Positions 1 through 64,000 of a DNA stretch of 64,000 bases are shown in pieces. Numbering within the stretch: the first letter of the stretch is position 1; every line of letters begins with the position of its first letter. The stretch lies in the IMG/VR virus record IMGVR_UViG_3300049219_000004; one strand, written 5' to 3'. This stretch comes from a virus (Duplodnaviria > Heunggongvirae > Uroviricota > Caudoviricetes). The translations under genes and the position numbers were made by a program. The notes below the pieces were generated by a model. That model was not told the origin of the DNA, did not search any database, and saw only the letters and a program-made list of their open reading frames with translations.

Positions 1-1
1 A

Positions 2-148
2 GCTGCATTGACTCACTTCAGTATTGGCGTAGCAAGCTCTGGAACAAGTAAGATTCTGTACAGCGGTACCGCAACACCGAATGTAACTATGGCTGTTGGA
101 GTTATTCCGCGAATCACAACTGCTGCTAACCTTGTAACAGAGGACTAA
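2..148 (+). CDS. 3' end of an upstream gene cut by the window edge (hypothetical, probably structural)
   Basis: Open frame from the window edge to TAA at 146-148; the next gene starts 3 nt later with an SD-like AGAGGA. Confidence 0.3.
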   Translation, partial: AALTHFSIGVASSGTSKILYSGTATPNVTMAVGVIPRITTAANLVTED

Positions 149-150
149 CT

Positions 151-591
151 ATGAGAGTAGTGACATCTGAATTTACTTCGGCAGTGCCACAAGTAGACGG
201 TCGCTACTACGTTACGGAAACCCACACCACGGACGAGGGAGAACCGATTAGGTATGAGTACCTTAACGACGGTTCCCTTGATCCTCAGATGGTCATGGAA
301 GAGCGTGCTATTGAAATGAATCGTAAGCTCGTCGCAAGAGAAGTTGCACGAGCCGCCGTGACAGGTACAGACGTACCTATGACACGCTACGAATTTCTTA
401 GCCGTTTTACTCCTACCGAACGAGTAGCAATTAGAATTAAATCAAAAACAGACGCCATTGTAGAAGATTTCATGGAGCTGCTAAGTACGTCTGGACTAGT
501 GTTTTTGAAACTGGCACAACCCGGACTTAATTATCTGGCTAGCATTGGAGTGATTACAGCGGAACGAGCTGTTATTCTCGGGAGTGAATAA
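151..591 (+). CDS. hypothetical protein (146 aa), late/structural module
   Basis: ORF with SD, co-directional and tightly packed with downstream structural-like genes; stop/start overlap (TAATG) with next gene. Confidence 0.5.
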   Translation: MRVVTSEFTSAVPQVDGRYYVTETHTTDEGEPIRYEYLNDGSLDPQMVMEERAIEMNRKLVAREVARAAVTGTDVPMTRYEFLSRFTPTERVAIRIKSKTDAIVEDFMELLSTSGLVFLKLAQPGLNYLASIGVITAERAVILGSE

Positions 592-1904
592 TGTCCGATA
601 TTTATGTACGTTCTTCTGATGGAAGTGATTCAGATAACGGGAGTACATGGGCTTTAGCTAAAGCTACAAGTCCCGGTGCAGCCGCAATTGACGTTGCAGG
701 CGATACGATTAATTATGCATCTACGCATTCTGAATCGTCTGGAACTGCCCTCACCTTGTCGTGGGCAGGCACAGCATCCAATCCTACAAAGATTCTCAGT
801 GTCAGTGATTCAGCAGCACCTCCTACGACAATGACGCCCGGTGCGTCAATTGCGACAACAGGCTCTCTTGGTATTACGATGGTAGGTAGTTGCTACGTAG
901 ATGGAATGTCATTCACAGCAGGGGGTCTTATCACGCTTTGTAGCACAGGGGGCACACAGACCTACAGAGGTTGCAAATTTAGGACTAACAATGCTGGATC
1001 AGGTGGTGGATTCTCTGTTGCTAATAACAACGTGCTCACCAGACTGAAAATCCTAGATTCTACTTTCTATTTTTCAGCCGCAGGTAATAGGCTAATCGCC
1101 CAACACAGCGTGCTTATCCGTGGAGGTTCGATGGAACCGGGTAGTACGACTCCTACCAACTTTCTGACGTTTGGCTCAGATGGGCGAGGCGGTGAAACTC
1201 TGGTTGAAGGTTTTGATTTCTCTGGATTCTCTAGCGGGATGAATCTCGTGGCATCAAACCCTCTAGCTTCTGGACGTTGCGTATTCCGTAACTGCAAACT
1301 TCCTACATCGTGGTCGGGTTCACTAGTATCTGGACTGGTCGGCATGGGAGTGCGAGTATCGATGTACAACTGCGACAATGCTGCCACTAACTATCGCATG
1401 TGGGTAGAAGACTACGCAGGCAGTATTAAGAGTGAAACGACAATCGTGCGTGCTGACGGTGCCACGGACGGTACTCAGCCATTTTCATGGAAGATGACCT
1501 CCAGTGCCAACTGTAACGCAGCACTAAGTCAACTTGAAACAGACGAGCTGCCACCAAAATGGAATGAAGTTGTAGGGAGTGCCATTACCGTGCAGGTAGA
1601 GATTGCGCATGATAGCGTAACTAATCTTACTGACGGTGAAGTGGCACTAGAAGTACAGTATTTGGGAACATCAGGAGTGCCGCTTTCACTGTTTATCAGC
1701 GATAGTAAATCTTCGTTCCTAGCTACAGCGGCTGACCAGACAACCAGCTCTGCAACATGGACTACGACAGGCATGACTAACCCGAATAAGCAAGTACTGT
1801 CGGTAACGTTCACACCTCAAGAGGTTGGATTTATTTTGCCTAAAGTGATCCTTGGGAAAGCAAGTAAAACAATTTACGTATGTCCTAAAGTGCAGGTGAG
1901 CTAA
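591..1904 (+). CDS. putative virion structural protein (tail spike/fiber-like, Gly/Ser/Thr-rich)
   Basis: 437-aa ORF, G/S/T/N-rich composition typical of beta-helical fiber/spike proteins; translationally coupled to neighbours. Confidence 0.4.
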   Translation: MSDIYVRSSDGSDSDNGSTWALAKATSPGAAAIDVAGDTINYASTHSESSGTALTLSWAGTASNPTKILSVSDSAAPPTTMTPGASIATTGSLGITMVGSCYVDGMSFTAGGLITLCSTGGTQTYRGCKFRTNNAGSGGGFSVANNNVLTRLKILDSTFYFSAAGNRLIAQHSVLIRGGSMEPGSTTPTNFLTFGSDGRGGETLVEGFDFSGFSSGMNLVASNPLASGRCVFRNCKLPTSWSGSLVSGLVGMGVRVSMYNCDNAATNYRMWVEDYAGSIKSETTIVRADGATDGTQPFSWKMTSSANCNAALSQLETDELPPKWNEVVGSAITVQVEIAHDSVTNLTDGEVALEVQYLGTSGVPLSLFISDSKSSFLATAADQTTSSATWTTTGMTNPNKQVLSVTFTPQEVGFILPKVILGKASKTIYVCPKVQVS

Positions 1905-2764
1905 TGGCACAGAGACTTATTCCGGGAATTGGGTACGTCGATGATGATTTTGTAGGGCAACGCCTTATTCCCGGAGTTGGTTATGTGTATGGCTCTGGGA
2001 GTTCTTCTACAATTGTCAGTACAAACTGTGAATCATCAGGAGGCTCCACTGTAAGCGCTGTAGCACGCACTGTAGCTACTACAGTTGGAAGTAGCTCTGG
2101 AACGTCTAGTGTCGCAAGTACGGTAAGAGCTGTTTCTCAAACTTCATGTAGCAGTGTAGGTGTTTCATCTGTATCGGCTTCTTTAAACGCTGTCTACGGG
2201 ACAAACGGTAATGCATCTGGGACTTCTACTGTTGCGTCTGTTGTTCGTTCAATCTGGAACGTTGTAGGGGCCTCTACAGGGGTTTCCACAGCAAACGCTA
2301 CCACTAATAAAATCGTCTTGGTTGTTTGCTCAAGCTCCGGTACTTCTGTGGCAAGTGCTGAAACAGATGCAGGAAGTTCTCCAGCGGAGTATGGTGATAC
2401 AGATTGTGCGTCTTCAGGAAGTAGCACAGCTAATGCTGTTACCCAAGCAATTATTCAAATACTATGTACCGCTTCTGGCGTGTCAAACGTTACAGCAGAA
2501 ACACAATGTATCGTTGCTACGACAGCTTCAGCAGAGTCCAGCTCTGTTGCACAAGCCATTACGCAAAGTATTGTAGAAACAGTTTGTAATGCTTCAGGAA
2601 GCTGCACAGTTAATGCTGTAGCAATTGACGGAAGTCAGAGTGGACTTGTTATTTCAGGTGCAGGTGTTAGTGTTACGCTGTTGGCAGGTAATTACTCTGT
2701 GAGACAAATCAATCAAATTAAAGCTGAAATTATTTCTGGTAGTTTCGGTGCAAGTATTATCTAA
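1904..2764 (+). CDS. Ser/Thr/Ala/Val-rich repetitive fiber-like protein with duplicated N-terminal QRLIPGxGYV motif
   Basis: 286 aa; N-terminus carries two copies of QRLIPGIGYVDD / QRLIPGVGYVYG, then ~250 aa of low-complexity S/T/A/V repeats (GTSxVAS..). Confidence 0.45.
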   Translation: MAQRLIPGIGYVDDDFVGQRLIPGVGYVYGSGSSSTIVSTNCESSGGSTVSAVARTVATTVGSSSGTSSVASTVRAVSQTSCSSVGVSSVSASLNAVYGTNGNASGTSTVASVVRSIWNVVGASTGVSTANATTNKIVLVVCSSSGTSVASAETDAGSSPAEYGDTDCASSGSSTANAVTQAIIQILCTASGVSNVTAETQCIVATTASAESSSVAQAITQSIVETVCNASGSCTVNAVAIDGSQSGLVISGAGVSVTLLAGNYSVRQINQIKAEIISGSFGASII

Positions 2765-2778
2765 GAAAGGTAGCACAC

Positions 2779-3102
2779 ATGAACATTGAAAGGTTCAGAG
2801 GCGATACTAAGCCGTTCTCGCTGCTACTGTCGGACACTGGCTCCCCGTTGAACCTGACGGGGTGTTCAGTTAAATTGACAGTGAATAAGCAGAGTAATCC
2901 CGTGGATGTAACGCAGCAAGTATTCCAATTGACAGGATCAATGCTAACTCCTACAAATGGTGTGGTAGACTTCTCGATGGACGACACCCAAGCGGACAAC
3001 GTTGGAATTTTCTACTTCGACATTGAAGTAGTGGACGCGCAGTCCAAGAAGTTCACCGTAGTGAAGGGTACGTTCCAAATGGTACAAGACATCACAAAGT
3101 AA
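2779..3102 (+). CDS. hypothetical small structural protein (107 aa)
   Basis: ORF with SD (GAAAGGTAG..ATG), last gene before tRNA cluster. Confidence 0.45.
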   Translation: MNIERFRGDTKPFSLLLSDTGSPLNLTGCSVKLTVNKQSNPVDVTQQVFQLTGSMLTPTNGVVDFSMDDTQADNVGIFYFDIEVVDAQSKKFTVVKGTFQMVQDITK

Positions 3103-3109
3103 CTATAGC

Positions 3110-3138
3110 TTGACAAAACAAGTAAGTAGTGCTATGAT
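3110..3138 (+). promoter_or_regulatory. sigma70-like promoter driving tRNA cluster (TTGACA-17-TATGAT)
   Basis: TTGACA at 3110-3115, 17-nt spacer containing AAGTAGTG, TATGAT at 3133-3138, 10 nt upstream of tRNA 5' end. Confidence 0.55.
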
Positions 3139-3147
3139 GCTGTTACT

Positions 3148-3238
3148 GGGAGATTGGCAGAGTGGTCGATTGCAGCGTCTTGCTAAGTCGTAGGGTTACT
3201 CCGTAGCTCCGTGCGTTCGAATCGCACATCTTCCGCCA
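3148..3238 (+). tRNA. tRNA-Ser (anticodon GCT), type II with long variable arm
   Basis: 7-bp acceptor stem GGGAGAT/ATCTTCC, D-stem GCAG/TTGC, anticodon loop TTGCTAA, T-arm GTGCG-TTCGAAT-CGCAC, discriminator G + encoded CCA. Confidence 0.6.
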
Positions 3239-3355
3239 GAATTACTGCCCCATCATTGGCGAGATGGGTTTGTAGCAGGGGTGAGAGTCCCAAGCACGTC
3301 AGTCTGACCTTTGAGAAAGCAAGGTAGTGCTAGTAGGTAAGCTACTAACGAACAT

Positions 3356-3448
3356 GGGAGAGTTAGCCGAGGTGGACTAGCGGCAACGGTCTTGAAAACC
3401 GAAGGCTCAGAAATGGGTGTGTGAGTTCGAGTCTCACCTCTTCCGCCA
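3356..3448 (+). tRNA. tRNA-Ser (anticodon TGA), type II
   Basis: Acceptor GGGAGAG/CTCTTCC, anticodon stem CGGT/ACCG with loop CTTGAAA, T-arm GTGAG-TTCGAGT-CTCAC, G73 + CCA. Confidence 0.6.
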
Positions 3449-3590
3449 GAGTTCCCTAAAGGGACTTGAAAATCCAAGAGCGCTCTTGGTCTATAAGTTG
3501 GCCGTAGACTTGTGTGCACACGAGGAACGACGTGATGATCCTAAAGGATATGACTTTTATATGCAAGTTTCAAAGCAAACAAGCACGAAT

Positions 3591-3666
3591 GGTGATGTAG
3601 CTCAGTCGGTAGAGCAGTGTCTTGATAAGGCATTGGTCGATGGTTCGAACCCATCCTTCACCACCA
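3591..3666 (+). tRNA. tRNA-Ile (anticodon GAT)
   Basis: 76 nt canonical cloverleaf: acceptor GGTGATG/CTTCACC (one U-U), D-arm GCTC-AGTCGGTAG-AGC, anticodon loop TTGATAA, T-arm GATGG-TTCGAAC-CCATC, A73 + CCA. Confidence 0.7.
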
Positions 3667-3677
3667 AAGAATACAGA

Positions 3678-3752
3678 TGGGGATTAGGCTTCTGAGAGGT
3701 CAACCGGCTTTGAACCGCGTTTAGGTGAGTTTGATTCTCACATCCCCTGCCA
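3678..3752 (+). tRNA. tRNA-like element, possibly tRNA-Gln(TTG) with defective stems
   Basis: Good T-arm GTGAG-TTTGATT-CTCAC, acceptor TGGGGAT/ATCCCCT (1-72 U-U), G + CCA; candidate anticodon loop CTTTGAA but anticodon stem has two outer mismatches. Confidence 0.3.
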
Positions 3753-3758
3753 AACAAT

Positions 3759-3834
3759 AAGTCCCAGCATAAAGGTATGCAGCCAGCCTCCAAAGCCGTG
3801 CACGGACAGCGTTCGATTCGCTGGGGATTTGCCA
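3759..3834 (+). other. degenerate tRNA-like element (intact acceptor/D/T arms, no pairable anticodon stem)
   Basis: 76 nt: acceptor AAGTCCC/GGGATTT, D-arm GCAT-AAAGGT-ATGC, T-arm CAGCG-TTCGATT-CGCTG, G + CCA; the expected anticodon stem region cannot pair. Confidence 0.25.
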
Positions 3835-3849
3835 AATTAACTATTCACT

Positions 3850-3869
3850 GCCCCTTACGGGGCTTTTTG
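3850..3869 (+). terminator. rho-independent terminator closing tRNA cluster
   Basis: GCCCC-TTAC-GGGGC hairpin followed by TTTTT. Confidence 0.6.
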
Positions 3870-3874
3870 CATTT

Positions 3875-5362
3875 ATGGCTAAGAAAAAACAAATTACCCA
3901 AGCTGTAGAGCAAGCATATGAAGAAGAACAAGTTGTTCTTGGGCCTTGCTCTGAAAAACAACGTATGGTGCTTACAGATAACGAAACCGACATTCTCCTC
4001 GTAGGAGGTGGAGCCGGTGGTGGTAAGTCGTATCTAGCCCTTTTGAAAGCCCTAGACTTCTGTCAAGACCCAGCAGCACGTGTTCTGATTGTACGTTTGA
4101 CGTACCCAGTGCTGAAGGCTGTAGGTGGACTGGTAGACGAATCCAAGTTCCTCTATTCACAGTTTGGCGCAGAATTTAAGCTTCAACCCTTAGAGTGGCA
4201 TTTCCCGAACGGAGCTATGGTTAAATTCGTAGCAATGCCTACAGACCACGGAGAAGTTCAAGGTTGGCAGGCTACGAATATTATCGTTGATGAAGGAGCC
4301 GAATTCAAGCTTGAGGACATTCTAGCATTGAAAGCTCGTATTCGTGGCGCACGGTACAAAGGTAAGTTGGGAATGACCATTACCTGCAACCCGAATCGAA
4401 ATAGCTGGCTGTTCCCGTTCGTAGAATACTGCCTTGATGAGAACGGTGTTCCGAAAGCTGGAACAGAATATATCACTCGTTATTTTATCAACCGTGGAGG
4501 AAAGATTCTATGGGGTGATACAAAGGATGAACTGTTTGAGAAACACGGGCACGGACTAAATCGTGACCCTGAAAAGGGGCGAGTAACATTTGGCCCTGTT
4601 AGTTTCCGGTTTATCCCTATGGATATCTATTCCAATCCGGTGCTATTAAAAAATAATCCAGACTACTTGAAAGACCTGCTGTCCGGTACGCGTGTAGCAC
4701 AGCTCCGATTCCTTCACGGGTCATGGACAGCCGTCCCAGAAGGTAACAGTAACTTCAACCGGGATTGGGTAAATATTATTGAACACGCTCCTGTAGAAGT
4801 GTCTGGCCGCGTCCGTTCATGGGATTTGGCACACTCTGTACCAAGTGAAACCTATCCCGACCCAGACTGGACTGCCGGCGTAAAAATGAGCCGAACTAAA
4901 TCTGGTAGATACGTTGTTGAACACGTAAAGCGTGATAGACGATTGACGGATGGAGTTGTCCGCATGCTTATTGATACAGCTCATCAAGAAGATGGTTTAG
5001 GCCATCCAGTTACCATCCCTAAAGATAATGGAGGCGGTAAAGCTGCCACCCAGTTCTTTATTAAAGCACTAGCTGAGCAAGGTATTACTGTCAAGGGTAT
5101 TCCAATCTCAGGGCATACGACGAAGATGCAACGCTTCCTGCCATTCTGTTCTATTGCTGAAGCTGGCTTGGTGGACGTTGTACGCGGAGAATGGAATGAC
5201 GACTTCTTCGTAGAGCTGGAGTTCTTCCAAGGTATTAGAAATGAAAAGAACGATCAGGTAGACGCATGTGCCGACGCATTTAATTTCCTTGCCAAAGGAA
5301 GTAACATTCCTGATTTTGTCGTCCCTGATCTGTCAGGCCCAAGCCCAGTTCCAACTATTTAA
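3875..5362 (+). CDS. terL: terminase large subunit
   Basis: 495 aa; Walker A VGGGAGGGKS near N-terminus, C-terminal nuclease-like acidic motifs; directly followed by portal gene. Confidence 0.9.
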   Translation: MAKKKQITQAVEQAYEEEQVVLGPCSEKQRMVLTDNETDILLVGGGAGGGKSYLALLKALDFCQDPAARVLIVRLTYPVLKAVGGLVDESKFLYSQFGAEFKLQPLEWHFPNGAMVKFVAMPTDHGEVQGWQATNIIVDEGAEFKLEDILALKARIRGARYKGKLGMTITCNPNRNSWLFPFVEYCLDENGVPKAGTEYITRYFINRGGKILWGDTKDELFEKHGHGLNRDPEKGRVTFGPVSFRFIPMDIYSNPVLLKNNPDYLKDLLSGTRVAQLRFLHGSWTAVPEGNSNFNRDWVNIIEHAPVEVSGRVRSWDLAHSVPSETYPDPDWTAGVKMSRTKSGRYVVEHVKRDRRLTDGVVRMLIDTAHQEDGLGHPVTIPKDNGGGKAATQFFIKALAEQGITVKGIPISGHTTKMQRFLPFCSIAEAGLVDVVRGEWNDDFFVELEFFQGIRNEKNDQVDACADAFNFLAKGSNIPDFVVPDLSGPSPVPTI

Positions 5363-5413
5363 CGTTACCTACCACACTTTTCAATACAAGTAAATAGGTA
5401 ACGTGGTAAAAAG

Positions 5414-5442
5414 TTGACAAATAAGGGCATATACTGTATACT
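5414..5442 (+). promoter_or_regulatory. sigma70-like promoter (TTGACA-17-TATACT) upstream of portal gene
   Basis: TTGACA 5414-5419, 17-nt spacer, TATACT 5437-5442; SD AAGGAG before ATG at 5471. Confidence 0.5.
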
Positions 5443-5470
5443 ATGCGTTATAAATTAAAGAAGGAGCACT

Positions 5471-6970
5471 ATGGCAGACCAAAAGCCACAAGCTGATAGC
5501 GGCGCTGGCCTAGCAGCCGATCCTTCGGCAGTAATTCCACGTATTAGTTTGAGCGAGGTTGGTTTTACCGGCCTCACAACGATGGCAGGTCAAATTCTTG
5601 AGGAACAAAACAGGGCATTTAGATTCCCTGCGTTCCTTAAGACGGTAGTTGAGATGCGAACTGACCCAACTGTGGCAGCAGCACTTAATGTCTATCGAAT
5701 GATGCTGACACGTGTTCAATGGCGTGTAGCACCCCCAGAAAATGCAACCGATACAGAAAAGAAACGAGCTAAGTTCGTAGAAAGCTGTATGACGGACATG
5801 GAGGGTACATGGCCTCAATTCATGGCAGAAACCGTTACCTATCTAGAATATGGTTTCTCAATTCAAGAAAAAGTATTCCGTCGTCGTCTAGCACGAAACG
5901 GAAGTAAGTACAACGATGGTTTGGTAGGCTTGCGTAAGCTGGCTCCTCGCCCACAAGATACGATTCGTCATTGGAATTTCTCCGAAGATGGTCGTGAACT
6001 GGTAAGCGTAGGACAGAGCATTAAAAACATGGAAAACTCAGCTAGGTTTATGAAAACGGCTGATATGAACGGACTGATTACAATCGACCGTGACAAGTTT
6101 CTATTGTTCTCTGCGGATAGCGTAAAAGGTAATCCAGAAGGTAAGTCAGTACTGAAGTCAGTATATCTACCTTATAAGCAGCTAGCACTACTTAAAGACC
6201 AACTAATGCTTGGCGTGTCGAAAGATATCGCCTCAGTTCCAGTAGTATATATCCCTCCAAAATATATGGCACAAGATGCCTCAGATTCGGAGAAGGCTGT
6301 ATATAAAGCATATCTAGACGCAGCCCAAGCCATCGCAGATGGTAAGCAGCGCTCTCTGGTTATGCCTCAAGTGTTCGATGAAAACAATAACAAATTGTTT
6401 GAATTCGACTTGATGGAAGCTAAAGGAACTAATAAATTTGATATCCCGAAGATTATTGAGCAGCTTCAGAATGACATTCTAACAGCATTGTCAGCCGACG
6501 TATTGAAAAATGGTCAAGCTGAATCTGGAACTTTCTCAATTAAGGATACTAAGACAAACCTTTGCGCAATGGCGATGGAACACCGCCTAAACGAAATTCG
6601 TGACGTGCTTAACAGCGATTTGATTGCGCAACTTTATGCGCTAAATGGCTGGAGTCAAGAACGTCTGCCTACGTTTGAATATGGCGACATTGCTGATGTA
6701 GATAGTGAAGCATGGTCGAAACTTGTACAACGTGTTGCTTCTGTCGGTCTGGTTGAAGTAGACCGTGAATGGCTGAATAAAGCTCGTGAAGTTGCCGGCG
6801 TAGCTCCAAGACCTCTCGACGCTCCTGTAGACAAAGAAAATCTAACAGGTGCAAATAGTCGCTCTGGAGACGGAATGGCTGTTGGTAAGAGCGGAGAAGG
6901 AACTTCCGACATCGGGGGCAAGTCTAGCAAGCAAGATAAATCGGCCCGTAACGCTGACAATAAAGGATAA
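5471..6970 (+). CDS. portal protein
   Basis: 499 aa, immediately downstream of terL and upstream of prohead protease; size and position typical of lambda-like portal. Confidence 0.8.
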   Translation: MADQKPQADSGAGLAADPSAVIPRISLSEVGFTGLTTMAGQILEEQNRAFRFPAFLKTVVEMRTDPTVAAALNVYRMMLTRVQWRVAPPENATDTEKKRAKFVESCMTDMEGTWPQFMAETVTYLEYGFSIQEKVFRRRLARNGSKYNDGLVGLRKLAPRPQDTIRHWNFSEDGRELVSVGQSIKNMENSARFMKTADMNGLITIDRDKFLLFSADSVKGNPEGKSVLKSVYLPYKQLALLKDQLMLGVSKDIASVPVVYIPPKYMAQDASDSEKAVYKAYLDAAQAIADGKQRSLVMPQVFDENNNKLFEFDLMEAKGTNKFDIPKIIEQLQNDILTALSADVLKNGQAESGTFSIKDTKTNLCAMAMEHRLNEIRDVLNSDLIAQLYALNGWSQERLPTFEYGDIADVDSEAWSKLVQRVASVGLVEVDREWLNKAREVAGVAPRPLDAPVDKENLTGANSRSGDGMAVGKSGEGTSDIGGKSSKQDKSARNADNKG

Positions 6971-6973
6971 ATA

Positions 6974-7804
6974 ATGACAATGCAACGGCCTGTTCGTAGG
7001 TTGACATCCGACCTATACAACAAGCCGCATCTCATTTCTGCGGAAGCTTTCAGTGCGATCACAACGTATCTGGAGCTTCGCAATACTGGGATGCTGGCAC
7101 AAGTAGAAACCGTTTCTGCCGACCTTGATAAAGCTTCAAATGTTGGCAAGATCGGCCTAATCAATATTCACGGTAGTCTTACTAACAAACCTGTTGAGTC
7201 TCGTTGCGGAGCCACAGGTACAAGCTATGCAGGCTTGATGGATCAAACATCAGAGCTAATTGGCATGGGCTGTAAAAAGATCGTTTTCGATATCAGCTCC
7301 GGTGGAGGCGAAGCATTTAATTGTTTCCAAACTGCTGACGCAATTCGAAAAATGGCGGATGACAACGACGTATATCTAATCTCGTATGTTCAAGATTGTG
7401 CCGCTTCCGCTGCCTACGCCTTGTGCGTAATGTCCGACGAAGTTGTAGCACATCCACAAGGACAGGTTGGAAGTATCGGCGTACTAATCGCTCTAATGAA
7501 TAACAGTAAAGCCCTTGAAAAAGAAGGCTATTCTCGTACATTTATTACTGCTGGAGCTAACAAAATTCCTTTCGATGCGAACGGAGAGTTCCGCGAAGAG
7601 TTCCTTGAAGCTCTTCAAGCGCAAGTGGATGAACTTTACGGAGAGTTTGTAGCTCACGTAGCTGAATATACAGGACTGTCTGTAGAAGAAATCAAAGCCA
7701 CTGAAGCTTCGATGTTCCGTGCTAGTAAAGCCATGGAGATGGGTCTAGTCAATTCGGTTATGACCAACGAAGAATTCGCTCAGTACCTAACGAAAAAGGA
7801 GTGA
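6974..7804 (+). CDS. prohead protease, S49 (SppA/ClpP-like) family (lambda gpC-like)
   Basis: 276 aa; DISSGGGEAF serine-protease core typical of S49/ClpP fold; position portal-protease-scaffold-capsid. Confidence 0.8.
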   Translation: MTMQRPVRRLTSDLYNKPHLISAEAFSAITTYLELRNTGMLAQVETVSADLDKASNVGKIGLINIHGSLTNKPVESRCGATGTSYAGLMDQTSELIGMGCKKIVFDISSGGGEAFNCFQTADAIRKMADDNDVYLISYVQDCAASAAYALCVMSDEVVAHPQGQVGSIGVLIALMNNSKALEKEGYSRTFITAGANKIPFDANGEFREEFLEALQAQVDELYGEFVAHVAEYTGLSVEEIKATEASMFRASKAMEMGLVNSVMTNEEFAQYLTKKE

Positions 7805-8337
7805 TCTTGAAAGATACGCTAAAACGAATGCTTGGTATTTCCCAAGCGCCTGCGCAAGCAGAACAACTGAAAGAGGAAGTAGTCAATATGACTGATGTAA
7901 CTCACGCTGATGCTGCTGCTGACGCAAACGTAGCGGCGCTTCAAAGCACCGTTGCATCCCTAACGGAACAACTGGGCGTTAAGGACGCCAAGATTGCAGA
8001 ACTCGCCGCTCTGGTAGCTGCTGCAACCGAATTTAAAGTTGCCCAAGAAAAAGCTGCTGCTGAAGCTATTACAGCTTCACGAGTAGAGAAACTAACGGCA
8101 CTTGTGGGAACCGAACAAGCTGCAAATCTTCAAGCTGCAACAGCTTCGATGGATGCCCCAGCATTTGATGCACTGGTAGCTGCTATGTCGTTTAAACAGA
8201 CGGCTGAAGCTGCAAGTCCAGCATTCAAAGAAGTAGGTGCGGAAGGTACTACTGACCAAACCAAACTAAATGCGGAAGTATATGGCGGAAAAACTGCTGA
8301 CTACCTGCAAGCAATTGTTAACAAAGAACTTAACTAA
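7801..8337 (+). CDS. scaffolding protein (Ala-rich coiled coil)
   Basis: 178 aa, A/E/K-rich predicted coiled coil, overlaps protease stop, precedes decoration and capsid genes. Confidence 0.55.
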   Translation: MILKDTLKRMLGISQAPAQAEQLKEEVVNMTDVTHADAAADANVAALQSTVASLTEQLGVKDAKIAELAALVAAATEFKVAQEKAAAEAITASRVEKLTALVGTEQAANLQAATASMDAPAFDALVAAMSFKQTAEAASPAFKEVGAEGTTDQTKLNAEVYGGKTADYLQAIVNKELN

Positions 8338-8354
8338 TCTAAAAGGAAATAGAC

Positions 8355-8783
8355 ATGCCAGTTATCGCAACTGAAGGCCAATTCGACCGCTTCAGCAGCG
8401 TTGTCAAATACATTGACGACGTAGCCAAGCCAAGCACTCACAACGAACTAGTTACTGTGAATGAAGCAGCAATTAAATCGTACTCACTGGGAACTGTGCT
8501 GGGTAAAGTTACCGCTACAGGTAAATACAAAATCGCAGTCCAGACTGCCGTGGATGGTTCTAACGTACCAGCCGCAATCGTAATCGGTGACAGCTCTGGT
8601 GTTGTAACCACTTTCGCAGTCGCAGCAACTACTGATACCAAAGTTTTGACTCTGGCTCGTGGTAAAGCAATCGTGGCAAAAGAAGGGCTGAAACTAGACG
8701 CAACATACAACGACGCTACTAAAGTTCAAGCTGCTTATGACGCACTGAAGGCTCTCGGCATTCTTGCTGAAAGCGCTAACTAA
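8355..8783 (+). CDS. head decoration protein (gpD-like)
   Basis: 142 aa, strong SD, between scaffold and major capsid as in lambda D-E arrangement. Confidence 0.45.
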   Translation: MPVIATEGQFDRFSSVVKYIDDVAKPSTHNELVTVNEAAIKSYSLGTVLGKVTATGKYKIAVQTAVDGSNVPAAIVIGDSSGVVTTFAVAATTDTKVLTLARGKAIVAKEGLKLDATYNDATKVQAAYDALKALGILAESAN

Positions 8784-8806
8784 TTAACAAAGTAAAGGAA
8801 TATTAA

Positions 8807-9838
8807 ATGCCTATCGTACGTTCATTTGGCAACAACTTCGAAGTACAAGACTGGACTGGTGAAGTTAACACCGTCCCTAACCAATGGGGTCTGATTGGTC
8901 AGCTTGGTATCTTCCGTGAAGAAGGCGTTGCAGAGCACGTTGTAGTGTTCGAAGAAATCATCAAGGACGGTGCGTTGCTGGTTGACCGTGTTCGCGGGGA
9001 TCGTAGCAACGTGGGTAAAGATGCACAGCGCAAGCTGCACACCTTCGCCGTTCCGCACTTCCCAATGGAAGATGCGATTTTCCCACAAGACATCCAAGGT
9101 AAGCGTGCCTACGGCAAAGCTAACGAAGTGGAAACTCTTGACCTAGTACGTGCCCGTAAGCTGGCCCGTATTCGTCAGAATCACGCTTGGACTCTGGAAG
9201 TAGCTCGTGCTCAGGCTATCACTGCTGGTACTGTCTATGCTCCTAACGGTACTGTATCGCAAGACTGGTATCAAGAGATGACAGGTGCAGCTCGTCCTGC
9301 TGCTGTGGACTTCTTGCTGGGTACATCGACTACTGAAATCGCTTCGCAGGTGGAAACCGTTCTGGCGAAGATTCAAGATAACAGCGGTGAAATCAACTAC
9401 AGCGGCGTAATTGCTCTGTGCGGTACTACCTTCTTCCAGAAGCTGGTAACACACGCAACGATTAAGCAGGCTTACCAGTTCTACACTTCGACTCAGGAAC
9501 CTCTGCGTCGTCGTCTGTCGAGCGATGGTAGCGCTGTTGGTATGCGTCGTACTTTCGAGTACATGGGCGTTACCTTCATCGAAATGCGTGACAACCTTGG
9601 CGGAACTACGCTGATTGGCGCTTCTGATGCTTACTTCCTGCCAACTGGTACGGAGTACTTCAAAACCTACTTCAGCCCAGCTAACCGTTTCGGTCTGGTG
9701 AATACAATCGGTGAACAGGTTTATGTGTTCGAAAGCATGGCTCCTAACGGAACTGCTTACAACTACGAATCTGAATCGAACTTCATCAACGCGCTGTTGA
9801 AGCCGCTGACTGTTGTGAAAGCAACCACAAGCAACTAA
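8807..9838 (+). CDS. major capsid protein (HK97 fold, lambda gpE-like size)
   Basis: 343 aa, strong SD AAAGGAA, followed by strong terminator; canonical position. Confidence 0.85.
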   Translation: MPIVRSFGNNFEVQDWTGEVNTVPNQWGLIGQLGIFREEGVAEHVVVFEEIIKDGALLVDRVRGDRSNVGKDAQRKLHTFAVPHFPMEDAIFPQDIQGKRAYGKANEVETLDLVRARKLARIRQNHAWTLEVARAQAITAGTVYAPNGTVSQDWYQEMTGAARPAAVDFLLGTSTTEIASQVETVLAKIQDNSGEINYSGVIALCGTTFFQKLVTHATIKQAYQFYTSTQEPLRRRLSSDGSAVGMRRTFEYMGVTFIEMRDNLGGTTLIGASDAYFLPTGTEYFKTYFSPANRFGLVNTIGEQVYVFESMAPNGTAYNYESESNFINALLKPLTVVKATTSN

Positions 9839-9846
9839 TGCTTGAA

Positions 9847-9872
9847 AACAGAACCCTTCGGGTTCTGTTATT
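9847..9872 (+). terminator. rho-independent terminator after capsid gene
   Basis: AACAGAACCC-TTCG-GGGTTCTGTT hairpin + ATTTAT. Confidence 0.6.
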
Positions 9873-9949
9873 TATGAAGATTGATGCGAGAGCCAGTGCA
9901 CACCGTGCCAGTGTAAGAGTCTTCATAAATAACATAGAAAGGATAAATA

Positions 9950-10423
9950 ATGGCTATTCTCGATCCTACTACGGCTATCGGAAAGATGCGTCTACGTGTA
10001 GGCGATTTTAGTGATTTGCCTCTGATGCCAGATTCTGTATATCAGTCAGCGCTAGACGACTCTAATCAGAGTGTACCGAAGGCGAGTGTGCTAGTTGCCA
10101 CTTACATCCTAGCGATGCTAACTGGACAGACACATCAGAAGCTTTCGCAGATTGAAGTGTTCGGGGCAGAATGGTTTAGAAATTATCTGTCGTTTGTTAA
10201 GGCCACAATCCTTAATCCAAACTTCATGGAAATTTTGCCAGTGCCTTACGTAGCGCAGATTAGAAATGAATGCGGTGAGCTGGTTGAACTTCCATTAGTA
10301 CAGTTCCAACAAGATTGGAATGCAAACTACGTATCGACAACGCAGTCTCAAGACATGCACATGACAGCCACACTTTCACCAAACGGTGGAGGATGTTGGT
10401 CAGCGGTTCCACATTGGGTGTGA
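9950..10423 (+). CDS. head-tail connector/head completion protein (putative)
   Basis: 157 aa ORF with SD AAAGGATAAATAATG, first gene after capsid terminator. Confidence 0.4.
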   Translation: MAILDPTTAIGKMRLRVGDFSDLPLMPDSVYQSALDDSNQSVPKASVLVATYILAMLTGQTHQKLSQIEVFGAEWFRNYLSFVKATILNPNFMEILPVPYVAQIRNECGELVELPLVQFQQDWNANYVSTTQSQDMHMTATLSPNGGGCWSAVPHWV

Positions 10424-10428
10424 TAGAT

Positions 10429-10800
10429 ATGATTGATCCACTAACACGTACAGTGATGAATATCATTCGTCAATTCGGAGGCTCTGCAACACTAACTGTT
10501 GTGACGGGCGAAGTATATGACGTTGAGACATCCACTGTTGTGACAACAGAGACACAGTACCCAATTAAGATGGTTGCACAGGATTATATCCAAAAGTCCA
10601 ATGGACTGTACGCACAGAATGGAACGTTGCTTCAGACAGGAGACAAACAGTTCTTCATTCAATCTGAGGGAGTTCCAGTTCCACGTCCGGGAACCGATTC
10701 GATTATATTCGAAGGAAGAAAGTGGACAGTATTAACTGTAAAGGATTATAACCCTTCAGGCGTTAAATCCTACTGCTACGAAATCTACGCGAGGGTGTAA
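10429..10800 (+). CDS. neck/head-tail joining protein (putative)
   Basis: ORF (ATG at 10429; longer frame from 10315 overlaps previous gene), translationally coupled to next gene (TAATG). Confidence 0.4.
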   Translation: MIDPLTRTVMNIIRQFGGSATLTVVTGEVYDVETSTVVTTETQYPIKMVAQDYIQKSNGLYAQNGTLLQTGDKQFFIQSEGVPVPRPGTDSIIFEGRKWTVLTVKDYNPSGVKSYCYEIYARV

Positions 10801-11216
10801 TGGGATTCGCATCATCTGTCAAAGCGTTTCAGGCAAAAGCTACTAGCCAAGTGAATGCACAGGTGAATGCAATTGCGACGGAACTGTTCGAAGAAATTGT
10901 AAAAGAGACGCCTGTAGAAAAAGGCGTACTAAAGAATAACTGGTACATCGGCTACGGGAAGGTCTACAACACCGCCTACAGCGAAAATTCAGCGTCCAAG
11001 GATGGGATGGCCAGCTTGAGTCGAATCTCGGCTCTAAAGACCGGTACGACCTTCCTGAAGAAGGACGGAATTGTCAGTCTGTCCAATTCAACGCCATATG
11101 GATTCCGAGCTGAGTACGCTGGCTGGCCTTATCCTCAATGGACTGGACGTGTTGGCCCATATGCAATGATTGCTAAAGCCTTCATCGTAGTTGTTCCAAA
11201 ATATAAGAGGGCGTAA
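10800..11216 (+). CDS. neck/tail completion protein (putative)
   Basis: 138 aa, coupled start/stop with neighbours. Confidence 0.4.
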   Translation: MGFASSVKAFQAKATSQVNAQVNAIATELFEEIVKETPVEKGVLKNNWYIGYGKVYNTAYSENSASKDGMASLSRISALKTGTTFLKKDGIVSLSNSTPYGFRAEYAGWPYPQWTGRVGPYAMIAKAFIVVVPKYKRA

Positions 11217-11608
11217 TGAGTACACGATCAGAAATTGAAGCACGTGTGATTACTTGGGCAAATGCTCAAGTTCCACCTATCCCAGTAGCACTTGAAGGTA
11301 AGAGTTTTCCCAAGCCTGTAACAGGGCCTTGGCTTGAAGTGTTTCTTCTGGGAGCAAACAACGTAAATCGAAACGTAGCAGCAGAAGGAACCCGAACATA
11401 CGGAATGTTCCAAATTAATTGCTACGCTCAAGCAGGTAAAGGAATGGGAGAAGTTGAAGCATTGCGCGACAACATGGTAGCCCTTTTCCCCGTACTACCA
11501 AAGACAGGGACGGTGAGTATTGAAGCTCCCCTGAGTTGGTCTGGTAGTGACGTTATTGACGGGTATGCATTCGTACCTGTCCGTGGCAACTACCGAACTG
11601 AAACATAA
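11216..11608 (+). CDS. tail terminator-like protein (putative)
   Basis: 130 aa, position between neck genes and tail tube genes. Confidence 0.4.
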   Translation: MSTRSEIEARVITWANAQVPPIPVALEGKSFPKPVTGPWLEVFLLGANNVNRNVAAEGTRTYGMFQINCYAQAGKGMGEVEALRDNMVALFPVLPKTGTVSIEAPLSWSGSDVIDGYAFVPVRGNYRTET

Positions 11609-11639
11609 ATTAAACAACCTTCTTCTAAAGGAATAAACA

Positions 11640-11993
11640 ATGGCAGCACTTACACCAACCGTACGCGGAGCACTGGTAACTGCAAACCGTAACACCCTGT
11701 CTGCATCTGACACGTTTGTCTACACACAAAATCTGAGTCAATGCCTTGAACTTCACAATAACACTGCTGGGCCACTTACTGCTGTGATTAAAGGTTCGGC
11801 GCCTTCTGCTGCATATCCAATTCAGGGTGCAGGTGGAACGACAGTTGACCTAAGCGCAGGACTATCAGTAGTTGTTGCAGCAAACGCTTCCAAGCTTGTA
11901 AATCTGGATGCACACGCAGCTTATCTAGCTGGTAACGGAACAGTAACTGTAACAGGCGCAGCAACAGCTATCGCTATCCTGTTGACTAACTAA
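11640..11993 (+). CDS. minor tail/tube-associated protein (putative)
   Basis: 117 aa with SD AAAGGAATAAACAATG. Confidence 0.4.
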   Translation: MAALTPTVRGALVTANRNTLSASDTFVYTQNLSQCLELHNNTAGPLTAVIKGSAPSAAYPIQGAGGTTVDLSAGLSVVVAANASKLVNLDAHAAYLAGNGTVTVTGAATAIAILLTN

Positions 11994-12014
11994 TTTTAAC
12001 AAAGGAACATATAA

Positions 12015-12482
12015 ATGGCTGCATCTAAAGTACGTACCAGTGCTGGTACAAAATTCTATGTGTCTGACCCAATCGCTGCACTGAATACGACATATGACGC
12101 TGCGACATTCGCAGGCGGAACATACATCGAAGTTGGCGAACTGTCTGACCTAGGTAGCTTCGGTAAGAAATACAACCTTGTAACGTTCAACCCTCTGGGT
12201 GATCGTAAAACTGTAAAGCGTAAAGGTTCGTACAACAACGGTACATTGGCCCTGAAACTGGGCGCTGCTGTAACCGATGCTGGACAGATCAAAATGCAAG
12301 CAGCAGCAGATTCTGACTCGTCTTACGCCTTCAAGGTTGTAACGCAGAGCGGAAGCATCTACTACTTCACCGGACAGGTAATGGGATGGATGCTGGAAGT
12401 TGGTAGCGTTGACCAGATCATGGGTGCTTCGACCGACCTTGAAATCGACAACGACATTGTAGCCACTAACCTGACTGCCTAA
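12015..12482 (+). CDS. major tail tube protein (putative)
   Basis: 155 aa, strong SD, followed immediately by strong terminator and upstream of chaperone/TMP genes. Confidence 0.5.
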   Translation: MAASKVRTSAGTKFYVSDPIAALNTTYDAATFAGGTYIEVGELSDLGSFGKKYNLVTFNPLGDRKTVKRKGSYNNGTLALKLGAAVTDAGQIKMQAAADSDSSYAFKVVTQSGSIYYFTGQVMGWMLEVGSVDQIMGASTDLEIDNDIVATNLTA

Positions 12483-12487
12483 TGTTG

Positions 12488-12518
12488 AAGAGCCGCCTTC
12501 GGGTGGCTCTTTCTGTTT
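12488..12518 (+). terminator. rho-independent terminator
   Basis: AGAGCCGCC-TTCG-GGTGGCTCT hairpin followed by TTTCTGTTTC. Confidence 0.65.
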
Positions 12519-12551
12519 CTAGCACACCTTAGCAAGTAACACTATCAAAAT

Positions 12552-12580
12552 TTGACAAAATGTGATAAGTAGTGTACAAT
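12552..12580 (+). promoter_or_regulatory. near-consensus sigma70 promoter (TTGACA-17-TACAAT)
   Basis: TTGACA 12552-12557, spacer with AAGTAGTG, TACAAT 12575-12580; upstream of tail chaperone gene. Confidence 0.55.
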
Positions 12581-12657
12581 CTGGGGTAAGTAGGCAATAA
12601 GTCTACGCATAAAATGATGGCAATAGAAGCCGCAACCTACCATAAAAGGACTATAAC

Positions 12658-13068
12658 ATGTTTGACGTAAAATCGCTAGCAATTAAAGAATCTACTGTTC
12701 TGCACTTGACTAACCCATTCACCCAAGAGCACCTGTTCGTGAACGATAAAGGTGAACTGGACTCCAAGGGTAAGCACCCTGTAACCGTTACCATTGCATC
12801 ACAAGGTAGCCGTGAATATCGTCTTGCTGTGAACGCTATGATTAACCGAGACAACAAGCGTGGCAAGAAACTGAAAACTGCGGAAGAAAGCCGTGCGGAA
12901 GGTATCGAACTGCTGGTAGCTATCTGTTTGGATTCCGACAATCTGTCGTATGACGGTGAGCCAGTAAAGACTGATGCGCAGTTCCGTGCAATGCTGTCGG
13001 ATGATTCTCTGGGATTCATCAAGCAACAAATTGATGAAACTCTGGGTGACATCGGCGTTTTCAAATAA
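12658..13068 (+). CDS. tail assembly chaperone (gpG-like)
   Basis: 136 aa, directly upstream of tape measure gene; -1 frame stays open past its stop. Confidence 0.55.
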   Translation: MFDVKSLAIKESTVLHLTNPFTQEHLFVNDKGELDSKGKHPVTVTIASQGSREYRLAVNAMINRDNKRGKKLKTAEESRAEGIELLVAICLDSDNLSYDGEPVKTDAQFRAMLSDDSLGFIKQQIDETLGDIGVFK

Positions 13069-13610
13069 CAGTCGAAGAGGCTGAGCTTTACATCCGACAG
13101 GAAGCGTTTTACAACGCTGTACCAGACGGTCAAAAGCTCAGTCGAGCGGAGCAAATAAGGCAGGTAGCGCTTGGTAGCGTTAATTTGCTGGACGACTCCG
13201 GGGAAGAAGACGATGGTTCAATCCCCGACACTCCTGCTGCCTCTATTCAAGAGCTACGAGAAATTCCAATGCCCGAAGTTTCGGAAGCTGCGGGGTATCT
13301 CGTAGCTCTTTTGCATTCTGCTGGTGTGGCGTCTGCAACAGGCATGGGACTATCAGGTTTGTCGTGGCAAGAAATTGAATCGTGGGCGAGATGCAATGAT
13401 TTCGTAGGCATCCTAAGTCCAAAAGAATACAGGGCTATCTACACCCTAAGCAGAGCATATGTTTCGGAGCATGCAGTTGCATCGAAGAAAGGTGCCAAAC
13501 CTCCATATATGCCGCCAGTAGAAAAAGAAGATGAAGTAGTGCGTGAACTGGTAGCAGAGAAAGTGGATGACGTTTTCGCTGTGATGTTGAAAGCACAAAC
13601 AAGAGGGTGA
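13050..13610 (+). CDS. tail assembly chaperone -1 frameshift extension (gpGT-like), putative
   Basis: Frame -1 relative to 12658..13068 is open from 13050 to 13610 overlapping the 3' end of the G-like gene; the only in-frame initiator for an independent gene is TTG at 13185 with no SD. Confidence 0.35.
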   Translation, partial: HRRFQITVEEAELYIRQEAFYNAVPDGQKLSRAEQIRQVALGSVNLLDDSGEEDDGSIPDTPAASIQELREIPMPEVSEAAGYLVALLHSAGVASATGMGLSGLSWQEIESWARCNDFVGILSPKEYRAIYTLSRAYVSEHAVASKKGAKPPYMPPVEKEDEVVRELVAEKVDDVFAVMLKAQTRG

Positions 13611-13642
13611 GCCAGATGGCTTAAATTTTATAAGGAAAGAGA

Positions 13643-16600
13643 ATGGCAACACAAGATATTAGCCAACTCGTCGTAGAGGTAAAGAGTAAGGGTATTCAAA
13701 CTGCTGAAAATCAGTTGGATAAACTGGCCACTGCTGCGGACAAAGCTGAAGCTGCTGTCAAGCGACTAGGTACATCTGTCGTAGGAACCAACAGCACGTT
13801 GAGCGGGGGAGTAGCTAACGCTGCTGCCCTTGTATCTTCTATGACAGCATTGACAGCAGTGTTGGAACGTATGTCCCTTACGCAAGCACGTGCTGCAAAA
13901 TCTACGCGTGTAAGCAACGAAGCAATGCGTGAAGCCCATGCCCTTGCTAGAGGTCTTTCCGGGTCACTAGGAGCGCTGTGGATCACGTACGGTAACCTTG
14001 CAGGTATGGGTGTAGGTATCGCTATTGGTGCCTCCCTGAAGGGCATTGTAACGAGCGGCAAAGAGGTGGAACAGACACTGGAACAGATTCGTGTTCTAGG
14101 TCAGGCATCAACAGGTGAAATCGATCAAATGGCTATTGCCGTCACCGATTTGGGAAAGGGAGCACAAGGCCCTAAAGATGTAGCTGAAGCTCTGCAAGTG
14201 TTGACGTTGGCAGGTTTGAATGCCAAGTCCGCATTGAGTGGTGTGCAGGCAGCTCTTAATCTGTCTATTGGCGGTGGAGTCAGTATTGAAAAAGCTGCTG
14301 AGACGCTTGTTCAGGTAAGTTCGGCACTTGGATATACAGCACGCGATTTCGATCACGTATCTGATGTCATCCAAAAAACTGCGGCAGTGTCTATGTCGAG
14401 TGTTGATAGCATCTCTAACGCATTCAAATCTGCTGCTGCTGTCGGTGAAGTTTATGGAGCATCGTTGCAAGATATCGCTCTTGGTCTTGCTGCTGTTGCT
14501 AACTTGGGTATTCAAGGTACATCTGCTGGTACGGCACTGAAAAACTTCTACAAAGACTTGTCCGCGTCTACTCAAAAAGTAACAGGGACACTTCAAGCAA
14601 TGGGTCTAACTATTGCAAGCTTCCGGGATGAATCCACTGGTAAATTCCGTCCACTTCTGGATGTTGTAAAAACACTGGATGAAGGTTTCGGCAGACTGAA
14701 TCAGCAACAAAAGAAATTGGCTGAAGTTAGAATGTTTAGCCAACAGGGTGTACGAGAATTCGCTGTATTGAGCAAGCTGTTGAACACTGCATCAGAAGAA
14801 GTTGATGCAACCGGAAAAGTGTACGCAAGCAAACTTGAAGAGATGGCAGATAAGATTGACAAAGCTGCTGCGTTCTCTACGCTTGCCGCTATTGCGATGG
14901 CTCAGACAACCAGTAACCAGTTGAAGTCTGTTGCTAATACTATTGAATCCACTTTTGTAGAAGTGTTTAGAGAAGTCTCTCCACAAATTGGACAAATTGC
15001 ACGTGCAATGAAGTCAGCCTTTGCTTCTCCAGAGTTCAAGGCTGGACTGACGGCTGTTGCAACAGGTATCGCAAACATCACTAAATTCGCAATTGAAAAC
15101 GCTAAGGTAATTGCAGAAGTAGCTGCGGCATGGTGGACTGGTATGCGTCTGCTGGCAATTGCTCCAGCACTGGCAGGCATTACTACTGGCCTGACTTTGG
15201 CAAGAGTTGCTGCGCTTGGATTGAGCGCTGCCCTTGGCCCAATCGGTATTACTTTGGCTGCGCTTACTGCTGCATGGTTCTTGTACAAATCTGCTCAAGA
15301 TGACGCACTGAACAATCAAGCTGCTGCTGCCAATCTGAACGAGTATAACGAAGGCATTGTCAAAGCTGCTGAAAAAGAACAACGTATCCTAGCAATGCGT
15401 AAGGCCGGTAAGACTCAGGCTGACATGGATCGTGAAGAACAGATGCAGCAAGACAAAGACGCTGCTGACCAAGCTATCCGTAATTCTCAACGTGGGTTGG
15501 ATGCAATGAAGTCCAAGCTTGCTGCTGACGAGAAAGCTTTGTCAGTGCACGAGAAGCTTATTCTTGGACTGGTAAAGCAAGGTACTTGGACAGGTATGGT
15601 TTCTTCTAAGATGGAGTCGTTCATCAAACAGGAAGATGAATATACCCGTGCACTTACTCAACATGCTAACCAAGTTAACATCACACGTAAAGCTACTGAA
15701 AAGCTTGTAGAACTTCGTAAAGAAAATGGCGCACTAGCTGATGCTGGAGCGAATAAAACTAAAATCTCAACAGGAGATGGAAGTCTTAACGGGAAGCCAG
15801 ACAGAGTTGGCGCTAACGATCAGTATTCCGCCACCATTAAAGGCTTCCAAGACGACATGAAAGCAGCTTACCAAGCTCTGTCGAATTTCCGAGAAGAAGA
15901 GAATGGTAAGTTCCGTGCTGGTGAAATCGGACGCCTACAAGTGATCCAAGAAACAGCAGACAAGGAAGTTGCAACATACACCTTGATTGCTGAAAAAGCT
16001 CGTGCTGCACGTGCCGTGGCTGAACGCACTCCTAACAAATCTGCGGATGCTGAACGTTTCCGTGGAGAAGAGGAACGTGCTGAAGCTGAAAGGGTTCAAG
16101 CAGAAAGAATGCGTTCACAAAATACTCTAGCATTGCAACGCGAAGTGCTTGCACAGAAGACAGCTTTGCAAGTTAAAGCTTTGGAGGATGAAGGTAAGTA
16201 TGTAGACGCTGCTAACCTGAAGTGGTCGGTAGATGGGAAGCTGTCTCTAGACCAAGCTCAGAAAGACCTTGCTGCGTACGGAGAGAAGTTTCCTTGGTTG
16301 ACAGACTTGGTAAATCAGTTTGCAGCAACACGTGATGCAGCAGTTGGTTCGGCCCAGTTGAAGCAAGACGCTCTTGAGTTTGATACAGCACTCCTGAATG
16401 TACAAGCGACGTTGAAAGGCTTTAAAGCTGACACATACGGAGACAGTGTTTCTGGTGTGCTAGATAAAGCTACTGATGCTACTCAGCGCTTCCAGAAAGC
16501 TATGGAAGTTGCTAAGGTAAAGCGTGACAAGCTGATGAACGATGCAAAAGGCGGTAAGCCTGAAGCCGTCAAAGCTGTAGCAGAAGCCAACAAAGAACTG

Positions 16601-19093
16601 CTGGCAGCAGCAGACAAGCAGAAAGAAATGTGGCGTGATGTAGGTAAGACGATTACTGATTCGTTGACAGGTGCATTTGGTTCCGCTGGTAACGCGATGG
16701 GTAAACTTCTGGAATCTACTATTGAGATTCAAAACACTGAAAATGCTAGCGCAGAACAGCGCATGGGACAGTATGGCGACATGGCTCAAGCAGCAAGTGG
16801 TTTCTTCGACAAACAATCGAAAGGCTACAAACTGTTGAACGGTATCTCGCAAGCATTCCACGTAGCTGAAATGGCGCGTACGCTTGTGATGACTGTAGCT
16901 AAGATTGCTCAAGGTGCTGCGACATTCTTCGCACAATCTGGATGGGGTGGATTTGCTGGTATTGCAGCTATGGGTGCAGTTATGGCTGGCCTTGGATTCG
17001 CAATGTCAGGAAACACAAACGCTGGAGGAAAGAGTGCAGAAGACATGCAGAAAACTCAAGGTACTGGGGGTGTGTTCGGTGATGCCAGCAAGAAGTCAGA
17101 GAGTATTAACAAGTCTTTGGAAACTTTGAAAACGAACTCTAACGTTCTGCTTCCAATTAACCAAGGAATGCTGCAATCGCTTCGTGCTATTGAAGCTTCC
17201 ATGACTGGACTGACTAACCTTGTTATTCGTACTTCCGGCCTGACAGAAGGTACTAACCTGGGAATCACAACAGGTAAACTTTCTTCTGGTGAAACTGGAC
17301 TACTTGGAACATCTGTAGGACTTACAAACAAGCTGGCAAGTGCAATTCCTGTTGTTGGAGGTGTAATCTCTAGCATCATGAGCAAAGTTAGTTCGTTGTG
17401 GGGAAGCACAAAGCAAACCATTATTGACGCTGGCCTGCAATTTGGAGGACGCGTGTCTGACCTTCAAGGTGGTAGTGGATTCAATCAGTATGCATCGGTA
17501 GATACGACCAAGAAGAAACTCTTTGGACTATCTAAGACAACAACCAACAAAGTTGTAACGCAAGGTGTTTCGCAAGAGATGGCCCAGCAGTTCGGATTGG
17601 TGTTCTCTAATCTGGAAGAAACTTTGAAGTTGGCTGCAAGTGGTCTAGGTAAGAGTGGAGAAGAAGTTGGAAACGCTATTAACAACATGGTGCTGACAAC
17701 TACTATGGTTTCGCTGAAGGGATTGAAGGGAGAAGAGCTGACAGAAGCACTTAACGCTGTCTTGAGCAAGTCGATGGACGAGATTGCGGAAAAGGCATTC
17801 CCATCTATGGATTCATTCCGTCAAGTTGGTGAAGGTTACGCTCAAACTGTTATCCGTGTATCTTCTGGTGTTGAACAAGCGAAGCTAGCAATGGAACAGC
17901 TTGGATTGACAGCGATTGATTATACCAACATCCTTAATAAGCAAGGAGATGTATCTGTTGAAATCGCTAGGCAAACTATCGCACTAGCCGAAGGAAACAG
18001 CGGCATTAATGAAATGCTTAAAGGGCTTGGGGATTCTCTGGACGATTTGGTTAGCACATACAAAGCTCTGGTAGATATTCGCAAGCAGATGAACGGACTA
18101 GGACTTAACGGTAACGGGCTGGACATCAATGTTGTTAAGGGAGCTGGAAGTATTTCCAAACTAGGTAGTGCACTAACTGCTTACCAAGATAAATACTTTA
18201 CAGATCAAGAGAAGTCTGCTATAATGTTGAAATCTGTAACTGCTGAGTTTAATAAGCTCGGCCTTGCACTTCCAGCAAGCAAAGCAGCACTTCGTGCCTT
18301 GATTGAACAAACTGGTGTAGGTACGGCTGAAAACGCTAAACTTACAGGTCAACTGCTAGCTCTAACTGATGCCTACGCGAAAGCTACGGAAGCAGCAGAC
18401 GAAGCAAGAGATAGCCAGATGGAAAGTATCAATTCTACGCTCGACGGTCTGAAGCGATTCTTGGACACGTTAAAAGAGTTCAAAGACTCCTTGGCTCTTG
18501 GTGGATCATCTATCCTGACTCCTAACGAAAAATACGTAGAAGCTAAACGCCAGTATGAGGAAACTCTTGCTAAGGCAATGGCCGGAGACGTTACTGCACA
18601 AGACAACTTCACCGGAGTGGCGCAAGCCTTCCTAGATGCGTCCCGTGTTATCAACGCTAGCTCACAAGGCTACACCGATACGTACAATAAAGTTATGGCA
18701 GACATCGATAGATTGTCAGCTTCAACTTCGGCTCAGATCACTAACGCAGAAGCACAACTTAAAGCTTTGCAAGATCAAGTGGCTCGTTTGGATACATTGA
18801 ATGCAACAGCTCAAGATATCCTGACTAACCTTGTGGCTCCTTCACCGTTGCTGCAAACATCCGTATCTCCTGTAGTGGTTGATACATCATCTCTAGAAGC
18901 TCAAATTGCAGAACTTCGTGCGCAGTTGGCCGAAGCAAATACTTTGAATGCTAAGCAGATGGACGACCTGATGGGCGTGGTGTTCAACTCACAAACAACG
19001 AGTGCAGGTGTTATTGCTGAAGCTGTTACCTCTTCAACGAGTGCTACAGTGTGGGCCGATAAGACAGGCAAACTTCTAGAAAATGAACGATAA
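13643..19093 (+). CDS. tail tape measure protein
   Basis: 1816 aa, Ala/coiled-coil rich, hydrophobic central segments, follows chaperone pair. Confidence 0.9.
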   Translation: MATQDISQLVVEVKSKGIQTAENQLDKLATAADKAEAAVKRLGTSVVGTNSTLSGGVANAAALVSSMTALTAVLERMSLTQARAAKSTRVSNEAMREAHALARGLSGSLGALWITYGNLAGMGVGIAIGASLKGIVTSGKEVEQTLEQIRVLGQASTGEIDQMAIAVTDLGKGAQGPKDVAEALQVLTLAGLNAKSALSGVQAALNLSIGGGVSIEKAAETLVQVSSALGYTARDFDHVSDVIQKTAAVSMSSVDSISNAFKSAAAVGEVYGASLQDIALGLAAVANLGIQGTSAGTALKNFYKDLSASTQKVTGTLQAMGLTIASFRDESTGKFRPLLDVVKTLDEGFGRLNQQQKKLAEVRMFSQQGVREFAVLSKLLNTASEEVDATGKVYASKLEEMADKIDKAAAFSTLAAIAMAQTTSNQLKSVANTIESTFVEVFREVSPQIGQIARAMKSAFASPEFKAGLTAVATGIANITKFAIENAKVIAEVAAAWWTGMRLLAIAPALAGITTGLTLARVAALGLSAALGPIGITLAALTAAWFLYKSAQDDALNNQAAAANLNEYNEGIVKAAEKEQRILAMRKAGKTQADMDREEQMQQDKDAADQAIRNSQRGLDAMKSKLAADEKALSVHEKLILGLVKQGTWTGMVSSKMESFIKQEDEYTRALTQHANQVNITRKATEKLVELRKENGALADAGANKTKISTGDGSLNGKPDRVGANDQYSATIKGFQDDMKAAYQALSNFREEENGKFRAGEIGRLQVIQETADKEVATYTLIAEKARAARAVAERTPNKSADAERFRGEEERAEAERVQAERMRSQNTLALQREVLAQKTALQVKALEDEGKYVDAANLKWSVDGKLSLDQAQKDLAAYGEKFPWLTDLVNQFAATRDAAVGSAQLKQDALEFDTALLNVQATLKGFKADTYGDSVSGVLDKATDATQRFQKAMEVAKVKRDKLMNDAKGGKPEAVKAVAEANKELLAAADKQKEMWRDVGKTITDSLTGAFGSAGNAMGKLLESTIEIQNTENASAEQRMGQYGDMAQAASGFFDKQSKGYKLLNGISQAFHVAEMARTLVMTVAKIAQGAATFFAQSGWGGFAGIAAMGAVMAGLGFAMSGNTNAGGKSAEDMQKTQGTGGVFGDASKKSESINKSLETLKTNSNVLLPINQGMLQSLRAIEASMTGLTNLVIRTSGLTEGTNLGITTGKLSSGETGLLGTSVGLTNKLASAIPVVGGVISSIMSKVSSLWGSTKQTIIDAGLQFGGRVSDLQGGSGFNQYASVDTTKKKLFGLSKTTTNKVVTQGVSQEMAQQFGLVFSNLEETLKLAASGLGKSGEEVGNAINNMVLTTTMVSLKGLKGEELTEALNAVLSKSMDEIAEKAFPSMDSFRQVGEGYAQTVIRVSSGVEQAKLAMEQLGLTAIDYTNILNKQGDVSVEIARQTIALAEGNSGINEMLKGLGDSLDDLVSTYKALVDIRKQMNGLGLNGNGLDINVVKGAGSISKLGSALTAYQDKYFTDQEKSAIMLKSVTAEFNKLGLALPASKAALRALIEQTGVGTAENAKLTGQLLALTDAYAKATEAADEARDSQMESINSTLDGLKRFLDTLKEFKDSLALGGSSILTPNEKYVEAKRQYEETLAKAMAGDVTAQDNFTGVAQAFLDASRVINASSQGYTDTYNKVMADIDRLSASTSAQITNAEAQLKALQDQVARLDTLNATAQDILTNLVAPSPLLQTSVSPVVVDTSSLEAQIAELRAQLAEANTLNAKQMDDLMGVVFNSQTTSAGVIAEAVTSSTSATVWADKTGKLLENER

Positions 19094-19118
19094 GCCTTAA
19101 CAGGCTAGAAGGGAAACA

Positions 19119-20585
19119 ATGATTGACTACGCAGCTTGGTTGAAAGACCCGGCTGCTGTCAGGGTTGTGTTGATTGAAGTAGGTGTAAAGACAGCCGGGT
19201 TGGAAACAACCCGGTTTTTGTCTACTAAACCTTACGTTACATCGCCGACTGACAGCCCAGCCAACCAATTTTACCAGCCTATCGTAACGACAGGGCTGCA
19301 ATTTACTGAACAACTTGCTCTCGATGGCCAAGGGAGTTTTAGTGCAGGTGACATCGAGCTTTCCAACTACAACGGAGAGCGTGATTCATGGCTAGACGAT
19401 ATCTGGGACAACCACTCAATCAAGATGTGGATTGGTGATCCTCGTTGGATTCGCTCAGATTTTCAAATGATTTTTAATGGCGTGGTTGCTACGATTGGTA
19501 GCAAGAGCCGCGACTTACTAAACCTTACGTTGAGAGACAAACTCCAACGTCTTAATACTCCGGTGACGGATGACAAAATTGGTGGAAGTGACGGGAACAG
19601 TGATAACGTACTGAGCCTATCGTTCGGTGAAGTTCACAACGTCACACCACAACTTACGAACGCTGTAACGCTGGAATACGAAGTGCATGATGGTGCAATC
19701 GAGCGAGTGATTGAAGTGAGAGATAATGGCAAGCCAGTGGGTATCACAGCTACACTAGGCACTGGCCGTTTTACTTTGAACCGTCCTTCCGCTGGCTCCA
19801 TTACAGCCTCCATTCAAGGTGACAAGTTCGGAGGAACATATAGAAATACAATTGCAGCCCTAGTGGAACGTATCGTCACAGGGTATGGAAAAGATACAGA
19901 CAGATTCGATTCAAGTGACATCGACGCCTCTAACTTTTCAGCTTTCGATACAGCACACCCACAACCTATCGGCGTATATGCAGACGGACGTACTAACGTT
20001 CTAGAGCTGTGTCAACAACTAGCAGGAAGTGTGGATGCACAGCTTGTAATGTCCCGTCAAGGACTCCTGCGCTTGATTCAATTGCAGATTCCGGGAACAG
20101 GAACACCATTCGCTGTCGGGCCTTCCCAGATGGTTGAACGTTCACTTCGTATCACGTCCCGTCCTTACGTAAAGGGAGCTGTGATGCTGGGATTTAATAA
20201 GAACTACACAGTTCAAGAGGGCTTGCTAACTTCTATTCCTGATGCACATAAAACATTATTTGCAATGGAATGGTTGACAGCTACAGCAGCCGATACGACA
20301 GTGCAAGCGGATTACAAGTTGAACTCAGCTCCTCCGCAAAAGGATACGTTGCTGTGTAAGCGTACGGATGCTCAGGTCGAAGCACAACGTCAATTGGATA
20401 TGTGGAAGGTAGCACGCACAGTATTTACATTTGAAGGAACTGCTGACCTGCTTCAACTAGAGCTTGGACAAGCAATCACAATTACACATCCACGATTCGG
20501 ACTTCAGAACGGAAAGACAGGCATCGTAACATCGTTAGCCCCTGTATGGCTGAATGGACACGTAACAGTGGGTGTACTAGTATAA
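19119..20585 (+). CDS. distal tail (Dit-like)/minor tail protein
   Basis: 488 aa immediately after TMP. Confidence 0.5.
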   Translation: MIDYAAWLKDPAAVRVVLIEVGVKTAGLETTRFLSTKPYVTSPTDSPANQFYQPIVTTGLQFTEQLALDGQGSFSAGDIELSNYNGERDSWLDDIWDNHSIKMWIGDPRWIRSDFQMIFNGVVATIGSKSRDLLNLTLRDKLQRLNTPVTDDKIGGSDGNSDNVLSLSFGEVHNVTPQLTNAVTLEYEVHDGAIERVIEVRDNGKPVGITATLGTGRFTLNRPSAGSITASIQGDKFGGTYRNTIAALVERIVTGYGKDTDRFDSSDIDASNFSAFDTAHPQPIGVYADGRTNVLELCQQLAGSVDAQLVMSRQGLLRLIQLQIPGTGTPFAVGPSQMVERSLRITSRPYVKGAVMLGFNKNYTVQEGLLTSIPDAHKTLFAMEWLTATAADTTVQADYKLNSAPPQKDTLLCKRTDAQVEAQRQLDMWKVARTVFTFEGTADLLQLELGQAITITHPRFGLQNGKTGIVTSLAPVWLNGHVTVGVLV

Positions 20586-20594
20586 AGGAAAAGA

Positions 20595-22472
20595 ATGGCT
20601 ACTATTCAGAACGACAGGGATAATATCCTGCAAGCAGCGTCAACACGAGACGTTGACCCTACAGCAGGGAAGTATTTGACGCTGACCCCATCGACGCCAG
20701 TGTTCCACGTTTCAACGAGTGGTACGCCAACTCCTTCGTCAATTACGATTACCGCTAACCCTGTCAATATGACAGGAACAGAGGCATCGTTTAGCATCAC
20801 TGCTGGTACGCTTACAGGAACAGGAAATACAAGAACGCTTACCTTCGCAAATATGCCAGTGGATAACATTACTGTCTCTGCCAGCGTAAGCTTCCTAGGA
20901 CAGACGTACAATGCTTCCATTGATATTGCCAAAGTAGAAGACGGAGTTGCAGGTGAAACTGGTGCAGATGGAAGCATGTTTGCTACGGCTTCTTTGTATC
21001 AATGGTCTACTGTTGATCCGGGATTGCCTTCAGGCTCTTCAACGTTCACATGGGCTAGCGCAGCGAATACGTCCTACATCGGAAGTGACGGATGGTTTAC
21101 TACTGTTCAGACGAATCCGGGAACATCAGGAATTAAACTGTGGGTAGCTTCAAAACCTATCACAGCTCCAGCAGGAACGCCTACAACAACCGTAACATAC
21201 TCAGCTGGTGCCACGGTAGCTGCTGTGTCTCAAAACGGCGTAGCGGGCGCTAAGCAGGCTGTGGCTCGTGCCTATCAATGGTCTACAGGTGCAGCTCCTA
21301 CAGCTACAGGCACAGCCACATGGACGTGGGCAACAGCAAGCTACAATACTCCACCAGCGACAGGATGGACAGCAGCTAAGACAGATGCTCCAGCACTTGG
21401 TTATACGCTTTATGAAGCAACAGTGGCTTTAGTAGATTCAACAGGTGCAACTACAACCGCGATTGACTGGACAACAGCAACACGTACAGGTATCGGCTAC
21501 ATGGCAACAAACGGCAACAATGCTGCTATTGCTTACGTTCTTGTAGATGGTAATACGTTGAATGGAACACCAGCTACGATTACGAAGTCTGGTACAGCTC
21601 TTCCAGCTTCTGGTGACTGGGGAAGTACACGTACTTGGGTAACATCCCCTCCTGTTCCGGCAGCAGGACAGTCTGTTTTCCAGAGTAATGGTATCTGGAA
21701 TTCTGTATCGAATCAGACTGTCTGGGGGCTACCATATCTTAGTGCCCTTCGTGTAGGTAGTTTGTCTGCTGTATCTACTGACACAGGCACGTTAAATGTG
21801 TCTGGAACGATTAGCAGCGCCAACGGAAACTTCACGGTAGACAGTAACGGCAACGCTTCGATGAAGGCGCTCACTGTCCGTGACTCTGGTGGTAACATCT
21901 TGATTCAGAGTAGCGCGTCTACGCAGATTACTTCTGGCAACGTAGCCAACTGGGTTCAGGGTGGCGCTATTGGGAATACTCAAATTGGCGGTGACTTGTT
22001 TTCCACTAACTGGAACGGAAGTGTGGGGCCGAGCGGAGTAGGCTGGAGGATTGACAGGTCAGGTACGCTTTACGCTAACAACATCTATACGCGTGGCTCT
22101 CTAATGGGTGGTGTATATACAGGATACTCTTGGCCGGCTGCTGGTGCAGGTAACACTGGATTCTTCCTTGGAGCATCGGGGCTGTTGATTGGTAACGCCA
22201 ATAACAACAAATATTTCCAAGTCGAGGAAAGCGGAAACGTATATGCCCCCGGCTTCAGCATCGTCAACGGTAACTTGAGCGTAACTGGCGCTATTACAGC
22301 CACTAGCGGATCGTTCTCAGGAACGCTCAACGCACCTAATGGAACGTTGGGAACAATTACTTCGGGTACGATTCAGTCTGGATCATCTGGGCAACGTACG
22401 GTTATTAATCAAAACGGTGTTAACGTGTATGACAGTGCAGGTACGCTCCGTGTTCGTTTGGGGATTTGGTAA
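20595..22472 (+). CDS. tail tip/fiber protein with Thr/Ala/Gly-rich Ig-like repeats
   Basis: 625 aa, T/A/G/S-rich, internal repeats (WSTxxAxxTGTATWTWA..). Confidence 0.5.
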   Translation: MATIQNDRDNILQAASTRDVDPTAGKYLTLTPSTPVFHVSTSGTPTPSSITITANPVNMTGTEASFSITAGTLTGTGNTRTLTFANMPVDNITVSASVSFLGQTYNASIDIAKVEDGVAGETGADGSMFATASLYQWSTVDPGLPSGSSTFTWASAANTSYIGSDGWFTTVQTNPGTSGIKLWVASKPITAPAGTPTTTVTYSAGATVAAVSQNGVAGAKQAVARAYQWSTGAAPTATGTATWTWATASYNTPPATGWTAAKTDAPALGYTLYEATVALVDSTGATTTAIDWTTATRTGIGYMATNGNNAAIAYVLVDGNTLNGTPATITKSGTALPASGDWGSTRTWVTSPPVPAAGQSVFQSNGIWNSVSNQTVWGLPYLSALRVGSLSAVSTDTGTLNVSGTISSANGNFTVDSNGNASMKALTVRDSGGNILIQSSASTQITSGNVANWVQGGAIGNTQIGGDLFSTNWNGSVGPSGVGWRIDRSGTLYANNIYTRGSLMGGVYTGYSWPAAGAGNTGFFLGASGLLIGNANNNKYFQVEESGNVYAPGFSIVNGNLSVTGAITATSGSFSGTLNAPNGTLGTITSGTIQSGSSGQRTVINQNGVNVYDSAGTLRVRLGIW

Positions 22473-22738
22473 TGGCAGCAGGACTACAAGTATGGGATGC
22501 GTCAGGAAATATTATTCTTGACACGTCCGATCAGACATTTAGATATATTGGTTCTTACGGTTTTACTGTAAGTTCTTCTGACAACAGTAGCACAGTCGTA
22601 AGTGTTCCGGGCGTGTCTCCCGGTACTCACTTTGCGACTAGCTCTATAGGACTTCCAGTAGTAGAGACTAATCAGGTCAGAGTTTACGGCCAAATCGGGT
22701 CAAGTGGCTCTGGTACATTTTACGTTTTTAGGATTTGA
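22472..22738 (+). CDS. small tail fiber-like protein, paralog A (N-terminal AGLxxWDxxGNIILD module)
   Basis: ATG at 22472 overlapping upstream TAA (TAATG); N-terminus MAAGLQVWDASGNIILDTSD paralogous to next gene. Confidence 0.45.
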   Translation: MAAGLQVWDASGNIILDTSDQTFRYIGSYGFTVSSSDNSSTVVSVPGVSPGTHFATSSIGLPVVETNQVRVYGQIGSSGSGTFYVFRI

Positions 22739-22739
22739 A

Positions 22740-23432
22740 ATGACAGCAGGACTAGAAATCTACAATGATGCTGGGGCTTTGATTATTGACAGTGTTAATC
22801 CAAATTATAGCCTACTAGCCTCTGGAACTGCCTCTACTGGTGTGGCTGTTAGTTTTACAACTACTACAGTTCGTCCTCTGGTATTTGTTCGTTTCAATAC
22901 ATCCAACAGGTTTGTTCGTGTGGCGGACTTGACAAATAGCAGTGTCACATTTGCCTGCTATGACCAACCTGCTTCAAGCACAGCGTACGCTACAGAGGTA
23001 TCAGGGAGTACAGAATATATGGTGTTCGGGATTGCCAGTACGCTTGCTCCGAGCAGTCCCGGATATGGTTTGAATGTGTTTGATGCAGCAGGGAACCTTA
23101 TCTACGACTCAAATAGAGTTGTACCGCGTGTGAAAGAAGTTGTGACGCTTCCAGCATTATCCCCCCCAACTGTTACATATAATCCTATTAGTGTTATAGC
23201 ACACAGTCAAGGATCAAACCCTTGGATGCTGGCAAATAGCACATATAATCCATACGGGTATGTCTTTCACGACGATAATCCCGCACACCTTAGCTACTTA
23301 CTATGCACCGCATTAAGAAGCAGTACAGCTTCAGGAAACCAGATTTGGCTAGAGGCGGTGAAGGTTTACACCATTGGTACTCAAGGTTCGTCATGGCCGT
23401 CCGCGCCCACACAGGTAGCATTGATTCCATAA
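22740..23432 (+). CDS. tail fiber-like protein, paralog B
   Basis: Start MTAGLEIYNDAGALIIDSVN with near-identical start context (GGATTTGnnAATGnCAGCAGGACTA) to 22472 gene; followed by terminator. Confidence 0.45.
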   Translation: MTAGLEIYNDAGALIIDSVNPNYSLLASGTASTGVAVSFTTTTVRPLVFVRFNTSNRFVRVADLTNSSVTFACYDQPASSTAYATEVSGSTEYMVFGIASTLAPSSPGYGLNVFDAAGNLIYDSNRVVPRVKEVVTLPALSPPTVTYNPISVIAHSQGSNPWMLANSTYNPYGYVFHDDNPAHLSYLLCTALRSSTASGNQIWLEAVKVYTIGTQGSSWPSAPTQVALIP

Positions 23433-23467
23433 ATGTAAGTAGTATTACGTAACAGAAAGCCGCCCTG

Positions 23468-23491
23468 ATGGGCGGCTTTTTGACATTATAG
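23468..23491 (+). terminator. rho-independent terminator
   Basis: AGCCGCCC-TGAT-GGGCGGCT + TTTT. Confidence 0.6.
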
Positions 23492-23518
23492 GTAAGTAGT
23501 GTTATAATCCTACTTATG
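23490..23518 (+). promoter_or_regulatory. consensus sigma70 promoter (TTGACA-17-TATAAT) for distal fiber genes
   Basis: TTGACA 23490-23495 (overlaps terminator T-run), spacer TTATAGGTAAGTAGTGT, TATAAT 23513-23518. Confidence 0.6.
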
Positions 23519-23570
23519 ACTACTCCTTACGAGAGTATAACACAGAATTACGAAGAAAGGTAAAGAATTT

Positions 23571-26048
23571 ATGTCTACACGTTTCTATTACAACCAGCAG
23601 GACTATATCGTTCAGCTAAATCTAATGGACGATATTGCAACAGCCAGTGCTGAGAGCGCAGCAGGATATGCGGCGGCGGCAGAAGCTAGTGCAGATGAAG
23701 CGGCGGCATCGGCGGCTGCGGCAGCTTCTCTGGTTGAGAATCAAATTGTAGATGGTCAAACTGTAAAGGCTCCATCTCAAAACGCAGTGTTTGATGCACT
23801 TGCTGCTAAGCAACCTACCATTGTTGCTGGAACCACGTCCCAATATTACCGTGGAGATAAAACGTTTCAAACGCTTGATAAAGCTGCTGTAGGGCTTTCC
23901 AACGTAGACAATACAAGTGATGCAAGTAAACCTGTCTCTACCGCTCAAGCAGCAGCAGACGCAGCAACGTTGGCAAGTGCAAATAGCTACGCAGATGGTT
24001 TGGTCGTTAGCATGTGGGATGATCGTGGTAACTACGACGCTTCAGTAAACACGTTCCCTACAACAGGCGGATCAGGAAGCGCTGGAGCTGTAAAAAAGAA
24101 TGACATCTGGACTATTTCCGTAGCTGGAACGCTTGGCGGAACTCCTGTGGCTGTACGTCAATTTATTCGTGCTCTTTCAGATGCTCCGGGACAGACAGCC
24201 ACAAGCTGGGCAATTGGCCTAGCTAATACCGATATCGATGACTCGATCACAGATGGTATTACAGGCCGAGCACCGTCACAAAACGCAGTGTTCGATGCTT
24301 TGGCATTGAAGGCTCCTTTGGCATCTCCTTCACTGACAGGGACAATTGGCGTAGAAAATCTTACACTAAACGGAGCAGCCCGTAGAATTAGAGCTGACTT
24401 CTCTAACGCAACAATTGCTAGCCGAACTCTGTTCCAAAGCTCTACGACTAATGGGCTTACTAGTATTGGTACAATTCCTAACGGTACATCTACTAACTCA
24501 AGTGTTCTTGCATATAACGGCACAGACCCAGATAATTCAGGACTCGCAGGTATTACTATTAATAACGGCGGTGTTACTCTTATCTCTAGTAAGTCAGGAA
24601 CTGGGACGACTGTACCACTTGTGGTGAATGTAAACAGTAACGAGATGATGAGATATGATAGTACAACTTATAACATCTCAATGTTCGGAGCTGCAATCGA
24701 AGATAACGGAACTGCCTATCGTACAATCTCGCTAGGTAGCGGTTCCACTGGCAGTGCAGGTACGGTAGTATCGTTCAAAGACTCCAGCGGCAATGCTCGT
24801 GGCTCTATCGCTTCCAATACTGGTGCGGGTCTTCAGTTGCAATCTGCCGGTGCGGGTCTGCCGATGCTATTCTACATGCAAGGAACGGAACGTTTGCGTC
24901 TACCGAGTGGTGCCAATGTTATCCAGTCGGACATGACTTCGACTCCTCAGAATCTTCGTTTGGCATTTCAGACTTCGGTACTGAATGGAGCTACGAGTCT
25001 TAATTTGATTCCTAACGGTACAAACACTCAATCCACTATTGTAGCACATAACACATCTGATGCTGCAAATGCAGGACGTCTTCTGTTGGGCGTAGATAGT
25101 ACTACTTCATTCCTGCAAGCAGATAACGTCGGCACTGGTACAGCTAAACCATTCCAAGTACGTGTTGGAGGTATTACTCGTTTCACGATGCCTGTAGCAA
25201 GCAATACAATGCAGGTTTTAGGGTCGGATGCCACATTAAATAATCGTTTTGCATTCCAAGATAGTACAGTTAATGCTGCCTCAAGTCTGGAAACAATCCC
25301 AAATGGCACAGGCGGTAGTTCACAACACATCGTCTGGAATAACTCAGATCGAGCAAACTCCAGCTACATGTTGATGCGTTGTAATTCCACAGCAGCTTTG
25401 TTCTCTTCTTACGCTACTGGTACTGGCTCGGTGTTGCCAATTACGTTTGAGACAAACGGCATAGAACGTATGCGAATCGCTTCAAGTGGTGTTCTACGTA
25501 TTGGTCAAAGCACAACCGATGATCCGGCCGCCGCACATATCGACGGCACTACTATCGGCTCCTTGGGCGCAGGAACTATGATTATGCGCCGTGCGGGACA
25601 AACACCGCTTCACATCGCTCGTGGTGATACGTCAGGAACTAACATTCAGTTTTACACTGATAATGGTTCAGTTGTTGTTGCAGGTAATATTACTTCCAAC
25701 GGTTCTTCTACGGCGTACAACGTCTCGTCTGATTACCGTCTGAAAGAGAATGCTAAACCTTTGGAATTCGGTCTGGACTTTATCAAACAAGTGCAGTTTC
25801 TGTCTTGGAATTGGAAGGTGGATGGTCGCCGTGGTGAGGGTGTGTTTGCACACAAACTACAGGAACTTGAAAACCCTGTTCCAGATGCTGTGCAAGGAGA
25901 TAAGGATGCAGTTAGAGAAGATGGAACTCCAGAGTACCAAAGTGCAGACTATTCTAAACTAGTACCGCGTATGGGACGGGCCATTCAAGAACTAAGTGAA
26001 AAACTTGATGCAGCTCTTAAGCGCATTGAAGCGTTGGAAGCTGCCTAA
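23571..26048 (+). CDS. tail fiber protein with C-terminal intramolecular chaperone (peptidase S74) domain
   Basis: 825 aa; C-terminus ..SDYRLKENAKPLEFGLDFIKQVQF..SWNWK.. matches the auto-cleaving chaperone of endosialidase/L-shaped fibers; three ~100-aa tandem modules (..FQxSxxNGxxSLxxIPNGT..). Confidence 0.8.
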   Translation: MSTRFYYNQQDYIVQLNLMDDIATASAESAAGYAAAAEASADEAAASAAAAASLVENQIVDGQTVKAPSQNAVFDALAAKQPTIVAGTTSQYYRGDKTFQTLDKAAVGLSNVDNTSDASKPVSTAQAAADAATLASANSYADGLVVSMWDDRGNYDASVNTFPTTGGSGSAGAVKKNDIWTISVAGTLGGTPVAVRQFIRALSDAPGQTATSWAIGLANTDIDDSITDGITGRAPSQNAVFDALALKAPLASPSLTGTIGVENLTLNGAARRIRADFSNATIASRTLFQSSTTNGLTSIGTIPNGTSTNSSVLAYNGTDPDNSGLAGITINNGGVTLISSKSGTGTTVPLVVNVNSNEMMRYDSTTYNISMFGAAIEDNGTAYRTISLGSGSTGSAGTVVSFKDSSGNARGSIASNTGAGLQLQSAGAGLPMLFYMQGTERLRLPSGANVIQSDMTSTPQNLRLAFQTSVLNGATSLNLIPNGTNTQSTIVAHNTSDAANAGRLLLGVDSTTSFLQADNVGTGTAKPFQVRVGGITRFTMPVASNTMQVLGSDATLNNRFAFQDSTVNAASSLETIPNGTGGSSQHIVWNNSDRANSSYMLMRCNSTAALFSSYATGTGSVLPITFETNGIERMRIASSGVLRIGQSTTDDPAAAHIDGTTIGSLGAGTMIMRRAGQTPLHIARGDTSGTNIQFYTDNGSVVVAGNITSNGSSTAYNVSSDYRLKENAKPLEFGLDFIKQVQFLSWNWKVDGRRGEGVFAHKLQELENPVPDAVQGDKDAVREDGTPEYQSADYSKLVPRMGRAIQELSEKLDAALKRIEALEAA

Positions 26049-26059
26049 GAAAGGAAGAC

Positions 26060-26893
26060 ATGGCAAACGTTAGAATTATTTACAACAACTCTGCCGACCG
26101 TGCCACTCTCTCTGCCTCTACAACGGCAGGGAGTTTGGTAGCAAGTAATATGTTGACAGACATTAAGAGCGCCGTATGGCGTTCTACAAGCACTACAGCA
26201 ACAATCACAGCAACATGGGCTGTTGGTGAAACCATTGCTGGCGTAGCCCTCCCATTCTGCAACCTCACGTCTCAAGCTACCATTCGTGTACGGGGATACA
26301 CAAACGAAGCAGATGCTTCGCCTATCTTCGACACAGGAGTTATCTACGCCTGCCCTACAAGCGTTCTAGGGCTGTTTGGATGGGGAAGTGAACCGCTAGG
26401 TGTGAACTCTTATAGCTACGGAGGAGGAGCCTACGGGCGTGCTTGGATTAATAGCCCAGCTACCGTTAAGAAGCTTGTAATCGATTTGGTAGATACGACG
26501 AACGTCTCTGGATACATCGAAGTGAGCCGTCTAGTAGCTGGACAGTATTGGGAACCTAAAATCGGAGCTGAGCAAGGAGCTACGCTGACAGTGGTGGATA
26601 CCAGTAAGCATTACAGAAATGATGCTGGGGATCAAATGACAGATCGTGGCACTCGTCACCGTAAACAGAACTTCTCTATTCCTTCCCTTGACGAACAAGA
26701 CAGGGCAAAGATGTGGGACATTCTGTGGGGTAACGGGATGGCTAGACCTGTGTTCATCAGCGTGTATCCGAATAACGCGGACTCTCGACTGGAACAGCTC
26801 CATCAACTCTACGGGAAGATGGTAACGACTCCAATCATGGGCACTCCATATTTCAATCGTAACAACGCAACAATTGATATTGAAGAGATTTAA
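26060..26893 (+). CDS. hypothetical tail-associated protein
   Basis: 277 aa, SD AAAGGAAGACATGG, co-transcribed with fiber. Confidence 0.45.
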   Translation: MANVRIIYNNSADRATLSASTTAGSLVASNMLTDIKSAVWRSTSTTATITATWAVGETIAGVALPFCNLTSQATIRVRGYTNEADASPIFDTGVIYACPTSVLGLFGWGSEPLGVNSYSYGGGAYGRAWINSPATVKKLVIDLVDTTNVSGYIEVSRLVAGQYWEPKIGAEQGATLTVVDTSKHYRNDAGDQMTDRGTRHRKQNFSIPSLDEQDRAKMWDILWGNGMARPVFISVYPNNADSRLEQLHQLYGKMVTTPIMGTPYFNRNNATIDIEEI

Positions 26894-26894
26894 C

Positions 26895-27347
26895 ATGCAA
26901 ACAATCACCGTCATTTTTACGAAACGAAAATGGAATCCGGTGTCAGGAGCGATTCGTTGGGCAATCCCGCGTAGTCGCTTCCATATTGCCAAAGCTTCTC
27001 ACTGTCTTATCCAAGATGGTGAATACGTCATCGAAGCTTCCATGACACACGGCGTTCGTCGCACGTTGATGGTTGATGCGATGAGGGGACTTGCTATTAC
27101 AGATGTCGTTAAGTTCCAAGTGTTTGACGCTGAAGCAGGACTGACATTCGCTCGTTCGCAAGTAGGTAGGAAGTACGATTTTAAAGGAGCATTCGGGTTA
27201 GCACTATATCCCGGACGCGAGTACACGGAAGACGACTCATGGTTCTGCTTTGAATTGGCCGCAGCAGCCCTCAAGGCCGCAGGACGTGATGTGTTCCGTG
27301 CTTCTAGCCATATTACAGGCACGATGCTACAGGCTATCAAGCCTTAA
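26895..27347 (+). CDS. hypothetical protein (possible papain-like peptidase fold; conserved Cys in DDSWFCFELA)
   Basis: ATG at 26895 right after upstream stop; longer frame from 26874 overlaps previous gene. Confidence 0.4.
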   Translation: MQTITVIFTKRKWNPVSGAIRWAIPRSRFHIAKASHCLIQDGEYVIEASMTHGVRRTLMVDAMRGLAITDVVKFQVFDAEAGLTFARSQVGRKYDFKGAFGLALYPGREYTEDDSWFCFELAAAALKAAGRDVFRASSHITGTMLQAIKP

Positions 27348-27374
27348 GATTAATTAATTAAGAGAGGGTAACAA

Positions 27375-27722
27375 GTGAATGTAGAAACATTGGTATACGC
27401 GCTAACTGTAGCAGTTGGGGTTATTACGGCATTGGGTGGAGTCATCTGGGCTATGCTTAGAAACGAAACTGCTAAACAAGCAGAACAATTGGAAAAGAAA
27501 GTGGACACAGACCGTCTTCGTGAAGTGGCAGCAAGTTTGACTATTGAAATCAATGACGTACGAGATAACAGCGAAAAGCTAGTTAATAAACTAGAACAAC
27601 GTCACGACAAGGAGTTGGAACAGATGGCTCACCGAGTAGGCGAACAAATCCGAGCAACAGAGCAAAACATTCTTACGCAGATTCGATTGATGATTGAAGT
27701 GTTGAAGAGTGACAGAACGTAA
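27375..27722 (+). CDS. membrane protein with N-terminal TM helix and coiled coil (holin or i-spanin candidate)
   Basis: 115 aa, GTG start with SD AGAGAGGGTAACAA; hydrophobic residues 5-27 then charged coiled coil; sits immediately before endolysin. Confidence 0.4.
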   Translation: MNVETLVYALTVAVGVITALGGVIWAMLRNETAKQAEQLEKKVDTDRLREVAASLTIEINDVRDNSEKLVNKLEQRHDKELEQMAHRVGEQIRATEQNILTQIRLMIEVLKSDRT

Positions 27723-27749
27723 TAGGGCACACGCCCAAGGAGAAACAAA

Positions 27750-28301
27750 TTGAGTATCGAAACAATTATTGACAACATCATCACAGCGGAAGGAGAGTAC
27801 TCAAACGACCCTTTGGATGCTGGCGGTGCAACGAAGTATGGCATTACATTCAGAGTGGCCCGGTCTAACGGTTACATGGGTGACATGAAAGACCTGCCAC
27901 TTTCTACAGCCAAACAAATTTACAAGAACATCTACTGGCTGGAGCCACACTTTGATAGGGTAGCAACGTTATCACCGTCCGTAGCTGAAGAGCTATGTGA
28001 TACAGGGGTGAATTGTGGTGTTGGATTCGCAGAAGGTATCTTGCAATCCTGCTTGAATCTTTTGAACAGAGAGCAAGCTGATTACAAGGACATTCCCGAA
28101 GACAAGGCCATTGGCCCTGCTACACTGAACGCTCTAGCCTCTTACCTAATCAAGCGAGGAAAAGATGGAGAGCTTGTGCTTCTTCGTATGCTGAATGTGA
28201 TGCAGGGAAATCGTTACATCGAGTTATCCAAGACAAAGCCTTCTCAAGAAGCCTTTCTGTTTGGATGGTTCTTGAACAGAGTAAAAATTAAAGGAGAATG
28301 A
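27750..28301 (+). CDS. endolysin, glycoside hydrolase family 108 N-terminal domain + PG_binding_3-like C-terminus
   Basis: 183 aa; N-terminus IETIIDNIITAEGEYSNDPLDAGGATKYGIT is the GH108 signature; TTG start with strong SD AAGGAGA. Confidence 0.8.
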   Translation: MSIETIIDNIITAEGEYSNDPLDAGGATKYGITFRVARSNGYMGDMKDLPLSTAKQIYKNIYWLEPHFDRVATLSPSVAEELCDTGVNCGVGFAEGILQSCLNLLNREQADYKDIPEDKAIGPATLNALASYLIKRGKDGELVLLRMLNVMQGNRYIELSKTKPSQEAFLFGWFLNRVKIKGE

Positions 28302-28302
28302 T

Positions 28303-28851
28303 ATGGAGTGGAAGGAACTAGGGAACGTACTAGCTAAAGCTGCACCAGCACTAGCTACCGCTCTTGGTGGGCCTCTCGCTGGAGGGGCTGTAGCGGCCCT
28401 AGAAGGCGTTTTCGGGATCACCGAAGGAGGAAGTGCCAAGGAACGTACAGAAGCGCTTGTAGCGGCTATTAGCGGTGCTACTCCCGATCAGATGTTGGCA
28501 CTGAAAAAGGCCGATCAAGACTTTGCTGTACGGATGGAAGAACTCGGAATCAAGCGAGAAGAAACTGCAAACGCAGATCGTGACTCAGCTCGTAAACGTG
28601 AATCAGATGTCAAAGACAAAACGCCACGTAATCTTGCCTATGCAATTACAGCCGGATACTTTGGGATGTTGATTTTCATGATGCTATATCCAATCCCGGC
28701 AGCTAGTCGAGATATTCTAAACTATATGTTGGGTACACTTGGGACAGCTTGGATTGCAGCAGTGACATACTACTTCGGTAGTACGAATGGAAGTTTTGAG
28801 AAGTCTAGACTCTTGGCTCAAGTTCCAGAGAAGAAAGAAGAAAAGAAATAA
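28303..28851 (+). CDS. holin-like membrane protein (two C-terminal TM helices)
   Basis: 182 aa, start overlaps endolysin stop (ATATGG); TM segments ~AYAITAGYFGMLIFMMLYPI and ~GTLGTAWIAAVTYYFG; Lys/Glu-rich tail. Confidence 0.4.
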   Translation: MEWKELGNVLAKAAPALATALGGPLAGGAVAALEGVFGITEGGSAKERTEALVAAISGATPDQMLALKKADQDFAVRMEELGIKREETANADRDSARKRESDVKDKTPRNLAYAITAGYFGMLIFMMLYPIPAASRDILNYMLGTLGTAWIAAVTYYFGSTNGSFEKSRLLAQVPEKKEEKK

Positions 28852-28874
28852 GGTTGCCTTGGTAGGGCGTGTTG

Positions 28875-28910
28875 GAGGGAAGAGGCTTATGGCTTCTCCC
28901 TCCTTTTTTA
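28875..28910 (+). terminator. rho-independent terminator at the convergence point of + and - modules
   Basis: GGAGGGAAGAGGC-TTATG-GCTTCTCCCTCC hairpin (12 bp, one bulge) + TTTTTTAT. Confidence 0.6.
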
Positions 28911-28911
28911 T

Positions 28912-29352
28912 TTACTCACTGCCAAGTTCTGCTTCCAGCTCTTCAAAGGTATCGCCCTTCACAATTACTTTCTTGACTGGCGTAGGTTTACCTTGAGGTA
29001 CAGGTTTATTACGTGCGACGAAATATGGTTTCAGTTCTCCCGCTTTGTAGGGACGAGGGCTGTCCTTGGTAGAACGTGCAGCACCCTTGATGGCAGATTT
29101 CAACTCACTCTCCATCGTCTTGATTTCATCAATCACGTCTTTGTTTTGTTCCTCTACATAAGCTTTCAGTTGCTCTTGTAGATTGGAGATTTCCTGTTTC
29201 AGTTCTTGAGCGTGTTCATCGGTTTCCTTGAAGTCTTTGATGATTTGCTTCTTCTTTTCGATGTCACGAATCCGAGGGCCAATCTCACGGCTATACTCGA
29301 TCAGGGCTACTTGCGGAGCGGTTGCTTTAGGGCTTTCTTGTTCGGCTTTCAT
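28912..29352 (-). CDS. hypothetical coiled-coil protein (146 aa)
   Basis: K/E-rich predicted coiled coil; last gene of the minus-strand module. Confidence 0.45.
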   Translation of the reverse strand: MKAEQESPKATAPQVALIEYSREIGPRIRDIEKKKQIIKDFKETDEHAQELKQEISNLQEQLKAYVEEQNKDVIDEIKTMESELKSAIKGAARSTKDSPRPYKAGELKPYFVARNKPVPQGKPTPVKKVIVKGDTFEELEAELGSE

Positions 29353-29600
29353 TCAAAAATCGCTTTCATTTTCTGGGCAATGCCAGTGGCACGGAGTGAT
29401 TCGGACAGAGCACGAGCTTTCACTTCGGACTGTGCAGCAATCACACGCTCAGCCTCTTGAGCTGCTGCTTCGTTGATTTGAGAAACGGTTTCCAGATCAG
29501 CAATAGTAGTGTTGAAGGCTTCCATCACACCGTCAACGGTGGAAGGTTTGGTAGTGTTAGCTCCGAAAATAGAGCTGAACACGGACGGTTCTTTACGCAT
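29349..29600 (-). CDS. hypothetical protein (83 aa)
   Basis: ORF with SD (AAAAGGAGAATAATAATG). Confidence 0.45.
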   Translation of the reverse strand: MRKEPSVFSSIFGANTTKPSTVDGVMEAFNTTIADLETVSQINEAAAQEAERVIAAQSEVKARALSESLRATGIAQKMKAIFE

Positions 29601-29618
29601 TATTATTCTCCTTTTAAA

Positions 29619-29792
29619 TTAGAAATAGCCCAGCAGTGCACCAAGAGGTGGCACGAAGATACCTACGATACGAATCAGAGCCATCAAGGTAATGCCGCCA
29701 TCAGCAAGGCAGATGAGTTTAACGATATTTGCTAGCCAGCCACTGATTCCGGCGATCCAGATAGCTACAATGATAAGTGAGTAAATCTTCAT
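29619..29792 (-). CDS. small hydrophobic membrane protein (57 aa), not in supplied ORF track
   Basis: ATG at 29792 preceded by AAAGGAGAAACAAAA; product MKIYSLIIVAIWIAGISGWLANIVKLICLADGGITLMALIRIVGIFVPPLGALLGYF. Confidence 0.4.
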   Translation of the reverse strand: MKIYSLIIVAIWIAGISGWLANIVKLICLADGGITLMALIRIVGIFVPPLGALLGYF

Positions 29793-29815
29793 TTTTGTTT
29801 CTCCTTTTAAGTAGT

Positions 29816-30271
29816 TTAAGTAGCCAGTGGAACATCTACCAGTACCATAAATTGCTGACGAATATCTGCATGCTTCCGAGCAAGCTCTTCAGTTTTTAGT
29901 GCAATTGCCAAGTCTTCTCGTTTTGCAAGTGTGCTAGAAATGAAGCTGCGTTCAGAAGGTGTCATCCAAGTGTCATTAATTGTGAAGTCATTTTTATCTT
30001 TTAAAAGACTCCTGAGCATCAAACTTGTGTGGGTACGGTGGTAATATACCCGTACTTCGGTTCCGCTATATCTAGGCCCTTCGACAACTTTCCAGTCCTC
30101 CAACTTCAAAAGTGATGCGGCCAAAGACTTAACAGGCTCAGAAATGTCTTGAGTTTCCTCGTCTAGAATTTCTTCCAAGTCTGCTGCATATTCCAGAGTT
30201 AACTTTAGCTCCAACTCTGGAAATTTTGATTGTTTTGAAAGCCAATTAAACATCAATCCTCCTTCAGCCAC
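29816..30271 (-). CDS. hypothetical protein, translationally coupled partner of macro-domain gene
   Basis: 151 aa, start overlaps macro-domain gene 3' end by 19 nt. Confidence 0.5.
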   Translation of the reverse strand: MAEGGLMFNWLSKQSKFPELELKLTLEYAADLEEILDEETQDISEPVKSLAASLLKLEDWKVVEGPRYSGTEVRVYYHRTHTSLMLRSLLKDKNDFTINDTWMTPSERSFISSTLAKREDLAIALKTEELARKHADIRQQFMVLVDVPLAT

Positions 30272-30732
30272 AACGTAGCGTCTACATCATGGAACACAGC
30301 TTGAAAGATAGCAGTGAGACGCTTCACGTCACCACCGCCCAGCCCACCGCCAATCATCGGTAGGTAGACAGGAAGGTTGTCAGCTAGTGCTACATCTCGC
30401 ACAGATTCTAGAGCCTTAATTACAGCGACATAGCTAACATATTGCCTACCGTCACGTCCATAGTTCTCTTGGGTAATAGCATTGCAAACAATCACTGAGG
30501 TAATGTTTGTCTTCTTCACAAACTGAGTAGAACCTAAGTCAAAACCGAAGTCGTTGTACTCTTGCTTGTAAGCTTCAAACGCATGCGGGTAGAGCTTCTT
30601 GACGAGAGCTGCTACGCCACTGCCCATCACACCTTTTGCGTTACAACCGTGAACGAAGATAACTCCTTCTCCAGCTTCATGTCTCTTCAGAAGTTCGTTG
30701 AATACATCACCAGATTCAATTTTAAGTGGCAT
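30253..30732 (-). CDS. macro domain protein (ADP-ribose binding/processing)
   Basis: 159 aa; GVIFVHGCNAKGVMGSGVAALVKK matches the macro-domain nucleotide-binding core (vvNaANxxlxxGgGVxxAI), C-terminal GGGLGGG glycine loop. Confidence 0.7.
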   Translation of the reverse strand: MPLKIESGDVFNELLKRHEAGEGVIFVHGCNAKGVMGSGVAALVKKLYPHAFEAYKQEYNDFGFDLGSTQFVKKTNITSVIVCNAITQENYGRDGRQYVSYVAVIKALESVRDVALADNLPVYLPMIGGGLGGGDVKRLTAIFQAVFHDVDATLWLKED

Positions 30733-31140
30733 TATTTTATTCCTTTATCGTACTAGATCAATATACTGGCCGAATTCTCGATCAAACACACTGATAAGAT
30801 TTTCATAATCGGAGGATTGCATTTCAGTGACTATAGCTTCAGCGTTCAATCCAAGTTTCTTCGCCATATCTTTCCTTTCTTCGGTACATTCCCCATCGCC
30901 TTACAATGGGAGCATTTACAGGTACACTTCTTTGCCATCACTCCTCCTACGAACAAAAACTGACACGCTCACCTTGAAAGCCTGACTTTCGAATCATCTC
31001 GCCGTAAGCCTCAAGGGAGATGATTGCCTTGCCATTAATGTATCAAGCGTACGTGAAGAAACTCTTTCTTATAGTACCTTGTTGGATACTTACTAGTGTC
31101 AATTTAATCATTTCTTTCCTTTGTTGAACAGATAGGTAAC

Positions 31141-31170
31141 ATTGTATTGCTACCTACCTATTCGTGTCAA
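31141..31170 (-). promoter_or_regulatory. sigma70-like promoter on minus strand (TTGACA-18-TACAAT) reading into 30.7-31.1 kb leader and macro-domain operon
   Basis: Minus-sense TTGACA (plus 31165-31170), spacer CGAATAGGTAGGTAGCAA, TACAAT (plus 31141-31146). Confidence 0.45.
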
Positions 31171-31177
31171 GAATTAA

Positions 31178-32548
31178 TTAAGCAACGTAGTGACGCTGCC
31201 CCTTTTGAGAATGTGGGCCTGCATCATAAGCTTTCTTGCCTGCTTGCTTGGCATAGGCACGGGCTTGGTCACGAGTAGCAAAGAACGTGCTCTGCACACC
31301 ATGAGGCATATGATAGCGAACACGTGCACCGTTACCAGCCGTACCCAGTGGCAGGATTGCCAGAGGCTTCACAGGGGCTACCGAAACAGCAGGTACAGGC
31401 TTCTTCGATGCTACAGGTGAAGAAGTAGGCTTGCCAGTTGCAGGAGCCTGAGCCAATACAGGCACAACAGGAGCGTTGTTCTGACCAGCGTAGCGGGTCA
31501 AATCAGCCTGCGTTACAGGACGCCCTTTCTCTGCCCAGTACAGAATACCAGTACCAGCTACCAGCTTACGATTCACCGACTCCGATTGAATGAAGATGTC
31601 ATATTCCCCGTTGCCGTGGTTAGGGTGGATACGAGCATTGTTCACGGTATCCAGACCCAGCATCTTACGAGCATCAGGGCCAGCATACACTTTGCCAGTG
31701 GACTTCTCGCGGATCAGAATCAGCTTCGAAGGAGAAACCTTCGGCTCAGTTTTAGTGAGCTGGTAGAACGCACCACCAATCAGGTATTCAGTACGCTTCG
31801 ACAGAATGAAGTCACGAATCTGGGCACCATCGTGGAATTGATCCACTACGTACAGCGAAGTTTTAGCACTGATGTCCACCAGAGCCGAAGTGTTCACAGC
31901 CGACGTGTTGGTGTAGAACACGTTAGACGATTGAGCACCAGCCGAACGAGCGGAGAAGTAGGTGTTCATTGCTTGTGCAGTAGCCGCAGTGGACTTCTCC
32001 ATACCAGCAGAAGTAGTTTCCCATTCCTGAATGTTATCAGCCGGGATGCCCAGATTCATAACAGTGCTACGATGACCAGAAGGCACGCGGACAACGAAAG
32101 TCCAACGACCTGTACGTTGAACTGCTTCAATCTTCTGACGCAGGGACTGTGCAGTGTGAATCCGCGAACTGCACTCTTCACCGTCAGTAGTAGTCATGAC
32201 GAGGAACGATACGTGAGAGTCGTTTGCATCTGGCAGCGATTGGAACAGATCGATCATGTTTGCGATACCGTCGTACAGAGGAGTACCGCCCGGAGTAGGC
32301 CAGTCAACGACAGGCTTCAGCACGTGAGGATTCGACACAACGACTTGACGCGTTACTTCAGAGTCACGCGGATAACCGAAAGCCACCACCGATACGACAG
32401 TATCCAGCATTTCACGGGTGGCTGCTTCCTTCACAGTAGTGATGGTAGAGTTGTAGTCTTTAGTTGCTGCACGAGCACGAACGCCGCGCATGCTGCCAGA
32501 GTGGTCATTAACGAAGCCAATGTAGTTCTTAGGTTGTTTTTGATTCAT
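31178..32548 (-). CDS. von Willebrand factor A (vWA) domain protein
   Basis: 456 aa; N-terminal FVNDHSGSM = MIDAS DxSxS motif, later T and D residues consistent with vWA fold; C-terminal Pro/Ala/Lys-rich linker plus unknown domain. Confidence 0.65.
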   Translation of the reverse strand: MNQKQPKNYIGFVNDHSGSMRGVRARAATKDYNSTITTVKEAATREMLDTVVSVVAFGYPRDSEVTRQVVVSNPHVLKPVVDWPTPGGTPLYDGIANMIDLFQSLPDANDSHVSFLVMTTTDGEECSSRIHTAQSLRQKIEAVQRTGRWTFVVRVPSGHRSTVMNLGIPADNIQEWETTSAGMEKSTAATAQAMNTYFSARSAGAQSSNVFYTNTSAVNTSALVDISAKTSLYVVDQFHDGAQIRDFILSKRTEYLIGGAFYQLTKTEPKVSPSKLILIREKSTGKVYAGPDARKMLGLDTVNNARIHPNHGNGEYDIFIQSESVNRKLVAGTGILYWAEKGRPVTQADLTRYAGQNNAPVVPVLAQAPATGKPTSSPVASKKPVPAVSVAPVKPLAILPLGTAGNGARVRYHMPHGVQSTFFATRDQARAYAKQAGKKAYDAGPHSQKGQRHYVA

Positions 32549-32569
32549 TGTTATTTCTCCTTAGTTAGT

Positions 32570-32824
32570 TTAATTGATAGTGCTATTACGTTTTAGTTCT
32601 GCCGCTTTGAACACATCACGGACGAACATGCATCGAGACTGAGTATTCTCCAAGTAGAAGGAGCGACCGATGTAATCCCCGGACATGGTGTAAGCAAGTA
32701 CAGTGGAATCATCAATCACCTCTTCTACTCTGAAAACTGTAAGCAGTGCTTCGTAGTTTTCAATATCAGAGAACGCTACAACATCGCCAGCATAGAGCCT
32801 TTTACCGAAGATGTCGAGTGCCAT
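32570..32824 (-). CDS. hypothetical protein (84 aa)
   Basis: ORF 4 nt downstream of NAMPT-like gene stop. Confidence 0.4.
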   Translation of the reverse strand: MALDIFGKRLYAGDVVAFSDIENYEALLTVFRVEEVIDDSTVLAYTMSGDYIGRSFYLENTQSRCMFVRDVFKAAELKRNSTIN

Positions 32825-32827
32825 AGT

Positions 32828-34480
32828 TTATTGCTTCAGGCGTGCTGCAATTTCTGCAAACGTTTGGGTGTTGACAGCTTCACCGTCCATGAACACAGTG
32901 CGGAGTTCACCTCGCCGTTCTTCAATCTCGCCTTGCTTGTCATACAGGACAAACTTACCATCCTCCAGTTCGACACGTAGAAGGCCAGTAGCAGACTTTT
33001 TCATGCCATCCCCAGTAGCAGGGTCTTTCTGAATATCCCGTGCACCGCCGTCTACTTGGCCCCACGTCGCTTTCACGGCCATACCGAAGGTATCACGAGT
33101 GATATACTGGTAGGTGTACGAGCCAACGCCGAACACAATGTTACCAGCACTAAAGCCTTTGTCCATCAAGCGTTGCAGAATTTCTTCAGCACGTCTCAAC
33201 GTGATGCTGTCACCATAGATCAGGCCGACACGTTGGTTCAGAGTCTTGTAACCCTTCTCCGTCATGTCACCACCAAACACGTCCCACAGGCATTCGACTG
33301 CGCCCTTCACTTCGTGCTCTGGTACTTCACGACCGAGGATGAGACCGAAGTGCTGGCTGGGGCCGAATTCAAACACTTTACCGAAGATACGCACCGCATC
33401 ATACTCGTCTTCCAACTTGTACGAATTTTCAACGCTCACAAACACACGTCCGTCTTCCGACTGTTTGAAATTTGCTTCCGAGATGTCTTTGACACGCAGG
33501 CCCGCGACAATCTTCACAGGATCGCCCGAGTCAGGACGGAACACAACTTTCGCCATGCCCAGACCGTTCGGGGTACGGTTCAGGATGTCTTGACGCAGCA
33601 CAGCGGCAAACTCTGTAATCACTTTCCAGAAGTCCCACGTATCCGAGACGATGGACACGATGCCCGAAGGGTAGACATCCTTGATTAGACGGCGGAACGT
33701 GCGAATCTCGCTGTCTTTGCCACCCATGCACATTACGGAGTGTTCCGTGGCAGGTACGGAGCCAGCTACCAGTTCCTTCGTAACGTCAGCACCGTAGTAC
33801 TCTTCCAGATAATCCACAGCCGGAAGGGTATCAGTGCCACGCGAGATGAACAGATGAGCAGCACCAGCCTTAGCGGCACTCTGCCAGCCACACATACCAC
33901 GCATCGAGAAGTCATGAATCTGCCAGTCAGCAAATTCTTTAGACGAACCCGTGAGTTCCACGTATTTGTTCAGAATACGACGGTATTCGTAAGTAATGGT
34001 AGCTACGGTGATTTGTTGCCACAGCTCGTCCGACAGGACAGTTTCCAGATAATTCGTCAGCCAATAAAACTGAGGCAAAGTGTTACGAATCGTCAGGAAC
34101 GGAACTTTAATATCTACACGACTACCTTCAGGCAGGGCTTTGATGATGATAGGCAGATAGCCCAAATCATGCAGAGCTGCAATATGATCGGTGCGTACTG
34201 CGTTCTCACCTAGGAACGTATCACAGCGACGTTTGTACTCAGCAATCACTTCGTCCTTTGGACGCTTGAAGAAGTGTTCGTTCCACGCTTCAATCAGGAA
34301 CTCTTGGACGAAGCCTCGCAAGCCAACGAATACAACTTTGTTGTCGAACATGTCGCCCATATTAGCGTGAGCAGCACTACGAGCTGTCAGATTGGAATAC
34401 ACATAATCGGTGCCTTCCGGGTACTGGTCGATGTGACCTAGCTTGTAGCTATCCAGAATCAGATGTGGTTTGATTTTCAT
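32828..34480 (-). CDS. nicotinamide phosphoribosyltransferase-like protein (NAMPT/NadV family; candidate Namat of a NARP1-type NAD+ reconstitution pathway)
   Basis: 550 aa; N-terminal NAMPT region (MKIKPHLILDSYKLGHIDQYPEGTDYVYSN.., GYLPIIIKALPEG) and overall length typical of NAMPT; adjacent to Prs-like gene. Confidence 0.85.
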   Translation of the reverse strand: MKIKPHLILDSYKLGHIDQYPEGTDYVYSNLTARSAAHANMGDMFDNKVVFVGLRGFVQEFLIEAWNEHFFKRPKDEVIAEYKRRCDTFLGENAVRTDHIAALHDLGYLPIIIKALPEGSRVDIKVPFLTIRNTLPQFYWLTNYLETVLSDELWQQITVATITYEYRRILNKYVELTGSSKEFADWQIHDFSMRGMCGWQSAAKAGAAHLFISRGTDTLPAVDYLEEYYGADVTKELVAGSVPATEHSVMCMGGKDSEIRTFRRLIKDVYPSGIVSIVSDTWDFWKVITEFAAVLRQDILNRTPNGLGMAKVVFRPDSGDPVKIVAGLRVKDISEANFKQSEDGRVFVSVENSYKLEDEYDAVRIFGKVFEFGPSQHFGLILGREVPEHEVKGAVECLWDVFGGDMTEKGYKTLNQRVGLIYGDSITLRRAEEILQRLMDKGFSAGNIVFGVGSYTYQYITRDTFGMAVKATWGQVDGGARDIQKDPATGDGMKKSATGLLRVELEDGKFVLYDKQGEIEERRGELRTVFMDGEAVNTQTFAEIAARLKQ

Positions 34481-34507
34481 TTGTTCTCCTTTGGTTGTTA
34501 AGTAAGA

Positions 34508-35086
34508 CTACATAGTAGCAGATAGTTTTACGAATGTACAGCCCCTGTGTGACTTTCTTTTGCCAAGCAAGACTGCGGATATAAGGCGGAAGTCAAAGCC
34601 CTTCCGCTTCATATCTTCGTTACCGTACATGGTTGTCACGAGTTTTCCAGCTTTGTCATATACCTCCACAGCCCCGGTGAATGCGAAAGCTTTAGCAGCG
34701 AACGGGTGATCAACAAATAGGCCGCTATCAATGGCATGATCTTTGTTCTCTTCGTTAGTCGCCCACTCTAAGTTGCTGATAATGTTATTAGTCTTATCCC
34801 CGTCTTTGTGGTTTACTTGAGGTTTGTCGTCGGGGTTAGGAACGAAAGCCTCTGCTACTAGCCGGTGTACCTTTCTAGTGAACTTACTGCCGCCCACGCT
34901 GAGGCGTACGCGAGAGTATCCCCGCTTGTCAGGGTGGGGAGCTAACACTACCCCACCAATAACACGACTTGGCTTGTTATCACTGAAAGTCAGGAGCCTT
35001 ACAACACTTCTGACCTTCCCATGATTACTAACCTCGTAAAACCCTTCGAAGCCATTACAGCTTTTCCAAGATTCCGTAGGTGTCAT
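34508..35086 (-). CDS. HNH homing endonuclease (NUMOD4/HNH_3 type) inserted between NAMPT-like and Prs-like genes
   Basis: 192 aa; N-terminal ..WKSCNGFEGFYEVSNHGKVRS.. and ..HRLVAEAFVPNP..KPQVNHKDGDKTNNIISNLEWAT.. are hallmark free-standing phage HNH endonuclease motifs; overlaps Prs-like gene start. Confidence 0.7.
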   Translation of the reverse strand: MTPTESWKSCNGFEGFYEVSNHGKVRSVVRLLTFSDNKPSRVIGGVVLAPHPDKRGYSRVRLSVGGSKFTRKVHRLVAEAFVPNPDDKPQVNHKDGDKTNNIISNLEWATNEENKDHAIDSGLFVDHPFAAKAFAFTGAVEVYDKAGKLVTTMYGNEDMKRKGFDFRLISAVLLGKRKSHRGCTFVKLSATM

Positions 35087-35870
35087 TCGCCTTGTCCCTT
35101 CTCATATCATTCGCCACGTAAATCTTATCCAGTACACCGTGGAACTTGTCCACGCCAGCGCTGAACAGTCCGTGGGTAACGTACAAGCAAATCTTCCCAG
35201 TTGTGAGCTTGCGTAGCTCTGTAGCAAGAGCCACAAACGTCCCGCCAGCATCAAGAATGTCGTCCACGATTAGGAAGTCTTGGTTGCCGATGTGTGGGAT
35301 ACCAACGGTGCTGGTAGCTACAATCTTACCGCTAGCAAGGTCGCGTACCTTGCTAGCTTGTACAAAACCAACGAAGCCGCCCTCTTGTGCAAATTTGTGT
35401 GCTTTCTTCGATGCTCCTGAGTCAGGAGCTACGATGATAGTGTTAGCAATGTTTTTACGCAACTGTGGACGGCTCGACATCGCCCATTGTTCATGTACTA
35501 CAGTGTTATTGAACAAAGCAGCAGTAACATCTGAATGCGGGTCGAGGATGCAGACGGCTTCAAAGTTTAAGGCATTGATGAAGTCTGCTACTACTTTAAT
35601 GGACAAGCTTTCACCTTCATTGCAAACACGGTCTTGACGAGCGTAAGGCGCATATCCCATCCACAGTTTCAACTTCTTAGTCGGAAACTTCCTGCGGCAG
35701 GCATCAGCCAATAAGGCTAGATCGAATAGATCACCGTTATTCTCGAACGCCAGTTCCAGAGTTAGGTCAGGTTCCAATGGAGAGTTCATGGTTACACGAA
35801 TGCACGACTCACCTCCGGGGAACGTTGTCTTGGTGAAGCCTTCGGGGTAGCCTACAATATGAACGCTCAT
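35055..35870 (-). CDS. ribose-phosphate pyrophosphokinase (PRPP synthetase)-like protein; candidate ADP-ribose pyrophosphate synthetase (Adps) of NARP1
   Basis: 271 aa; PRPP-binding loop FLIVDDILDAGGTFVALATEL and ILDPHS motif of Prs family; shorter than bacterial Prs. Confidence 0.8.
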   Translation of the reverse strand: MSVHIVGYPEGFTKTTFPGGESCIRVTMNSPLEPDLTLELAFENNGDLFDLALLADACRRKFPTKKLKLWMGYAPYARQDRVCNEGESLSIKVVADFINALNFEAVCILDPHSDVTAALFNNTVVHEQWAMSSRPQLRKNIANTIIVAPDSGASKKAHKFAQEGGFVGFVQASKVRDLASGKIVATSTVGIPHIGNQDFLIVDDILDAGGTFVALATELRKLTTGKICLYVTHGLFSAGVDKFHGVLDKIYVANDMRRDKANDTYGILEKL

Positions 35871-36064
35871 ACGTATGCTCCTTCACGGAGTACACGAATC
35901 CAGCACTCGCCTACTTCTTTGTTTTTTACACGCTTGATGTCACAGTATGACCCAGCACGAATCTTCTCCAGTGGACATCCGTTCTCGCCAAGCGCACGTG
36001 ACAGGTTTGGGTTATAGCACCAGCCGGGAATAAACCGGCCTTCACGTTTGTTACGACTCTGCAT
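35867..36064 (-). CDS. small Cys-rich protein (65 aa)
   Basis: ORF overlapping Prs-like start; 6 Cys. Confidence 0.35.
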   Translation of the reverse strand: MQSRNKREGRFIPGWCYNPNLSRALGENGCPLEKIRAGSYCDIKRVKNKEVGECWIRVLREGAYV

Positions 36065-36486
36065 TACATGTTCTCCTTGTAAGTTGCGATACGATGCTTC
36101 AGACGAGCGATAGCAAGTTCCTTGTCAGTACAACCTACTGAAATAAGATCACCATACTCATCATACTTCGTATCAAAACCCAACGTAGCGTCCAACAATC
36201 CACTTGCATGACTGTGGAAAAGTTCTTTCATTGAGTTACACCCGAAGAGTTCATCACCTGCGTCGTTCCACACACTGACGCCGTTGACGGATGGAGTATC
36301 ATACTTATTCCATCTCATTCCTTGTGCTTGAAACTCTGGCATCGTACATGCCAAGCCAGCCACGCAGAGGATAGTTCCACATTCGGATTCCTGTTTCCAA
36401 GCGCACAGAGCGAATAACGCTTCAGGCTGTGCTTCTACTGCTTCCAGCAGCGTTTCCAGATTACTGATGATTGTTGCATTGCTCAT
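36064..36486 (-). CDS. hypothetical protein (140 aa)
   Basis: ORF coupled to neighbours. Confidence 0.45.
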   Translation of the reverse strand: MSNATIISNLETLLEAVEAQPEALFALCAWKQESECGTILCVAGLACTMPEFQAQGMRWNKYDTPSVNGVSVWNDAGDELFGCNSMKELFHSHASGLLDATLGFDTKYDEYGDLISVGCTDKELAIARLKHRIATYKENM

Positions 36487-36689
36487 TTTTCTTCTCCTTG
36501 TTCAACGTCCGAATACGGACAGTTTTCAACACCGGGGCATGAAAAGCCACCAGCATCCTCTTGTTGCTCACATTGACAACGCTTGTTGCGCTTCTTATTA
36601 AACGTTACAAGGTACTCTTTATATTCGTCCCATTCAGTCATCACAGCTTCCATAGGTTGGTTGCAGGAAGTCACAAAGAAGCGCAACAA
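36483..36689 (-). CDS. small Cys-rich protein (likely starts at internal Met ~36654)
   Basis: CQCEQQEDAGGFSCPGVENCPY; overlaps next ORF, internal start preceded by CCAACCT. Confidence 0.3.
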   Translation of the reverse strand: MLRFFVTSCNQPMEAVMTEWDEYKEYLVTFNKKRNKRCQCEQQEDAGGFSCPGVENCPYSDVEQGEEK

Positions 36690-36816
36690 TTATAGCACAG
36701 AACATAACTGTGGTGCAGTGCCAGCGTGCCGGCTCACTCCACAGCGCAATATTGAAGTTTGCCGCACCAAAGGCAAAGCCAAGATAAACTACCAACACTA
36801 CAATTGCAATTTTCAT
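36634..36816 (-). CDS. small membrane protein (60 aa)
   Basis: Start preceded by conserved leader ACTTCCAACTTACTAAGGAGGAAAAATG; hydrophobic N-terminus. Confidence 0.35.
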   Translation of the reverse strand: MKIAIVVLVVYLGFAFGAANFNIALWSEPARWHCTTVMFCAIIVALLCDFLQPTYGSCDD

Positions 36817-37214
36817 TTTTCCTCCTTAGTAAGTTGGAAGTATTTCATAATATTGTGTACATGATGCCTACGCTCTCCACGGAGAAAGATCAGTTGAGTA
36901 TTGCCTACATAAACTTCCTCGCTCTTGTACTCAGCAAGAATGAAACCGTTCTCGCTTAGCTCTTTAAGCCACTCGTCATCATACAACCAGCTACGAAGTT
37001 GGTCAATTGAAACGAAGCCATAGTGAAGCGTCTCGATCTTGGTATATGCTCGATGGCCAGCAGCAGTAATACTCGCAATAAGCAAACTGTCACGCTCTGG
37101 TTCAGGATGTCGAGAATCAGTAGAGTACGAGCTAATTTCATACAGCCCTCCCATACCACTGTATATCCCGCGCCTGTTATCTTTACGTTCGACACGGTAC
37201 ACAATTTGCTTCAT
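36813..37214 (-). CDS. hypothetical protein (133 aa)
   Basis: Start preceded by CCAACTAACGAGGG leader. Confidence 0.45.
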   Translation of the reverse strand: MKQIVYRVERKDNRRGIYSGMGGLYEISSYSTDSRHPEPERDSLLIASITAAGHRAYTKIETLHYGFVSIDQLRSWLYDDEWLKELSENGFILAEYKSEEVYVGNTQLIFLRGERRHHVHNIMKYFQLTKEEK

Positions 37215-37255
37215 GTTCGTCCCTCGTTAGTTGGTATGAACGAGAGTATGTACTG

Positions 37256-37741
37256 TTAGCTATTTTCTGTCAAGTAGTTTGGAAAAATAATTTCGCATTT
37301 GTCCTGCAACAGATCGAGAGCATCAGCACTGATACGGAGCGGATACAGAATAGCCCGCTTCTCTAGAGCAATCATCCGGTGAAGCATGTCCAAACTTCCG
37401 GTACTCTCTCCGTCCCATACAACCAACGCACAATCTGCCACCTGTGCCATTTCCTCGTTACGCCAGTGACCCGCCAACAAATTAAATGGCTTGCCATTCT
37501 TATTGTAACGAACGACAGCGCCGGCAGCTTTGATATCGTCCCAGTTCGCAGGCTTAGCGATTGGCTTCTTCAGTCCAGCTTTCTCTGCGAAGATGAGTCC
37601 ATGCTTATCTGGGCCTTCAGCAAGCCCAGAGACGACGACAATACTCTTCCCGTATTGATGCCACAAACCGCTGTTGATAATAGCTTGACGCGTGATGTTA
37701 TAGTCTTTAATGCTACGAGAGCCTGCGATAATTAGCTTCAT
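37256..37741 (-). CDS. SLOG-superfamily (DprA/LOG-like, DUF2493-type) Rossmann-fold protein
   Basis: 161 aa; MKLIIAGSRSI..VVVSGLAEGPDKHGLIFAEKAG matches the GSR..SGxAxGxD motif of Smf/DprA-LOG nucleotide-binding domains. Confidence 0.5.
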   Translation of the reverse strand: MKLIIAGSRSIKDYNITRQAIINSGLWHQYGKSIVVVSGLAEGPDKHGLIFAEKAGLKKPIAKPANWDDIKAAGAVVRYNKNGKPFNLLAGHWRNEEMAQVADCALVVWDGESTGSLDMLHRMIALEKRAILYPLRISADALDLLQDKCEIIFPNYLTENS

Positions 37742-37920
37742 GTTGCTTGTTCCTTGCTAAGTGCATCCAAATACTCGTTGGTGCAGCGGACAGCATTTTC
37801 GTGTGGCATGTGCGGTGCATAATACAGGAACAGAATCTCCCAGAGGGAAGGTTCAGGCCCGGACTCTACTCGGGCGATTTGAGGCTGAAATTCGGCCAGT
37901 TGATGGATTGTTTTCGTCAT
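37738..37920 (-). CDS. hypothetical small protein (60 aa)
   Basis: ORF coupled to SLOG gene. Confidence 0.3.
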   Translation of the reverse strand: MTKTIHQLAEFQPQIARVESGPEPSLWEILFLYYAPHMPHENAVRCTNEYLDALSKEQAT

Positions 37921-38105
37921 TGCATCGATCCTCCGTCAGCAAATACTACGCCAGCCTTGCCACAGCAAGTACACACCTTATTCTGTACGTGATAGGTAGC
38001 CAGATAGCCATTTACCTTGCCCATATAGACAGGGCCGTACACCCAATCATGAACCCCAAAGAAGCAGAAAAATTTAGTCATAGTTTCTCCATAGATTGTA
38101 CCCAA
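37917..38105 (-). CDS. small Cys-containing protein (62 aa)
   Basis: CTCCGKAG motif. Confidence 0.3.
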   Translation of the reverse strand: MGTIYGETMTKFFCFFGVHDWVYGPVYMGKVNGYLATYHVQNKVCTCCGKAGVVFADGGSMQ

Positions 38106-38377
38106 GCATTCGGGTTATCATCAATCATAACATCAATTCGAATACCTTGCTTGTACATGTAAGGCTCCTTAGCTTTACGATTGGTTGCATAAAAGCCATG
38201 CACCTTACCGTCTAGGGCTTCATACACTTGATGCATTTCCGATTCACTACGCCACGTCACAACGTAGATTTTGTGTCCAGCTTTACGTAGCACTTCCAAT
38301 ACTTTATCCCATGTCTTAGGATCACGAGTGAATGTATCGTCGTAATCAAGTCCGATGTTCATTGCAATATCCTTCAT
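38078..38377 (-). CDS. minimal HAD-superfamily phosphatase-like protein (99 aa)
   Basis: Motif I IGLDYDDTFT (DxDxT), motif II T (VVTWRS), Lys in RKAKEPY, motif IV IDVMIDDNP. Confidence 0.45.
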   Translation of the reverse strand: MKDIAMNIGLDYDDTFTRDPKTWDKVLEVLRKAGHKIYVVTWRSESEMHQVYEALDGKVHGFYATNRKAKEPYMYKQGIRIDVMIDDNPNAWVQSMEKL

Positions 38378-38537
38378 TTTGTTGTTTTACAGCCTCTTGT
38401 CTCGCCGTTTTTCTATTAACCCTGTCAACGGTTTGACGACAGGTGCGATCTTTACCAGACTTACCTGCACAGCAGCCGTACTTGCACTCCAGTTTATCCC
38501 TTCGACTGTGACCATAAGGTTTCATTTCATTCTCCAA
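38346..38537 (-). CDS. small Cys-rich basic protein (63 aa)
   Basis: CKYGCCAGKSGKDRTC..C..H; SD GGAGAATGAAATG. Confidence 0.3.
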   Translation of the reverse strand: MENEMKPYGHSRRDKLECKYGCCAGKSGKDRTCRQTVDRVNRKTARQEAVKQQNEGYCNEHRT

Positions 38538-38572
38538 AATAAAAGGCTAGCATACCCGAAGATATACTAGCC
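38536..38572 (-). terminator. rho-independent terminator (minus strand)
   Basis: 10-bp hairpin GGCTAGCATA/TATACTAGCC with 8-nt loop, followed on the minus strand by UUUUAUUUU. Confidence 0.5.
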
Positions 38573-38584
38573 TGTCAAGTAGTA

Positions 38585-39007
38585 TTAACTACGTTCGATT
38601 TTAATTGCACGCTTGTCCAAGCAGCCGACTGTAATAGTACCAGCAATCTTGCTCCCAACAGGGCCACCTACGTACCCACAGATAGCAGTGAGAGCAGTAG
38701 GGTTGATGCTACGGATACGAAGGAACTCCATACGATCCGAGCTGACAGGATAGACGATAGTGTCACCTACGGACAAGTCACAACCCATTACATCTTTCAG
38801 TGCAGGACGTGCAAGTACCATGTCTTGCAGAGTACCTACGACTTCGTAGTCATAGTTATCGATGTCATGCTCGTCTCCTGCATCGTCCATCACCGTAGCG
38901 TAGTTGGCAATTACTCTCGTGACGAGATACAGCTTATTGTACGTCATGTCGAGAGTACGCACTTTAGAAGTAAATCGCACCACATCACCTTTTTTAGCTT
39001 TAGTCAT
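38585..39007 (-). CDS. hypothetical protein (140 aa)
   Basis: Start preceded by CCAATCCAAGGAG leader and upstream promoter. Confidence 0.45.
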   Translation of the reverse strand: MTKAKKGDVVRFTSKVRTLDMTYNKLYLVTRVIANYATVMDDAGDEHDIDNYDYEVVGTLQDMVLARPALKDVMGCDLSVGDTIVYPVSSDRMEFLRIRSINPTALTAICGYVGGPVGSKIAGTITVGCLDKRAIKIERS

Positions 39008-39039
39008 ATTGTTCTCCTTGGATTGGTAAGAAAGACTAC

Positions 39040-39068
39040 ATAGTACATAGCCTTTCCTACGTTGTCAA
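39040..39068 (-). promoter_or_regulatory. sigma70-like promoter, minus strand (TTGACA-17-TACTAT)
   Basis: Minus-sense TTGACA (plus 39063-39068), TACTAT (plus 39040-39045). Confidence 0.5.
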
Positions 39069-39071
39069 CAG

Positions 39072-39296
39072 TTATTTGAAATGTTTCATCAGTCCTTGGA
39101 AACCCCCAGCTACGAACAACTTATCCCCTTCGTAAATCTGAGGCATAGCCCGATGACCTTCCTTCTTCAAGAACTCCCATGCTTCTGGGTTCTCATCGAT
39201 CTTCACAACTTCAAAGTCAATACTCTTCGATTCCAACAACTTGGTGGCTGACACGCAAGCAGCACAACCTTCCATACTGTAAACAGTTAATTTCAT
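39072..39296 (-). CDS. glutaredoxin/NrdH-like redoxin
   Basis: 74 aa; MEGCAACV redox-type CxxC near N-terminus and ..GHRAMPQIY.. (G-x-r-T/M-P-Q-I) glutaredoxin fold motif; adjacent to RNR genes. Confidence 0.65.
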   Translation of the reverse strand: MKLTVYSMEGCAACVSATKLLESKSIDFEVVKIDENPEAWEFLKKEGHRAMPQIYEGDKLFVAGGFQGLMKHFK

Positions 39297-39308
39297 TTCA
39301 TTCCTTTC

Positions 39309-41063
39309 TTATTGGCAGCTCAAACACTCAGATGAAGAGGACACTACAGCACGGCTTGAGTAGATGTAGTATAGGCTATGAATATTCTCGTCCTCAAACG
39401 CAATCTGATGAAGCTCTGCGATGTACTCCTCAGTCACCCCTTTAGACAGGTAGATGTTGATGCTCTGTCCTTGGTCAATCTCTTTTTGTGCTACGGATGC
39501 CAAGCGCAACACCACACGCTGGTCAACCTCGAATGCAGTTTTGAACACAGCCTTCTCTTCTTCCGTTAGCCAATCAACGTGTTGTACAGAGCCGTAGCCT
39601 TGCACTACATCCGAGATGCATTTCTTGACGTTCAATCCTTTACGTTTAATTAGGGAGAGTAGTGGAGGATTCACTCGATCCACTTCACCAGCAGAAGTTT
39701 TCTGGGTGAAGCTCATCGCTGTATCCAGTCCACGTCCTTCACTGATTCCACCCATAATCAGCGCAGTAGACTTAGTAGGAGCTACAGATAGGCGGTGGGT
39801 GAAACGTAAACCATATCCAACGCACCACTCCGGTTCTCCAAGCTCTTTAGCCAACCATTGAGAAGCCTTCAGGGACTCTTTGTTCAAATGCTTGAAGAAC
39901 TCCGCATTAAACATGTAGGCATCAATACTCTCATAAGGCATCATGTGTTCTTGCATGTAAGTGTGCAAACCTCCAGCTCCTAGGCCAATAGCACGCCCAG
40001 CTTTCGTAGACGCCACGGCCTTTTCAAGCCCCGGAATCTTCTCCGCTTGTTCAATGAATTCGGACACAACGCAATCAAGGAACACAGTGGCTACTTGAAC
40101 AGCGTCGGTATCTTTCCACTCATCCCACTTTGATGCGTTCATCCATGCCAGCACACAGGTGTAAGTGTACTTAGTTGCATCGCTGTGCAGGAAGATTTCG
40201 GTACAAAGCTGGGAAGCCTTCACCATAAATCCCATGTCCTTGTACATCTTAGGACGGTTACGATTTACCTTGTCGATGAAGAAGAAATAGCCTTTGCCTG
40301 TTACCATCTTAACCCGCATCGCCCGATGGAAGCGTTCATGAGCTTCAAAATCTCCACGATTCAAAGCGTCGATAAACTCATCAGTAATGATCCAGCCGAT
40401 GTTCAAATCGTCATCATGCTTCTCAAGATAATTCACCACTTCCCAAAAATCACCATGCATGATGTTAAGGTATGCAGCCCAAGCACCACGACGGCTTTGG
40501 CCTTGAGTGACATCACGAGACATCTCAACGTGCATTTTAATTACTGGCATTACGCCGGAGGCTTTACCTCCACCTTTAGTGACACTACCACGGGGACGCA
40601 CAGGTGACAGATCAGTAGCAGTACCGAAACCTTCTTTCGACAATAGAGCCATCTCACGCAGATTAGAGTAGAAACCATTTACGGAATCATGCATCTCCGA
40701 TCCTGCACACGAGACAGCACAACCACGATCTGTGCCCATGTTCGCCAGCACCGGTGTAGAGCAGGCCACCCAACCATTCCACAAGACGTTGAAGAACTTG
40801 TCTGTCCAGTATTCTTCGTAGCTATCATAATTGCCCTGCATGTAACCTTTGAACGTACCTTCGCCGCTTCCCGGTAGTAGGGCATGTGGGGCATGCTTTG
40901 CAGCCGTACGTGCGATACGCATATACTGTTCACGAGGGTTCTCAGCTTCGTATAAATACTTCTCAACGAACATTTGGTAGCCTGCTGTTGGCATCCAATC
41001 CGGCACAGTGCCGCTTGCCTGTCCTTCCTTACGTGCCAAACTGAAACGTTCATACTTCGACAT
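39309..41063 (-). CDS. nrdA: ribonucleoside-diphosphate reductase large subunit (class I alpha, no ATP cone)
   Basis: 584 aa; active-site SQLCTEIF (N-x-C-x-E), C-terminal Cys pair ..ECLSCQ; adjacent small subunit. Confidence 0.8.
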   Translation of the reverse strand: MSKYERFSLARKEGQASGTVPDWMPTAGYQMFVEKYLYEAENPREQYMRIARTAAKHAPHALLPGSGEGTFKGYMQGNYDSYEEYWTDKFFNVLWNGWVACSTPVLANMGTDRGCAVSCAGSEMHDSVNGFYSNLREMALLSKEGFGTATDLSPVRPRGSVTKGGGKASGVMPVIKMHVEMSRDVTQGQSRRGAWAAYLNIMHGDFWEVVNYLEKHDDDLNIGWIITDEFIDALNRGDFEAHERFHRAMRVKMVTGKGYFFFIDKVNRNRPKMYKDMGFMVKASQLCTEIFLHSDATKYTYTCVLAWMNASKWDEWKDTDAVQVATVFLDCVVSEFIEQAEKIPGLEKAVASTKAGRAIGLGAGGLHTYMQEHMMPYESIDAYMFNAEFFKHLNKESLKASQWLAKELGEPEWCVGYGLRFTHRLSVAPTKSTALIMGGISEGRGLDTAMSFTQKTSAGEVDRVNPPLLSLIKRKGLNVKKCISDVVQGYGSVQHVDWLTEEEKAVFKTAFEVDQRVVLRLASVAQKEIDQGQSINIYLSKGVTEEYIAELHQIAFEDENIHSLYYIYSSRAVVSSSSECLSCQ

Positions 41064-42087
41064 TAGCTTCTCCCTTTACCTTCCAAACAAACCTATCTTC
41101 TTTCCAATGCGACGTGTACTCTCGTCCTTTACCTACGAAAAAGTCATTCATCATGTAACGTTGTGCTGCACCGTAGAACCACTCAGCAATCGGATTCTCG
41201 CCAATTTTCTTCTTGCTATACAAGACAGGTACACCTAAGTCGTTAAGACAGATGTTGATACGGCTCATGACAAACTGTTTCAAGCTCAGAGCTGTAACGC
41301 CAGTACCGATGTCTCCTTTTTCCATCAACATATCCGAGATGCGGAACTCATGTTCGGCTAGCTTCTTGGCTGCACGTCGAATACGGTTGCACAACGATTT
41401 CCACATCTTGTCAAACTCTTCCGTAGACAGGACATCTCGCAGTTCTTCAATAGCTGTACGGAATAACATAGCTCCGCCGATTTGATGCAGACCCTCATCT
41501 ACTAGCGATTGGTCGATACCTCGAACAGTGTTTCCGATGAAGTTATTACCTTTGCTTTGGAAGCTCTTGAACAATGCGAAGTTGGAGAACAGTACAGCAC
41601 CTTCCATCATCGAGAAGACAGCTACACTTAACAGATCGTCTTTACTGTCTACCATCTTATCTAGAAACTTTACACGAGCATTTAGTACCTCATCATCTAC
41701 GTACGAAGTATAAAATTCATCAGTATCAAGGCCCAGTACTTCATTCAGCTTGTTGTAGAACGGGGCATGAACTTGAAGTTCGAATGCTCCGAACACAGAG
41801 GCCATACGTTGTACTTCAGGCCGTGGGAAAGTCTTCATTACACGTCCCATCCAGTATTCAGTACCGGCAAACATCTCGTAGCGTGTGAACAGCTTGAGGC
41901 CGGTTGTAATAGCATGACGTGCTGCCGGCTTCACATTAATCAGCATATCTTGCTTATCTTTTTCTACTGAAATTTCGTTAGCAGTCCAACGGCAATCCTC
42001 AAACTGGGTATCAGCTAGTTTGATAAATTCCGGGTATAGCGTAACGTAGCTATCAGTAGGAGTCATAATTCTTGCTTTTTGCATCAT
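41050..42087 (-). CDS. nrdB: ribonucleoside-diphosphate reductase small subunit (R2, di-iron/tyrosyl radical)
   Basis: 345 aa; ferritin-like E..H ligand pairs (FELQVHAP.., EGAVLFSNFAL..), typical R2 length. Confidence 0.85.
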   Translation of the reverse strand: MMQKARIMTPTDSYVTLYPEFIKLADTQFEDCRWTANEISVEKDKQDMLINVKPAARHAITTGLKLFTRYEMFAGTEYWMGRVMKTFPRPEVQRMASVFGAFELQVHAPFYNKLNEVLGLDTDEFYTSYVDDEVLNARVKFLDKMVDSKDDLLSVAVFSMMEGAVLFSNFALFKSFQSKGNNFIGNTVRGIDQSLVDEGLHQIGGAMLFRTAIEELRDVLSTEEFDKMWKSLCNRIRRAAKKLAEHEFRISDMLMEKGDIGTGVTALSLKQFVMSRINICLNDLGVPVLYSKKKIGENPIAEWFYGAAQRYMMNDFFVGKGREYTSHWKEDRFVWKVKGEANVEV

Positions 42088-42156
42088 ACTCCTAGGAAAT
42101 AAAGAAGGGCCGAAGCCCTTCTAGTTAATCGGACGAATATTATAACATATTCGTCG

Positions 42157-42711
42157 TTAATTTGCAACAGAACGTTTCCTACGTTCCTTCTTAGCAACTT
42201 CTGGTTCCGCAGGAGTATGATACTCTACGATTGTCTTCAAGCTGCCATCCTCTTTGAACCTGTCGGGCCTTACTTGATCTAGCAGGTTAGTTAGCACTTC
42301 AATCTGTTCCACGATGGCTGCTTCATCTGGGTTGGTCATATCGGGCGGGAAACCTTCAACAACGCCAGTGTCATAGTTCCGGCTAGTAGACAGAGCATTT
42401 GACATCTGACTGGCCAAGCTCAAGTCTTTGTAACCGGCAGCGATGATACGGTCTTCGGCAGTAGCAAAAGCACTACGCAGGAAACGTTCGTTACATTCCA
42501 CTTCACCGCACACCATGTAAGCGATGACTACCTCTCCTGCGAGGTTCCGGTGCTGACGTGCCATGTATTCGATGGGATAGTCCAGATCAAATCCCAACAC
42601 TTTCAAGAACGGAGCTACCAACAAATCGTTTTGTGGGTTAATGAAGTCAATCATTCGAAGATGAGATAGCTCCGGGATACGCTTCAGATCGGTAACACTG
42701 ATTGTCTTCAT
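42157..42711 (-). CDS. hypothetical protein (184 aa)
   Basis: ORF with basic C-terminal tail KKERRKRS. Confidence 0.45.
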   Translation of the reverse strand: MKTISVTDLKRIPELSHLRMIDFINPQNDLLVAPFLKVLGFDLDYPIEYMARQHRNLAGEVVIAYMVCGEVECNERFLRSAFATAEDRIIAAGYKDLSLASQMSNALSTSRNYDTGVVEGFPPDMTNPDEAAIVEQIEVLTNLLDQVRPDRFKEDGSLKTIVEYHTPAEPEVAKKERRKRSVAN

Positions 42712-42917
42712 TTCTTTTGTTCCTCCGCTTGGATGATACCAATGCCGACGTGCTGTTCATCACAATTGAGTCTGATGATTCTTCCTGAAGCACATTCGAT
42801 ATACACTGCGTTAATACACTTGGCATCTACTTTGACGATGGTTTCATCAAGCAGATATTCAAACCCCCTATACGGACGATTACGCATTTTAGTACGCCTT
42901 ACCACCAGCGGCTTCAC
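42708..42917 (-). CDS. hypothetical small protein (69 aa, Cys-containing)
   Basis: ORF coupled to neighbours. Confidence 0.3.
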   Translation of the reverse strand: MKPLVVRRTKMRNRPYRGFEYLLDETIVKVDAKCINAVYIECASGRIIRLNCDEQHVGIGIIQAEEQKK

Positions 42918-43305
42918 GTGCTTCTTTCTTGTGGTCTGGACGCACCTTGTTGAATGCTAGTTTTTCGTCAATAGCACCACCTAGATCAAGACCCATTGCA
43001 CCACACAGGTCAGCAATACGAATCACTGCATCAGCAAACTCCACTTCAATCATTGGACGATGCTTCAGTTTGTCATCCATCAGGCCCTTACGGTGGCCTT
43101 CCATGGCTTCGCTCAGTTCGCTGTGAGACAGACAAATCTTCTGTGCCACCAGAGCACCAGCCAGCAGCTCTTCGAAAGGCGAAGCAGGGGCCAAGATGAC
43201 ACGTTTCAAGTCAATGCCGCTCTTTGCGTGATTCCACCAGCCAGCGTTATAGGAAGCTTCGTGGCACTCGTATACCAGTTCGTTAATATTTTCTGCGATA
43301 CTCAT
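42889..43305 (-). CDS. MazG-like nucleoside triphosphate pyrophosphohydrolase (all-alpha NTP-PPase)
   Basis: 138 aa; acidic metal-binding helix pairs (..FEELLAGALVAQ.., ..IEVEFADAVIRIADL..). Confidence 0.55.
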   Translation of the reverse strand: MSIAENINELVYECHEASYNAGWWNHAKSGIDLKRVILAPASPFEELLAGALVAQKICLSHSELSEAMEGHRKGLMDDKLKHRPMIEVEFADAVIRIADLCGAMGLDLGGAIDEKLAFNKVRPDHKKEAREAAGGKAY

Positions 43306-43319
43306 TATTTCTCCTTAAA

Positions 43320-43604
43320 TTAATTCAATTCCAGCTTTTGCTGAATCAACCATGCTTTAAGCACTGGCATTTCTTTATACTGGTAAGCCTCACCATACTC
43401 GTAATCTGACTTATCTCCCTTCATATCCTTCAACGTGGACGCGTCTGGGGTAAAGACTCCACTAATGCCGTCATCGTCTGGAACAAAATCATACAGTGTA
43501 GTGAAATGAAAACTTCGTTCCAACATAACTCTACCGTCAGAAAGAAGCACGAGAATCAATCCCGTGTCCCATACAGGTACTTCTATAAAAGTCAGAAGAC
43601 TCAC
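43320..43604 (-). CDS. hypothetical acidic protein (94 aa)
   Basis: ORF; D/E-rich. Confidence 0.4.
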   Translation of the reverse strand: MSLLTFIEVPVWDTGLILVLLSDGRVMLERSFHFTTLYDFVPDDDGISGVFTPDASTLKDMKGDKSDYEYGEAYQYKEMPVLKAWLIQQKLELN

Positions 43605-43834
43605 TTAAGCCATCCAAGTTCTTCGGCTTTACGGAGAGCCTTACGAAGATTTTCCGCGTGCTCTTTGCTATGTACCACTACGTATTCGTTTCCGTCGTGA
43701 ATTTTTACGCCGTTAAGTGCTCCACAGTAGCGTTCAAGCTTATAAGCTACCTGTGTGGAAGATACGTTTTCTTCTTCAAACGTGATGGCAAAAATGTCAA
43801 CAGCAGCTTCTTTACGTATGTCAATTGTGCTCAT
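43601..43834 (-). CDS. hypothetical protein (77 aa)
   Basis: Start preceded by CCAACTTAAGGAGA leader. Confidence 0.4.
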   Translation of the reverse strand: MSTIDIRKEAAVDIFAITFEEENVSSTQVAYKLERYCGALNGVKIHDGNEYVVVHSKEHAENLRKALRKAEELGWLK

Positions 43835-43863
43835 ACCTATTCTCCTTAAGTTGGTTATGCTGC

Positions 43864-44733
43864 TTACAGTGGCATTGCTTCCAAAACTGGCACACCTTCA
43901 ATAACCAAACCAGTGCCAATAATAGGCCGATGTGGGTTGATCTTGTTGTATGCGAAAGCCATCTTCTTGTCGTTAATCAGACAGCCAATGTTCATACCGT
44001 AATACAGACCCTTCGGATTTGCCCAGTATTCAATACCGAATGATTCATGAAAGTGTCCACATACGTGGCTCATACTCATCGCCTTGCTCGTCATGATAGC
44101 ACGTTTGGTTTTGCCGTGGTGAACATAAATATCCGGTACGTCCCACTGGCTCATATCCAACGTCAGATCATGATGCCAAGTCCAGCCCGGCCCTACTTCA
44201 AGAATCTCGTTGTAGGAACGAATGTAGCGCCTGCTCAGACCGCCAGACTTAGCTTTACGCAAGTGCAACGATCCGTGATTAGACTCCACCAGCTCCATCT
44301 GTGGGAACATCTTCTCCAGTTCCTTGATGTACGGCAGACTCTTTTCCAGCTCATCACCAGCACTATGTAGGTCTGGATCATGCTCGTGATAACTTTCTGC
44401 GTGCTTGTCCAACTCGTCACCAACGTTAATTACCAACGTAGGTTCGTAACGCTTCTTGAGTCCCTCAAGGAAGACGAAAGCCTTCTCATGGTGGAACGGA
44501 ATGTGCAAGTCAGAGATAAACAGGATACGCGTGGTATCCCACTCTTTCATCTTGTTAGGATGCATTTCAGGATACAACGCATCCACACGAGCTTCAGCCC
44601 GTAGTTCATGGTACTTTCGCAAGTAGTCACCAACGGTACTCTTAGGCTTCTTTAGCATTGCTGCGATGTCGCGTCCACTTACGCCTTTCTCATCTAGCGC
44701 AACAGCCAACACCTGCCAGTCTACATTACTCAT
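43864..44733 (-). CDS. calcineurin-like metallophosphoesterase with N-terminal HTH
   Basis: 289 aa; N-terminal HTH-like segment (..SGRDIAAMLKKPKSTVGDYLRKY..), then LFISDLHIPFHH, GDELDKH, SNHGSLH and GHFHESFG metallophosphatase motifs. Confidence 0.65.
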   Translation of the reverse strand: MSNVDWQVLAVALDEKGVSGRDIAAMLKKPKSTVGDYLRKYHELRAEARVDALYPEMHPNKMKEWDTTRILFISDLHIPFHHEKAFVFLEGLKKRYEPTLVINVGDELDKHAESYHEHDPDLHSAGDELEKSLPYIKELEKMFPQMELVESNHGSLHLRKAKSGGLSRRYIRSYNEILEVGPGWTWHHDLTLDMSQWDVPDIYVHHGKTKRAIMTSKAMSMSHVCGHFHESFGIEYWANPKGLYYGMNIGCLINDKKMAFAYNKINPHRPIIGTGLVIEGVPVLEAMPL

Positions 44734-44944
44734 GAGCAGCCTTATGTTTGTAAGCAGCTTGAAGTGCTTTGATTAGATTAGGAATATCTTCGTAGTAGAT
44801 TTCAATAAAAGTTTCATCACTTTGAGTGACATTCACCCATCCTTCTTTCATCACTACTTTCTCTTCGTAGCCGTGTTTGTTTTCATAACTATAGCCTTCA
44901 ATATTTTCGGGCTGAACTTCCCTGTCTACACGTTTAAACATCAT
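44726..44944 (-). CDS. hypothetical small protein (72 aa)
   Basis: ORF coupled to neighbours. Confidence 0.35.
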   Translation of the reverse strand: MMFKRVDREVQPENIEGYSYENKHGYEEKVVMKEGWVNVTQSDETFIEIYYEDIPNLIKALQAAYKHKAAHE

Positions 44945-45477
44945 TGCTCTCCTTTCAGAATTTTCGTTACAAGCTCTTTTCGCTTGGTAGCGTTACTTAC
45001 AACAACGCCAGTGTACCCGTGTTGCTCCAAGAAAGCAAGTATTTCTTTCGTAGGTAGCTTCAGCATTTCCAACACCTCCTTTACCTTCCTCGCTTCTTCG
45101 AACGAGATGTTTTGCTCCTCAGCAAGTGTATGAATCTTGTGGCAAGGAACACACAGTACACGAAGATTGTCCACCTCACAATAGAGATTGTTAGCAAACT
45201 CTCCGATGTCAGCTACGGACAGAATGCTACCTGCTGGCTTAGGGTAGTGGTCAACACAAACTTCTTTCATCTTGAACCATTGCTTACAGATGGCACACTC
45301 ATGTTCCCACTTCTGAAGCTTGTTCGGGCCTTTGTAAGACCGTCTAGACCTCTGTAAGGCTTCGTTCCTAGGAGGCCATCTAAGGCTCTTAGAGCGTAAA
45401 GCAGAGCGAATCCAAGCCAAATACGCTGCCTCGGTCATTGTACCGCTACAACGCGTTTTAGAGACTTTACTCTTCAT
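44941..45477 (-). CDS. HNH endonuclease (zinc-binding CxxC..CxxCH type)
   Basis: 178 aa; ..HECAICKQ..VDHYP..LRVLCVPCHKIHT.. Confidence 0.55.
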   Translation of the reverse strand: MKSKVSKTRCSGTMTEAAYLAWIRSALRSKSLRWPPRNEALQRSRRSYKGPNKLQKWEHECAICKQWFKMKEVCVDHYPKPAGSILSVADIGEFANNLYCEVDNLRVLCVPCHKIHTLAEEQNISFEEARKVKEVLEMLKLPTKEILAFLEQHGYTGVVVSNATKRKELVTKILKGEQ

Positions 45478-46477
45478 ACTTAATCCCCATCTTGTCTAGT
45501 ACCTTCCTGACATTAAATTCATCTCCTTCCCACCTACGCATAAAAGCAGCATGGGCGTAGAGTTGCCAGATGTCCAGCCACGTTTTATTCTCTTGCAGAG
45601 CATTATCCCATGCTCGATAGGTGATTGGTTGCGGATACCAAATCTTATACTGCTTAACAAGAGCTTCTAGAGCTTCCTTGTCGGTTTTACAATTTTTAAG
45701 TAGTTCGTAAGCTCCGATTTCACCAAACTTGACTTTAGCCAGTTCACAGGGTTTGTAGGCGTCTACAGGATCACCGAAGACCATTTGGTAGTACAGCCAT
45801 ACACGTCCTTTACCTTTGATACTCTTTTCAATCACCGGCTTACCTGCTGCTGTCTTACGCGCTGTCTCTTTCTCAATAAGCTCTAGCGCACCAAAGCCTT
45901 TAATCATCTCAGGCTTCTCCATCGTGTCCCAGTTGTACAAACGTCCGGGGCCGTGATTCGCATCCTTGTCAATCGACGCTTGGATGTGTCCTGCTGTCAT
46001 ATAAGCTACCAGTACGTCATCTGCTTCCACGCCTACGCTGGTTTCAGCAGCATGCGAGTTGAGAAGATAGTTCTTACAATCTTTCAACTGCAATGGACGC
46101 ATGGTGTCTTTGCGAGAATCCTTGTATCGAGTTGGAAGTGGAAGGTCAAGACGGAAATTATCGTCTCCGCTCACAACGATGTGGTAGCTCTCCACTTCAC
46201 ACGCCTTCGTAATATTCTGAATCATGTGATTCAAGATATGGAAGGCATTCTCAAGTGGGCCAGCCTTCTGTCCCGGCGTCACCTCATAATCGTCTTTTGT
46301 GTCACCAGCCCATTCACGAAACTTGGTTAACGTATCGAACTCTACTACTTCGGCTGTCTCTTTGTGCACACAGGATACGAAGCGTTTCTCATTTGCTGCT
46401 GATGCACGGTAACTGAGAATGTCACCGTCTATGCACACCAATTCAGGCAGTGCCATGAAGCGCTCCTTTCCCTGCAC
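45467..46477 (-). CDS. 5'-3' exonuclease/flap endonuclease (FEN/RNase H-like), putative
   Basis: 336 aa; N-terminal ..LVCIDGDILSYRA.. resembles the FEN lLIDG.nl..R motif, later ..LYYQMVFGDPVDAY.. resembles the H3TH L.GD.sD motif; acidic metal-site residues. Confidence 0.45.
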   Translation of the reverse strand: MQGKERFMALPELVCIDGDILSYRASAANEKRFVSCVHKETAEVVEFDTLTKFREWAGDTKDDYEVTPGQKAGPLENAFHILNHMIQNITKACEVESYHIVVSGDDNFRLDLPLPTRYKDSRKDTMRPLQLKDCKNYLLNSHAAETSVGVEADDVLVAYMTAGHIQASIDKDANHGPGRLYNWDTMEKPEMIKGFGALELIEKETARKTAAGKPVIEKSIKGKGRVWLYYQMVFGDPVDAYKPCELAKVKFGEIGAYELLKNCKTDKEALEALVKQYKIWYPQPITYRAWDNALQENKTWLDIWQLYAHAAFMRRWEGDEFNVRKVLDKMGIKYEE

Positions 46478-46652
46478 AGGTCATCTCGTAGCCTGCTTCG
46501 AATACCTCGCACAGAGACCTGTACATTGTCTCGCTAACAGGGAATGCTGTACATCCGTACTCTGCGTGTAGTCTTACGTAGTCGTCGTACCCGAAGTCGC
46601 GGCTCCACGCAGAACCCTCTGGTGTGCTCCAAATACTGTTAATTCTGGTCAT
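46443..46652 (-). CDS. hypothetical small protein (69 aa)
   Basis: ORF overlapping FEN-like start. Confidence 0.3.
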   Translation of the reverse strand: MTRINSIWSTPEGSAWSRDFGYDDYVRLHAEYGCTAFPVSETMYRSLCEVFEAGYEMTCAGKGALHGTA

Positions 46653-46666
46653 TCATCTCTCCATGT

Positions 46667-46697
46667 AAAAAGCCCCGCTCCCGTGAAGGAGCGGGGC
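46667..46697 (-). terminator. rho-independent terminator (minus strand)
   Basis: GCCCCGCTCC-CGTGAA-GGAGCGGGGC preceded on plus strand by AAAAA (U-run on minus). Confidence 0.55.
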
Positions 46698-46703
46698 ATA
46701 TTG

Positions 46704-47120
46704 TCAGGCGTTCAAGCCCTCACCATACTCTGTATGCCATGCTTTGTGATGCACGGAGCAGAGCCACATAACCGATAACGGTCTGCTATAGTCGGTGTGA
46801 TGTCCGTGAACGTCAACCGAACCGCACACTTCACATGGCAGCGGTACTAGCTTTCCATCTCGGATAGCGTTACCTACAGCTACATGCGCTGCACGCTTCT
46901 TAGGGTTCTGTTCTCGGTATCTGTGTTGGTCTTCCAGCGTTTGTCGATTACCCCGTTTAACGTCATAGGCTCTGTAGTACTCCACGTTAGACGCTCGATT
47001 ATCTCTTACGTCTTTCTTGTTGCACTCCTTGCACTTATTTACATGGCCGTCAGCCATCTTGGAGTGTTTGTAGAACTCTGAAAGTTCTTTGTCCACTCCA
47101 CATTTAAAACAACGCTTCAT
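46704..47120 (-). CDS. HNH endonuclease
   Basis: 138 aa; ..CEVCGSVDVHGHHTDYSRPLSVMWLCSVHHKAWH.. HNH core, N-terminal CxxC..CxxC zinc knuckle. Confidence 0.7.
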   Translation of the reverse strand: MKRCFKCGVDKELSEFYKHSKMADGHVNKCKECNKKDVRDNRASNVEYYRAYDVKRGNRQTLEDQHRYREQNPKKRAAHVAVGNAIRDGKLVPLPCEVCGSVDVHGHHTDYSRPLSVMWLCSVHHKAWHTEYGEGLNA

Positions 47121-47186
47121 ACTTATCTCTTAATAACGAGCGGGAGTTTCACCCGCCCGAGGTTTTTATTGTGGTTTGCCTACCAC

Positions 47187-48167
47187 TTAATTAAAAGGTA
47201 TGTCGTCGTCCATGTCGCTCATGTCAGGAGCAACTGGCTTCTTCGGAGTTGCAGGTTTGGCTTTTGGCTTAGCTGCTGGCTTGGCAGGTGCGTCTTCTGC
47301 TTCATCCTTGTTACCCCCGTTTTCAGCTTCATAAGCTTCAATAGCTTTTTGCATCGCACTGCCGGCATAGTTATTTGCCAGCTTGATCTTCTTGATGAAG
47401 TCACGACGAATCCACTTGATGTCTTCCTTAGTAGCGTTGTCGAAGGTGATGCACTTCGCTTCAGTTTTCAGAGGACGAACAACAGGCATAGCTTCGATTG
47501 GATTACCATCTTCGTCATCTTCACCTGTAGCTACTGGAGCCAGAGGTTGCATACCTTTTACGTTGACGTTCTTGTAGATGATATCGTTGCCATCTTTGTC
47601 TTGCTTGCCAGAGTTGGTTTCTTTCACTTCAACAGTGATGTTGAAAGCCATGTCCAGCAGTTGCTCGATGTCAGTGTTCTCGGCTACGCCCAGATCATTC
47701 AGGCCACAAGCAGTTGCCAGCTTCTTCAGAGTGTTCTGAGGATGGAATGTCCATGGCTTACCTTCCAGCAGTTTGCCTTTGGCATCTTTCGGAGGAACCT
47801 GACCGAAATTGATACCTTCGATTTCACCTTTGAAGCCTTTGTTCAGTGGCAGACGGTATGGTTGCTTACCGATGTCACCACCGTAGTCAACGATATTCGA
47901 TACCAGATCAACAAACACTGCTACTTGGTCTGCTGGCTTTTGAGACTTAGCTTCAGCGCCCGGAGTGTCTTCATTTACCAGTTTACCGTCCAATTCGTAG
48001 ATGTCTTTACGATTTTGGTTGCCCAGATCAACGATCAGGGAAACACGTGCAGGACGCACTTGAGTAGCTACACCGCTCTCGCCAGTAGCGAAGGGAACTG
48101 GGAAATTGCGAGGTTCGAAATTACCACCGTTACCGCCGCCACCACTATTTTTTGCTTTGAATGCCAT
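47187..48167 (-). CDS. ssb: single-stranded DNA-binding protein (acidic C-terminal DDDIPF tail)
   Basis: 326 aa; Gly-rich N-terminal region, OB-fold-like core, Lys/Pro/Ala-rich linker and C-terminal DMDDDIPFN matching the bacterial/phage SSB protein-interaction tail. Confidence 0.6.
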   Translation of the reverse strand: MAFKAKNSGGGGNGGNFEPRNFPVPFATGESGVATQVRPARVSLIVDLGNQNRKDIYELDGKLVNEDTPGAEAKSQKPADQVAVFVDLVSNIVDYGGDIGKQPYRLPLNKGFKGEIEGINFGQVPPKDAKGKLLEGKPWTFHPQNTLKKLATACGLNDLGVAENTDIEQLLDMAFNITVEVKETNSGKQDKDGNDIIYKNVNVKGMQPLAPVATGEDDEDGNPIEAMPVVRPLKTEAKCITFDNATKEDIKWIRRDFIKKIKLANNYAGSAMQKAIEAYEAENGGNKDEAEDAPAKPAAKPKAKPATPKKPVAPDMSDMDDDIPFN

Positions 48168-48258
48168 CTTGTTTCCTTATTTAAATTCGTAGCCTTTCGG
48201 TCGTACGCCATTGCCGTTTTGTTTTAAGACACTTACGGCATTTCGTCCATGTAAGACA

Positions 48259-48543
48259 TTAAATCAGATGAAGAAGCCAGCCCACCGTGAGGTAAATAAC
48301 AAATACACAGAAAGTAATACCATTGTTCAGCAGTACTTCTTTATTTGTGTTGAGCGATTTACGTTCAATTCGGATATCTGCATTAGCAATGTTCACTAAC
48401 AGCATCAAAATGATGGCCTGAACAACACTGATGTCATTTACGCCTAAGCTCGGTGCAGCATGCCAATTGAACAGCAAGGACAGTGTAAGACCTTGGAACA
48501 GCGTAATTGCAATACCAAGTACAAGGTTTAGAACTAAAAACAT
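48259..48543 (-). CDS. small membrane protein (94 aa, multiple TM helices)
   Basis: Highly hydrophobic ORF. Confidence 0.4.
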   Translation of the reverse strand: MFLVLNLVLGIAITLFQGLTLSLLFNWHAAPSLGVNDISVVQAIILMLLVNIANADIRIERKSLNTNKEVLLNNGITFCVFVIYLTVGWLLHLI

Positions 48544-48561
48544 ATTTCTCCTTCAATTTAA

Positions 48562-48641
48562 TGGAGCGTCTGGAGGGATTCGAACCCACATTGACTCCGG
48601 TTACGATGCTCTGGTGTAGAAGACCAGTTCGGTACAGACGC
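48562..48641 (-). other. tRNA-like element (possible aberrant tRNA-Arg TCT or tRNA 3'-half remnant)
   Basis: Minus-sense GCGTCTG..[CTGGT-CTTCTAC-ACCAG]..GTGGG-TTCGAAT-CCCTC-CAGACGC-T-CCA: perfect 7-bp acceptor, T-arm with TTCGAAT loop, CCA, candidate anticodon hairpin, but no D-arm and a 20-nt extra region. Confidence 0.35.
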
Positions 48642-48649
48642 GTTGTGGG

Positions 48650-48808
48650 TTATCGACCTTTAAGTGCTCGGTCTTTGGCGGTCTTGCCCGGACGATTCAC
48701 TGGGTTCAGTTTTGCTTCTTTCAGCAGACGACGGCAATTCTCGTGAGTGCGAGGAGCATTGCCCATTGCAACAGATTGTGCGTAGTTCATAAAGTCAGCT
48801 CGTTTCAT
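48650..48808 (-). CDS. small basic protein (52 aa; track ORF trimmed to Met with SD)
   Basis: Internal ATG at 48808 preceded by conserved leader CACTTACCAACACAAAGGAGAAAT; upstream ATG at 48874 lacks SD. Confidence 0.35.
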   Translation of the reverse strand: MKRADFMNYAQSVAMGNAPRTHENCRRLLKEAKLNPVNRPGKTAKDRALKGR

Positions 48809-48911
48809 ATTTCTCCTTTGTGTTGGTAAGTGTTTTGAGGATTTCGAATCCTCATTTAACAGAAGACGATACATAGCACCTTCCTATCAAACATAAAGCC
48901 CCATCCTTGGC

Positions 48912-49075
48912 TATTAAAACTTTTAGTGGAAGATTGAAGAAACGTTTAGCTACAAGCACCTCGTTAGAGGTGTCAATCTTTAGAAGTTTTAGCTTTAAAC
49001 TGTGTACCCCTATGGGTCGCCAGTTTCAACCTTTAAACTTTCACGGACAATCTTTAAACTACAACCTTCAGATTT
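48912..49075. repeat. iteron-like direct repeats (CTTTAAAC / TTTAGA variants) in 350-bp non-coding region; candidate origin or regulatory region
   Basis: CTTTAAAC at 48993-49000, 49031-49038, 49052-49059; related TCTTTAGAAGTTTTAG at 48976-48990 and AACTTTTAGTGG near 48912; flanked by hairpins. Confidence 0.4.
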
Positions 49076-49226
49076 TATAAGCGTTCTCACGCATCATAGA
49101 TTAATAGTCTATTGCTTTCCATAAGCTAGTTGGCTGGCCCGTTTTCCGTCTTGGGCCATACGACGGGATAGATTCTTGTTTTACTATGTACATCCTCTGT
49201 TAAATGAGGACTCGATTCCTACATGA

Positions 49227-49841
49227 TTAAACCGTTGCTACGTCTACCTTAGTAGTGGCATTAGCTTCAGACAGCACGTAGTCCACCTCAACGTTGAACT
49301 GTTCCAAATCAGAAGCCATCTTGTCGATTTTTGCTTTCATACCATCGAACACTAAAACTTCTTGCTTGGTGTTGCGCTCAGCCATCGCACGGAAGACTTC
49401 AATTTCTGCGTCAGTGGCCTTCTTGGTTCCAGCAGAAGCAGTTGTAACTTGCTGGGCAATCTTTTGGTCAATCTGAGCTTGGATTTGATCCACACGGGCC
49501 TTGCCGTTTTGCATTTGAGCACGCAGGGTGTTCAGGAAGGACAGTTGGAAAACATTGGCAGATTTCTTAGCCAGTGCTTGGTCAATTGTCATCTTAACTC
49601 CGGCGATGGTAATTTCGGTGGTAGCATTTGCCTTGTTCCGTGCAGCTTTCAGTACCGCCAGATTGGTAAGCTGTGCTGCTACCTTATCGAAATTAGCCTG
49701 CGACAGGCGCTTACCTTCTTCCACTCCTGCCGAATCGTCCACTGGAGCGGTATACACGAAGGTTTCTCGTGGAATGTTTTGCAACTTCTCTTCTGCTGCT
49801 TTAATCTCCGCAATGATTCGATGTAGCGACATATTTTTCAT
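49227..49841 (-). CDS. hypothetical protein (204 aa, Ala/Lys/Gln-rich helical)
   Basis: Start preceded by GTACCAACCAACTTAAATTTTAGGAG leader and upstream promoter. Confidence 0.5.
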   Translation of the reverse strand: MKNMSLHRIIAEIKAAEEKLQNIPRETFVYTAPVDDSAGVEEGKRLSQANFDKVAAQLTNLAVLKAARNKANATTEITIAGVKMTIDQALAKKSANVFQLSFLNTLRAQMQNGKARVDQIQAQIDQKIAQQVTTASAGTKKATDAEIEVFRAMAERNTKQEVLVFDGMKAKIDKMASDLEQFNVEVDYVLSEANATTKVDVATV

Positions 49842-49889
49842 AATTGTTTTCTCCTAAAATTTAAGTTGGTTGGTACTCTTAGAAACGCT

Positions 49890-49918
49890 ATATTACACTA
49901 AGTAGTATTACTTGTCAA
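49890..49918 (-). promoter_or_regulatory. sigma70-like promoter, minus strand (TTGACA-17-TAATAT)
   Basis: Minus-sense TTGACA (plus 49913-49918), TAATAT (plus 49890-49895). Confidence 0.5.
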
Positions 49919-50180
49919 GCGTTGGAACATACACAGTGTTGTAGGTCTCAAAGCTGCCATCAATGTTCACCTTAACTACAGGCGTGGTGAACGTGATACG
50001 TCCGTTGAGATATACAGCAGGATGATCTACAGGTAGGACAGCGATACTATGTCCAATCTTATAGTTTTCACCTTTCACCGGCGTGAAGTGTACCACCGGC
50101 TTAGGATTTGTACGTTCTGCTTGCTGCTTGGCGATGTAGGCAAAATAGTCTGCCTTACACGCAAATTTACTCATACTCAT
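49908..50180 (-). CDS. hypothetical protein (90 aa)
   Basis: ORF with SD AAAGGAGCTAATCATG. Confidence 0.4.
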   Translation of the reverse strand: MSMSKFACKADYFAYIAKQQAERTNPKPVVHFTPVKGENYKIGHSIAVLPVDHPAVYLNGRITFTTPVVKVNIDGSFETYNTVYVPTLDK

Positions 50181-50192
50181 GATTAGCTCCTT

Positions 50193-50582
50193 TTAAAGAA
50201 TGTCGAACTCCCTTCCAATTGAAGCTTCCAGTCGTTCGTAAAATTTAGTTTGTGCTACTAACTCTCGTGCATTATACCTGCTGTATCCGTTGTTGTAAAG
50301 CCAGTTAAGCAGTCTTACAGCATTTATTTTATACGTATTGCTACGTACAGTTTTTTCTACTAGGTGCCCCTTGGGGAACCCTTCCCTAAACTTTACGAAG
50401 TAGGGGAAGTCTATCAGGACATACTCTGGGCCATCAGACCTCCCTTGCATAGCAAGGGAGCTGTTTCTGTTTCGCATCACTACTTCGCTAGCAGCGACTA
50501 CCATCCGTTGGTAGTCGCTCTTTCGTGCTGGCCGAGTAGCTTTAAGCATTTCTCTCGTCGGCCTGTGTCTCATCGAGTCCAA
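50193..50582 (-). CDS. hypothetical basic protein (129 aa; start uncertain)
   Basis: ORF; alternative internal start MLKATRPARK with weak SD. Confidence 0.4.
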   Translation of the reverse strand: MDSMRHRPTREMLKATRPARKSDYQRMVVAASEVVMRNRNSSLAMQGRSDGPEYVLIDFPYFVKFREGFPKGHLVEKTVRSNTYKINAVRLLNWLYNNGYSRYNARELVAQTKFYERLEASIGREFDIL

Positions 50583-50776
50583 ATTTCACAGATGCCTACC
50601 ATCAAGAAAATCGCAACGGAAACAGTAGACATGCAAAGCCCACCGATCATTGTTTTGTGAGACATATGCGAAGTTCTAAAATCGAAGAGCAAGGCGTTCG
50701 CAAGCATGCTAATAAGGGCCAGTGGAAGTCCGCTCAGTAGTAAAGTACCGCTGACCTTCATAAGGAACTCTACCAT
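50570..50776 (-). CDS. small membrane protein (68 aa), possible NfeD-like partner of SPFH protein
   Basis: Two hydrophobic helices; start overlaps SPFH gene stop (ATGA). Confidence 0.4.
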   Translation of the reverse strand: MVEFLMKVSGTLLLSGLPLALISMLANALLFDFRTSHMSHKTMIGGLCMSTVSVAIFLMVGICEIWTR

Positions 50777-50777
50777 A

Positions 50778-51569
50778 TTATTTCCCTGCGTTCACGATAC
50801 CTTTGAAGTCGTAAGGAACGACGATGGTCTGAACCTTACCTTCCGCGATGCCTTCAGCAATCTTCATTTGAGCCTGAGCATTCATGTAGCTGATGGCACC
50901 TGCATTGGCGTTCAGGGCAGCGATACGTTCAGCTTCTTTCTTCGCAGTGCTCACTTGTACTTCTTTAGCTGCCAGCTCGGCTTTAGCCTGTACCAGTTGG
51001 TTAGCAGCATTGCTTACAGCAGCAGATGGAGCAATACTCTTCACTTGCACTTGAGATACGAGCAGGGAACCATCCAGCTTCTCACCTTTCAAAGTTTCCC
51101 TGATTTGGTCAAGAAGTTTCGCTTCAATTTCGGTACGAGAATCATTCATCTGAAGCGAAGGGTACTCCCGTGCCACTTTAAATACAGCATTACGTACAGT
51201 GGTTTGAAGGTACGAGTGCATCAGATAAGTAGTACCATCATCTGCCGAAGCGTGGAAGCTGTGGCTCTTATTGGTGTACAGATCAGAGACGCTGCTAGGG
51301 CTGATGTTGTACACCACCGTTACATCGAAGTCGGACATGGTGCTGTTGTCCGCTGCCAGTGGACTCAGGTTTTGTACGTCTACAGAAATCTCTCGTACTG
51401 GAAACTTCAGGATGTCACCTACAATCGTTTGATTGAAGGAACCAGCTACACGTTCCGTAGCTTCTACAGTTTTATCGAAGTTAACACGAAGGCCAACCTC
51501 GCCGGTGTTGATGCGGGTACAGCCGGTGAAAGCGATGGCAAATGCCAGTGCTGCAAAAATTTTCTTCAT
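50778..51569 (-). CDS. SPFH/band-7 (prohibitin-like) domain lipoprotein
   Basis: 263 aa; lipobox AFTGC, then ..GEVGLRVNFDKTVEATERVAGSFNQTIVGDILKFPVREISVDV.. SPFH core and C-terminal coiled coil. Confidence 0.65.
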   Translation of the reverse strand: MKKIFAALAFAIAFTGCTRINTGEVGLRVNFDKTVEATERVAGSFNQTIVGDILKFPVREISVDVQNLSPLAADNSTMSDFDVTVVYNISPSSVSDLYTNKSHSFHASADDGTTYLMHSYLQTTVRNAVFKVAREYPSLQMNDSRTEIEAKLLDQIRETLKGEKLDGSLLVSQVQVKSIAPSAAVSNAANQLVQAKAELAAKEVQVSTAKKEAERIAALNANAGAISYMNAQAQMKIAEGIAEGKVQTIVVPYDFKGIVNAGK

Positions 51570-51601
51570 TTATTTCTCCTTATGTTGGTTAGTGAGGTAG
51601 T

Positions 51602-51630
51602 ATTATCTACCTTTTTCGTCGTAGTGTCAA
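51602..51630 (-). promoter_or_regulatory. sigma70-like promoter, minus strand (TTGACA-17-GATAAT)
   Basis: Minus-sense TTGACA (plus 51625-51630), GATAAT (plus 51602-51607), upstream of SPFH gene SD. Confidence 0.45.
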
Positions 51631-51911
51631 GCGTTTTCTGCGAACATTTTATCCTGTAGCTGCGACATTACACGCAGCTCTAGCTGAGTGAAATCTGCAT
51701 TAATTAGGCACTTAGCTACAGGATCACGAACACGTTCCATATTTTTCACCAATACGTTGGTAACGTAGTTCTGCATCATGTCTCGTTGACGTTTTTCGAA
51801 GGCATCCAGTTCTTCCAATTCCTTCTTACGTACTTCTACATCTGCGTCAATATGACGGAAAGCTGCTTCTTGACGTTGTTCGAAGGTGCCACGATTCTTT
51901 GCTTGGCCCAT
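51627..51911 (-). CDS. hypothetical protein (94 aa, charged/helical)
   Basis: ORF with SD (GGGATAAACATG). Confidence 0.4.
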   Translation of the reverse strand: MGQAKNRGTFEQRQEAAFRHIDADVEVRKKELEELDAFEKRQRDMMQNYVTNVLVKNMERVRDPVAKCLINADFTQLELRVMSQLQDKMFAENA

Positions 51912-51986
51912 GTTTATCCCTCAACCATCAGCATAACCATGCTGACAGCGAAAACGATTCCAATGAAATACCACATTATTTGCTCC

Positions 51987-52151
51987 TTACTTGGTAGACT
52001 GTTGCACATTTTTAACAACTTTCTCCAGTGCCGTAGCAGTGTAAGGTTGCTTAGTATCCATCAGGCTACCGCCCAGCGTCACAACGTCTGCTACCAGAGC
52101 CACAGGGGTTTCAACAACCAGACCTACAGCCGCTTTCAAAATTCCAAACAT
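51987..52151 (-). CDS. small hydrophobic protein (54 aa), not in supplied ORF track
   Basis: ATG at 52151 preceded by ACAACTAAAGGAGAAGAAA and a consensus promoter ~30 nt upstream; product MFGILKAAVGLVVETPVALVADVVTLGGSLMDTKQPYTATALEKVVKNVQQSTK. Confidence 0.3.
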   Translation of the reverse strand: MFGILKAAVGLVVETPVALVADVVTLGGSLMDTKQPYTATALEKVVKNVQQSTK

Positions 52152-52183
52152 TTTCTTCTCCTTTAGTTGTTACGACAAGTAGG

Positions 52184-52212
52184 ATAATAAACACTATCTA
52201 CCTACTTGTCAA
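52184..52212 (-). promoter_or_regulatory. near-consensus sigma70 promoter, minus strand (TTGACA-17-TATTAT)
   Basis: Minus-sense TTGACA (plus 52207-52212), spacer AGTAGGTAGATAGTGTT, TATTAT (plus 52184-52189). Confidence 0.55.
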
Positions 52213-52391
52213 CACTTATTTATGCTTGACTCTCGCCTTCAGCGTCATCGAAGCCATCTTCCCATTCAGAGTGTTCTGGTGAACCCTCCTGATAAGGGTT
52301 CTCGTCACGTTCCCAACCTTCACGAAACGCCTTCTTACCCTCGTAATACTCCTCTGCTACAAACATCAATCCTCCTTTAATGTTGTTTTTG

Positions 52392-55300
52392 TCAATGGCA
52401 CGTGGCCCAATTTGTCCCTAACATGTAACCAGCAGTAAGCTCCACCTTCAGCTTGTAGTACTTACCAGCGTCCGTTACTGCTTTCGTAGCAAGCTCACCA
52501 GCACGATTATAAGCCACGTAGAAGCATTTGTCAGTGTGTCCGATGTCAGACCATACCTTATCGGTTTGAGCCTCTTTAAACGCTGCTGCTGCCTTCTTAG
52601 CGGCCTTAGCTTCAGGGCTTAGTTCCATCTTACCTTCTTCGTTCAACACTTCGTACGGGCCGTCGAACTTAAACATCTTGAACTGGACACTAGCCTTGCT
52701 CACTTCACACTGAGCTTCATCATGGTACGCAATTAGTTGCTGAGCAAAATGCTCCTTATCTTCAAGTTTAGCCTTCCAGTCATCACGGAAGAAGTCAACA
52801 GACAGCCCTTCTTCTTTCAGGTAGCGGTCATGCAACACCATAGCACGTTTCGCACAGATAACGCCACAACTTTGGAAAGCAGTGTTAATTACGTTCCCCT
52901 TCGAACGAATCGGAAGTTTCCTTCCGTCGATTCCTAGCAGGAACTTCTTCCCGCCAGTGGACTCCCAATAAGCTTGCATCGCTTCCTTCAACTGCTTCAA
53001 CGGGAAAGCCTTCTCCCAGAACGCGTTGAAAATAATTGTTGCTTCTTCAATGGTACAGCCAACCGTTTTCGCCACTCGGGCAATCTGCGCATTATATGAG
53101 CAGTTACCTGTGACAGTCAGAACGCCACCCTGCCGGATAACAAATGTGTCAAACCCTGTAGTCAAACAGAATACATCCACCTTACGTGTAGGTTTAAACT
53201 CTCCAGTCTGAAATCCAGTCCATCGAGTAGCTGAGCCACGAACTGTTTTGCACGTCTCACTTCCTCGTACAGTGACTTTCCGACCTGTCAACATCAAAGC
53301 TACGGCAATCGCGTCAGCAATATTGCCATCGTTCTGCCTTATCTCCACAGCATTTTTCACCGTAGTACGACCGTCAGCTTTCCAACTAGCAGAGATGAAC
53401 GCCTCCAAAGCCGGGTACGAGAGTTTAACAATCCAACTAACCCAATCAATATCGTGCTTCGATACATTTAACGGCAGGCCACACCGAAACATGAGCGCCC
53501 TAAAGTCGTCAGAATTAATTCGAAATTCAGTCATCTCATTGTAGGTGTACTCCGTGAACTGGATACCTGCAAGCGCTAAATCCTGTTGAACGTCCTTATG
53601 GAATTTCTTTTGGGACTGTCCAATACTCGCCACAACGCCGTTAGCTTGTCCGAACGAATTCTGACGCGCAGAGTCTTTGCCCGACCACTTCCAATATCCA
53701 TCAGTCAGCAGCCAACCAACAACAGCAGCATCAACAGCAGATACATCGCTTCCTCCTTCGTGAAACTGTGCGGTGTTAAGGATAGACGAGTTGGTTTGCA
53801 AATCAAAGCCATACTCCATACATGGGAGATTGTGACTTTCATACCCAGTCTTCGCTACCCACCTATGGTCTTCGGTGCATTCTACGTTCCAGCGTCTGTT
53901 TCCTAGAAGGCCCACTTCAGCATCTTTGTAGAATTGCTTATCACTGACCTTCGTCCATCCAAGTTGGTCATTTGCTGCATTGTAGCCCATAACAACATCA
54001 CCCACGTATATGTCAGCTTGTCTCTTCCACCCTTTCGAAGTTAGAACCTCTGTGTTGTCTACAGGAAGGCACCCGTACTTAACGTTCTTAGCCGTTCCAC
54101 GAGGGAACGGCCTACCAAGCAGCTCCGAAATGTACGCAGCAAGTACAGTGTGGCAGTCGTTTGGCTTCTCTGCCGTCAGCGATAGTCCATACTCGGGGCC
54201 GCCCGGATAACGGTAGGTATAGTGTGCCTCTACCTTGGCCTCCAGCGAATCGAAATCATAGCCCATCTGGTAGAAATACTCGTCCACCCCGAACAACTCT
54301 CGCATCTCACTCCCGTACATCGAAGTGACACGAGGGATGTTAGCCACCAGTCGGTGTTTAAACCGGCTTGTAGCAGCTCCACAGGTATCTGCTGGAGTTG
54401 GGATACGTCCATCGACATCAATTCGCGGAACGCTCATCCAACCCTTCTGCATGTCCTCTTCATCGTCTGGGTCAATACCTCCGCCAAGAATACTGTTACG
54501 TCGGTGCTTGTACGTCAGATAGTGTGAAATCTCCTTTGCGTAAGGGAACTTCTCCGACAATTTTACTAATTCTGGATCTATTTCCTTTTCCATACCCACT
54601 GTCAGCGTAGGATTGGTGTACACCTTCAACGGTCGCTTCAGATGCTCATGTTCTAGCAGCTTACGTAGCACGTATTCCTTGCTGACACGGGGAGAGTATT
54701 CCATCTCTTCCAGCCTGTCAGTTTTGAACGGGCTATCGAAAGTTTGGTCAACCCACTTCGTCACAGCTTCGATGTACTTCTCACGGGTCAGCTTCTTCTT
54801 CTTGCTGTCAACCGTCAAATCACGTTCCTTGTACTGGCTAGGATTCCACCCCATCGAAACAAGCCATTGCTTGATGTGTAGCGTGTCATCCAGCTTAGCT
54901 GGTTCTTCGGTAACGATTGGCTCTGGCTCCATCGGCAGCGTGTACGTCTTCCCGTACATTTCTGCTGTCCACACACCATCCACTTCCTTGAACTCACCTC
55001 CATGCTTCTTAGCGAAGTTCAGAATGTGAACGATAGGTTCACCGTTCTTCTTAAACTGCTTAGAAGTAGGAGTCATATCTGCCAGTCGAGTTTTAGTCAA
55101 AGGCTTCAATGGGATAAGTGGTTCAACTTTCTCCCGTAGCTCTTCCATCTTTGCATCCAAGAATCGGACGTTCTCTACAGCTTTCACCTTGTTGAAAGCG
55201 AAGCCACGATGTTCCTGACGTGTGATGATTTCAGCTACAGCTTTCTCAAGCTCGTATGCATCGTCCCAGTCCCAGTCGCCCCATTCGTTCTTCAGCCAGC

Positions 55301-55877
55301 GATACACACGCTTATTAACATGGCAGTCTCGCATCATGTAGATGCCCATCTCTGGGTGCCACACACGGAACTCTTGACCTTTAGGAGCATCCGGGAGGAT
55401 CAGACCAAGTTCCGTAGCCTTAGCTCTCCAGTTGATCTTCTCCAGTCCGAGAATACTACCGAAATACTCAATGCTGTGCTGTGGACGGTCAGGGTTGAGC
55501 GTCTTCGACATAACAAGCGTATCAGTAATCTTTACCTCTTTCACCTTACCCTTGTACTCCACTGTATCAGGGATGCCTAGCTTGGCACAACCGATGGTGT
55601 AGTGCAGGCCCGTATCGAGTTTTTCAAGAAGATGATCGTACGAGATTGTGTTGTGACCAATCAGTTCGTCCGCCTCTTCCATAATGAACTCTACGTGCTT
55701 GTGCTTCCTTGTATCCTCTGGGCCGAACAACCATTCGTCATCAGAGTTTAGATCAACAAACCCGGTGCAATGGACAAACTCCGGGTCTTTCAAGCGGTAA
55801 GGCGAAGCAAGGTAGTCAATCGATTCTGAGTTCAGGAGATTCTTTGCTTCCTTGTCCCAGATTAGTTGCTTTCCCAT
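52392..55877 (-). CDS. DNA polymerase, family A (Pol I-like) with 3'-5' exonuclease domain, interrupted by an intein
   Basis: 1161 aa; motif A DFDSLEAKV, motif B R..AKNVKYG split after YG by an in-frame Cys...Asn insertion, motif C-like HDE downstream; N-terminal exonuclease acidic motifs. Confidence 0.9.
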   Translation of the reverse strand: MGKQLIWDKEAKNLLNSESIDYLASPYRLKDPEFVHCTGFVDLNSDDEWLFGPEDTRKHKHVEFIMEEADELIGHNTISYDHLLEKLDTGLHYTIGCAKLGIPDTVEYKGKVKEVKITDTLVMSKTLNPDRPQHSIEYFGSILGLEKINWRAKATELGLILPDAPKGQEFRVWHPEMGIYMMRDCHVNKRVYRWLKNEWGDWDWDDAYELEKAVAEIITRQEHRGFAFNKVKAVENVRFLDAKMEELREKVEPLIPLKPLTKTRLADMTPTSKQFKKNGEPIVHILNFAKKHGGEFKEVDGVWTAEMYGKTYTLPMEPEPIVTEEPAKLDDTLHIKQWLVSMGWNPSQYKERDLTVDSKKKKLTREKYIEAVTKWVDQTFDSPFKTDRLEEMEYSPRVSKEYVLRKLLEHEHLKRPLKVYTNPTLTVGMEKEIDPELVKLSEKFPYAKEISHYLTYKHRRNSILGGGIDPDDEEDMQKGWMSVPRIDVDGRIPTPADTCGAATSRFKHRLVANIPRVTSMYGSEMRELFGVDEYFYQMGYDFDSLEAKVEAHYTYRYPGGPEYGLSLTAEKPNDCHTVLAAYISELLGRPFPRGTAKNVKYGCLPVDNTEVLTSKGWKRQADIYVGDVVMGYNAANDQLGWTKVSDKQFYKDAEVGLLGNRRWNVECTEDHRWVAKTGYESHNLPCMEYGFDLQTNSSILNTAQFHEGGSDVSAVDAAVVGWLLTDGYWKWSGKDSARQNSFGQANGVVASIGQSQKKFHKDVQQDLALAGIQFTEYTYNEMTEFRINSDDFRALMFRCGLPLNVSKHDIDWVSWIVKLSYPALEAFISASWKADGRTTVKNAVEIRQNDGNIADAIAVALMLTGRKVTVRGSETCKTVRGSATRWTGFQTGEFKPTRKVDVFCLTTGFDTFVIRQGGVLTVTGNCSYNAQIARVAKTVGCTIEEATIIFNAFWEKAFPLKQLKEAMQAYWESTGGKKFLLGIDGRKLPIRSKGNVINTAFQSCGVICAKRAMVLHDRYLKEEGLSVDFFRDDWKAKLEDKEHFAQQLIAYHDEAQCEVSKASVQFKMFKFDGPYEVLNEEGKMELSPEAKAAKKAAAAFKEAQTDKVWSDIGHTDKCFYVAYNRAGELATKAVTDAGKYYKLKVELTAGYMLGTNWATCH
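53103..54071 (-). mobile_element. intein (323 aa, Hint domain + LAGLIDADG-like homing endonuclease) inside DNA polymerase motif B
   Basis: Begins CLPVDNTEVLTSKGW (block A) at polymerase residue 603, ends ..GGVLTVTGN at residue 925, followed by +1 Cys (CSYNAQ); internal ..AAVVGWLLTDGYW.. LAGLIDADG-like motif. Confidence 0.6.
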
Positions 55878-55901
55878 GCCTTCTCCTTTTTATCATTCAT
55901 T

Positions 55902-56090
55902 TTAGTATCCCAGAATTGCATATGTGTCGTCAGGGAATTCTGACTTCAACATGTTCTTGTTGTAGTTAGCCAGTTCAACAGAGGTAGTCTCCGCACGCTT
56001 GAGAAGCTTTCCGTTGTAGTCTCTAAGAGAGCAAGTACGCCAGTTGGTTCCTTCGCACTTACGCATTACCTTGTAAATTGTTTGTTTCAT
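55902..56090 (-). CDS. hypothetical small protein (62 aa)
   Basis: ORF with SD AAGGAGAGAACATG. Confidence 0.35.
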   Translation of the reverse strand: MKQTIYKVMRKCEGTNWRTCSLRDYNGKLLKRAETTSVELANYNKNMLKSEFPDDTYAILGY

Positions 56091-56181
56091 GTTCTCTCCT
56101 TAAAACGGGAGGGTTGCTATGTCTTCGTCCGAATATCCTTCAGCCTTCCTCTCAGCAACCCATTCTTTATGGGTTTGAATT

Positions 56182-57930
56182 TTATGTGTTACCGAATTTG
56201 TCGAAGTAAAGAGGCCCACTGGGGCCGCTGGCATGGCGAAACCCGGAGCCATCAGCATAGTACGTGGTGGCCTCCCTTTCCTCGCTAGCTTTCCTACGTT
56301 CTCTTAGTTCTTGTGCATAGATTGCCATATCTGCATGGAGATCGTCGTATGGCACACCTTGACTTTTATTAACAGCCATGATTTCCCACGCCATCGGTGC
56401 ATCGTCCGCAACATACCCGTCAGGACAGTCGCCTGCTAGGCTCCTCATCATCGTCTTGAAGGCTCCACCGTTCTTGAAGTACTCCATGGCTTCACGCACC
56501 GAATCGTTAATCTCCAGCACGTTTTGAGCACGAGTGACTGCTACGTACAGAAGGTTTTGTTCCATCTCTGCCAAACCAATCCACTCACCTCCATCGTAGT
56601 GGCTTGGGAAGTCATCTGCCAGAATCACTTGGTCATGCTCCCGGCCCTTAGCTTTGTGGCCTGTGGTGTACACGATACGTGCACTAGTGGGATTCTGATA
56701 GTTCTCCAGCGTACGAACAAACTTCCAGTAATCTCCTCCGTCGATGATATTAACGATACGCTTCATCTCGCCTGTAACCTTCTGCGCTTCTTCCTTGTAC
56801 TCTTCCCAAGTAGGGTAGGGCAGGATGTTCTCGTGCTTAACGTTTGGCATGTCCTTCTGCGAGAGAGCATAGGCCGACTGGAGCATACGGAGGAAGTCTT
56901 TCACATCGATTTCCAGACGGATGTCCTCACCCTTCGCAATAGCAGCTACAGCGGTGTACAGGAGGCCAGTGTTCGTACGGAACAGATACATGTGAGGCTT
57001 GGTTCGATCAACCGTTCCAGCTCCACCGATCTTCGACAGCATATCGTCTCGCCCTGTCAGGGTCATCTTCCCCATCAGCACAGCGGTAGCAACATCAGCT
57101 ACACCTTGTCCGAATCGGAAACTCTTGGTCAGATACTCGCTGCGTCCTTCGATACGCTCCATTGCGTTGATAGCTCCACGCCATCCGTAGATAGCTTGAC
57201 GACGATCACCTACCAGAATGATCTTTGCACCATTTCCGGCTTGAGTCATAACGATGTCCAGAACACATGGAGTAGAGTCTTGTGCCTCATCAAGGTAAAT
57301 CACTTTATAGCCAAGGTCAGGCTTACTCAGTTGGAACTGTTTCAGGTACGTGTCGTGGCTGGCCATGACAGCACTAGAAGGATCAATACGATCATCCCAC
57401 AGCTTACGAGCCAATCGTACGATGTATTCTCCTGCCTTCGGATCAGCACGAAGCGTCTTTTCCATGTCCATCTTTGGAAGATGCTTGTCACTGATTTTAT
57501 CGTCAGCAGACTGCTCAAAACGTTCCACCGTCAGACGTACAAACAGACCAACAGCATTTTCCGTGGACACGATGAAGCCCATGTCATCAATGATGCAGCC
57601 TACCTTGTAAAAGCGGGCAATCTCGGTGCCGGTGAAAGCAACGTTCTTGTAACCTCCCGTTGGTCGCTTCAGCTTGTCTTGCAGCCTACGGCCAAATTTA
57701 GCGTAGGCAATGCTGTGCGTTGTTTTACAAACTACATACGAAGGAAACTTCTCCGCTGCGTCCGTGGCAGTTGCCTTATTGAAGGCCACGTACAGCGAAG
57801 GCTCTTTCACTACACCACTCACCAGTTTAAGCGTAGAAGTCTTGCCGGAGCCAGCTCCAGCTTCAATCTTAACGATGGCATACTTCACAGCAGCGGCCAT
57901 GCACTTCTCTTGTTGTTCAGTTGGGGTCAA
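56182..57930 (-). CDS. SF1 DNA helicase (UvrD/PcrA-like)
   Basis: 582 aa; Walker A AGAGSGKTSTL, motif II-like VIYLDEAQD, SF1 motifs III-VI (LVGDRRQAIYGWRGA, ..TGHKAKGREHD..VAVTRA..); TTG start with SD GGAGAAGAGA. Confidence 0.8.
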   Translation of the reverse strand: MTPTEQQEKCMAAAVKYAIVKIEAGAGSGKTSTLKLVSGVVKEPSLYVAFNKATATDAAEKFPSYVVCKTTHSIAYAKFGRRLQDKLKRPTGGYKNVAFTGTEIARFYKVGCIIDDMGFIVSTENAVGLFVRLTVERFEQSADDKISDKHLPKMDMEKTLRADPKAGEYIVRLARKLWDDRIDPSSAVMASHDTYLKQFQLSKPDLGYKVIYLDEAQDSTPCVLDIVMTQAGNGAKIILVGDRRQAIYGWRGAINAMERIEGRSEYLTKSFRFGQGVADVATAVLMGKMTLTGRDDMLSKIGGAGTVDRTKPHMYLFRTNTGLLYTAVAAIAKGEDIRLEIDVKDFLRMLQSAYALSQKDMPNVKHENILPYPTWEEYKEEAQKVTGEMKRIVNIIDGGDYWKFVRTLENYQNPTSARIVYTTGHKAKGREHDQVILADDFPSHYDGGEWIGLAEMEQNLLYVAVTRAQNVLEINDSVREAMEYFKNGGAFKTMMRSLAGDCPDGYVADDAPMAWEIMAVNKSQGVPYDDLHADMAIYAQELRERRKASEEREATTYYADGSGFRHASGPSGPLYFDKFGNT

Positions 57931-57959
57931 TCTCTTCTCCTTGGGTCAGTTAAGACGCT

Positions 57960-57988
57960 ATCGTACACTACCTACGTAGCTATGTCAA
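57960..57988 (-). promoter_or_regulatory. sigma70-like promoter, minus strand (TTGACA-17-TACGAT)
   Basis: Minus-sense TTGACA (plus 57983-57988), spacer TAGCTACGTAGGTAGTG, TACGAT (plus 57960-57965). Confidence 0.5.
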
Positions 57989-58003
57989 TGCTCTCATAAA
58001 TAG

Positions 58004-58024
58004 AAAAAGCCGCCCGAAGGCGGC
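58004..58024 (-). terminator. rho-independent terminator (minus strand)
   Basis: GCCGCC-CGAA-GGCGGC preceded on plus strand by AAAAA. Confidence 0.55.
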
Positions 58025-58130
58025 ATTCACTTAGTTAGTATCAATAAGCAGACACATAAAGCCGATGACATACCAGTACCACGCTGCATCAAAATTAATG
58101 CAGACAAGCAATGCAAACAACGCTACCATT

Positions 58131-58664
58131 TTAGTTTCCTTTCCCAGTAAGTTCGTAAAACCGTTGATTGTACTCCCATTCAGCATGTGCAGGCGACCAC
58201 GGATCAATCTTGATCTTGTACGGCTGCACGCCACGCAGAATCTCCCATTGTTGAGCCGCTGGAGGCATCAATTGAACCACTTCAGTAGCCAGCATACGAA
58301 GGTCTGCTTCTTTCGTTTCTGGGAGCATTGGAAAGGTAGTGCCAAATCGCTCTGCAACGGCCTTCTCAACACGTTTCTCAATCACTTGATACTCAGGCAG
58401 CATCATCTTTAAAGGTGTTGCTACGTCTCCCATGAAAGCTTCAGACGTATCGTGCAACAAGAACTCCAATGCCATTTTTGGGTCTTTGAATTGCAAGCTT
58501 CCAAGCACACAATGTTGTGCTACCGAGTACGGGAAACTGGTGTGTCCTGTGTAACGATTGATACGGCTCAAGGCCAACGCAACATCTTCAATCGTGAACT
58601 CCGATGTTTCCGGCGACATGAAGTTGAAGTATTTGCCGCTGTACATCATAATCTCTGGTGCCAT
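58131..58664 (-). CDS. HD-domain phosphohydrolase (YfbR-like 5'-deoxynucleotidase)
   Basis: 177 aa; H..HD motif (..YSVAQHCV.., ..LLHDTSEAFMGDVATPLK..) characteristic of HD hydrolases. Confidence 0.65.
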   Translation of the reverse strand: MAPEIMMYSGKYFNFMSPETSEFTIEDVALALSRINRYTGHTSFPYSVAQHCVLGSLQFKDPKMALEFLLHDTSEAFMGDVATPLKMMLPEYQVIEKRVEKAVAERFGTTFPMLPETKEADLRMLATEVVQLMPPAAQQWEILRGVQPYKIKIDPWSPAHAEWEYNQRFYELTGKGN

Positions 58665-59926
58665 TATTTCGTCTCCATCGTATAGTGTTTAGGGTTCTTA
58701 CCTTCGTGTAGCTCATTTAGGTGCTTCACAATGCTACTCAAAGCTTCACGTTCTTTCAGATACCCCGATTGCTTGCACCGATCATCAATCAGCGTTCCAG
58801 CAGCACGTGCTTCAAGAATAATAGCAACGTTAGCCAGTACACCTCCCAAGTTAGGAACTCCGTCTTTGGGATCAAATTCTTCACCAGCAACCCATGCAGC
58901 CAAATGACGCATTGCTCCGTCAATGTAGATGGACGCTTCCACAGGCGTATTGGCGTAGTTAGCCTTGCCATACTTCCCTGCCCCGTTGTAGAAGGCCAGA
59001 GCACCATAAGCGCTACCCAAGCTGCTCCACATACTCAAAGGAATGCTCTGAACGCCAAACTGTTTCTTAGGATTGGTGTCCAGTTGAATTACATTGTTAT
59101 CGTTACGTTGAGTTTCGAAATCATGCACAGGCACAGCTACGTCCTTGCCCAAGTCCCATGCCACGTCTTGCACCATATCTTCCATCGAAACGACAGATGT
59201 TTTCGCTGGCTTTTCTGGCTGCAACGTGTATGCCACAACTTGATACTCTTCGTCCACGGCTACGCCGTCTGGAGAGTGAGTGCCAAATGTGACAATATCA
59301 TCGGCTTCCCGCGTCGAGCCGCCTCGGAGCCTTACCCGTGCGGCATTAGTAGGTGCAGGGTCTTTAGCAGGATCATGGGCAATCCAACCATCCTTAGATT
59401 TCTTGTGTCCTACAACCTTGTAGCTGACGATATCTCCAGCTTCTCCGGTGTCAGTCCATCGCAAGTGTCGTGCTTCTCCTTGCGCTTTTCGTCCCGTAGC
59501 CATTTTGTAGGCTACAACAGCATCTCCACGTACAGGGCAACCAATGAAACTGTTAGGCGTAGCCGTCTTATCCCATTTACGGGCCTTAGCACGTTTCTTT
59601 TGTGCTTTGCTCTCTTCACGCTTGATCTTACGTACTGTTTCAGCGGCTTCTAGCACGTAGTTACGAGATACTTCAGTGTAGTCGTCGTAGCCGAAGTCCT
59701 CTGGAACGATATCAAAACCTTCCGCGTAAGAAATTTCACAGTTCCCGTTTACGCGAAGATAGGCTGCATCGGTGAGTCCTCGTACTTGACGCTTACCTTC
59801 GTCTTGGTAAGCCCATCGGAAGCCCATCTTAAAGAATGCTTTCTCGATGTCCGTAGTATCCTCTCCCGCAACACGGATGAAGCTGTTCTTGAACTGACTG
59901 GTAATCTTATTAGTTGCTACGCTCAT
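58664..59926 (-). CDS. hypothetical protein (420 aa), replication-module protein of unknown function
   Basis: Large ORF between primase-helicase and HD hydrolase with its own promoter and strong SD. Confidence 0.5.
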   Translation of the reverse strand: MSVATNKITSQFKNSFIRVAGEDTTDIEKAFFKMGFRWAYQDEGKRQVRGLTDAAYLRVNGNCEISYAEGFDIVPEDFGYDDYTEVSRNYVLEAAETVRKIKREESKAQKKRAKARKWDKTATPNSFIGCPVRGDAVVAYKMATGRKAQGEARHLRWTDTGEAGDIVSYKVVGHKKSKDGWIAHDPAKDPAPTNAARVRLRGGSTREADDIVTFGTHSPDGVAVDEEYQVVAYTLQPEKPAKTSVVSMEDMVQDVAWDLGKDVAVPVHDFETQRNDNNVIQLDTNPKKQFGVQSIPLSMWSSLGSAYGALAFYNGAGKYGKANYANTPVEASIYIDGAMRHLAAWVAGEEFDPKDGVPNLGGVLANVAIILEARAAGTLIDDRCKQSGYLKEREALSSIVKHLNELHEGKNPKHYTMETK

Positions 59927-59956
59927 ATTTTCTCCTTGAGTTAGTTATAAGGAGGT

Positions 59957-59985
59957 AGCTTACACTACCTACCTAAGTTTGTCAA
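59957..59985 (-). promoter_or_regulatory. sigma70-like promoter, minus strand (TTGACA-17-TAAGCT)
   Basis: Minus-sense TTGACA (plus 59980-59985), spacer AACTTAGGTAGGTAGTG, TAAGCT (plus 59957-59962). Confidence 0.5.
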
Positions 59986-61742
59986 AATTCTTTTGTCCCG
60001 TTCTTGCTCATCCAGTCGTCCTTGTCCCACATAGTGTGGCTTTCATTGGCGTAATAGTACTCGCCAGCTACACCAGTCTTACCCGTCCAACGAATCTTCG
60101 AAGCCTTCATCTTGGTAGTGTTACGTTCGATTTCGTCTTCAGCTTCCTTGTTACGAGTGAACAGCAGGTTACATGCACCGGACTTGAAGATAGAGGACGA
60201 ACCTTGCATATCTTCTTCAAACAGGTCAGCACCCGTGGAATTGGCCTTCTGATTACCACCACTCTTACGTACGTGGTTGACGTTGATGAAAGTGACATCG
60301 TGACTCTTCACCATACCCTTCATCCATTTCAAGAACACCGCTTGATCTTCGTTGCTCATACCGTCCAAGATGTCCTGTAGTGGGTCAAGAATGATAAGCT
60401 GACAGCCACATGCAATGATGAGCTGTTCAATCTTCTCCTTCATCGACTCAAGTCCACCATCACGATCTTCAACGAGGAAGAAGCGTTCACTACCATCCTC
60501 ACGGAAGTATAGCTCATGTTCCTTCTGTCGTACATAGTCTGTGTCCAGATACGCCAGCTTTTCGTTCACGTCTTCAATCAGGTCGATCTTCCGGCCCAAG
60601 TGTCGGCTAAGAATCTTCGTACCATACTGCCCACTATCGCTCTCAAGAGTGACGATACCCGGCTTGTATGGGCTGTTAAAAATCCAGTAGTAGGTCATCT
60701 CGTCAATAATCGTAGACTTACCTGTACCAGACGCAGAGCCAAGGTTGATGATGGTTTTCAGTGGAATACCGCCAGCCATCATCCGCTGCAACTTGTGCAT
60801 GAACGGAGGCAGTGGAATCTTCAACTGTGCAGCAGCCTCACGAATCTTATCAGCCAGCGATGCAGCACCAACAATACCATCAGGAGTGTAGGGCTTAGCT
60901 TTGAAGTAATCGTTAATAAACTGCTTATCCATGCCGCTTGTCAGCATCAGATTAGGGTCTTTCTTCGTCCACTTCGCTACGTACACTTTGTTCTTCGGCA
61001 GCACCTTAGCAATCTTGTGTGTAGCCTTCTCTCCAGCAGCATCATTGTCCATGCCGATGATAATTTTATCGAACTTGTTGAACCACTCGTACTGTGCTTG
61101 AATCTGCTTTACACAGCCAGTTTCTCCGACTGTAGGAGAGACAACTGGGATTGGGTCGTAGCCACGAGATGCCTGATACTCTGCAAGCATCTGGTAAGCC
61201 GATTCCATGTCCACTTCACCGCCAGTAAGCAGCAATGTACGACCCCCGTTAGGGAACTTTACCTGCCCTGCGAGTTCACAGTCCTTGCCTACCAGTCCTA
61301 CAGGGTTGCTAAAGTCCTTGGGGAAGGTGCGTACTTTGAAACCAACCAGTTTTCCGTCGATGGTAGTTGGTACGTATTGTGCGTCTGGTTCTCCGGTTTC
61401 TTCGTCGTAGGTGTAACGAATGTTAAAGAACTTGTTTGTCTCATCCTTGATCCCACGCCAGCCCTTGCACTTGAGGCCAGTGTATCCCTTAATTTGCTCA
61501 TATTCTTCCTTTGTAAGTCGTTCTCTTGTGCTCACTTCTTCTTCCTCATCTTCAAAATCAATTCCACGAGCTTCACGTTCCGCATCACTCAAGATGGTGA
61601 ACTCGCATGCGTGGCAGTAAGCGCCCTTACCCTCTCCGTATACTTGCAGGTTGTCCTTCGCTGTATCTCGCCCATTACGAGCGCAACGAGGACATTGACA
61701 GTTGTGAGGGTAAGACAAGTCAATGCCCCATTTGTTGGTCAT
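59982..61742 (-). CDS. bifunctional DNA primase/DnaB-like helicase (T7 gp4-like)
   Basis: 586 aa; N-terminal zinc ribbon CPRCARNG..CHACEF, central primase/TOPRIM-like region, C-terminal Walker A GSASGTGKST and DnaB-family motifs. Confidence 0.8.
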   Translation of the reverse strand: MTNKWGIDLSYPHNCQCPRCARNGRDTAKDNLQVYGEGKGAYCHACEFTILSDAEREARGIDFEDEEEEVSTRERLTKEEYEQIKGYTGLKCKGWRGIKDETNKFFNIRYTYDEETGEPDAQYVPTTIDGKLVGFKVRTFPKDFSNPVGLVGKDCELAGQVKFPNGGRTLLLTGGEVDMESAYQMLAEYQASRGYDPIPVVSPTVGETGCVKQIQAQYEWFNKFDKIIIGMDNDAAGEKATHKIAKVLPKNKVYVAKWTKKDPNLMLTSGMDKQFINDYFKAKPYTPDGIVGAASLADKIREAAAQLKIPLPPFMHKLQRMMAGGIPLKTIINLGSASGTGKSTIIDEMTYYWIFNSPYKPGIVTLESDSGQYGTKILSRHLGRKIDLIEDVNEKLAYLDTDYVRQKEHELYFREDGSERFFLVEDRDGGLESMKEKIEQLIIACGCQLIILDPLQDILDGMSNEDQAVFLKWMKGMVKSHDVTFINVNHVRKSGGNQKANSTGADLFEEDMQGSSSIFKSGACNLLFTRNKEAEDEIERNTTKMKASKIRWTGKTGVAGEYYYANESHTMWDKDDWMSKNGTKEF

Positions 61743-62134
61743 CAGTAGTCTAATTTCCTTGTAACGTGGTATTCATCGTAGATGCCCTTAGGCTCCTTGT
61801 GCTGCTCAGCAGACCGGATATGCCACTCCACTGCATTACACTTGTAAGGCTCCAAGTCTTCTTCAACCCACGCATGGGAAATCTGCATTCCAGAGATACA
61901 ACTTGTGTCTTCCAAGGACACAAATCGAATGCTCCCTCCGTCCTCATGTTTAGCAGTTCTGGTGAACACATTGAAAGAGAAGCCGTTAGGCTTTCCTACA
62001 AGGTTAATCAACGTATGCCATGCGTTCTGAGCCTTGCTCCATGTACTGAAGGCGAACAGCACCTTAGAGTTAGGATCAAACTTTGCAAGCATCAGTGCGT
62101 ATTGAAGCCTGTACTCAAGCGCTTTCTTCCTCAT
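61742..62134 (-). CDS. hypothetical protein (start likely at internal Met; longer frame overlaps ThyX-like gene)
   Basis: ORF coupled to primase-helicase start. Confidence 0.35.
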   Translation of the reverse strand: MRKKALEYRLQYALMLAKFDPNSKVLFAFSTWSKAQNAWHTLINLVGKPNGFSFNVFTRTAKHEDGGSIRFVSLEDTSCISGMQISHAWVEEDLEPYKCNAVEWHIRSAEQHKEPKGIYDEYHVTRKLDY

Positions 62135-63095
62135 AGTTCTCTCCCTTAATCGTCTTACGATACTGAATCCAGCCACGGAAATTGCCCGACCACAATCTGC
62201 ATTTATTGTCCATGTGGGAAACACCATGTTCCCACGCGTTAGGAGGTGGAAGTCCGGGGCGTCGTTCCATCGGAGTAGCACAGTGTTCCAGTGCAGAAGC
62301 ATGCTTTTTATCGCTGCCTACCAGACGCTCGTAAAGCTCAATGCTCTTTTCCAGATCATAACCTTCATTGCGATACGAGACAGCGGCACAACGAGCACAC
62401 GACACTTTAATTGCGTCTTCTAGTGTGTACTCCGTAAACGCCTTGGCAGGTTCTGATTCATAGGGGTGAGACGAGAAGCTACCATAAATGCGTCGTTCGT
62501 CATTCCCACGTATTACGTCAATATACGGAAGATGCCACTCGCCCGCCTTCAGCAGTTCAGGCTTAGACACATCCTTAGCCTCACGCATCACACGTGCCAA
62601 TTCGTCAATCGTAGGGTCTGCTGCCAAGTCATCACGAAGCCAGAAGAAGTTGTCCCACTCTGTTCCGCTGATAACGGTTTTCTGCATCTGCCAAGGTTCC
62701 AATAGACGGTTGTACACTTGCTTGTGGTAGCCAGCTTCGTAGAACTTTCTTGCAAACGCAATGGCTGTGTCTTTAGCTGTTTCCCATGCTGATTCAGGAG
62801 AACGTTGTGCTTCTCCAAACATAACCGGAACGGTGTAATCTTCTCCTTTATCCTGCATACCAGCTTGATTTGCACCGAAGCGAACAGGACGACCTGAGAG
62901 TTGTGTCAGCATCTTTTCAAACGGCACAGCACGGCTACTAAAACTGTTACGCGACTTATCCCGGTGCGTGTTCAGTTCAGCCAGAATCAAACGCGGATAT
63001 TCGATTTCAAACGTCAGTAAGCGTACCCCTGCTTCGCTAATACTGTCGGCTAAGATGGTAGCCTTGATGCCGCATTTACCTTCTACTGTAATCAT
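62115..63095 (-). CDS. flavin-dependent thymidylate synthase (ThyX)-like protein
   Basis: 326 aa; ..LNTHRDKSRNSFSSRA.. matches ThyX RHRx7-8S signature (T in first position); ~320 aa typical of ThyX. Confidence 0.5.
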   Translation of the reverse strand: MITVEGKCGIKATILADSISEAGVRLLTFEIEYPRLILAELNTHRDKSRNSFSSRAVPFEKMLTQLSGRPVRFGANQAGMQDKGEDYTVPVMFGEAQRSPESAWETAKDTAIAFARKFYEAGYHKQVYNRLLEPWQMQKTVISGTEWDNFFWLRDDLAADPTIDELARVMREAKDVSKPELLKAGEWHLPYIDVIRGNDERRIYGSFSSHPYESEPAKAFTEYTLEDAIKVSCARCAAVSYRNEGYDLEKSIELYERLVGSDKKHASALEHCATPMERRPGLPPPNAWEHGVSHMDNKCRLWSGNFRGWIQYRKTIKGENYEEESA

Positions 63096-63247
63096 TCATC
63101 CTCCTTGCAGTACTCTTCCATCGCGTAGTCGTAGCCACTCCAGTTATCGACGCCAGCCCCTTCCAGACAGGACAACTTCCAATCACGATCCTGAAGTCTG
63201 TCATACTCTTTCTTGGAAATCGTAATTTCTTCGTTGTTCTCGCTCAT
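63092..63247 (-). CDS. small acidic protein (51 aa), not in supplied ORF track
   Basis: ATG at 63247; product MSENNEEITISKKEYDRLQDRDWKLSCLEGAGVDNWSGYDYAMEEYCKEDE; stop overlaps ThyX-like start (ATGA). Confidence 0.3.
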   Translation of the reverse strand: MSENNEEITISKKEYDRLQDRDWKLSCLEGAGVDNWSGYDYAMEEYCKEDE

Positions 63248-63552
63248 ACACCTACCGCTTTCAGGAACGCATGCACCTCTTCCACGCTCAGACGCTTCTG
63301 AAGAACGATGGTAGTGTTGTTATCAACGATGCTCACGTTATAATTTACGTTCGACTTTTCCAATTCCTTAAGGTTGGTCAAGTAGATGTAATCGGCCCGT
63401 CCACCTTCTGCTTCGAATTTTGGCTGAATACTCTGATCGTCTTTTACGAACATCACAATAGTTCCTACTTTAGTGCTGTGTTCTTCATCGTATCCTCCAA
63501 TAACTTCGTACTTTTTTCCGATGATAAATCCTGCGGATTGTGCTGGTGTCAT
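63244..63552 (-). CDS. hypothetical protein (start at Met with SD at 63552)
   Basis: AAGGAGAAACACAAATG context; longer frame to 63618 overlaps upstream gene. Confidence 0.4.
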   Translation of the reverse strand: MTPAQSAGFIIGKKYEVIGGYDEEHSTKVGTIVMFVKDDQSIQPKFEAEGGRADYIYLTNLKELEKSNVNYNVSIVDNNTTIVLQKRLSVEEVHAFLKAVGV

Positions 63553-63989
63553 TTGTGTTTCTCCTTGAAAAATATATGTTTTCCGATGCGTACGCATCGG
63601 GTCATTTTGGTTGCCCATGCTGGCCTAACGTAGGTAGCGTGGAAGTGAGTGCATTGTACAGCAACAGGCTTCATCTTGGCAACCTGTATGAAGCGTTGTA
63701 ACGCTTCCTTATTAGTTAGCGTCACGTTGTACACTTTACGTTCAGAATATCCTGAGAATTGCCTTGGCGCAGACACTACGTCACAGGCACTTTTCCCTGT
63801 CTTCTTCATACGCCGCAATACTACGTCTAAAACAGCTCTAGCGCCCTTCAGCGACTCTCCACGGGCTTCATCATGCACAACCCAAGCCATACAACGCCAA
63901 GGCTCAGGAGGCTTATATTCAAGCCGTGGAGGTATGGAAAGCTGAGAGCACGACATCATCAGAAGTAGTGCTACTATAATTTTTCTCAT
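63549..63989 (-). CDS. SleB-like cell wall hydrolase (Hydrolase_2 family) with signal peptide
   Basis: 146 aa; N-terminal signal-like MRKIIVALLLMMSCSQLS, core ..MAWVVHDEARGESLKGARAVLDVVLRRMK..CDVVSAPRQFS.. matching the SleB catalytic domain consensus (..nEArGE..G..aV..Vi.NR......pgQFs). Confidence 0.55.
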   Translation of the reverse strand: MRKIIVALLLMMSCSQLSIPPRLEYKPPEPWRCMAWVVHDEARGESLKGARAVLDVVLRRMKKTGKSACDVVSAPRQFSGYSERKVYNVTLTNKEALQRFIQVAKMKPVAVQCTHFHATYVRPAWATKMTRCVRIGKHIFFKEKHK

Positions 63990-64000
63990 GTTCCGTGCCT

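Follow-up and report, generated by a model that had tools for sequence, protein, structure and literature searches.

NARP1 has been described as a two-gene operon in which a Prs-like enzyme, Adps (ADP-ribose pyrophosphokinase), is encoded beside a Nampt-like enzyme, Namat (nicotinamide ADP-ribose transferase) (Osterman et al. 2024, bioRxiv 10.1101/2024.02.11.579819; PMC12774641). The structure of Namat yielded a clamp-helix signature specific to this enzyme, GSXΦXΦXΦTRD (PMC12774641). In the three-enzyme form, NARP1-AP, a macro-domain protein of the Adpp family (ADPR-1''-phosphate phosphatase) is added, and the published share of NARP1 systems with a macro gene is 15% (Osterman et al., bioRxiv 10.64898/2026.01.28.702374). 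Another NARP1-associated protein, RyDEP, is an RyR-domain glycosidase that converts 2'/3'cADPR to ADPR and acts in synergy with NARP1 (bioRxiv 10.64898/2026.05.28.727677).

We analysed the region 29816-38377 of a 64,000-nucleotide stretch of phage DNA (the window). An earlier note had grouped the genes of this region into one integrated anti-defence island around a NARP1-like pair. Every ORF that it named was present at the coordinates given, on the minus strand, and most of its fold assignments held. The phage is novel, uncultured and about 90 kb in size, and the region forms the far end of its early/DNA-metabolism genes. It probably comprises one real functional module together with unrelated accessory genes. 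The module is likely to be an NAD+ reconstitution pathway of the NARP1-AP type, consisting of Adps, Namat and an Adpp-family macro protein. The suggestion of a system beyond the two-gene pathway therefore holds for the macro gene, but the resulting three-enzyme form is already published as NARP1-AP and is not new (Osterman et al., bioRxiv 10.64898/2026.01.28.702374).

The assignment of domains and families, the match to the Namat signature, the relationship to a validated Adpp and the patterns of co-occurrence were computed directly. The comparison set contained 83 loci, in 80 of which Adps adjoins Namat; 13 loci belong to the lineage of this phage and 67 are NARP1 loci outside it. Co-occurrence was scored within 10 kb of NARP1.

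The enzymatic steps of the module are all predicted, on the basis of what has been published on the biochemistry of homologous proteins. A host NADase (SIR2, TIR, SEFIR and similar) would split NAD+ into ADPR and nicotinamide, Adps would then pyrophosphorylate ADPR to ADPR-PP, and Namat would join ADPR-PP and nicotinamide to give NAD+. Where a RES-domain defence (aRES) yields ADPR-1''-phosphate instead, the macro protein would strip the phosphate, allowing the product to re-enter at the Adps step. Two genes between Namat and Adpp, one for an 84-aa and one for a vWA-MIDAS protein, appear to be additions to the operon in this lineage only.

The Adps-Namat pair

The Adps gene (35055..35870, minus strand) encodes a 271-aa protein with the Pfam domains Pribosyltran, Pribosyltran_N and Pribosyl_synth. 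It matches PHROG 619 (2e-75), the short phage type, and the NCBIfam ribP_PPkin subfamily (122 bits). Namat (32828..34480, minus strand) matches Pfam NAPRTase and NAMPT_N and PHROG 448 (8e-195), and carries the sequence GSYTYQYITRD, which fits the Namat-specific signature. The family domains and this clamp motif bear out the earlier assignment of the two genes as a true Adps/Namat pair.

In contrast to the two-gene operon, Adps and Namat are separated here, and an accessory macro phosphatase is added. A homing endonuclease of the HNH/NUMOD4 type (34508..35086, minus strand; Pfam NUMOD4 1.5e-13, HNH_3 7e-12) lies between them and overlaps the 3' end of Adps by 32 nt. No such gene was found at the Adps-Namat junction in any of the 13 lineage relatives, and the endonuclease has probably invaded the NARP1 operon, splitting Adps from Namat. 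The earlier note was correct that no replication or structural genes intervene in the region, but had not listed this endonuclease.

The macro-domain protein

The macro gene (30253..30732, minus strand) encodes a protein that scores above the Pfam cut-off for PF01661 (E=1.5e-6, 28.5 bits against a cut-off of 22) and matches PHROG 335 (1e-36), in agreement with the macro fold proposed earlier. When aligned by hhalign with the validated Adpp of Vibrio phage Gary, it matched over its full length (145 columns, probability 96.9%, E=1.4e-10). It also aligns with other NARP1-associated macro proteins from Table S1 of the aRES paper, and among PDB profiles it matches BT1257, SCO6735, Poa1p and TARG1. 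Outside the lineage, 11 of the 67 loci had a macro gene within 10 kb of NARP1, in line with the published share, and this gene was usually directly adjacent; it adjoins Namat directly in independent lineages.

The locus thus shares with NARP1-AP the same three protein families, all encoded on one strand, a Namat with the specificity motif and a macro protein homologous to the validated Adpp. Judged by terminase, the nearest cultured relatives are Pakpunavirus, which likewise show the order Adps-x-Namat-x-macro. The locus differs from NARP1-AP in that the macro gene comes third or fourth after Namat, beyond the ±2-gene window of that paper, being parted from it by the 84-aa protein, the 456-aa vWA-MIDAS protein and mini-ORFs; it differs also in the endonuclease between Adps and Namat, and in that its activities are predicted ones. 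The likeness to RyDEP extends to the general idea of a NARP1-adjacent accessory gene that turns a defence product into ADPR, whereas a search for the RyR domain (PF02026) gave no match at E<0.01 among the island proteins.

A Sigma-70-like promoter match on the minus strand (TTGACA-18-TACAAT, 11/12; a consensus match only) is present at 31141..31170, immediately downstream of the vWA stop codon. Promoter-type matches numbered 22 in the region, which is no excess over the shuffle expectation of 17.5 ± 4.1. The match is a possible separate start for the macro unit; a promoter of its own would leave joint transcription of the macro gene with Adps/Namat in doubt, a point against the main reading.

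The readings of the pair and of the macro protein were weighed against two others. If the pair were an ordinary PRPP synthetase and Nampt, NMN would be made by salvage. The Pfam and NCBIfam names, ribose-phosphate diphosphokinase and nicotinate/nicotinamide phosphoribosyltransferase, agree with this, as does the top database match of Namat (52%), a member of a bacterial prsA-nadV-nadM cluster. It is nevertheless extremely unlikely given the Namat-specific aromatic clamp motif, the short phage type of the Prs-like protein, the linkage of an Adpp-family macro gene as in NARP1-AP, and the failure to find an Nmnat/NadM gene in the island. The macro protein might instead reverse macromolecular ADP-ribosylation on DNA, RNA or protein after attack by host toxins, in the manner of DarG or TARG1; its profile is weakly similar to those of the DarG macro domain (2e-8), TARG1/OARD1 and SCO6735. 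We consider this very unlikely, as the protein aligns over its full length with a validated Adpp and macro genes of this type adjoin Namat in independent lineages. The DarG-like role put forward in the earlier note is not supported: the protein scored 33.9 with the DarG model against a cut-off of 250, and at only 159 aa it has neither a C-terminal DarT-binding part nor a DarT neighbour.

On the other side of the macro gene, a 151-aa ORF (29816..30271, minus strand) is inserted before the gene for a conserved 57-aa membrane protein (g57). It has no homologue in any of the 83 loci and no Pfam, PHROG or NCBIfam match, and in a search of 5.8 billion proteins its sole match was its own 99%-identical copy. 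This ORFan is the ORF that the earlier note had called an unknown partner of the macro gene.

Genes between Namat and the macro gene

All 13 lineage loci share the syntenic order Adps-Namat-g84-vWA-macro-g57. The gene g84 (32570..32824, minus strand) encodes an 84-aa protein that matches nothing in Pfam, PHROG or NCBIfam; its homologues in 10 lineage loci are 33-54% identical and constant in position. The next gene (31178..32548, minus strand), a lineage-specific resident of the operon, encodes a 456-aa protein with a vWA domain, a conserved second domain (about residues 215-340), a Pro-rich linker and a C-terminal domain of ~60 aa. The MIDAS site is intact in all its homologues. The vWA domain is a protein-interaction fold and not, as had been supposed, one that processes ADP-ribose or nucleotides.

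The vWA gene stays between Namat and the macro gene although the lineage has diverged to 44% identity in vWA and 58% in Namat. This retention, together with an Adps-72aa-vWA-macro arrangement in one locus (L132), exceeds the persistence expected of a pure bystander. In reverse scans, homologues sharing 47-56% identity with the vWA protein had neither Adps nor Namat nor a macro gene within 10 kb (L133, L134/135, L137, L142/143, L145 and L146), and about 40 more distant vWA loci likewise lacked NARP1.

SLOG and HAD proteins upstream of Adps

The SLOG-fold protein (37256..37741, minus strand) is DUF2493/YspA-like (PF10686) and DprA-like. It shares the fold of the DprA/ShosA Rossmann domains and the motifs AGSRS, GxAxGxD, AGxxRN and WDGxSxG, and differs in an insert of ~20 residues and a C-terminal extension; candidate ligands are a nucleotide, cADPR or ssDNA. 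The gene is present upstream of Adps in 8-10 of the 13 lineage loci, the others being the two most divergent (L015/L016) or truncated upstream. Its retention there by most lineage members counts against bystander status. Outside the lineage it occurs in 2 of 67 NARP1 loci, and among 80 generic phage SLOG loci Namat was within 10 kb in four, representing two independent contexts. The SLOG gene is not enriched next to NARP1, and is a neighbour that is not shown to be part of it.

The gene at 38078..38377 (minus strand) encodes a 99-aa capless HAD-like phosphatase (HAD99). HMM searches gave nothing significant (best NCBIfam 0.003-0.015; PDB profile BT0820/2obb, E=0.016); all four HAD motifs are conserved across 73 family members, with D11, D13, T41 and K70 invariant and T15, D86 and D87 in at least 90%. 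The family, which is absent from Pfam, comprises 1032 clusters, mostly of stand-alone proteins. HAD99 resembles BT0820-type/NT5C-like phosphatases in its DxDxT, T, K and DD motifs, its length of ~100 aa and the lack of a cap domain, and differs from them in that its profile scores are only marginal (E about 0.01-0.02). Motif IV (IDDNP, of the NT5C-like form IDDxP) resembles that of 5'(3')-deoxyribonucleotidases.

HAD99 is kept in 5 of the 13 lineage loci. A 65%-identical homologue stands beside glutaredoxin (Grx) and RNR genes with no NARP1 within 10 kb (L089), and a reverse scan gave about 28 further family loci without NARP1. HAD99 is linked more consistently to the glutaredoxin/RNR module than to NARP1, and is most likely a nucleotide monophosphatase tied to nucleotide-metabolism genes. 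In one locus unrelated to the lineage (L036), a HAD99-type gene of 39% identity lies 340 bp upstream of Adps-Namat.

In 8 of 80 NARP1 loci, a small HAD phosphatase of a different family occupies the place between Adps and Namat, in both gene orders. We found no mention of it in the NARP1 literature searched. Together with the L036 gene, it shows that small HAD phosphatases recur with NARP1, which leaves HAD99 a possible part in feeding the pathway.

Three wider roles for these neighbours were considered. In an integrated island, the macro, vWA, SLOG, HAD and mini-proteins would cooperate with Adps/Namat to reverse ADP-ribosylation or NAD+ depletion and recycle the products. The single strand and short gaps, the block synteny in lineage relatives, and the presence of HAD99-type, macro and SLOG genes within 5 kb in unrelated 77 kb phages (L124-L128) are consistent with such a system; in those phages, however, the three are interspersed with replication genes and NARP1 is absent. 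Outside the lineage, SLOG (2/67), HAD99 (1/67) and vWA (0/67) are seldom or never near NARP1, against 11/67 for the macro gene, and each of the first three occurs mostly without NARP1 in reverse scans. Even the closest relatives do not conserve the mini-ORFs or the 151-aa ORF, and a terminator-like hairpin and promoter-like sites (pattern matches) subdivide the region. We regard the integrated island as highly improbable. The association of vWA, SLOG and HAD with Adps/Namat is limited to one phage lineage and so reflects shared ancestry, and the claim that these genes and the Cys-rich mini-proteins belong to the same system as Adps/Namat is not supported.

The vWA protein alone might be a lineage-specific fourth component of NARP1-AP, which might either bind and block an NADase effector of the host in a MIDAS-dependent way, much as aRad1 blocks aRES, or act as a scaffold on which the three enzymes assemble. 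Its constant place between Namat and macro (in the 13 loci of the Namat scan and in the more divergent L090 and L136 from other scans), its intact MIDAS site and the L132 arrangement all point this way. So do the Nampt-like gene that directly precedes a distant homologue in L168 and NARP2-like genes 4-8 kb from a homologue in BUCT-ZZ01 and L167. We nonetheless judge it unlikely: neither NARP1 nor a macro gene lies within 10 kb of most homologues (Cr30, Myrna/Phabba, L133-L146 and about 40 others), the fold is not known to be tied to ADPR chemistry, and no AAA+ partner was found in the scanned part of the window. It is similarly doubtful that HAD99 is a second accessory NARP1 phosphatase, turning another phosphorylated form of ADPR (such as the 2'-phospho-ADPR that NADases release from NADP+) into ADPR for Adps. 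Its complete catalytic motifs, the L036 homologue and the HAD family embedded between Adps and Namat argue for this; its absence from most lineage loci, its occurrence beside Grx/RNR and in other loci without NARP1, its deoxyribonucleotidase-like motif IV and a weak profile similarity to the embedded family (hhalign probability 37%) argue against it. In our preferred reading, SLOG, HAD99, the Cys-rich mini-ORFs and the 151-aa ORFan are probably ordinary fast-turnover phage accessory genes that happen to separate the RNR/glutaredoxin genes from the NARP1 block. The genes grouped with NARP1 in the earlier note are mostly unrelated neighbours that occur in many phages without the operon.

Small ORFs and a terminator-like hairpin

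The remaining ORFs are small and all on the minus strand. Upstream of Adps are Cys-rich ORFs of 65 aa (35867-36064; homologues in 7 loci), 68 aa (36483-36689; 4 loci) and 60 aa (36634-36816; no locus), and one of 140 aa (36064-36486; 2 loci). Near the HAD gene are ORFs of 60 aa (37738-37920; no related locus), 62 aa (37917-38105; one related locus) and 63 aa (38346-38537; no related locus), the last two Cys-rich. Five Cys-rich mini-ORFs were therefore counted, where at least six had been reported; each has 4-5 Cys (6-8%), and two overlap each other. A terminator-like hairpin on the minus strand (38544..38573; a pattern match only), with a 13-bp stem followed by a T-run, separates the RNR-Grx-140-aa unit from the genes downstream.

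The island core is NARP1-AP

All of the ORFs named in the earlier note for the minus-strand island (29816-38377) were present. Adps (35055-35870) and Namat (32828-34480) both lie on the minus strand, with nothing between them except an HNH/NUMOD4 homing endonuclease gene (34508-35086) that shares 32 nt with the 3' end of Adps. The endonuclease, which qualifies the earlier claim that no replication or structural gene intervenes in the island, was found at the Adps/Namat site in none of the relatives. The Adps product is a short, phage-type Prs-like protein (PHROG 619). Namat contains the sequence GSYTYQYITRD, which fits the clamp-helix signature GSXΦXΦXΦTRD, where the X residues are aromatic. 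This motif separates Namat from Nampt, and conservation is low in the Namat clamp-loop (SCL), the site of the stacking residue (PMC12774641). The gene pair and the Namat signature of NARP1 are both present in the window, and the route from ADPR through ADPR-PP to NAD+ is predicted here from the genes. A 4888-bp locus from JGI metagenome 3300049762 (L087) was 99.84% identical to window positions 29838-34732, with three indels; in it, gene calling gave two ORFs for vWA, of 95 and 359 aa, and the copy in the window is intact.

The macro-domain gene (30253-30732) shares the strand of Namat and lies 2.1 kb downstream of it. Its product scored above the Pfam threshold for PF01661 (28.5 bits against 22), in agreement with the fold first assigned to it. 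Alignment of the macro family with the validated Adpp of Vibrio phage Gary using hhalign gave a probability of 96.9% (E=1.4e-10, 145 columns). Residues H28, N31, G39, Q88 and P125 are invariant in both the macro family and six NARP1-associated macro proteins from Table S1 of bioRxiv 10.64898/2026.01.28.702374, and the Gly-rich loop near 127-135 is similar between them. Relatives in the PDB were BT1257, SCO6735, Poa1p (6lfq/6lfu, E about 2e-5) and TARG1.

RES-domain defence proteins (aRES) convert NAD+ to ADPR-1''-phosphate, which NARP1 cannot use; the macro-domain phosphatase Adpp, present in approximately 15% of NARP1 phages, restores ADPR, and Adps, Namat and Adpp jointly defeat aRES (Osterman et al., bioRxiv 10.64898/2026.01.28.702374). 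The window has an Adpp/Poa1p-like macro protein associated with NARP1 genes, which by homology is predicted to dephosphorylate ADPR-1''-phosphate and to allow escape from aRES. The gene lies further from Namat than the two genes allowed in that paper: at least an 84-aa ORF (g84, 32570-32824), the vWA gene and a 40-aa ORF separate the two, and this separated arrangement was kept in 13/13 loci of the lineage to which the window belongs. As the macro gene here sits outside a counting window of +/-2 genes, the published prevalence of 15% is probably too low. The island core is therefore NARP1-AP, so that the proposed extension beyond two genes holds in that the macro gene adds a third enzyme, but this pathway has already been published.

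Other identities for the macro protein and its neighbours fared less well. The DarG-like role suggested in the earlier note drew on the macro fold; the DarG model NF048014 did match, but at 33.9 bits, far below its cut-off of 250, and the protein is 159 aa long; a DarG antitoxin would also have a DarT-binding domain at its C terminus. Reading the macro gene and the adjacent 'unknown partner' (151-aa ORF, 29816-30271) as a DarTG pair, which would require a DarT, was rejected. The ORF exists, but it is an ORFan without a Pfam match, found in 0/83 related loci, and its sole match among 5.8 billion proteins was its own copy. A RyDEP-type accessory in the island was ruled out, since no RyR domain (PF02026) was detected at E<0.01 among 20 proteins scanned.

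Island gene families at other NARP1 loci

A scan of IMG/VR for Namat yielded 80 loci, which were searched by BLAST and by a profile HMM for every island family. Thirteen of these (L004-L016, from phages of ~90 kb, Namat 58-82% identical) made up the lineage set. The vWA, macro and Namat genes were all retained in 13/13, and the full order Adps-Namat-g84-vWA-macro-g57, where g57 is a conserved 57-aa membrane protein, was kept in every lineage locus extending far enough. Where coverage sufficed, the SLOG gene was found upstream in every lineage locus but the two most divergent; the gene for the 99-aa HAD protein (HAD99) was present in 5/13. The 151-aa ORF and several mini-ORFs were absent from all relatives; five Cys-rich mini-ORFs were counted rather than the six reported.

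Outside the lineage, occurrence within 10 kb of NARP1 was scored at 67 loci. The macro gene was found in 11 of them (16%), mostly abutting Namat directly. SLOG was present at 2/67, the HAD type of the window at 1/67 (L036, 340 bp upstream of Adps) and vWA at 0/67. In other lineages, therefore, macro recurs beside Adps/Namat, but vWA, SLOG and the HAD type were mostly found without Adps/Namat, in scans made in both directions. These counts do not support the proposal that vWA, SLOG and HAD belong to one integrated system with NARP1; the three adjoin NARP1 inside the lineage because of shared ancestry. What the earlier note observed is largely real, and its interpretation is right for the macro gene and unsupported for the remaining genes. 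What the window adds is one more NARP1-AP module, with a vWA gene inserted in this lineage only, and it extends NARP1-AP to a large group of environmental phages of ~90 kb that have not been cultured. Among the neighbours, vWA and the small HAD phosphatases are worth testing; the ORFan and the mini-ORFs are not.

The vWA protein

The vWA protein (31178-32548) has both the metal-site motif DxSxS...T...D and a vWA fold. After the vWA domain come a second domain that is conserved (AFYQLTKTE...QSxSxNRK), a linker rich in Pro and, at the C terminus, a small domain; a search of a viral structure library returned generic vWA matches only. The protein matched a cobaltochelatase model at E=2.8e-4, with 19.5 bits against a cut-off of 779. 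No AAA+ (MoxR/CobS) partner ATPase of the kind that CobT/MoxR-type vWA systems have was found in the island or among the large minus-strand ORFs scanned from 39.3 to 64 kb. We regard the vWA protein as a putative MIDAS-dependent protein binder.

The reverse scan with vWA gave 58 loci, and NARP1-AP was present in the eight that belong to the lineage. Homologues 47-56% identical to the window protein occurred without Adps, Namat or macro within 10 kb in L133, L134/135, L137, L142/143, L145 and L146, and ~40 more distant homologues of 345 aa, including those of Caulobacter phage Cr30 and mycobacteriophages Myrna and Phabba, were also without NARP1. The exceptions were L168, with a Nampt-like gene directly upstream of the vWA homologue, and L167 and BUCT-ZZ01, with NARP2-like genes 4-8 kb away. 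One locus (L132:8917-11740) contained Adps, a 72-aa ORF, vWA, macro and then a metallophosphoesterase-like ORF, and had no Namat across its 17.8 kb. In another (L137:6479-11305), ribonucleotide reductase (RNR) beta and alpha genes are followed after ~750 bp by the 56%-identical vWA gene, and the whole 'island' between RNR and vWA is therefore missing there. Metagenomes contain more than 1000 homologues of vWA, a marker gene of the lineage. A role for vWA with NARP1 is possible, and unsupported outside the lineage; the gene is a lineage-specific insertion in NARP1-AP.

The SLOG and HAD99 proteins

The SLOG protein (37256-37741) is a member of PHROG 289, a very large family in phages. It scored 18 bits against the PF10686 (YspA-like/DUF2493) HMM, for which the cut-off is 28.2; many homologues at 36-70% identity carry PF10686, and the window protein has the Rossmann-like fold expected of SLOG. 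Sequence-profile searches of the PDB with the family returned nothing significant. The reverse scan comprised 80 generic loci (1.33 Mb), 4 of which, representing two independent contexts, had Namat within 10 kb. Candidate ligands would be a nucleotide, a cADPR isomer or ssDNA. Next to the SLOG gene, window positions 36813-37214 encode a 133-aa protein of PHROG 1106 (function unassigned, 1e-23), with homologues in 2 lineage loci and in 1 unrelated NARP1 locus (L018).

The assignment of HAD99 (38078-38377) as a HAD phosphatase found support in its motifs; the best profile matches were weak (E-values 0.003-0.03), and a sequence-profile search of the PDB with the family gave nothing significant. 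All four catalytic motifs (DxDxT, S/T, K and DD) are present: among 73 sequences D11, D13, T41 and K70 are invariant, and T15, D86 and D87 occur in 90% or more. By its motifs HAD99 is catalytically complete. Its motif IV (IDDNP) resembles that of 5'(3')-deoxyribonucleotidases. Fusion partners of the family offered no functional clue. Of the 41 loci of the reverse scan, those outside the lineage had Namat near HAD99 only in L097/L098, as a Namat-like fragment 9 kb away, and in L089 a 65%-identical HAD99 adjoins glutaredoxin (Grx) and RNR genes without NARP1. Because the recurrent neighbour is Grx/RNR, a nucleotide phosphatase of nucleotide metabolism is the most economical reading of HAD99.

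In phages of 77 kb (L124-L128; L126:10004-14476), HAD99-type and SLOG genes lie within 5 kb of each other among replication genes (DNA polymerase, a sigma-like factor and a 5'-3' exonuclease), joined in L125/L126 by a macro gene; no NARP1 gene was found within 10 kb of this cluster.

A HAD family embedded in other NARP1 loci

An iterative profile search seeded with crAss phage cr111_1 gp074 ('phosphoheptose isomerase') defined a family of capless HAD phosphatases of 135-150 aa, with motifs DFDNT...T...K...LLDDR and invariant residues D33, D35, T37, T69, K104 and D112. Its genes lie exactly between Adps and Namat in 8/80 NARP1 loci, in both gene orders (L003:9469-9900, which is cr111_1 gp074, L041, L045, L050, L058, L068, L075 and L076), and a ninth abuts Namat (L248:2798-3241). 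None of the eight loci (0/8) has a macro gene. The family is absent from the window, and its hhalign match to HAD99 was weak (probability 37%). No HAD partner of NARP1 is mentioned in the NARP1, aRES and RyDEP papers searched. The embedded HAD may represent a second type of phosphatase associated with NARP1, and the family offers a concrete, testable lead to an additional level in the arms race over NAD+. We think it improbable that small capless HAD phosphatases, which would be unrelated to the macro Adpp, form a second class of accessory phosphatase for NARP1, with HAD99 and possibly the lineage-fixed vWA protein as further unrecognised accessories. If they do, HAD99 and possibly vWA would let the phage cope with more kinds of NAD+ breakdown product or host effector.

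Genomic setting and transcription signals

A plus-strand structural and lysis block (1-28851) converges in the window with a minus-strand early/DNA-metabolism block (28912-64000). The island occupies the far end of the latter, and the genes for RNR alpha and beta (39309-42087) and for glutaredoxin (39072-39296) are upstream of it. When 50,697 phage records were searched with the island by megablast, none matched, and the large terminase is only 40% identical to those of Pakpunavirus-like phages; the phage carrying the window is new. Among the early genes, a SPFH/Band-7 domain protein is encoded at 50778-51569 (E=1.7e-19). The spans 58131-59926 and 62115-63095 encode a 420-aa protein whose N-terminal domain is that of dATP/dGTP diphosphohydrolases (PF18909), an adjoining HD-domain YfbR-like 5'-deoxynucleotidase and a ThyX-like protein, a combination that suggests dNTP-pool editing and possibly modified DNA.

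By pattern matching alone, the RNR-Grx unit and the HAD99 gene are separated by a hairpin and T-run (38573-38544), and a sigma-70-like site (11/12) falls at 31170-31141, just past the vWA stop codon. The vWA-macro gap is merely 25-90 bp in several relatives. In the window this gap contains, at 30846-30956 on the minus strand, an ORF of 30-36 aa (MAKKCTCKCSHCK...) that has an AGGAGG ribosome-binding site and shares sequence with the first part of the 40-aa ORF (30745-30867); because of this overlap, probably no more than one of them is real.

Follow-up and report, generated by a model that had tools for sequence, protein, structure and literature searches.

A probable ADP-ribose-1''-phosphate phosphatase of the NARP1-AP type, next to a small and probably independent gene, in an uncultured Pakpunavirus-like phage

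In a 64,000-nucleotide stretch of phage DNA (the window), we identified a macro-domain gene that is probably Adpp, the ADPR-1''-phosphate phosphatase of NARP1-AP. We make this assignment because the protein is homologous to Adpp, it has the residues H28 and Q88, and its gene is linked to genes for Adps and Namat. The macro-domain gene abuts a gene for a 145-aa protein, which we will call the partner. A preliminary description of the window had proposed that the two genes are translationally coupled and might form a two-component module. We consider it fairly probable that the macro protein is the Adpp of NARP1-AP and that the 145-aa gene is independent of it, with its position kept by gene order. 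NARP1 itself was reportedly first described by Osterman et al. in 2024.

The features that we refer to are:

29619..29792, minus strand: two-helix membrane protein, 57 aa (phrog_6006), whose gene adjoins the macro gene in the closest relatives
29816..30253, minus strand: gene of the partner, which has 145 aa when translated from the ATG at 30253 (reading 29819-30253)
30251..30255, minus strand: TGATG, the macro stop and the partner start, with one base in common (30253)
30253..30732, minus strand: macro-domain gene, 159 aa, probable Adpp
30258..30264, minus strand: Shine-Dalgarno sequence of the partner, AAGGAGG, within the last macro codons (K-E-D)
30269..30271, minus strand: upstream in-frame GTG, which yields a 151-aa ORF and a 19-nt overlap and is probably not the start
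31141..31170, minus strand: sigma-70-like promoter TTGACA-18-TACAAT, 11/12 consensus, upstream of the macro/partner group
32828..34480, minus strand: Namat, a NAMPT-like nicotinamide ADP-ribose transferase, 550 aa
35055..35870, minus strand: Adps, a PRPP-synthetase-like ADP-ribose pyrophosphokinase, 271 aa

The window is part of a ~89-kb metagenomic phage contig (JGI 3300049207). The source phage is uncultured and, by its sequence, Pakpunavirus-like; its large terminase is ~40% identical to those of Pseudomonas Pakpunaviruses, and no known phage matched the region at the DNA level. The structural and lysis genes are on the plus strand and extend to ~28.85 kb. A long early/metabolic operon on the minus strand converges on them, and it contains the two adjoining ORFs (29816-30732) that had been described. 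The genes for Adps, Namat, and the macro protein are all on the minus strand and belong to one gene block.

The Adps homolog is 39% identical to Adps from Vibrio phage Gary (8e-39) and 30% identical to Adps from SPbetaL1. It contains Pribosyltran domains (from Pfam) and matches TIGR01251 at 122 bits. The Namat homolog is 44.5% identical to Namat from SPbetaL1 (384 bits) and more distant from the Nampt of KVP40 (32% identity, 136 bits). Namat proteins have a characteristic motif in the selectivity helix, GSX-Phi-X-Phi-X-Phi-TRD, which relates to selectivity for ADPR-PP (PMC12774641). The sequence GSYTYQYITRD in the window's Namat fits this Namat-specific motif. Given homologs of both Adps and Namat, with the Namat motif, we conclude that the phage carries NARP1.

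According to a 2026 preprint by Osterman et al., NARP1 is accompanied in 15% of the phages that carry it by Adpp, a macro protein resembling Poa1p, which converts ADPR-1''-phosphate to ADPR (bioRxiv 10.64898/2026.01.28.702374). The substrate of Adpp is the product of the RES-domain NADases of aRES, and Adps, Namat, and Adpp from Gary were enough to counter aRES in E. coli (same preprint). Like these systems, the window has Adps, a Namat that bears the signature motif, and a macro protein of ~159 aa that stands alone, all on one strand. Adps and Namat are also found within 9 kb of the macro gene in nearly all of the 25 viral-contig loci with macro homologs, and some related phages (L033-L035) have the gene order Adps-macro-Namat, as in Gary.

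The window differs from the described NARP1-AP systems in several ways. The window's macro protein is only distantly similar to the enzyme from Gary. An HNH/NUMOD4 homing endonuclease stands between the Adps and Namat genes. The macro gene is downstream of Namat and separated from it by four ORFs (84-aa, 456-aa vWA-like, 30-codon Cys-rich, and 40-aa) and possibly also by a promoter. The macro gene might be behind its own promoter, for which the candidate is 31141..31170; sigma-70-like sites are no more numerous in this region than in shuffled sequence, so this site is a consensus match only. The preprint considered macro genes to be NARP1-associated if they were within two genes (bioRxiv 10.64898/2026.01.28.702374), and at four ORFs from Namat, the window's macro gene falls outside that limit. 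Since extra conserved genes can set the macro phosphatase apart from Adps and Namat, searches "within two genes" would miss such loci. If the macro protein is Adpp, then NARP1-AP counter-defense gains an environmental Pakpunavirus-like lineage.

The ORF at 30253-30732 is a macro-domain protein with intact ADP-ribose loops, as the preliminary description had recognized. It contains HGCNAKGVMGSGVAALVKK and matches Macro in Pfam (PF01661) with 28.5 bits, above the gathering threshold of 22 bits; residues 27-140 align with positions 1-115 of the 118 in the profile. It also matches the PHROG family phrog_335, "phosphatase," at 1.3e-36. Both of the Gly-rich loops are present: MGSGVA (G37, S38, G39), which includes the GSG, and IGGGLGGG (G128-G133). 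In an alignment of 31 members of the macro family, the residues of these loops are invariant or nearly so, and a C-terminal LKE(D/E) is kept across the family. The macro homologs that we found were all 143-164 aa.

Two other residues are invariant in the family and are shared with Adpp-type proteins. H28 aligns with H24 of Gary Adpp, the histidine that was mutated in the preprint (H24A; bioRxiv 10.64898/2026.01.28.702374), and Q88 is within AITQENY, where T87-Q88 corresponds to the GQ motif of Adpp-type proteins. In contrast, DarG has an asparagine and the catalytic lysine at these two positions.

A pairwise alignment of the window's macro protein with Gary Adpp covers 138 aa and has 28% identity (E = 6e-8); the identity to other NARP1-associated macro proteins from Table S1 of the preprint is 29-33%. 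An HMM of the window's macro family gave 58-82 bits for six of the NARP1-associated proteins in that table and 39.6 bits for the validated Gary Adpp. Among sequences from the PDB, the macro protein matched BT1257 (2FG1, 2.7e-10) and SCO6735 (5E3B, 4e-8) best, and it also matched Poa1p (4e-3). BT1257, SCO6735, and Poa1p (6LFQ/6LFT) resemble the window's protein in their single-domain size and in the pattern HxCN...G(S/K)G...GQ...IG(C/G)GL(A/G)GG. They differ in that they are cellular proteins, with roles in the clearance of a tRNA-splicing by-product and in protein de-ADP-ribosylation, and have no NARP1 context. The DarG of Mycobacterium tuberculosis (Mtb) scored above Poa1p (29.6 versus 20.3 bits), and with DarG outscoring Poa1p, these similarities do not settle the substrate specificity. 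What we observed is the homology, the gene contexts, the motifs, and the gene junction, from which we infer the enzymatic activity of the macro protein and the role of the partner; biochemical assays cover one distant member of the family, the 28%-identical protein from Gary.

JGI labels the protein as an O-acetyl-ADP-ribose deacetylase, a name that was apparently given generically from a COG. We also considered a MacroD/YmdB-type deacetylase and rejected it: the nearest family in NCBIfam, NF001666 ("ADP-ribose-binding protein"), gave 17.3 bits versus a cut-off of 246.

Host defenses of the aRES type are RES-domain NADases that split NAD+ into nicotinamide and ADPR-1''-phosphate. If our assignment is correct, the macro enzyme would strip the 1''-phosphate to leave ADPR. 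Adps (35055-35870) would pyrophosphorylate ADPR to ADPR-PP, and Namat (32828-34480) would couple ADPR-PP with nicotinamide, which would restore NAD+. The 145-aa protein would not be a subunit of the macro enzyme. In this phage lineage, its gene would keep a conserved place toward the close of the early/metabolic operon, with or without the NARP1-AP block upstream, and would be translated from the Shine-Dalgarno sequence in the last macro codons.

The macro and partner genes do overlap, as had been described, but by 1 nt instead of 19 nt, and the partner is 145 aa instead of 151 aa. The 19-nt overlap requires that translation start at the first in-frame GTG (30271). We prefer the ATG at 30253, six codons 3' of the GTG, for three reasons. 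AAGGAGG (30264-30258) is 4 nt before the ATG, and there is no Shine-Dalgarno sequence upstream of the GTG. The N-termini of the family are MFNWL(K/R)QK or MFMSKLF, and the window's protein begins with MFNWLSKQ if translated from the ATG. Finally, the extension that the GTG would add, VAEGGL, is not found in any of the aligned homologs. Starting from the ATG, the junction is TGATG, with a 1-nt overlap.

The overlap had been taken as a sign of stoichiometric co-expression, but a start/stop overlap is not distinctive here. By the gene calls that come with the contig, this operon has 23 same-strand junctions, and genes overlap at 12 of them. Furthermore, the same Shine-Dalgarno sequence serves another gene in relatives. 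Two of these, L002 and L003, lack the partner and have the same AAGGAGGATT at the 3' end of the macro gene, followed directly by the ATG of the gene for the 57-aa membrane protein. The coupling signal belongs to the 3' end of the macro gene (the conserved K-E-D/E codons) and serves whatever gene comes next. In a compact phage operon, overlapping start and stop codons do not show that two proteins form a complex.

In four distinct phages, the gene directly 3' of the macro gene belongs to the partner family: the window, L006 (the same as L007/L012/L013), L010, and L023. The two genes are always tightly abutted, and a functional link within that sub-lineage would fit this arrangement. The macro gene is found without the partner in ~15 distinct related phages, and ~11 of these have NARP1 genes nearby. 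Phages whose macro gene is not followed by the partner are L002, L003/L018, L022, L024, L025, L028, L029, L031, L033, L035, L041, L044, and PA10. They include the closest relatives, at 74-77% macro identity (L002, L003/L018, L044, and P0003, of which the first three were examined), in which the gene that abuts the macro gene encodes a membrane protein of 55-57 aa. In L004/L019 and L026, a 31-codon ORF (...LEDKPHPKGDE...) matches the N-terminus of the partner from L023. These remnants imply that the partner was deleted while the macro gene was kept. In L027, the partner is upstream of Adps.

Conversely, the partner is found without the macro gene in at least five contexts (L008, L009, L014/15, L016, and L011), although these contigs are partial and their genomes may have a macro gene elsewhere. 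In L008, L009, L015, and L016, it directly follows genes for ribonucleotide reductase or glutaredoxin, and there is no macro, Adps, or Namat gene on these partial contigs. L008, L009, and L014 have other genes in common with the window's phage, in the same order, and L011 is an unrelated phage with a member of the partner family. Within the block, the partner also diverges most: its identity is 29-38%, and that of the macro protein is 56-70%. Conserved gene order with frequent loss explains these contexts most simply, and the partner would then be a fast-diverging, often-lost, and dispensable accessory that is found only in phages.

The partner was said to belong to no recognizable family, and our searches bear this out. 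It had no matches in Pfam, PHROGs, NCBIfam, PADLOC, or sequences from the PDB. When we compared a profile of the partner to PDB sequences, the best hit was the Ig domain of VSIG4 (E = 0.024), which we judged to be noise. There were no matches to phage genomes by tblastn, and a word-indexed protein search returned only the protein itself. Scans for the motif pattern in viral contigs, metagenome contigs, and bacterial and archaeal genomes gave no further relatives. The sole match from a metagenome (L046) was a chance GRDEWEL in an unrelated protein. An exhaustive HMMER search of 1.84e9 representatives found four true relatives, and a profile search gave 12 matches. The homologs are 130-165 aa, and every contig that was open to inspection was phage-like and metagenomic. 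L008 and L009 also encode short tandem paralogs, which consist of the core alone.

The partner is nevertheless a real gene: its codon usage is of the coding type in its own frame (the log-odds are positive in that frame only), and its motifs are kept by distant homologs. An alignment of at least 13 proteins, which are 22-33% identical to the window's partner, contains the motifs ISEPVxSL, (D/E)W, WMTxDE(R/K), and RxKFMVLV. The gene has a GC content of 40.9%, versus 46.8% for the window, with a low GC3.

Using the 13-sequence alignment, AlphaFold 2 (AF2) modeled the partner with a pLDDT of 75.9, versus 37.5 from the single sequence. The model has a short helix, a sheet of four to five strands (a beta-meander), and a C-terminal helix of 40 residues. 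The core domain of the family comprises ISEPVxSL, the beta-meander, WMTxDE, and the long helix. The model had no fold match; the best hits in BFVD had a TM score of ~0.5 and were to uncharacterized phage proteins. In the model, S38 and T98 directly precede two helices, like N-caps, and the other invariant residues are E101, R132, and, for the most part, hydrophobic ones (V, L, W). The small size and acidity of the protein, its conserved residues, which are mostly hydrophobic or helix-capping, and the long C-terminal helix point to a binding or structural role more than to an enzyme. The partner is probably a host-takeover or anti-defense accessory that acts on a target of its own, and we have low confidence in any specific target.

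Several other readings of this locus need to be weighed. The macro protein might remove ADP-ribose from macromolecules, either from DNA, in opposition to DarT as DarG does, or from proteins, as SCO6735 does, instead of acting on free ADPR-1''-phosphate. The window's protein and DarG (5M3I, 5M31; NF048014) do share one broad macro clade, and their similarity scores are 29.6-38 bits; the weak matches to DarG include 38 bits in PADLOC, 33.9 bits in NCBIfam, and 5e-6 for Mtb DarG (5m3i), and there is a match to SCO6735 (5e3b, 4e-8). But 33.9 bits is far below the cut-off of 250 for NCBIfam's DarG equivalog. Models of DarG span 329-338 positions, and DarG has a C-terminal domain that binds DarT, with DarT encoded adjacently, while the window's protein is 159 aa and has the macro domain only. 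None of the neighbors of the window's macro gene is an ADP-ribosyltransferase. The catalytic lysine of DarG is reportedly K80, from the 2016 work of Jankevicius et al. The lysine of PTKKHW in Mtb DarG aligns with Q88 of the window's protein, which is invariantly a glutamine, and the position of DarG's asparagine has a histidine, as in Adpp and Poa1p. The linkage to Adps and Namat is also both tight and widespread. Although macrodomain antitoxins from phages that resemble DarG are known (PMC13309987), we consider action on macromolecules to be unlikely, and the earlier suggestion of an inhibitor of DarT is disfavored by the glutamine, the low score, and the missing DarT-binding domain. (We rejected AdfB from ICP1 as a model for a macro-type protein because AdfB is described as acting by direct interaction with DarT.) The other suggestion, an ADP-ribose hydrolase with a specificity or targeting subunit, is partly retained: a hydrolase of ADP-ribose derivatives that acts against a host defense is plausible, and the targeting subunit is not supported. 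A stoichiometric module, in which the partner would be a targeting, specificity, or regulatory subunit of the hydrolase, would explain the overlapping stop and start codons, the Shine-Dalgarno sequence inside the macro gene, and the four distinct phages in which the partner comes straight after the macro protein's gene. However, each gene is found without the other, the remnants show loss of the partner with the macro gene kept, there were no macro-partner fusions among the homologs of either protein, overlaps are usual among the genes of this operon, and the Shine-Dalgarno sequence serves a different gene in relatives. Gary Adpp also functions with only Adps and Namat and without any such partner. 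We regard this module as quite improbable.

The remaining alternatives concern the partner itself. It could be a separate anti-defense factor in the same NAD+/ADP-ribose conflict, such as an inhibitor of a NADase or a binder of an ADPR signal, that acts without the macro protein. Its sporadic presence, fast divergence, lower GC content, and small size fit with this, as do its ADPR-related neighbors (NADAR, DUF4326, and SLOG in L010, and NARP1-AP in the window). There are precedents as well: Adpp and RyDEP are NARP1-adjacent accessories, and aRad1 is a small NADase blocker. Yet the target is putative, the partner is also found at loci where no NARP1 genes are seen, and it resembles neither aRad1, the RyR domain, nor any other library entry, nor does its model match a known fold. 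This makes a separate factor in that conflict a doubtful proposal. (As candidate identities, we rejected both aRad1, which inhibits aRES and has no similarity to the partner, and the RyDEP/RyR domain, PF02026, which had no match in Pfam and is of another fold class.) A broader version, that the partner family is a new class of phage counter-defense in the NAD+/ADP-ribose conflict, which perhaps blocks a NADase or ADP-ribosyltransferase, or modulates Adpp where it abuts the macro gene, strikes us as a speculative idea with little chance of being right. Finally, the partner ORF could be a decaying or non-functional remnant, as it is lost or truncated in several relatives and has a low GC3. This is very hard to reconcile with an intact frame, coding-type codon usage in that frame only, motifs that persist in at least 13 proteins at 22-33% identity to the window's protein, a confident AF2 model given the alignment, and tandem paralogs in some phages, and we give it almost no credence. 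Our preferred reading remains a probable Adpp beside an independent gene.

The partner represents a small uncharacterized family of phage proteins, with a probable homolog in cultured Pseudomonas phages, which makes the family open to experiment. The closest relative from a cultured phage is gp071 of the Pakpunavirus PA10 (YP_009597996), which is probably a distant homolog (hhalign 93%, E = 3.5e-7; HMM E = 4.6e-7). Like the partner, it has IGEPVKAI, EWMTAEERE, and an N-terminus of the MFKKLFAWF type. It differs in its length (228 aa) and has insertions. Its gene is on the same strand as PA10's NARP1-AP macro gene and ~3.5 kb downstream, so the two are not adjacent. PA10 gp071 is annotated as hypothetical and has ~124 homologs. 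A few records give it the name "chaperone for long tail fiber formation," for which they offer no evidence.

The macro gene and its small downstream partner may form a transcription group separate from Adps-Namat, since a near-consensus sigma-70-type promoter is predicted from the sequence within the 310-bp gap that follows the vWA-like gene. The features in and around this group in the window are:

30256-30264 (-), Shine-Dalgarno site for the gene after the macro gene
30745-30867 (-), 40-aa ORF with low GC content (38%)
30846-30938 (-), conserved Cys-rich micro-ORF (MAKKCTCKCSHCKAMGNVPKKGK...)
31141-31170 (-), predicted sigma-70-type promoter, TTGACA-18-TACAAT
31178-32548 (-), 456-aa vWA-like protein, which matches phrog_26613

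The codons for the macro protein's conserved C-terminal K-E-D/E also encode the Shine-Dalgarno site of the downstream gene, and these codons may, throughout the family, be subject to a dual constraint. Upstream of the macro gene, the 40-aa ORF is an insertion that separates the Cys-rich micro-ORF from the macro gene; in L002, a closely related phage locus, the micro-ORF directly abuts the macro start. Thus, there are low-GC ORFs at both junctions that flank the macro gene, and these are missing from the closest relatives.

The partner family includes tandem paralogues, short ORFs, and a probable distant homologue in other phages:

L008, 3327-3881 and 3878-4207, tandem long-form and short-form paralogues
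L009, 6716-6997 and 7001-7441, tandem long-form and short-form paralogues
L004, 6471-6566; L019, 9471-9566; L026, 5502-5597, 31-codon ORFs that overlap the macro stop codon
L043 (Pseudomonas phage PA10), 8972-9658, gp071

The 31-codon ORFs (..WLKKLLLEDKPHPKGDEM..) correspond in sequence to the N-terminal end of the full-length partner from L023, where the partner abuts the macro gene. All three appear to be deletion remnants of the partner. The short-form paralogues are 93-109 amino acids long and retain the conserved core only. PA10 gp071, which is probably distantly homologous to the partner family, is conserved across about 124 genomes of Pakpunavirus and related phages, where most records describe it as hypothetical and a few as "chaperone for long tail fiber formation."

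The 456-aa protein has a vWA-like DxSxS motif at its N-terminus (as VNDHSGSM) and may act as an additional accessory to the NAD+ block. Its gene is conserved between Namat and the macro gene in this phage lineage (L002-L006 and L044); it is missing from the related locus L010 and from Pakpunavirus PA10.

Two other genes lie in or upstream of NARP1 in the window:

34508-35086 (-), HNH/NUMOD4 homing-endonuclease gene, between Adps and Namat
37256-37741 (-), SLOG/YAcAr-like protein, 161 aa

The SLOG/YAcAr-like protein is 60% identical to its counterpart from L010 (region 1027-1934), which adjoins NADAR and DUF4326 genes. So, the lineage has several more ADP-ribose-processing domains upstream of NARP1. 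The homing-endonuclease gene and the 3' end of Adps share 32 nt. Among relatives, the position of HNH genes around the NARP1 genes varies: one is upstream of Adps in L002, and an HNH-AP2 gene is upstream of Namat in L006.

Follow-up and report, generated by a model that had tools for sequence, protein, structure and literature searches.

The locus lies in a window of 64,000 nucleotides (the whole stretch of DNA that was analysed) from an uncultured, environmental, siphovirus-like tailed phage with a genome of about 89 kb. Three ORFs, all on the minus strand, follow one another in the order adps, HNH, namat. The first (35055..35870) encodes a Prs-like protein of 271 aa (Pfam Pribosyltran_N/Pribosyltran/Pribosyl_synth; phrog_619), the candidate ADP-ribose pyrophosphokinase and first enzyme of the NAD+ reconstitution pathway NARP1. 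The second (34508..35086) encodes a putative free-standing I-HmuI-like HNH homing endonuclease of 192 aa, composed of NUMOD4, HNH_3 and a C-terminal DNA-binding part. The third (32828..34480) encodes a NAMPT-like protein of 550 aa (NAMPT_N+NAPRTase; phrog_448), the candidate nicotinamide ADP-ribose transferase and second NARP1 enzyme. Coordinates and lengths match exactly those of the first-pass annotation, and its family calls (Prs-like, HNH and NAMPT-like) are upheld by Pfam and PHROG. The adps and namat genes are co-oriented and separated by 574 nt, with the HNH ORF alone in between. All three ORFs are intact and have good ribosome sites, and no terminators were predicted between them.

In profile and sequence comparisons the 271-aa protein behaved like a validated Adps and unlike cellular Prs. 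By blastp, it is 39% identical to the validated ICP1 Adps (139 bits) and 28% identical to E. coli Prs (75 bits). The NCBIfam Prs models gave 52-122 bits for the window protein and 34-98 for ICP1 Adps, as compared to 423-533 for E. coli Prs. All the Prs equivalog cut-offs (296-536) were missed (52-110 bits); the cut-off of the broad Prs subfamily TIGR01251 (113) was just passed (122), while ICP1 Adps stays below it. The protein shows the RF loop (RQDRVCNEGE-SLS) and the longer beta-hairpin (KVRDLASGKIV) of the Adps type, whose structural features have been described (PMC13586617), and lacks the C-terminal helices of Prs. The ICP1 residues F18, R87, H121, D161, K185, D212, D213 and D216 are all kept, the Lys185 equivalent being catalytic; since these catalytic and acceptor residues are common to true Prs, they do not discriminate between the two enzymes. 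The PP loop (DDILDAGGTF) is nearer to the canonical Prs loop (DDMIDTGGTL) than are those of close relatives (DDICDGGRTF) or of ICP1 (DDICDGAASF).

The 550-aa protein likewise sided with Namat rather than NAMPT in sequence comparison. It scored 488 bits with SPbetaL1 Namat (9W5X) as compared to about 207 bits with mammalian NAMPTs, and it is 45% identical (415 bits) to the Namat encoded next to the validated ICP1 Adps. Nearly all the residues that contact NAD+ in SPbetaL1 Namat are conserved, including F189, R192, D215, R306, D308, R399 and D400, as is the His that aligns to SPbetaL1 H245; Arg306, Asp215 and this His make up the intact catalytic set. The helix of the selectivity clamp (residues 453-463; 33092..33124, minus strand) reads GSYTYQYITRD, a Namat-specific adenine clamp motif that is present in 88 of the 90 homologs collected and is to be compared with GSFTYQYNTRD in SPbetaL1, GSYTYQYVTRD in ICP1 and GGALLQKVDRD in Xcc Nampt. 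The SCL loop was judged by whether loop position 3, or the residue after it, supplies an Arg, Lys or Tyr that stacks on adenine. In the window protein this loop is 5 residues longer than that of SPbetaL1 and places Ala37/His38 opposite the adenine-stacking Arg40, in a stretch where the alignment is unreliable. In published work on Namat, single SCL mutations cost only 1.3-1.7-fold in activity (PMC12774641). The window protein also carries an insertion of about 63 aa (residues 328-390).

The first-pass annotation had the HNH gene inserted between the two enzyme genes, and this holds: the gene is absent from eleven close relatives with a readable junction (out of loci L001-L009 and L011-L013; Namat 58-82% identical). 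It forms a cassette of about 600 bp (about 35108 to 34505) that ends just before the conserved ribosome-binding site of namat. At its other end the breakpoint falls after adps codon 254, where the likeness of the window Adps to all close relatives stops; these go on with NPVGATG..., and the cassette stands in place of the ~19 terminal adps codons of the clade, whose conserved tail NPVGATGRAAVESGKV.. is lost. As the cassette begins after codon 254, adps ends by reading into the HNH ribosome site and first codons: codons 255-271 and the stop (DMRRDKANDTYGILEKL; 35055..35108, minus strand) correspond to the ribosome site, start ATG and opening codons of the HNH gene translated in the adps frame. 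This tail is collinear with that of an HNH-bearing locus (L014), and read-through tails were found in HNH-bearing loci only (in 0 of about 75 HNH-less loci). The Adps of the HNH-less phage KpS8 ends with ...HDWTENF, at the point where the HNH-bearing alleles read on.

The genes run from right to left, which puts the HNH start codon (35086) within the final 11 codons of adps; the overlap, which had been placed at the start of the Prs-like gene, is therefore with its 3' end (32 nt, 35055-35086). A Shine-Dalgarno-like GAGAAGGGA (35095..35103, minus strand) lies within the adps coding sequence, with a spacer of 8 nt to this ATG. The HNH protein matches NUMOD4 (E=1.5e-13) and HNH_3 (E=7e-12) in Pfam, and its family profile matches I-HmuI (1U3E) over the full length (E=1.5e-25). 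It retains every column that is invariant among seven aligned junction HNHs, the HNH_3 region included. A search of positions 34300-35300 against Rfam (E up to 1) gave no intron signal; the HNH gene stands as a separate ORF, outside any intron or intein and served by a ribosome site of its own, and it has no paralog in the window.

An acquired promoter of namat had also been proposed. The TACTAT hexamer is present (34517-34512) but as a sub-threshold consensus match, its best -35 element being TGTACA at a 17-nt spacing (8/12, under the threshold of the scan). The scan returned 12 promoter-like sites in 8 kb, as compared to 9.0 ± 2.5 in shuffled sequences; these sites being no better than chance, there is no evidence for such a promoter. 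What precedes namat is a strong ribosome-binding site, AGGAG (34486..34490, minus strand), in a conserved ACCAAGGAGAA block, and in relatives the block ACCAAGGAGAA..ATG is likewise found ahead of whichever gene comes first after adps. The NARP1 enzymes are probably expressed as part of a long leftward operon. At its end lies a terminator-like hairpin (31201-31180), followed by a promoter-like site (TTGACA-18-TACAAT, 31170-31141, 11/12) in front of the Macro-domain unit described below, both on the minus strand (31141..31201) and both recognised as consensus matches.

Most probably, we are dealing with a NARP1 operon for NAD+ reconstitution in which a selfish I-HmuI-like HNH cassette sits at the adps stop codon. 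The operon might instead have been damaged, NARP1 being left non-functional or poorly expressed by the new C-terminus of Adps or by polarity of the HNH insertion, with the HNH gene itself perhaps a decaying, immobile relic. The loss of the clade's tail and the location of the HNH gene within the operon are in line with this, as are the truncation of the HNH N-terminus relative to the ancestral start that is already seen in phages FKP3 and phiTE, and the failure to find an HNH-less sibling that would indicate recent mobility. However, all three ORFs and all catalytic residues are preserved, together with good ribosome sites, and the window HNH keeps every invariant column mentioned above. Besides, the natural HNH-less Adps of the KpS8 type ends ~9 residues past the position equivalent to the breakpoint, and a long tail is thus not required. 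The same arrangement is maintained by many cultured, viable phages, and the exact window proteins recur, with unchanged gene order, on at least 13 public contigs. Damage therefore appears unlikely.

The other alternative concerns the chemistry. In classical salvage, the Prs-like enzyme would make PRPP and the NAMPT-like enzyme NMN from PRPP and nicotinamide, host enzymes finishing the synthesis of NAD+; the pair would then be auxiliary metabolic genes of nucleotide and NAD metabolism and would not recycle ADP-ribose. The Pfam, PHROG and NCBIfam names, which all read Prs and NAMPT/NAPRT, speak for this, as do the pass of TIGR01251, the resemblance of the PP loop to the canonical PRPP loop and the finding that Namat keeps in vitro about half of the PRPP activity of NAMPT (PMC12774641). 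But the validated ICP1 and SPbetaL1 enzymes carry identical database names, the Prs-like protein falls far under every equivalog cut-off and scores like ICP1 Adps, and the Namat-specific clamp motif is present. In a published survey, 97% of Adps-clade genes adjoin Namat and cellular prs almost never does; among the 80 IMG/VR loci, about 75 have an Adps gene in the flank. Nmnat, NadR, PnuC and Nudix families were all absent from the 64 kb (Pfam, ~85 genes; about 25 kb of the ~89-kb genome lies outside). Likewise, no CTP_transf_like, Nudix, NadR or PnuC gene that could partner NARP2 (Nampt + Nmnat) or NARP3 (PnuC + NadR) was found within the window. Salvage is in our judgement very unlikely; every sequence-level comparison made agrees with the first-pass reading of an Adps/Namat NARP1 pair in place of generic Prs/NAMPT salvage.

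As a NARP1 pair, and by homology to the validated enzymes, Adps would use ATP to pyrophosphorylate ADP-ribose, the product of NADases of the SIR2, TIR and DSR types, to ADPR-PP, and Namat would join ADPR-PP and nicotinamide to give NAD+; the substrate choice of both enzymes is predicted from homology and motifs. The NAD+ so regenerated would blunt abortive-infection defences that act by depleting it.

A Macro-domain gene (30253..30732, minus strand; 159 aa; Pfam Macro; phrog_335 'phosphatase'), which had been missed in the earlier reading, is relevant to the extended pathway NARP1-AP. Counting downstream from namat, it is the third gene (PF01661, 28.5 bits), its position is conserved in 13 relatives and it apparently belongs to a transcription unit of its own. 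A locus is recognised as NARP1-AP when a Macro gene (PF01661, PF14519 or PF20016) lies no more than two genes away from the NARP1 pair; the window gene lies one gene further away, behind the terminator-like and promoter-like sites. Its product is clearly homologous to the Macros embedded in NARP1 operons, with which it aligned (hhalign, profile-profile) at 99.4% probability (E=5e-21); with Poa1p the E-value was about 1e-5, and BT1257, SCO6735 and DarG scored higher. The protein is a probable Adpp-like accessory of the NARP1-AP type that might extend the pathway to ADPR-1''-phosphate, and its proximity suggests that phages of this clade may be able to withstand NAD+ phosphorolysis of the RES type as well.

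The arrangement had been called distinctive, but no fewer than nine other phage lineages carry an HNH gene of the same lineage next to adps. In eight, it occupies the same adps/namat junction: Pectobacterium phages phiTE (phiTE_193-195) and CB7 (CB7_242-244), Klebsiella phages FBKp34 and FKP3, Pseudoalteromonas phage H101, Alteromonas phage PT11-V22, Erwinia phage Omen (116 bits) and an IMG/VR contig; the junction homologs of six lineages scored 148-212 bits. In the ninth, Aeromonas phage ZPAH1, the homolog (128 bits) abuts the opposite end of adps. Such adps-adjacent arrangements have been deposited since 2012, and that of CB7 was tabulated in 2020 (PMC7344957 Table 3). The best 79 other IMG/VR relatives, at 126 bits at most, do not lie close to NARP1. 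In every pair compared, the HNH proteins are at least as identical as the Adps proteins (for example 47% vs 23%). Among related genomes the HNH gene is present or absent at one site, and the same lineage occupies the same site in unrelated genomes. No strain-level HNH-less genome was found. In relatives, the junction is taken up by unrelated small ORFs and by another endonuclease, of the HNH+AP2 type, a pattern typical of hotspots for selfish insertions.

That the HNH has been domesticated as a part of the module, for instance to regulate the operon or to attack the DNA of the host or of competitors as a nuclease, is extremely unlikely: its tight and repeated association with adps across these lineages and its being the sole HNH of the window would fit, but it is absent from the eleven readable close relatives and from about 75 of the 80 NARP1 loci sampled, published NARP1 works as two genes, and the other occupants of the junction are hotspot-like.

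On this reading the HNH gene is a passenger that takes no part in the pathway. During mixed infection, its endonuclease would be expected to nick or cut HNH-less adps/namat junctions, and repair off the HNH-bearing genome would transfer to the recipient both the cassette and adjoining adps sequence; the activity and target site assumed here are predictions from sequence. It is possible, though we put it at somewhat below even chances, that a dedicated I-HmuI-like lineage has become a specialist of the adps stop-codon region in NARP1 operons and moves between unrelated phage families with flanking adps sequence. In that case, homing would offer co-infecting phages a route for the exchange and marker exclusion of an anti-defence operon. 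Our literature search found no paper tying NARP1 to homing endonucleases.

The locus is a divergent environmental addition to the NARP1 counter-defence pathway and illustrates that such operons are still masked by the database names Prs and NAMPT. Of more use, as a by-product, is what the locus shows of the passenger's build. HNH genes of a single lineage turn up at the adps/namat junction in many phage families, and the read-through tail that they give to Adps can be recognised. This provides a case, open to testing, in which a selfish endonuclease is linked to an anti-defence locus, and a practical rule for annotation, in that an Adps ending with ...GRNxxGIL... signals the cassette. The pathway is already known, from about 4% of phages, and the selfish passenger is recurrent; the locus is a good example and not a new kind of system.

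Compared with the NARP1 of Bas63, SPbetaL1, FADO and ICP1 (Osterman et al., bioRxiv 10.1101/2024.02.11.579819), whose enzyme structures are available (PMC12774641 and PMC13586617), the window has the same adps-then-namat order, Adps-type loops, catalytic Lys, Namat clamp motif and NAD+-contact residues, and no Nmnat nearby. It differs in the 579-bp HNH gene between the two genes, in the chimeric C-terminus and more Prs-like PP loop of Adps, and in the insertion and longer SCL loop of Namat, and its proteins are 39-45% identical to validated or validated-adjacent enzymes. With NARP1-AP (Adps-Adpp-Namat, Vibrio phage Gary; bioRxiv 10.64898/2026.01.28.702374) it shares a Macro-domain protein near NARP1; unlike there, the gene is beyond two genes, behind a terminator-like hairpin and with its own promoter-like site, and the nearest structural relatives of its product are uncharacterised macrodomains, SCO6735 and DarG, not Poa1p. 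The HNHs of phiTE, CB7, FBKp34, FKP3, H101, PT11-V22 and Omen are 41-50% identical to that of the window over the full length and have the same position and orientation, overlapping the adps 3' end; these phages belong to Vequintavirinae, Stephanstirmvirinae, Ounavirinae and others, whereas the window phage is unrelated, and phiTE and CB7 have a second HNH splitting namat that the window lacks. The NUMOD4-HNH architecture and the C-terminal DNA-binding region are common to I-HmuI (1U3E), which is however intron-encoded, while the putative endonuclease of the window is free-standing and has no intron. Insertion between conserved genes or at their ends, presence/absence polymorphism and a footprint of carried flanking sequence are further features that it shares with free-standing phage homing endonucleases such as T4 MobE or the Seg proteins.

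The Prs-like gene adps (35055-35870, 271 aa; Pfam Pribosyltran_N, Pribosyltran and Pribosyl_synth; phrog_619), the HNH endonuclease gene (34508-35086, 192 aa; Pfam NUMOD4 and HNH_3) and the NAMPT-like gene namat (32828-34480, 550 aa; Pfam NAMPT_N and NAPRTase; phrog_448) all lie on the minus strand, exactly where the first-pass annotation had placed them. Since the gene order is from right to left, the 32-nt overlap between HNH and adps falls at the 3' end of adps, with the HNH start (35086) within its last 11 codons, and not at the adps start, as had been reported. The promoter that namat was thought to have acquired was dropped as unsupported: the TACTAT element is real (34517-34512), but the best -35 element matches at only 8 of 12 positions, under the scan threshold, and promoter-like sites in the region (12) are not in excess of those in shuffled sequences (9.0 ± 2.5). 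A strong ribosome-binding site of namat, AGGAG, was found at 34490-34486 (minus strand).

The reading that we consider likely, by homology for the enzymes and by comparison of loci for HNH, is that the Adps-Namat pair regenerates NAD+ out of ADPR plus nicotinamide, and that HNH, a selfish passenger, was inserted at the adps stop codon and reshaped the Adps tail, leaving both enzymes intact. By analogy with I-HmuI and the T4-type free-standing endonucleases, its spread would involve a nick or cut in junctions that lack HNH, which recombination would then repair.

The gene order p65-adps-junction-namat-p84-p456-Macro recurs in 13 related IMG/VR loci (Namat identity 58-82%); two of these are truncated upstream of namat, and the junction is readable in 11. 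None of these 11 contains the window-type HNH. In three of them adps and namat are contiguous, in others unrelated small ORFs occupy the junction, and in one (L005) a different endonuclease, HNH_3 with AP2 (5451-6029), overlaps the namat start. This variety of occupants indicates that the adps/namat junction is an insertion hotspot. The similarity of the window Adps to these relatives ends at residue 254 ('...YVAN'), after which the relatives read 'PVGATGRAAVESGKV..' and the window Adps reads 'DMRRDKANDTYGILEKL'. A tail of the type 'W..N..GRNxxGI(L/F)' is present in the HNH-bearing locus L014 and phages FBKp34, FKP3 and phiTE, whereas the HNH-less loci, about 75 of them, all lack it. The Adps of HNH-less KpS8 ends '...HDWTENF', and that of FBKp34 continues from exactly there as '...HPWMENISGRNEHGILKEIRSGF'; at the DNA level, this extension is the adps-frame reading of the HNH Shine-Dalgarno sequence, its ATG and its first codons. 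Therefore, the cassette lies at the position of the adps stop, so that adps reads on into the cassette and finds its stop codon there. That the 'GIL' tail is a native feature of some lineages was ruled out by the same two observations, KpS8 stopping before the tail and the HNH-less loci lacking it.

In the window, the cassette extends roughly from 35108 to 34505 (minus strand), ending ahead of namat's conserved ACCAAGGAGAA..ATG block. No Rfam intron signal was detected, and a group I intron around HNH was thus ruled out. The window contains no HNH paralog, and a search for an HNH-less sibling at strain level found none. Several short assemblies of the same phage (JGI metagenome contigs L182, L183 and L171) stop in or at the cassette, one ending 26 nt past the adps stop and one beginning 252 nt before namat; these ends could derive from population heterogeneity or repeats.

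The best tblastn matches of HNH in deposited phages all lie between Prs-like and NAMPT-like genes, overlapping the Prs-like 3' end. Such junction HNHs were found in Klebsiella phages FKP3 and FBKp34 (Stephanstirmvirinae), Pectobacterium phage phiTE (Vequintavirinae), Pseudoalteromonas phage H101, Alteromonas phage PT11-V22 and Erwinia phage Omen (Ounavirinae); in Aeromonas phage ZPAH1 (Straboviridae), HNH adjoins the opposite end of the Prs-like gene. Among the best 80 HNH relatives from an IMG/VR profile search, the L014 contig was the sole NARP1-junction member, and the other 79 scored at most 126 bits, with the first six junction HNHs at 148-212 bits. The Omen and ZPAH1 proteins, at 116 and 128 bits, respectively, are within the non-junction range, so that score alone does not separate the lineage cleanly. 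HNH identity equals or exceeds that of the neighbouring adps in every pair (for example, 47% vs. 23% between the window and H101), and the HNH family gives a full-length match to I-HmuI (1U3E). Together with the recurrence at the junction, these results point to a mobile lineage of endonucleases that may have specialised on adps, with predicted cleavage and homing activities. A second NUMOD4-HNH cuts namat in two in phiTE (L085, 4360-4944) and in CB7; with the L005 endonuclease, this suggests that selfish endonucleases of several kinds are drawn to NARP1 loci. In FBKp34, a PnuC-like NMN transporter and a NadR-like kinase/adenylyltransferase (L082, 1-1666), a NARP3-like pair, are divergently transcribed directly beside adps-HNH-namat, and this phage might thus have two adjacent sets of genes for restoring NAD+.

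That the insertion crippled the operon, or that HNH is a dead relic, seems unlikely to us: the Adps tail is indeed altered by the cassette, but all three ORFs are intact and the catalytic residues of both enzymes are kept. As for the identity of the enzymes, F18, R87, H121, D161, K185, D212, D213 and D216 of the ICP1 Adps structure are all present in the window Adps, and 17 of the 20 NAD+-contact residues of SPbetaL1 Namat are identical in the window Namat. The exceptions in the latter are F392 (Tyr here), A362 (Ser here, at a backbone contact) and Arg40', which lies in the variable SCL loop. The histidine aligned to SPbetaL1 H245, within the conserved ATEHS segment, is also kept, and we take it to be the catalytic one.

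The eight Adps residues are present in E. coli Prs as well, and thus do not discriminate Adps from Prs. According to its published definition, NARP1 consists of an Adps-clade Prs homolog adjoining a Namat-clade NAMPT homolog. On the Adps side, the RF loop ('YARQDRVCNEGE-SLSIK' vs. 'YARQDRRVRSARVPITAK' in Prs) is discriminating and Adps-like, the beta-hairpin 'KVRDLASGKIV' is two residues longer than that of Prs, and the C-terminal helices of Prs are missing (271 aa vs. 315 aa), all of which point to Adps. With the NCBIfam Prs models, the window protein scored 52-122 bits, near the validated ICP1 Adps (34-98) and under every Prs equivalog cut-off (296-536), as compared to 423-533 for E. coli Prs (best-fitting models). 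In blastp, it showed 39% identity to ICP1 Adps (139 bits) and 28% to E. coli Prs (75 bits). A caveat is the PP loop, DDILDAGGTF (35218-35247, minus strand), the most Prs-like among the Namat-linked homologs aligned: canonical Prs has DDMIDTGGTL, the 59-73%-identical relatives all have DDICDGGRTF, and ICP1 has DDICDGAASF. A difference in donor binding is possible. ICP1 adps is located at the right end of the ICP1 genome. A related-locus search with Adps alone gave no confirmed locus, and gene context was taken from the Namat query.

Against the crystal structure of SPbetaL1 Namat (9W5X), the 550-aa protein scored 488 bits, vs. about 207 against mammalian NAMPTs; the NARP2-type comparators were Xcc Nampt and mammalian NAMPTs. 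The window Namat has the clamp motif GSYTYQYITRD (residues 453-463). This motif (GSFTYQYNTRD in SPbetaL1 and GSYTYQYVTRD in ICP1, as compared to GGALLQKVDRD in Xcc Nampt) was found in 88 of 90 homologs sampled, nearly all Adps-linked, and PDB 9KE8 has a partial one, GAQTYQRNTRD. In the other half of the clamp, the SCL loop, the window protein is longer than SPbetaL1 by 5 residues, and an uncertain alignment places Ala37/His38 against Arg40. With respect to SPbetaL1, the window Namat has an insertion of about 63 aa (residues ~328-390; 33311-33499, minus strand) between 'GDPVKIVAG' and 'EHEVKGAVECLW', which may be a surface loop or mini-domain; its length is highly variable among close relatives (~10 to 65 aa).

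The family models, blastp and the clamp motif make the assignment of the pair to NARP1, proposed in the first-pass annotation together with the Prs/Adps and NAMPT/Namat comparisons, well supported at the sequence level, with the enzyme activities predicted. Classical PRPP/NMN salvage, to which the Prs-like PP loop would be congenial, is quite improbable in view of the same scores and motif. NARP2 and NARP3 were rejected, since no Nmnat, NadR, PnuC or Nudix gene was found in the 64-kb window. A domesticated HNH with a role inside the module, as its recurrent position beside adps might suggest, is very hard to reconcile with the 11 readable relatives that do without it.

Megablast of the locus against deposited phages gave zero matches, which indicates a phage without a close cultured relative; the top protein identities to deposited phages are 52% for Namat and 41% for Adps. 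Identical proteins in the same gene order are found in at least 13 public metagenomic contigs of ~89 kb. The window also encodes lambda-like head proteins, a Mu-type portal, a family A DNA polymerase, ribonucleotide reductase and ThyX. Three tRNA genes were detected by Rfam (3357-3444 and 3591-3663, plus strand; 48565-48641, minus strand), two of them among structural genes near the left end. Among the genes at 26060-30271 or 50706-63989, one matches the T7 gp5.9 RecBCD inhibitor family (PF25708, E=9e-19), which would make it a second counter-defence candidate; the same set also contains matches to dATP/dGTP diphosphohydrolase and YfbR-like deoxynucleotidase. Upstream in the same operon, p161 (37256-37741, minus strand; phrog_289) is SLOG/DprA-like, with weak Pfam DNA_processg_A and YAcAr matches. 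Homologs lie a few kb from NARP1 in two distant loci (L017 and L028), and in phage pf16 a DprA-like gene is the second after namat; with just two extra loci, an association with NARP1 was judged too weak.

Between namat and the Macro gene, p456 (31178-32548, minus strand; 456 aa) has an N-terminal vWA/MIDAS domain with an invariant motif (D15, S17, S19), followed by beta-rich domains that gave no structural match. Over 1,000 metagenomic proteins belong to its family, all unannotated and devoid of Pfam domains, and in the L171 contig p456 is split into 95-aa and 359-aa ORFs. A tie to NAD chemistry found no support.

NARP1 is already described, with 859 loci in the original survey, and the window holds a divergent NARP1 locus. 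GenBank entries with the HNH-split pair, which had been regarded as distinctive, date back to 2012, and a 2020 paper tabulated it, listing CB7_243 as a free-standing HNH (PMC7344957), with CB7_242 (Prs) and CB7_244/246 (NAMPT) as its numbered neighbours. We found no paper in which NARP1 or either of its enzymes is linked with homing or HNH endonucleases; nor did we find a description of the junction-specific HNH lineage, or of the read-through footprint that it leaves on Adps, and these two are what the present analysis adds. A further addition is the nearby Adpp-like Macro-domain gene (30253-30732, minus strand), the third gene downstream of namat, a position kept in 13 of 13 relatives. A terminator-like hairpin and a near-consensus promoter-like site separate it from the long operon, and it appears to have its own promoter. 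Profile alignment shows clear homology to the Macro proteins that lie inside other NARP1 operons (hhalign 99.4%, E=5e-21). Among solved structures, uncharacterised macrodomains, SCO6735 and DarG match it best, and Poa1p reaches only E about 1e-5; DarT-type de-ADP-ribosylation would be an alternative activity. In FADO, the Macro gene is apart from the NARP1 genes and gave no context. The NARP1-AP extension, which dephosphorylates the ADPR-1''-phosphate made by aRES, has an embedded Macro gene as its signature. Unlike it, the window Macro gene, third from namat, is outside the published limit of 'within two genes', and a NARP1-AP-like extension is plausible.
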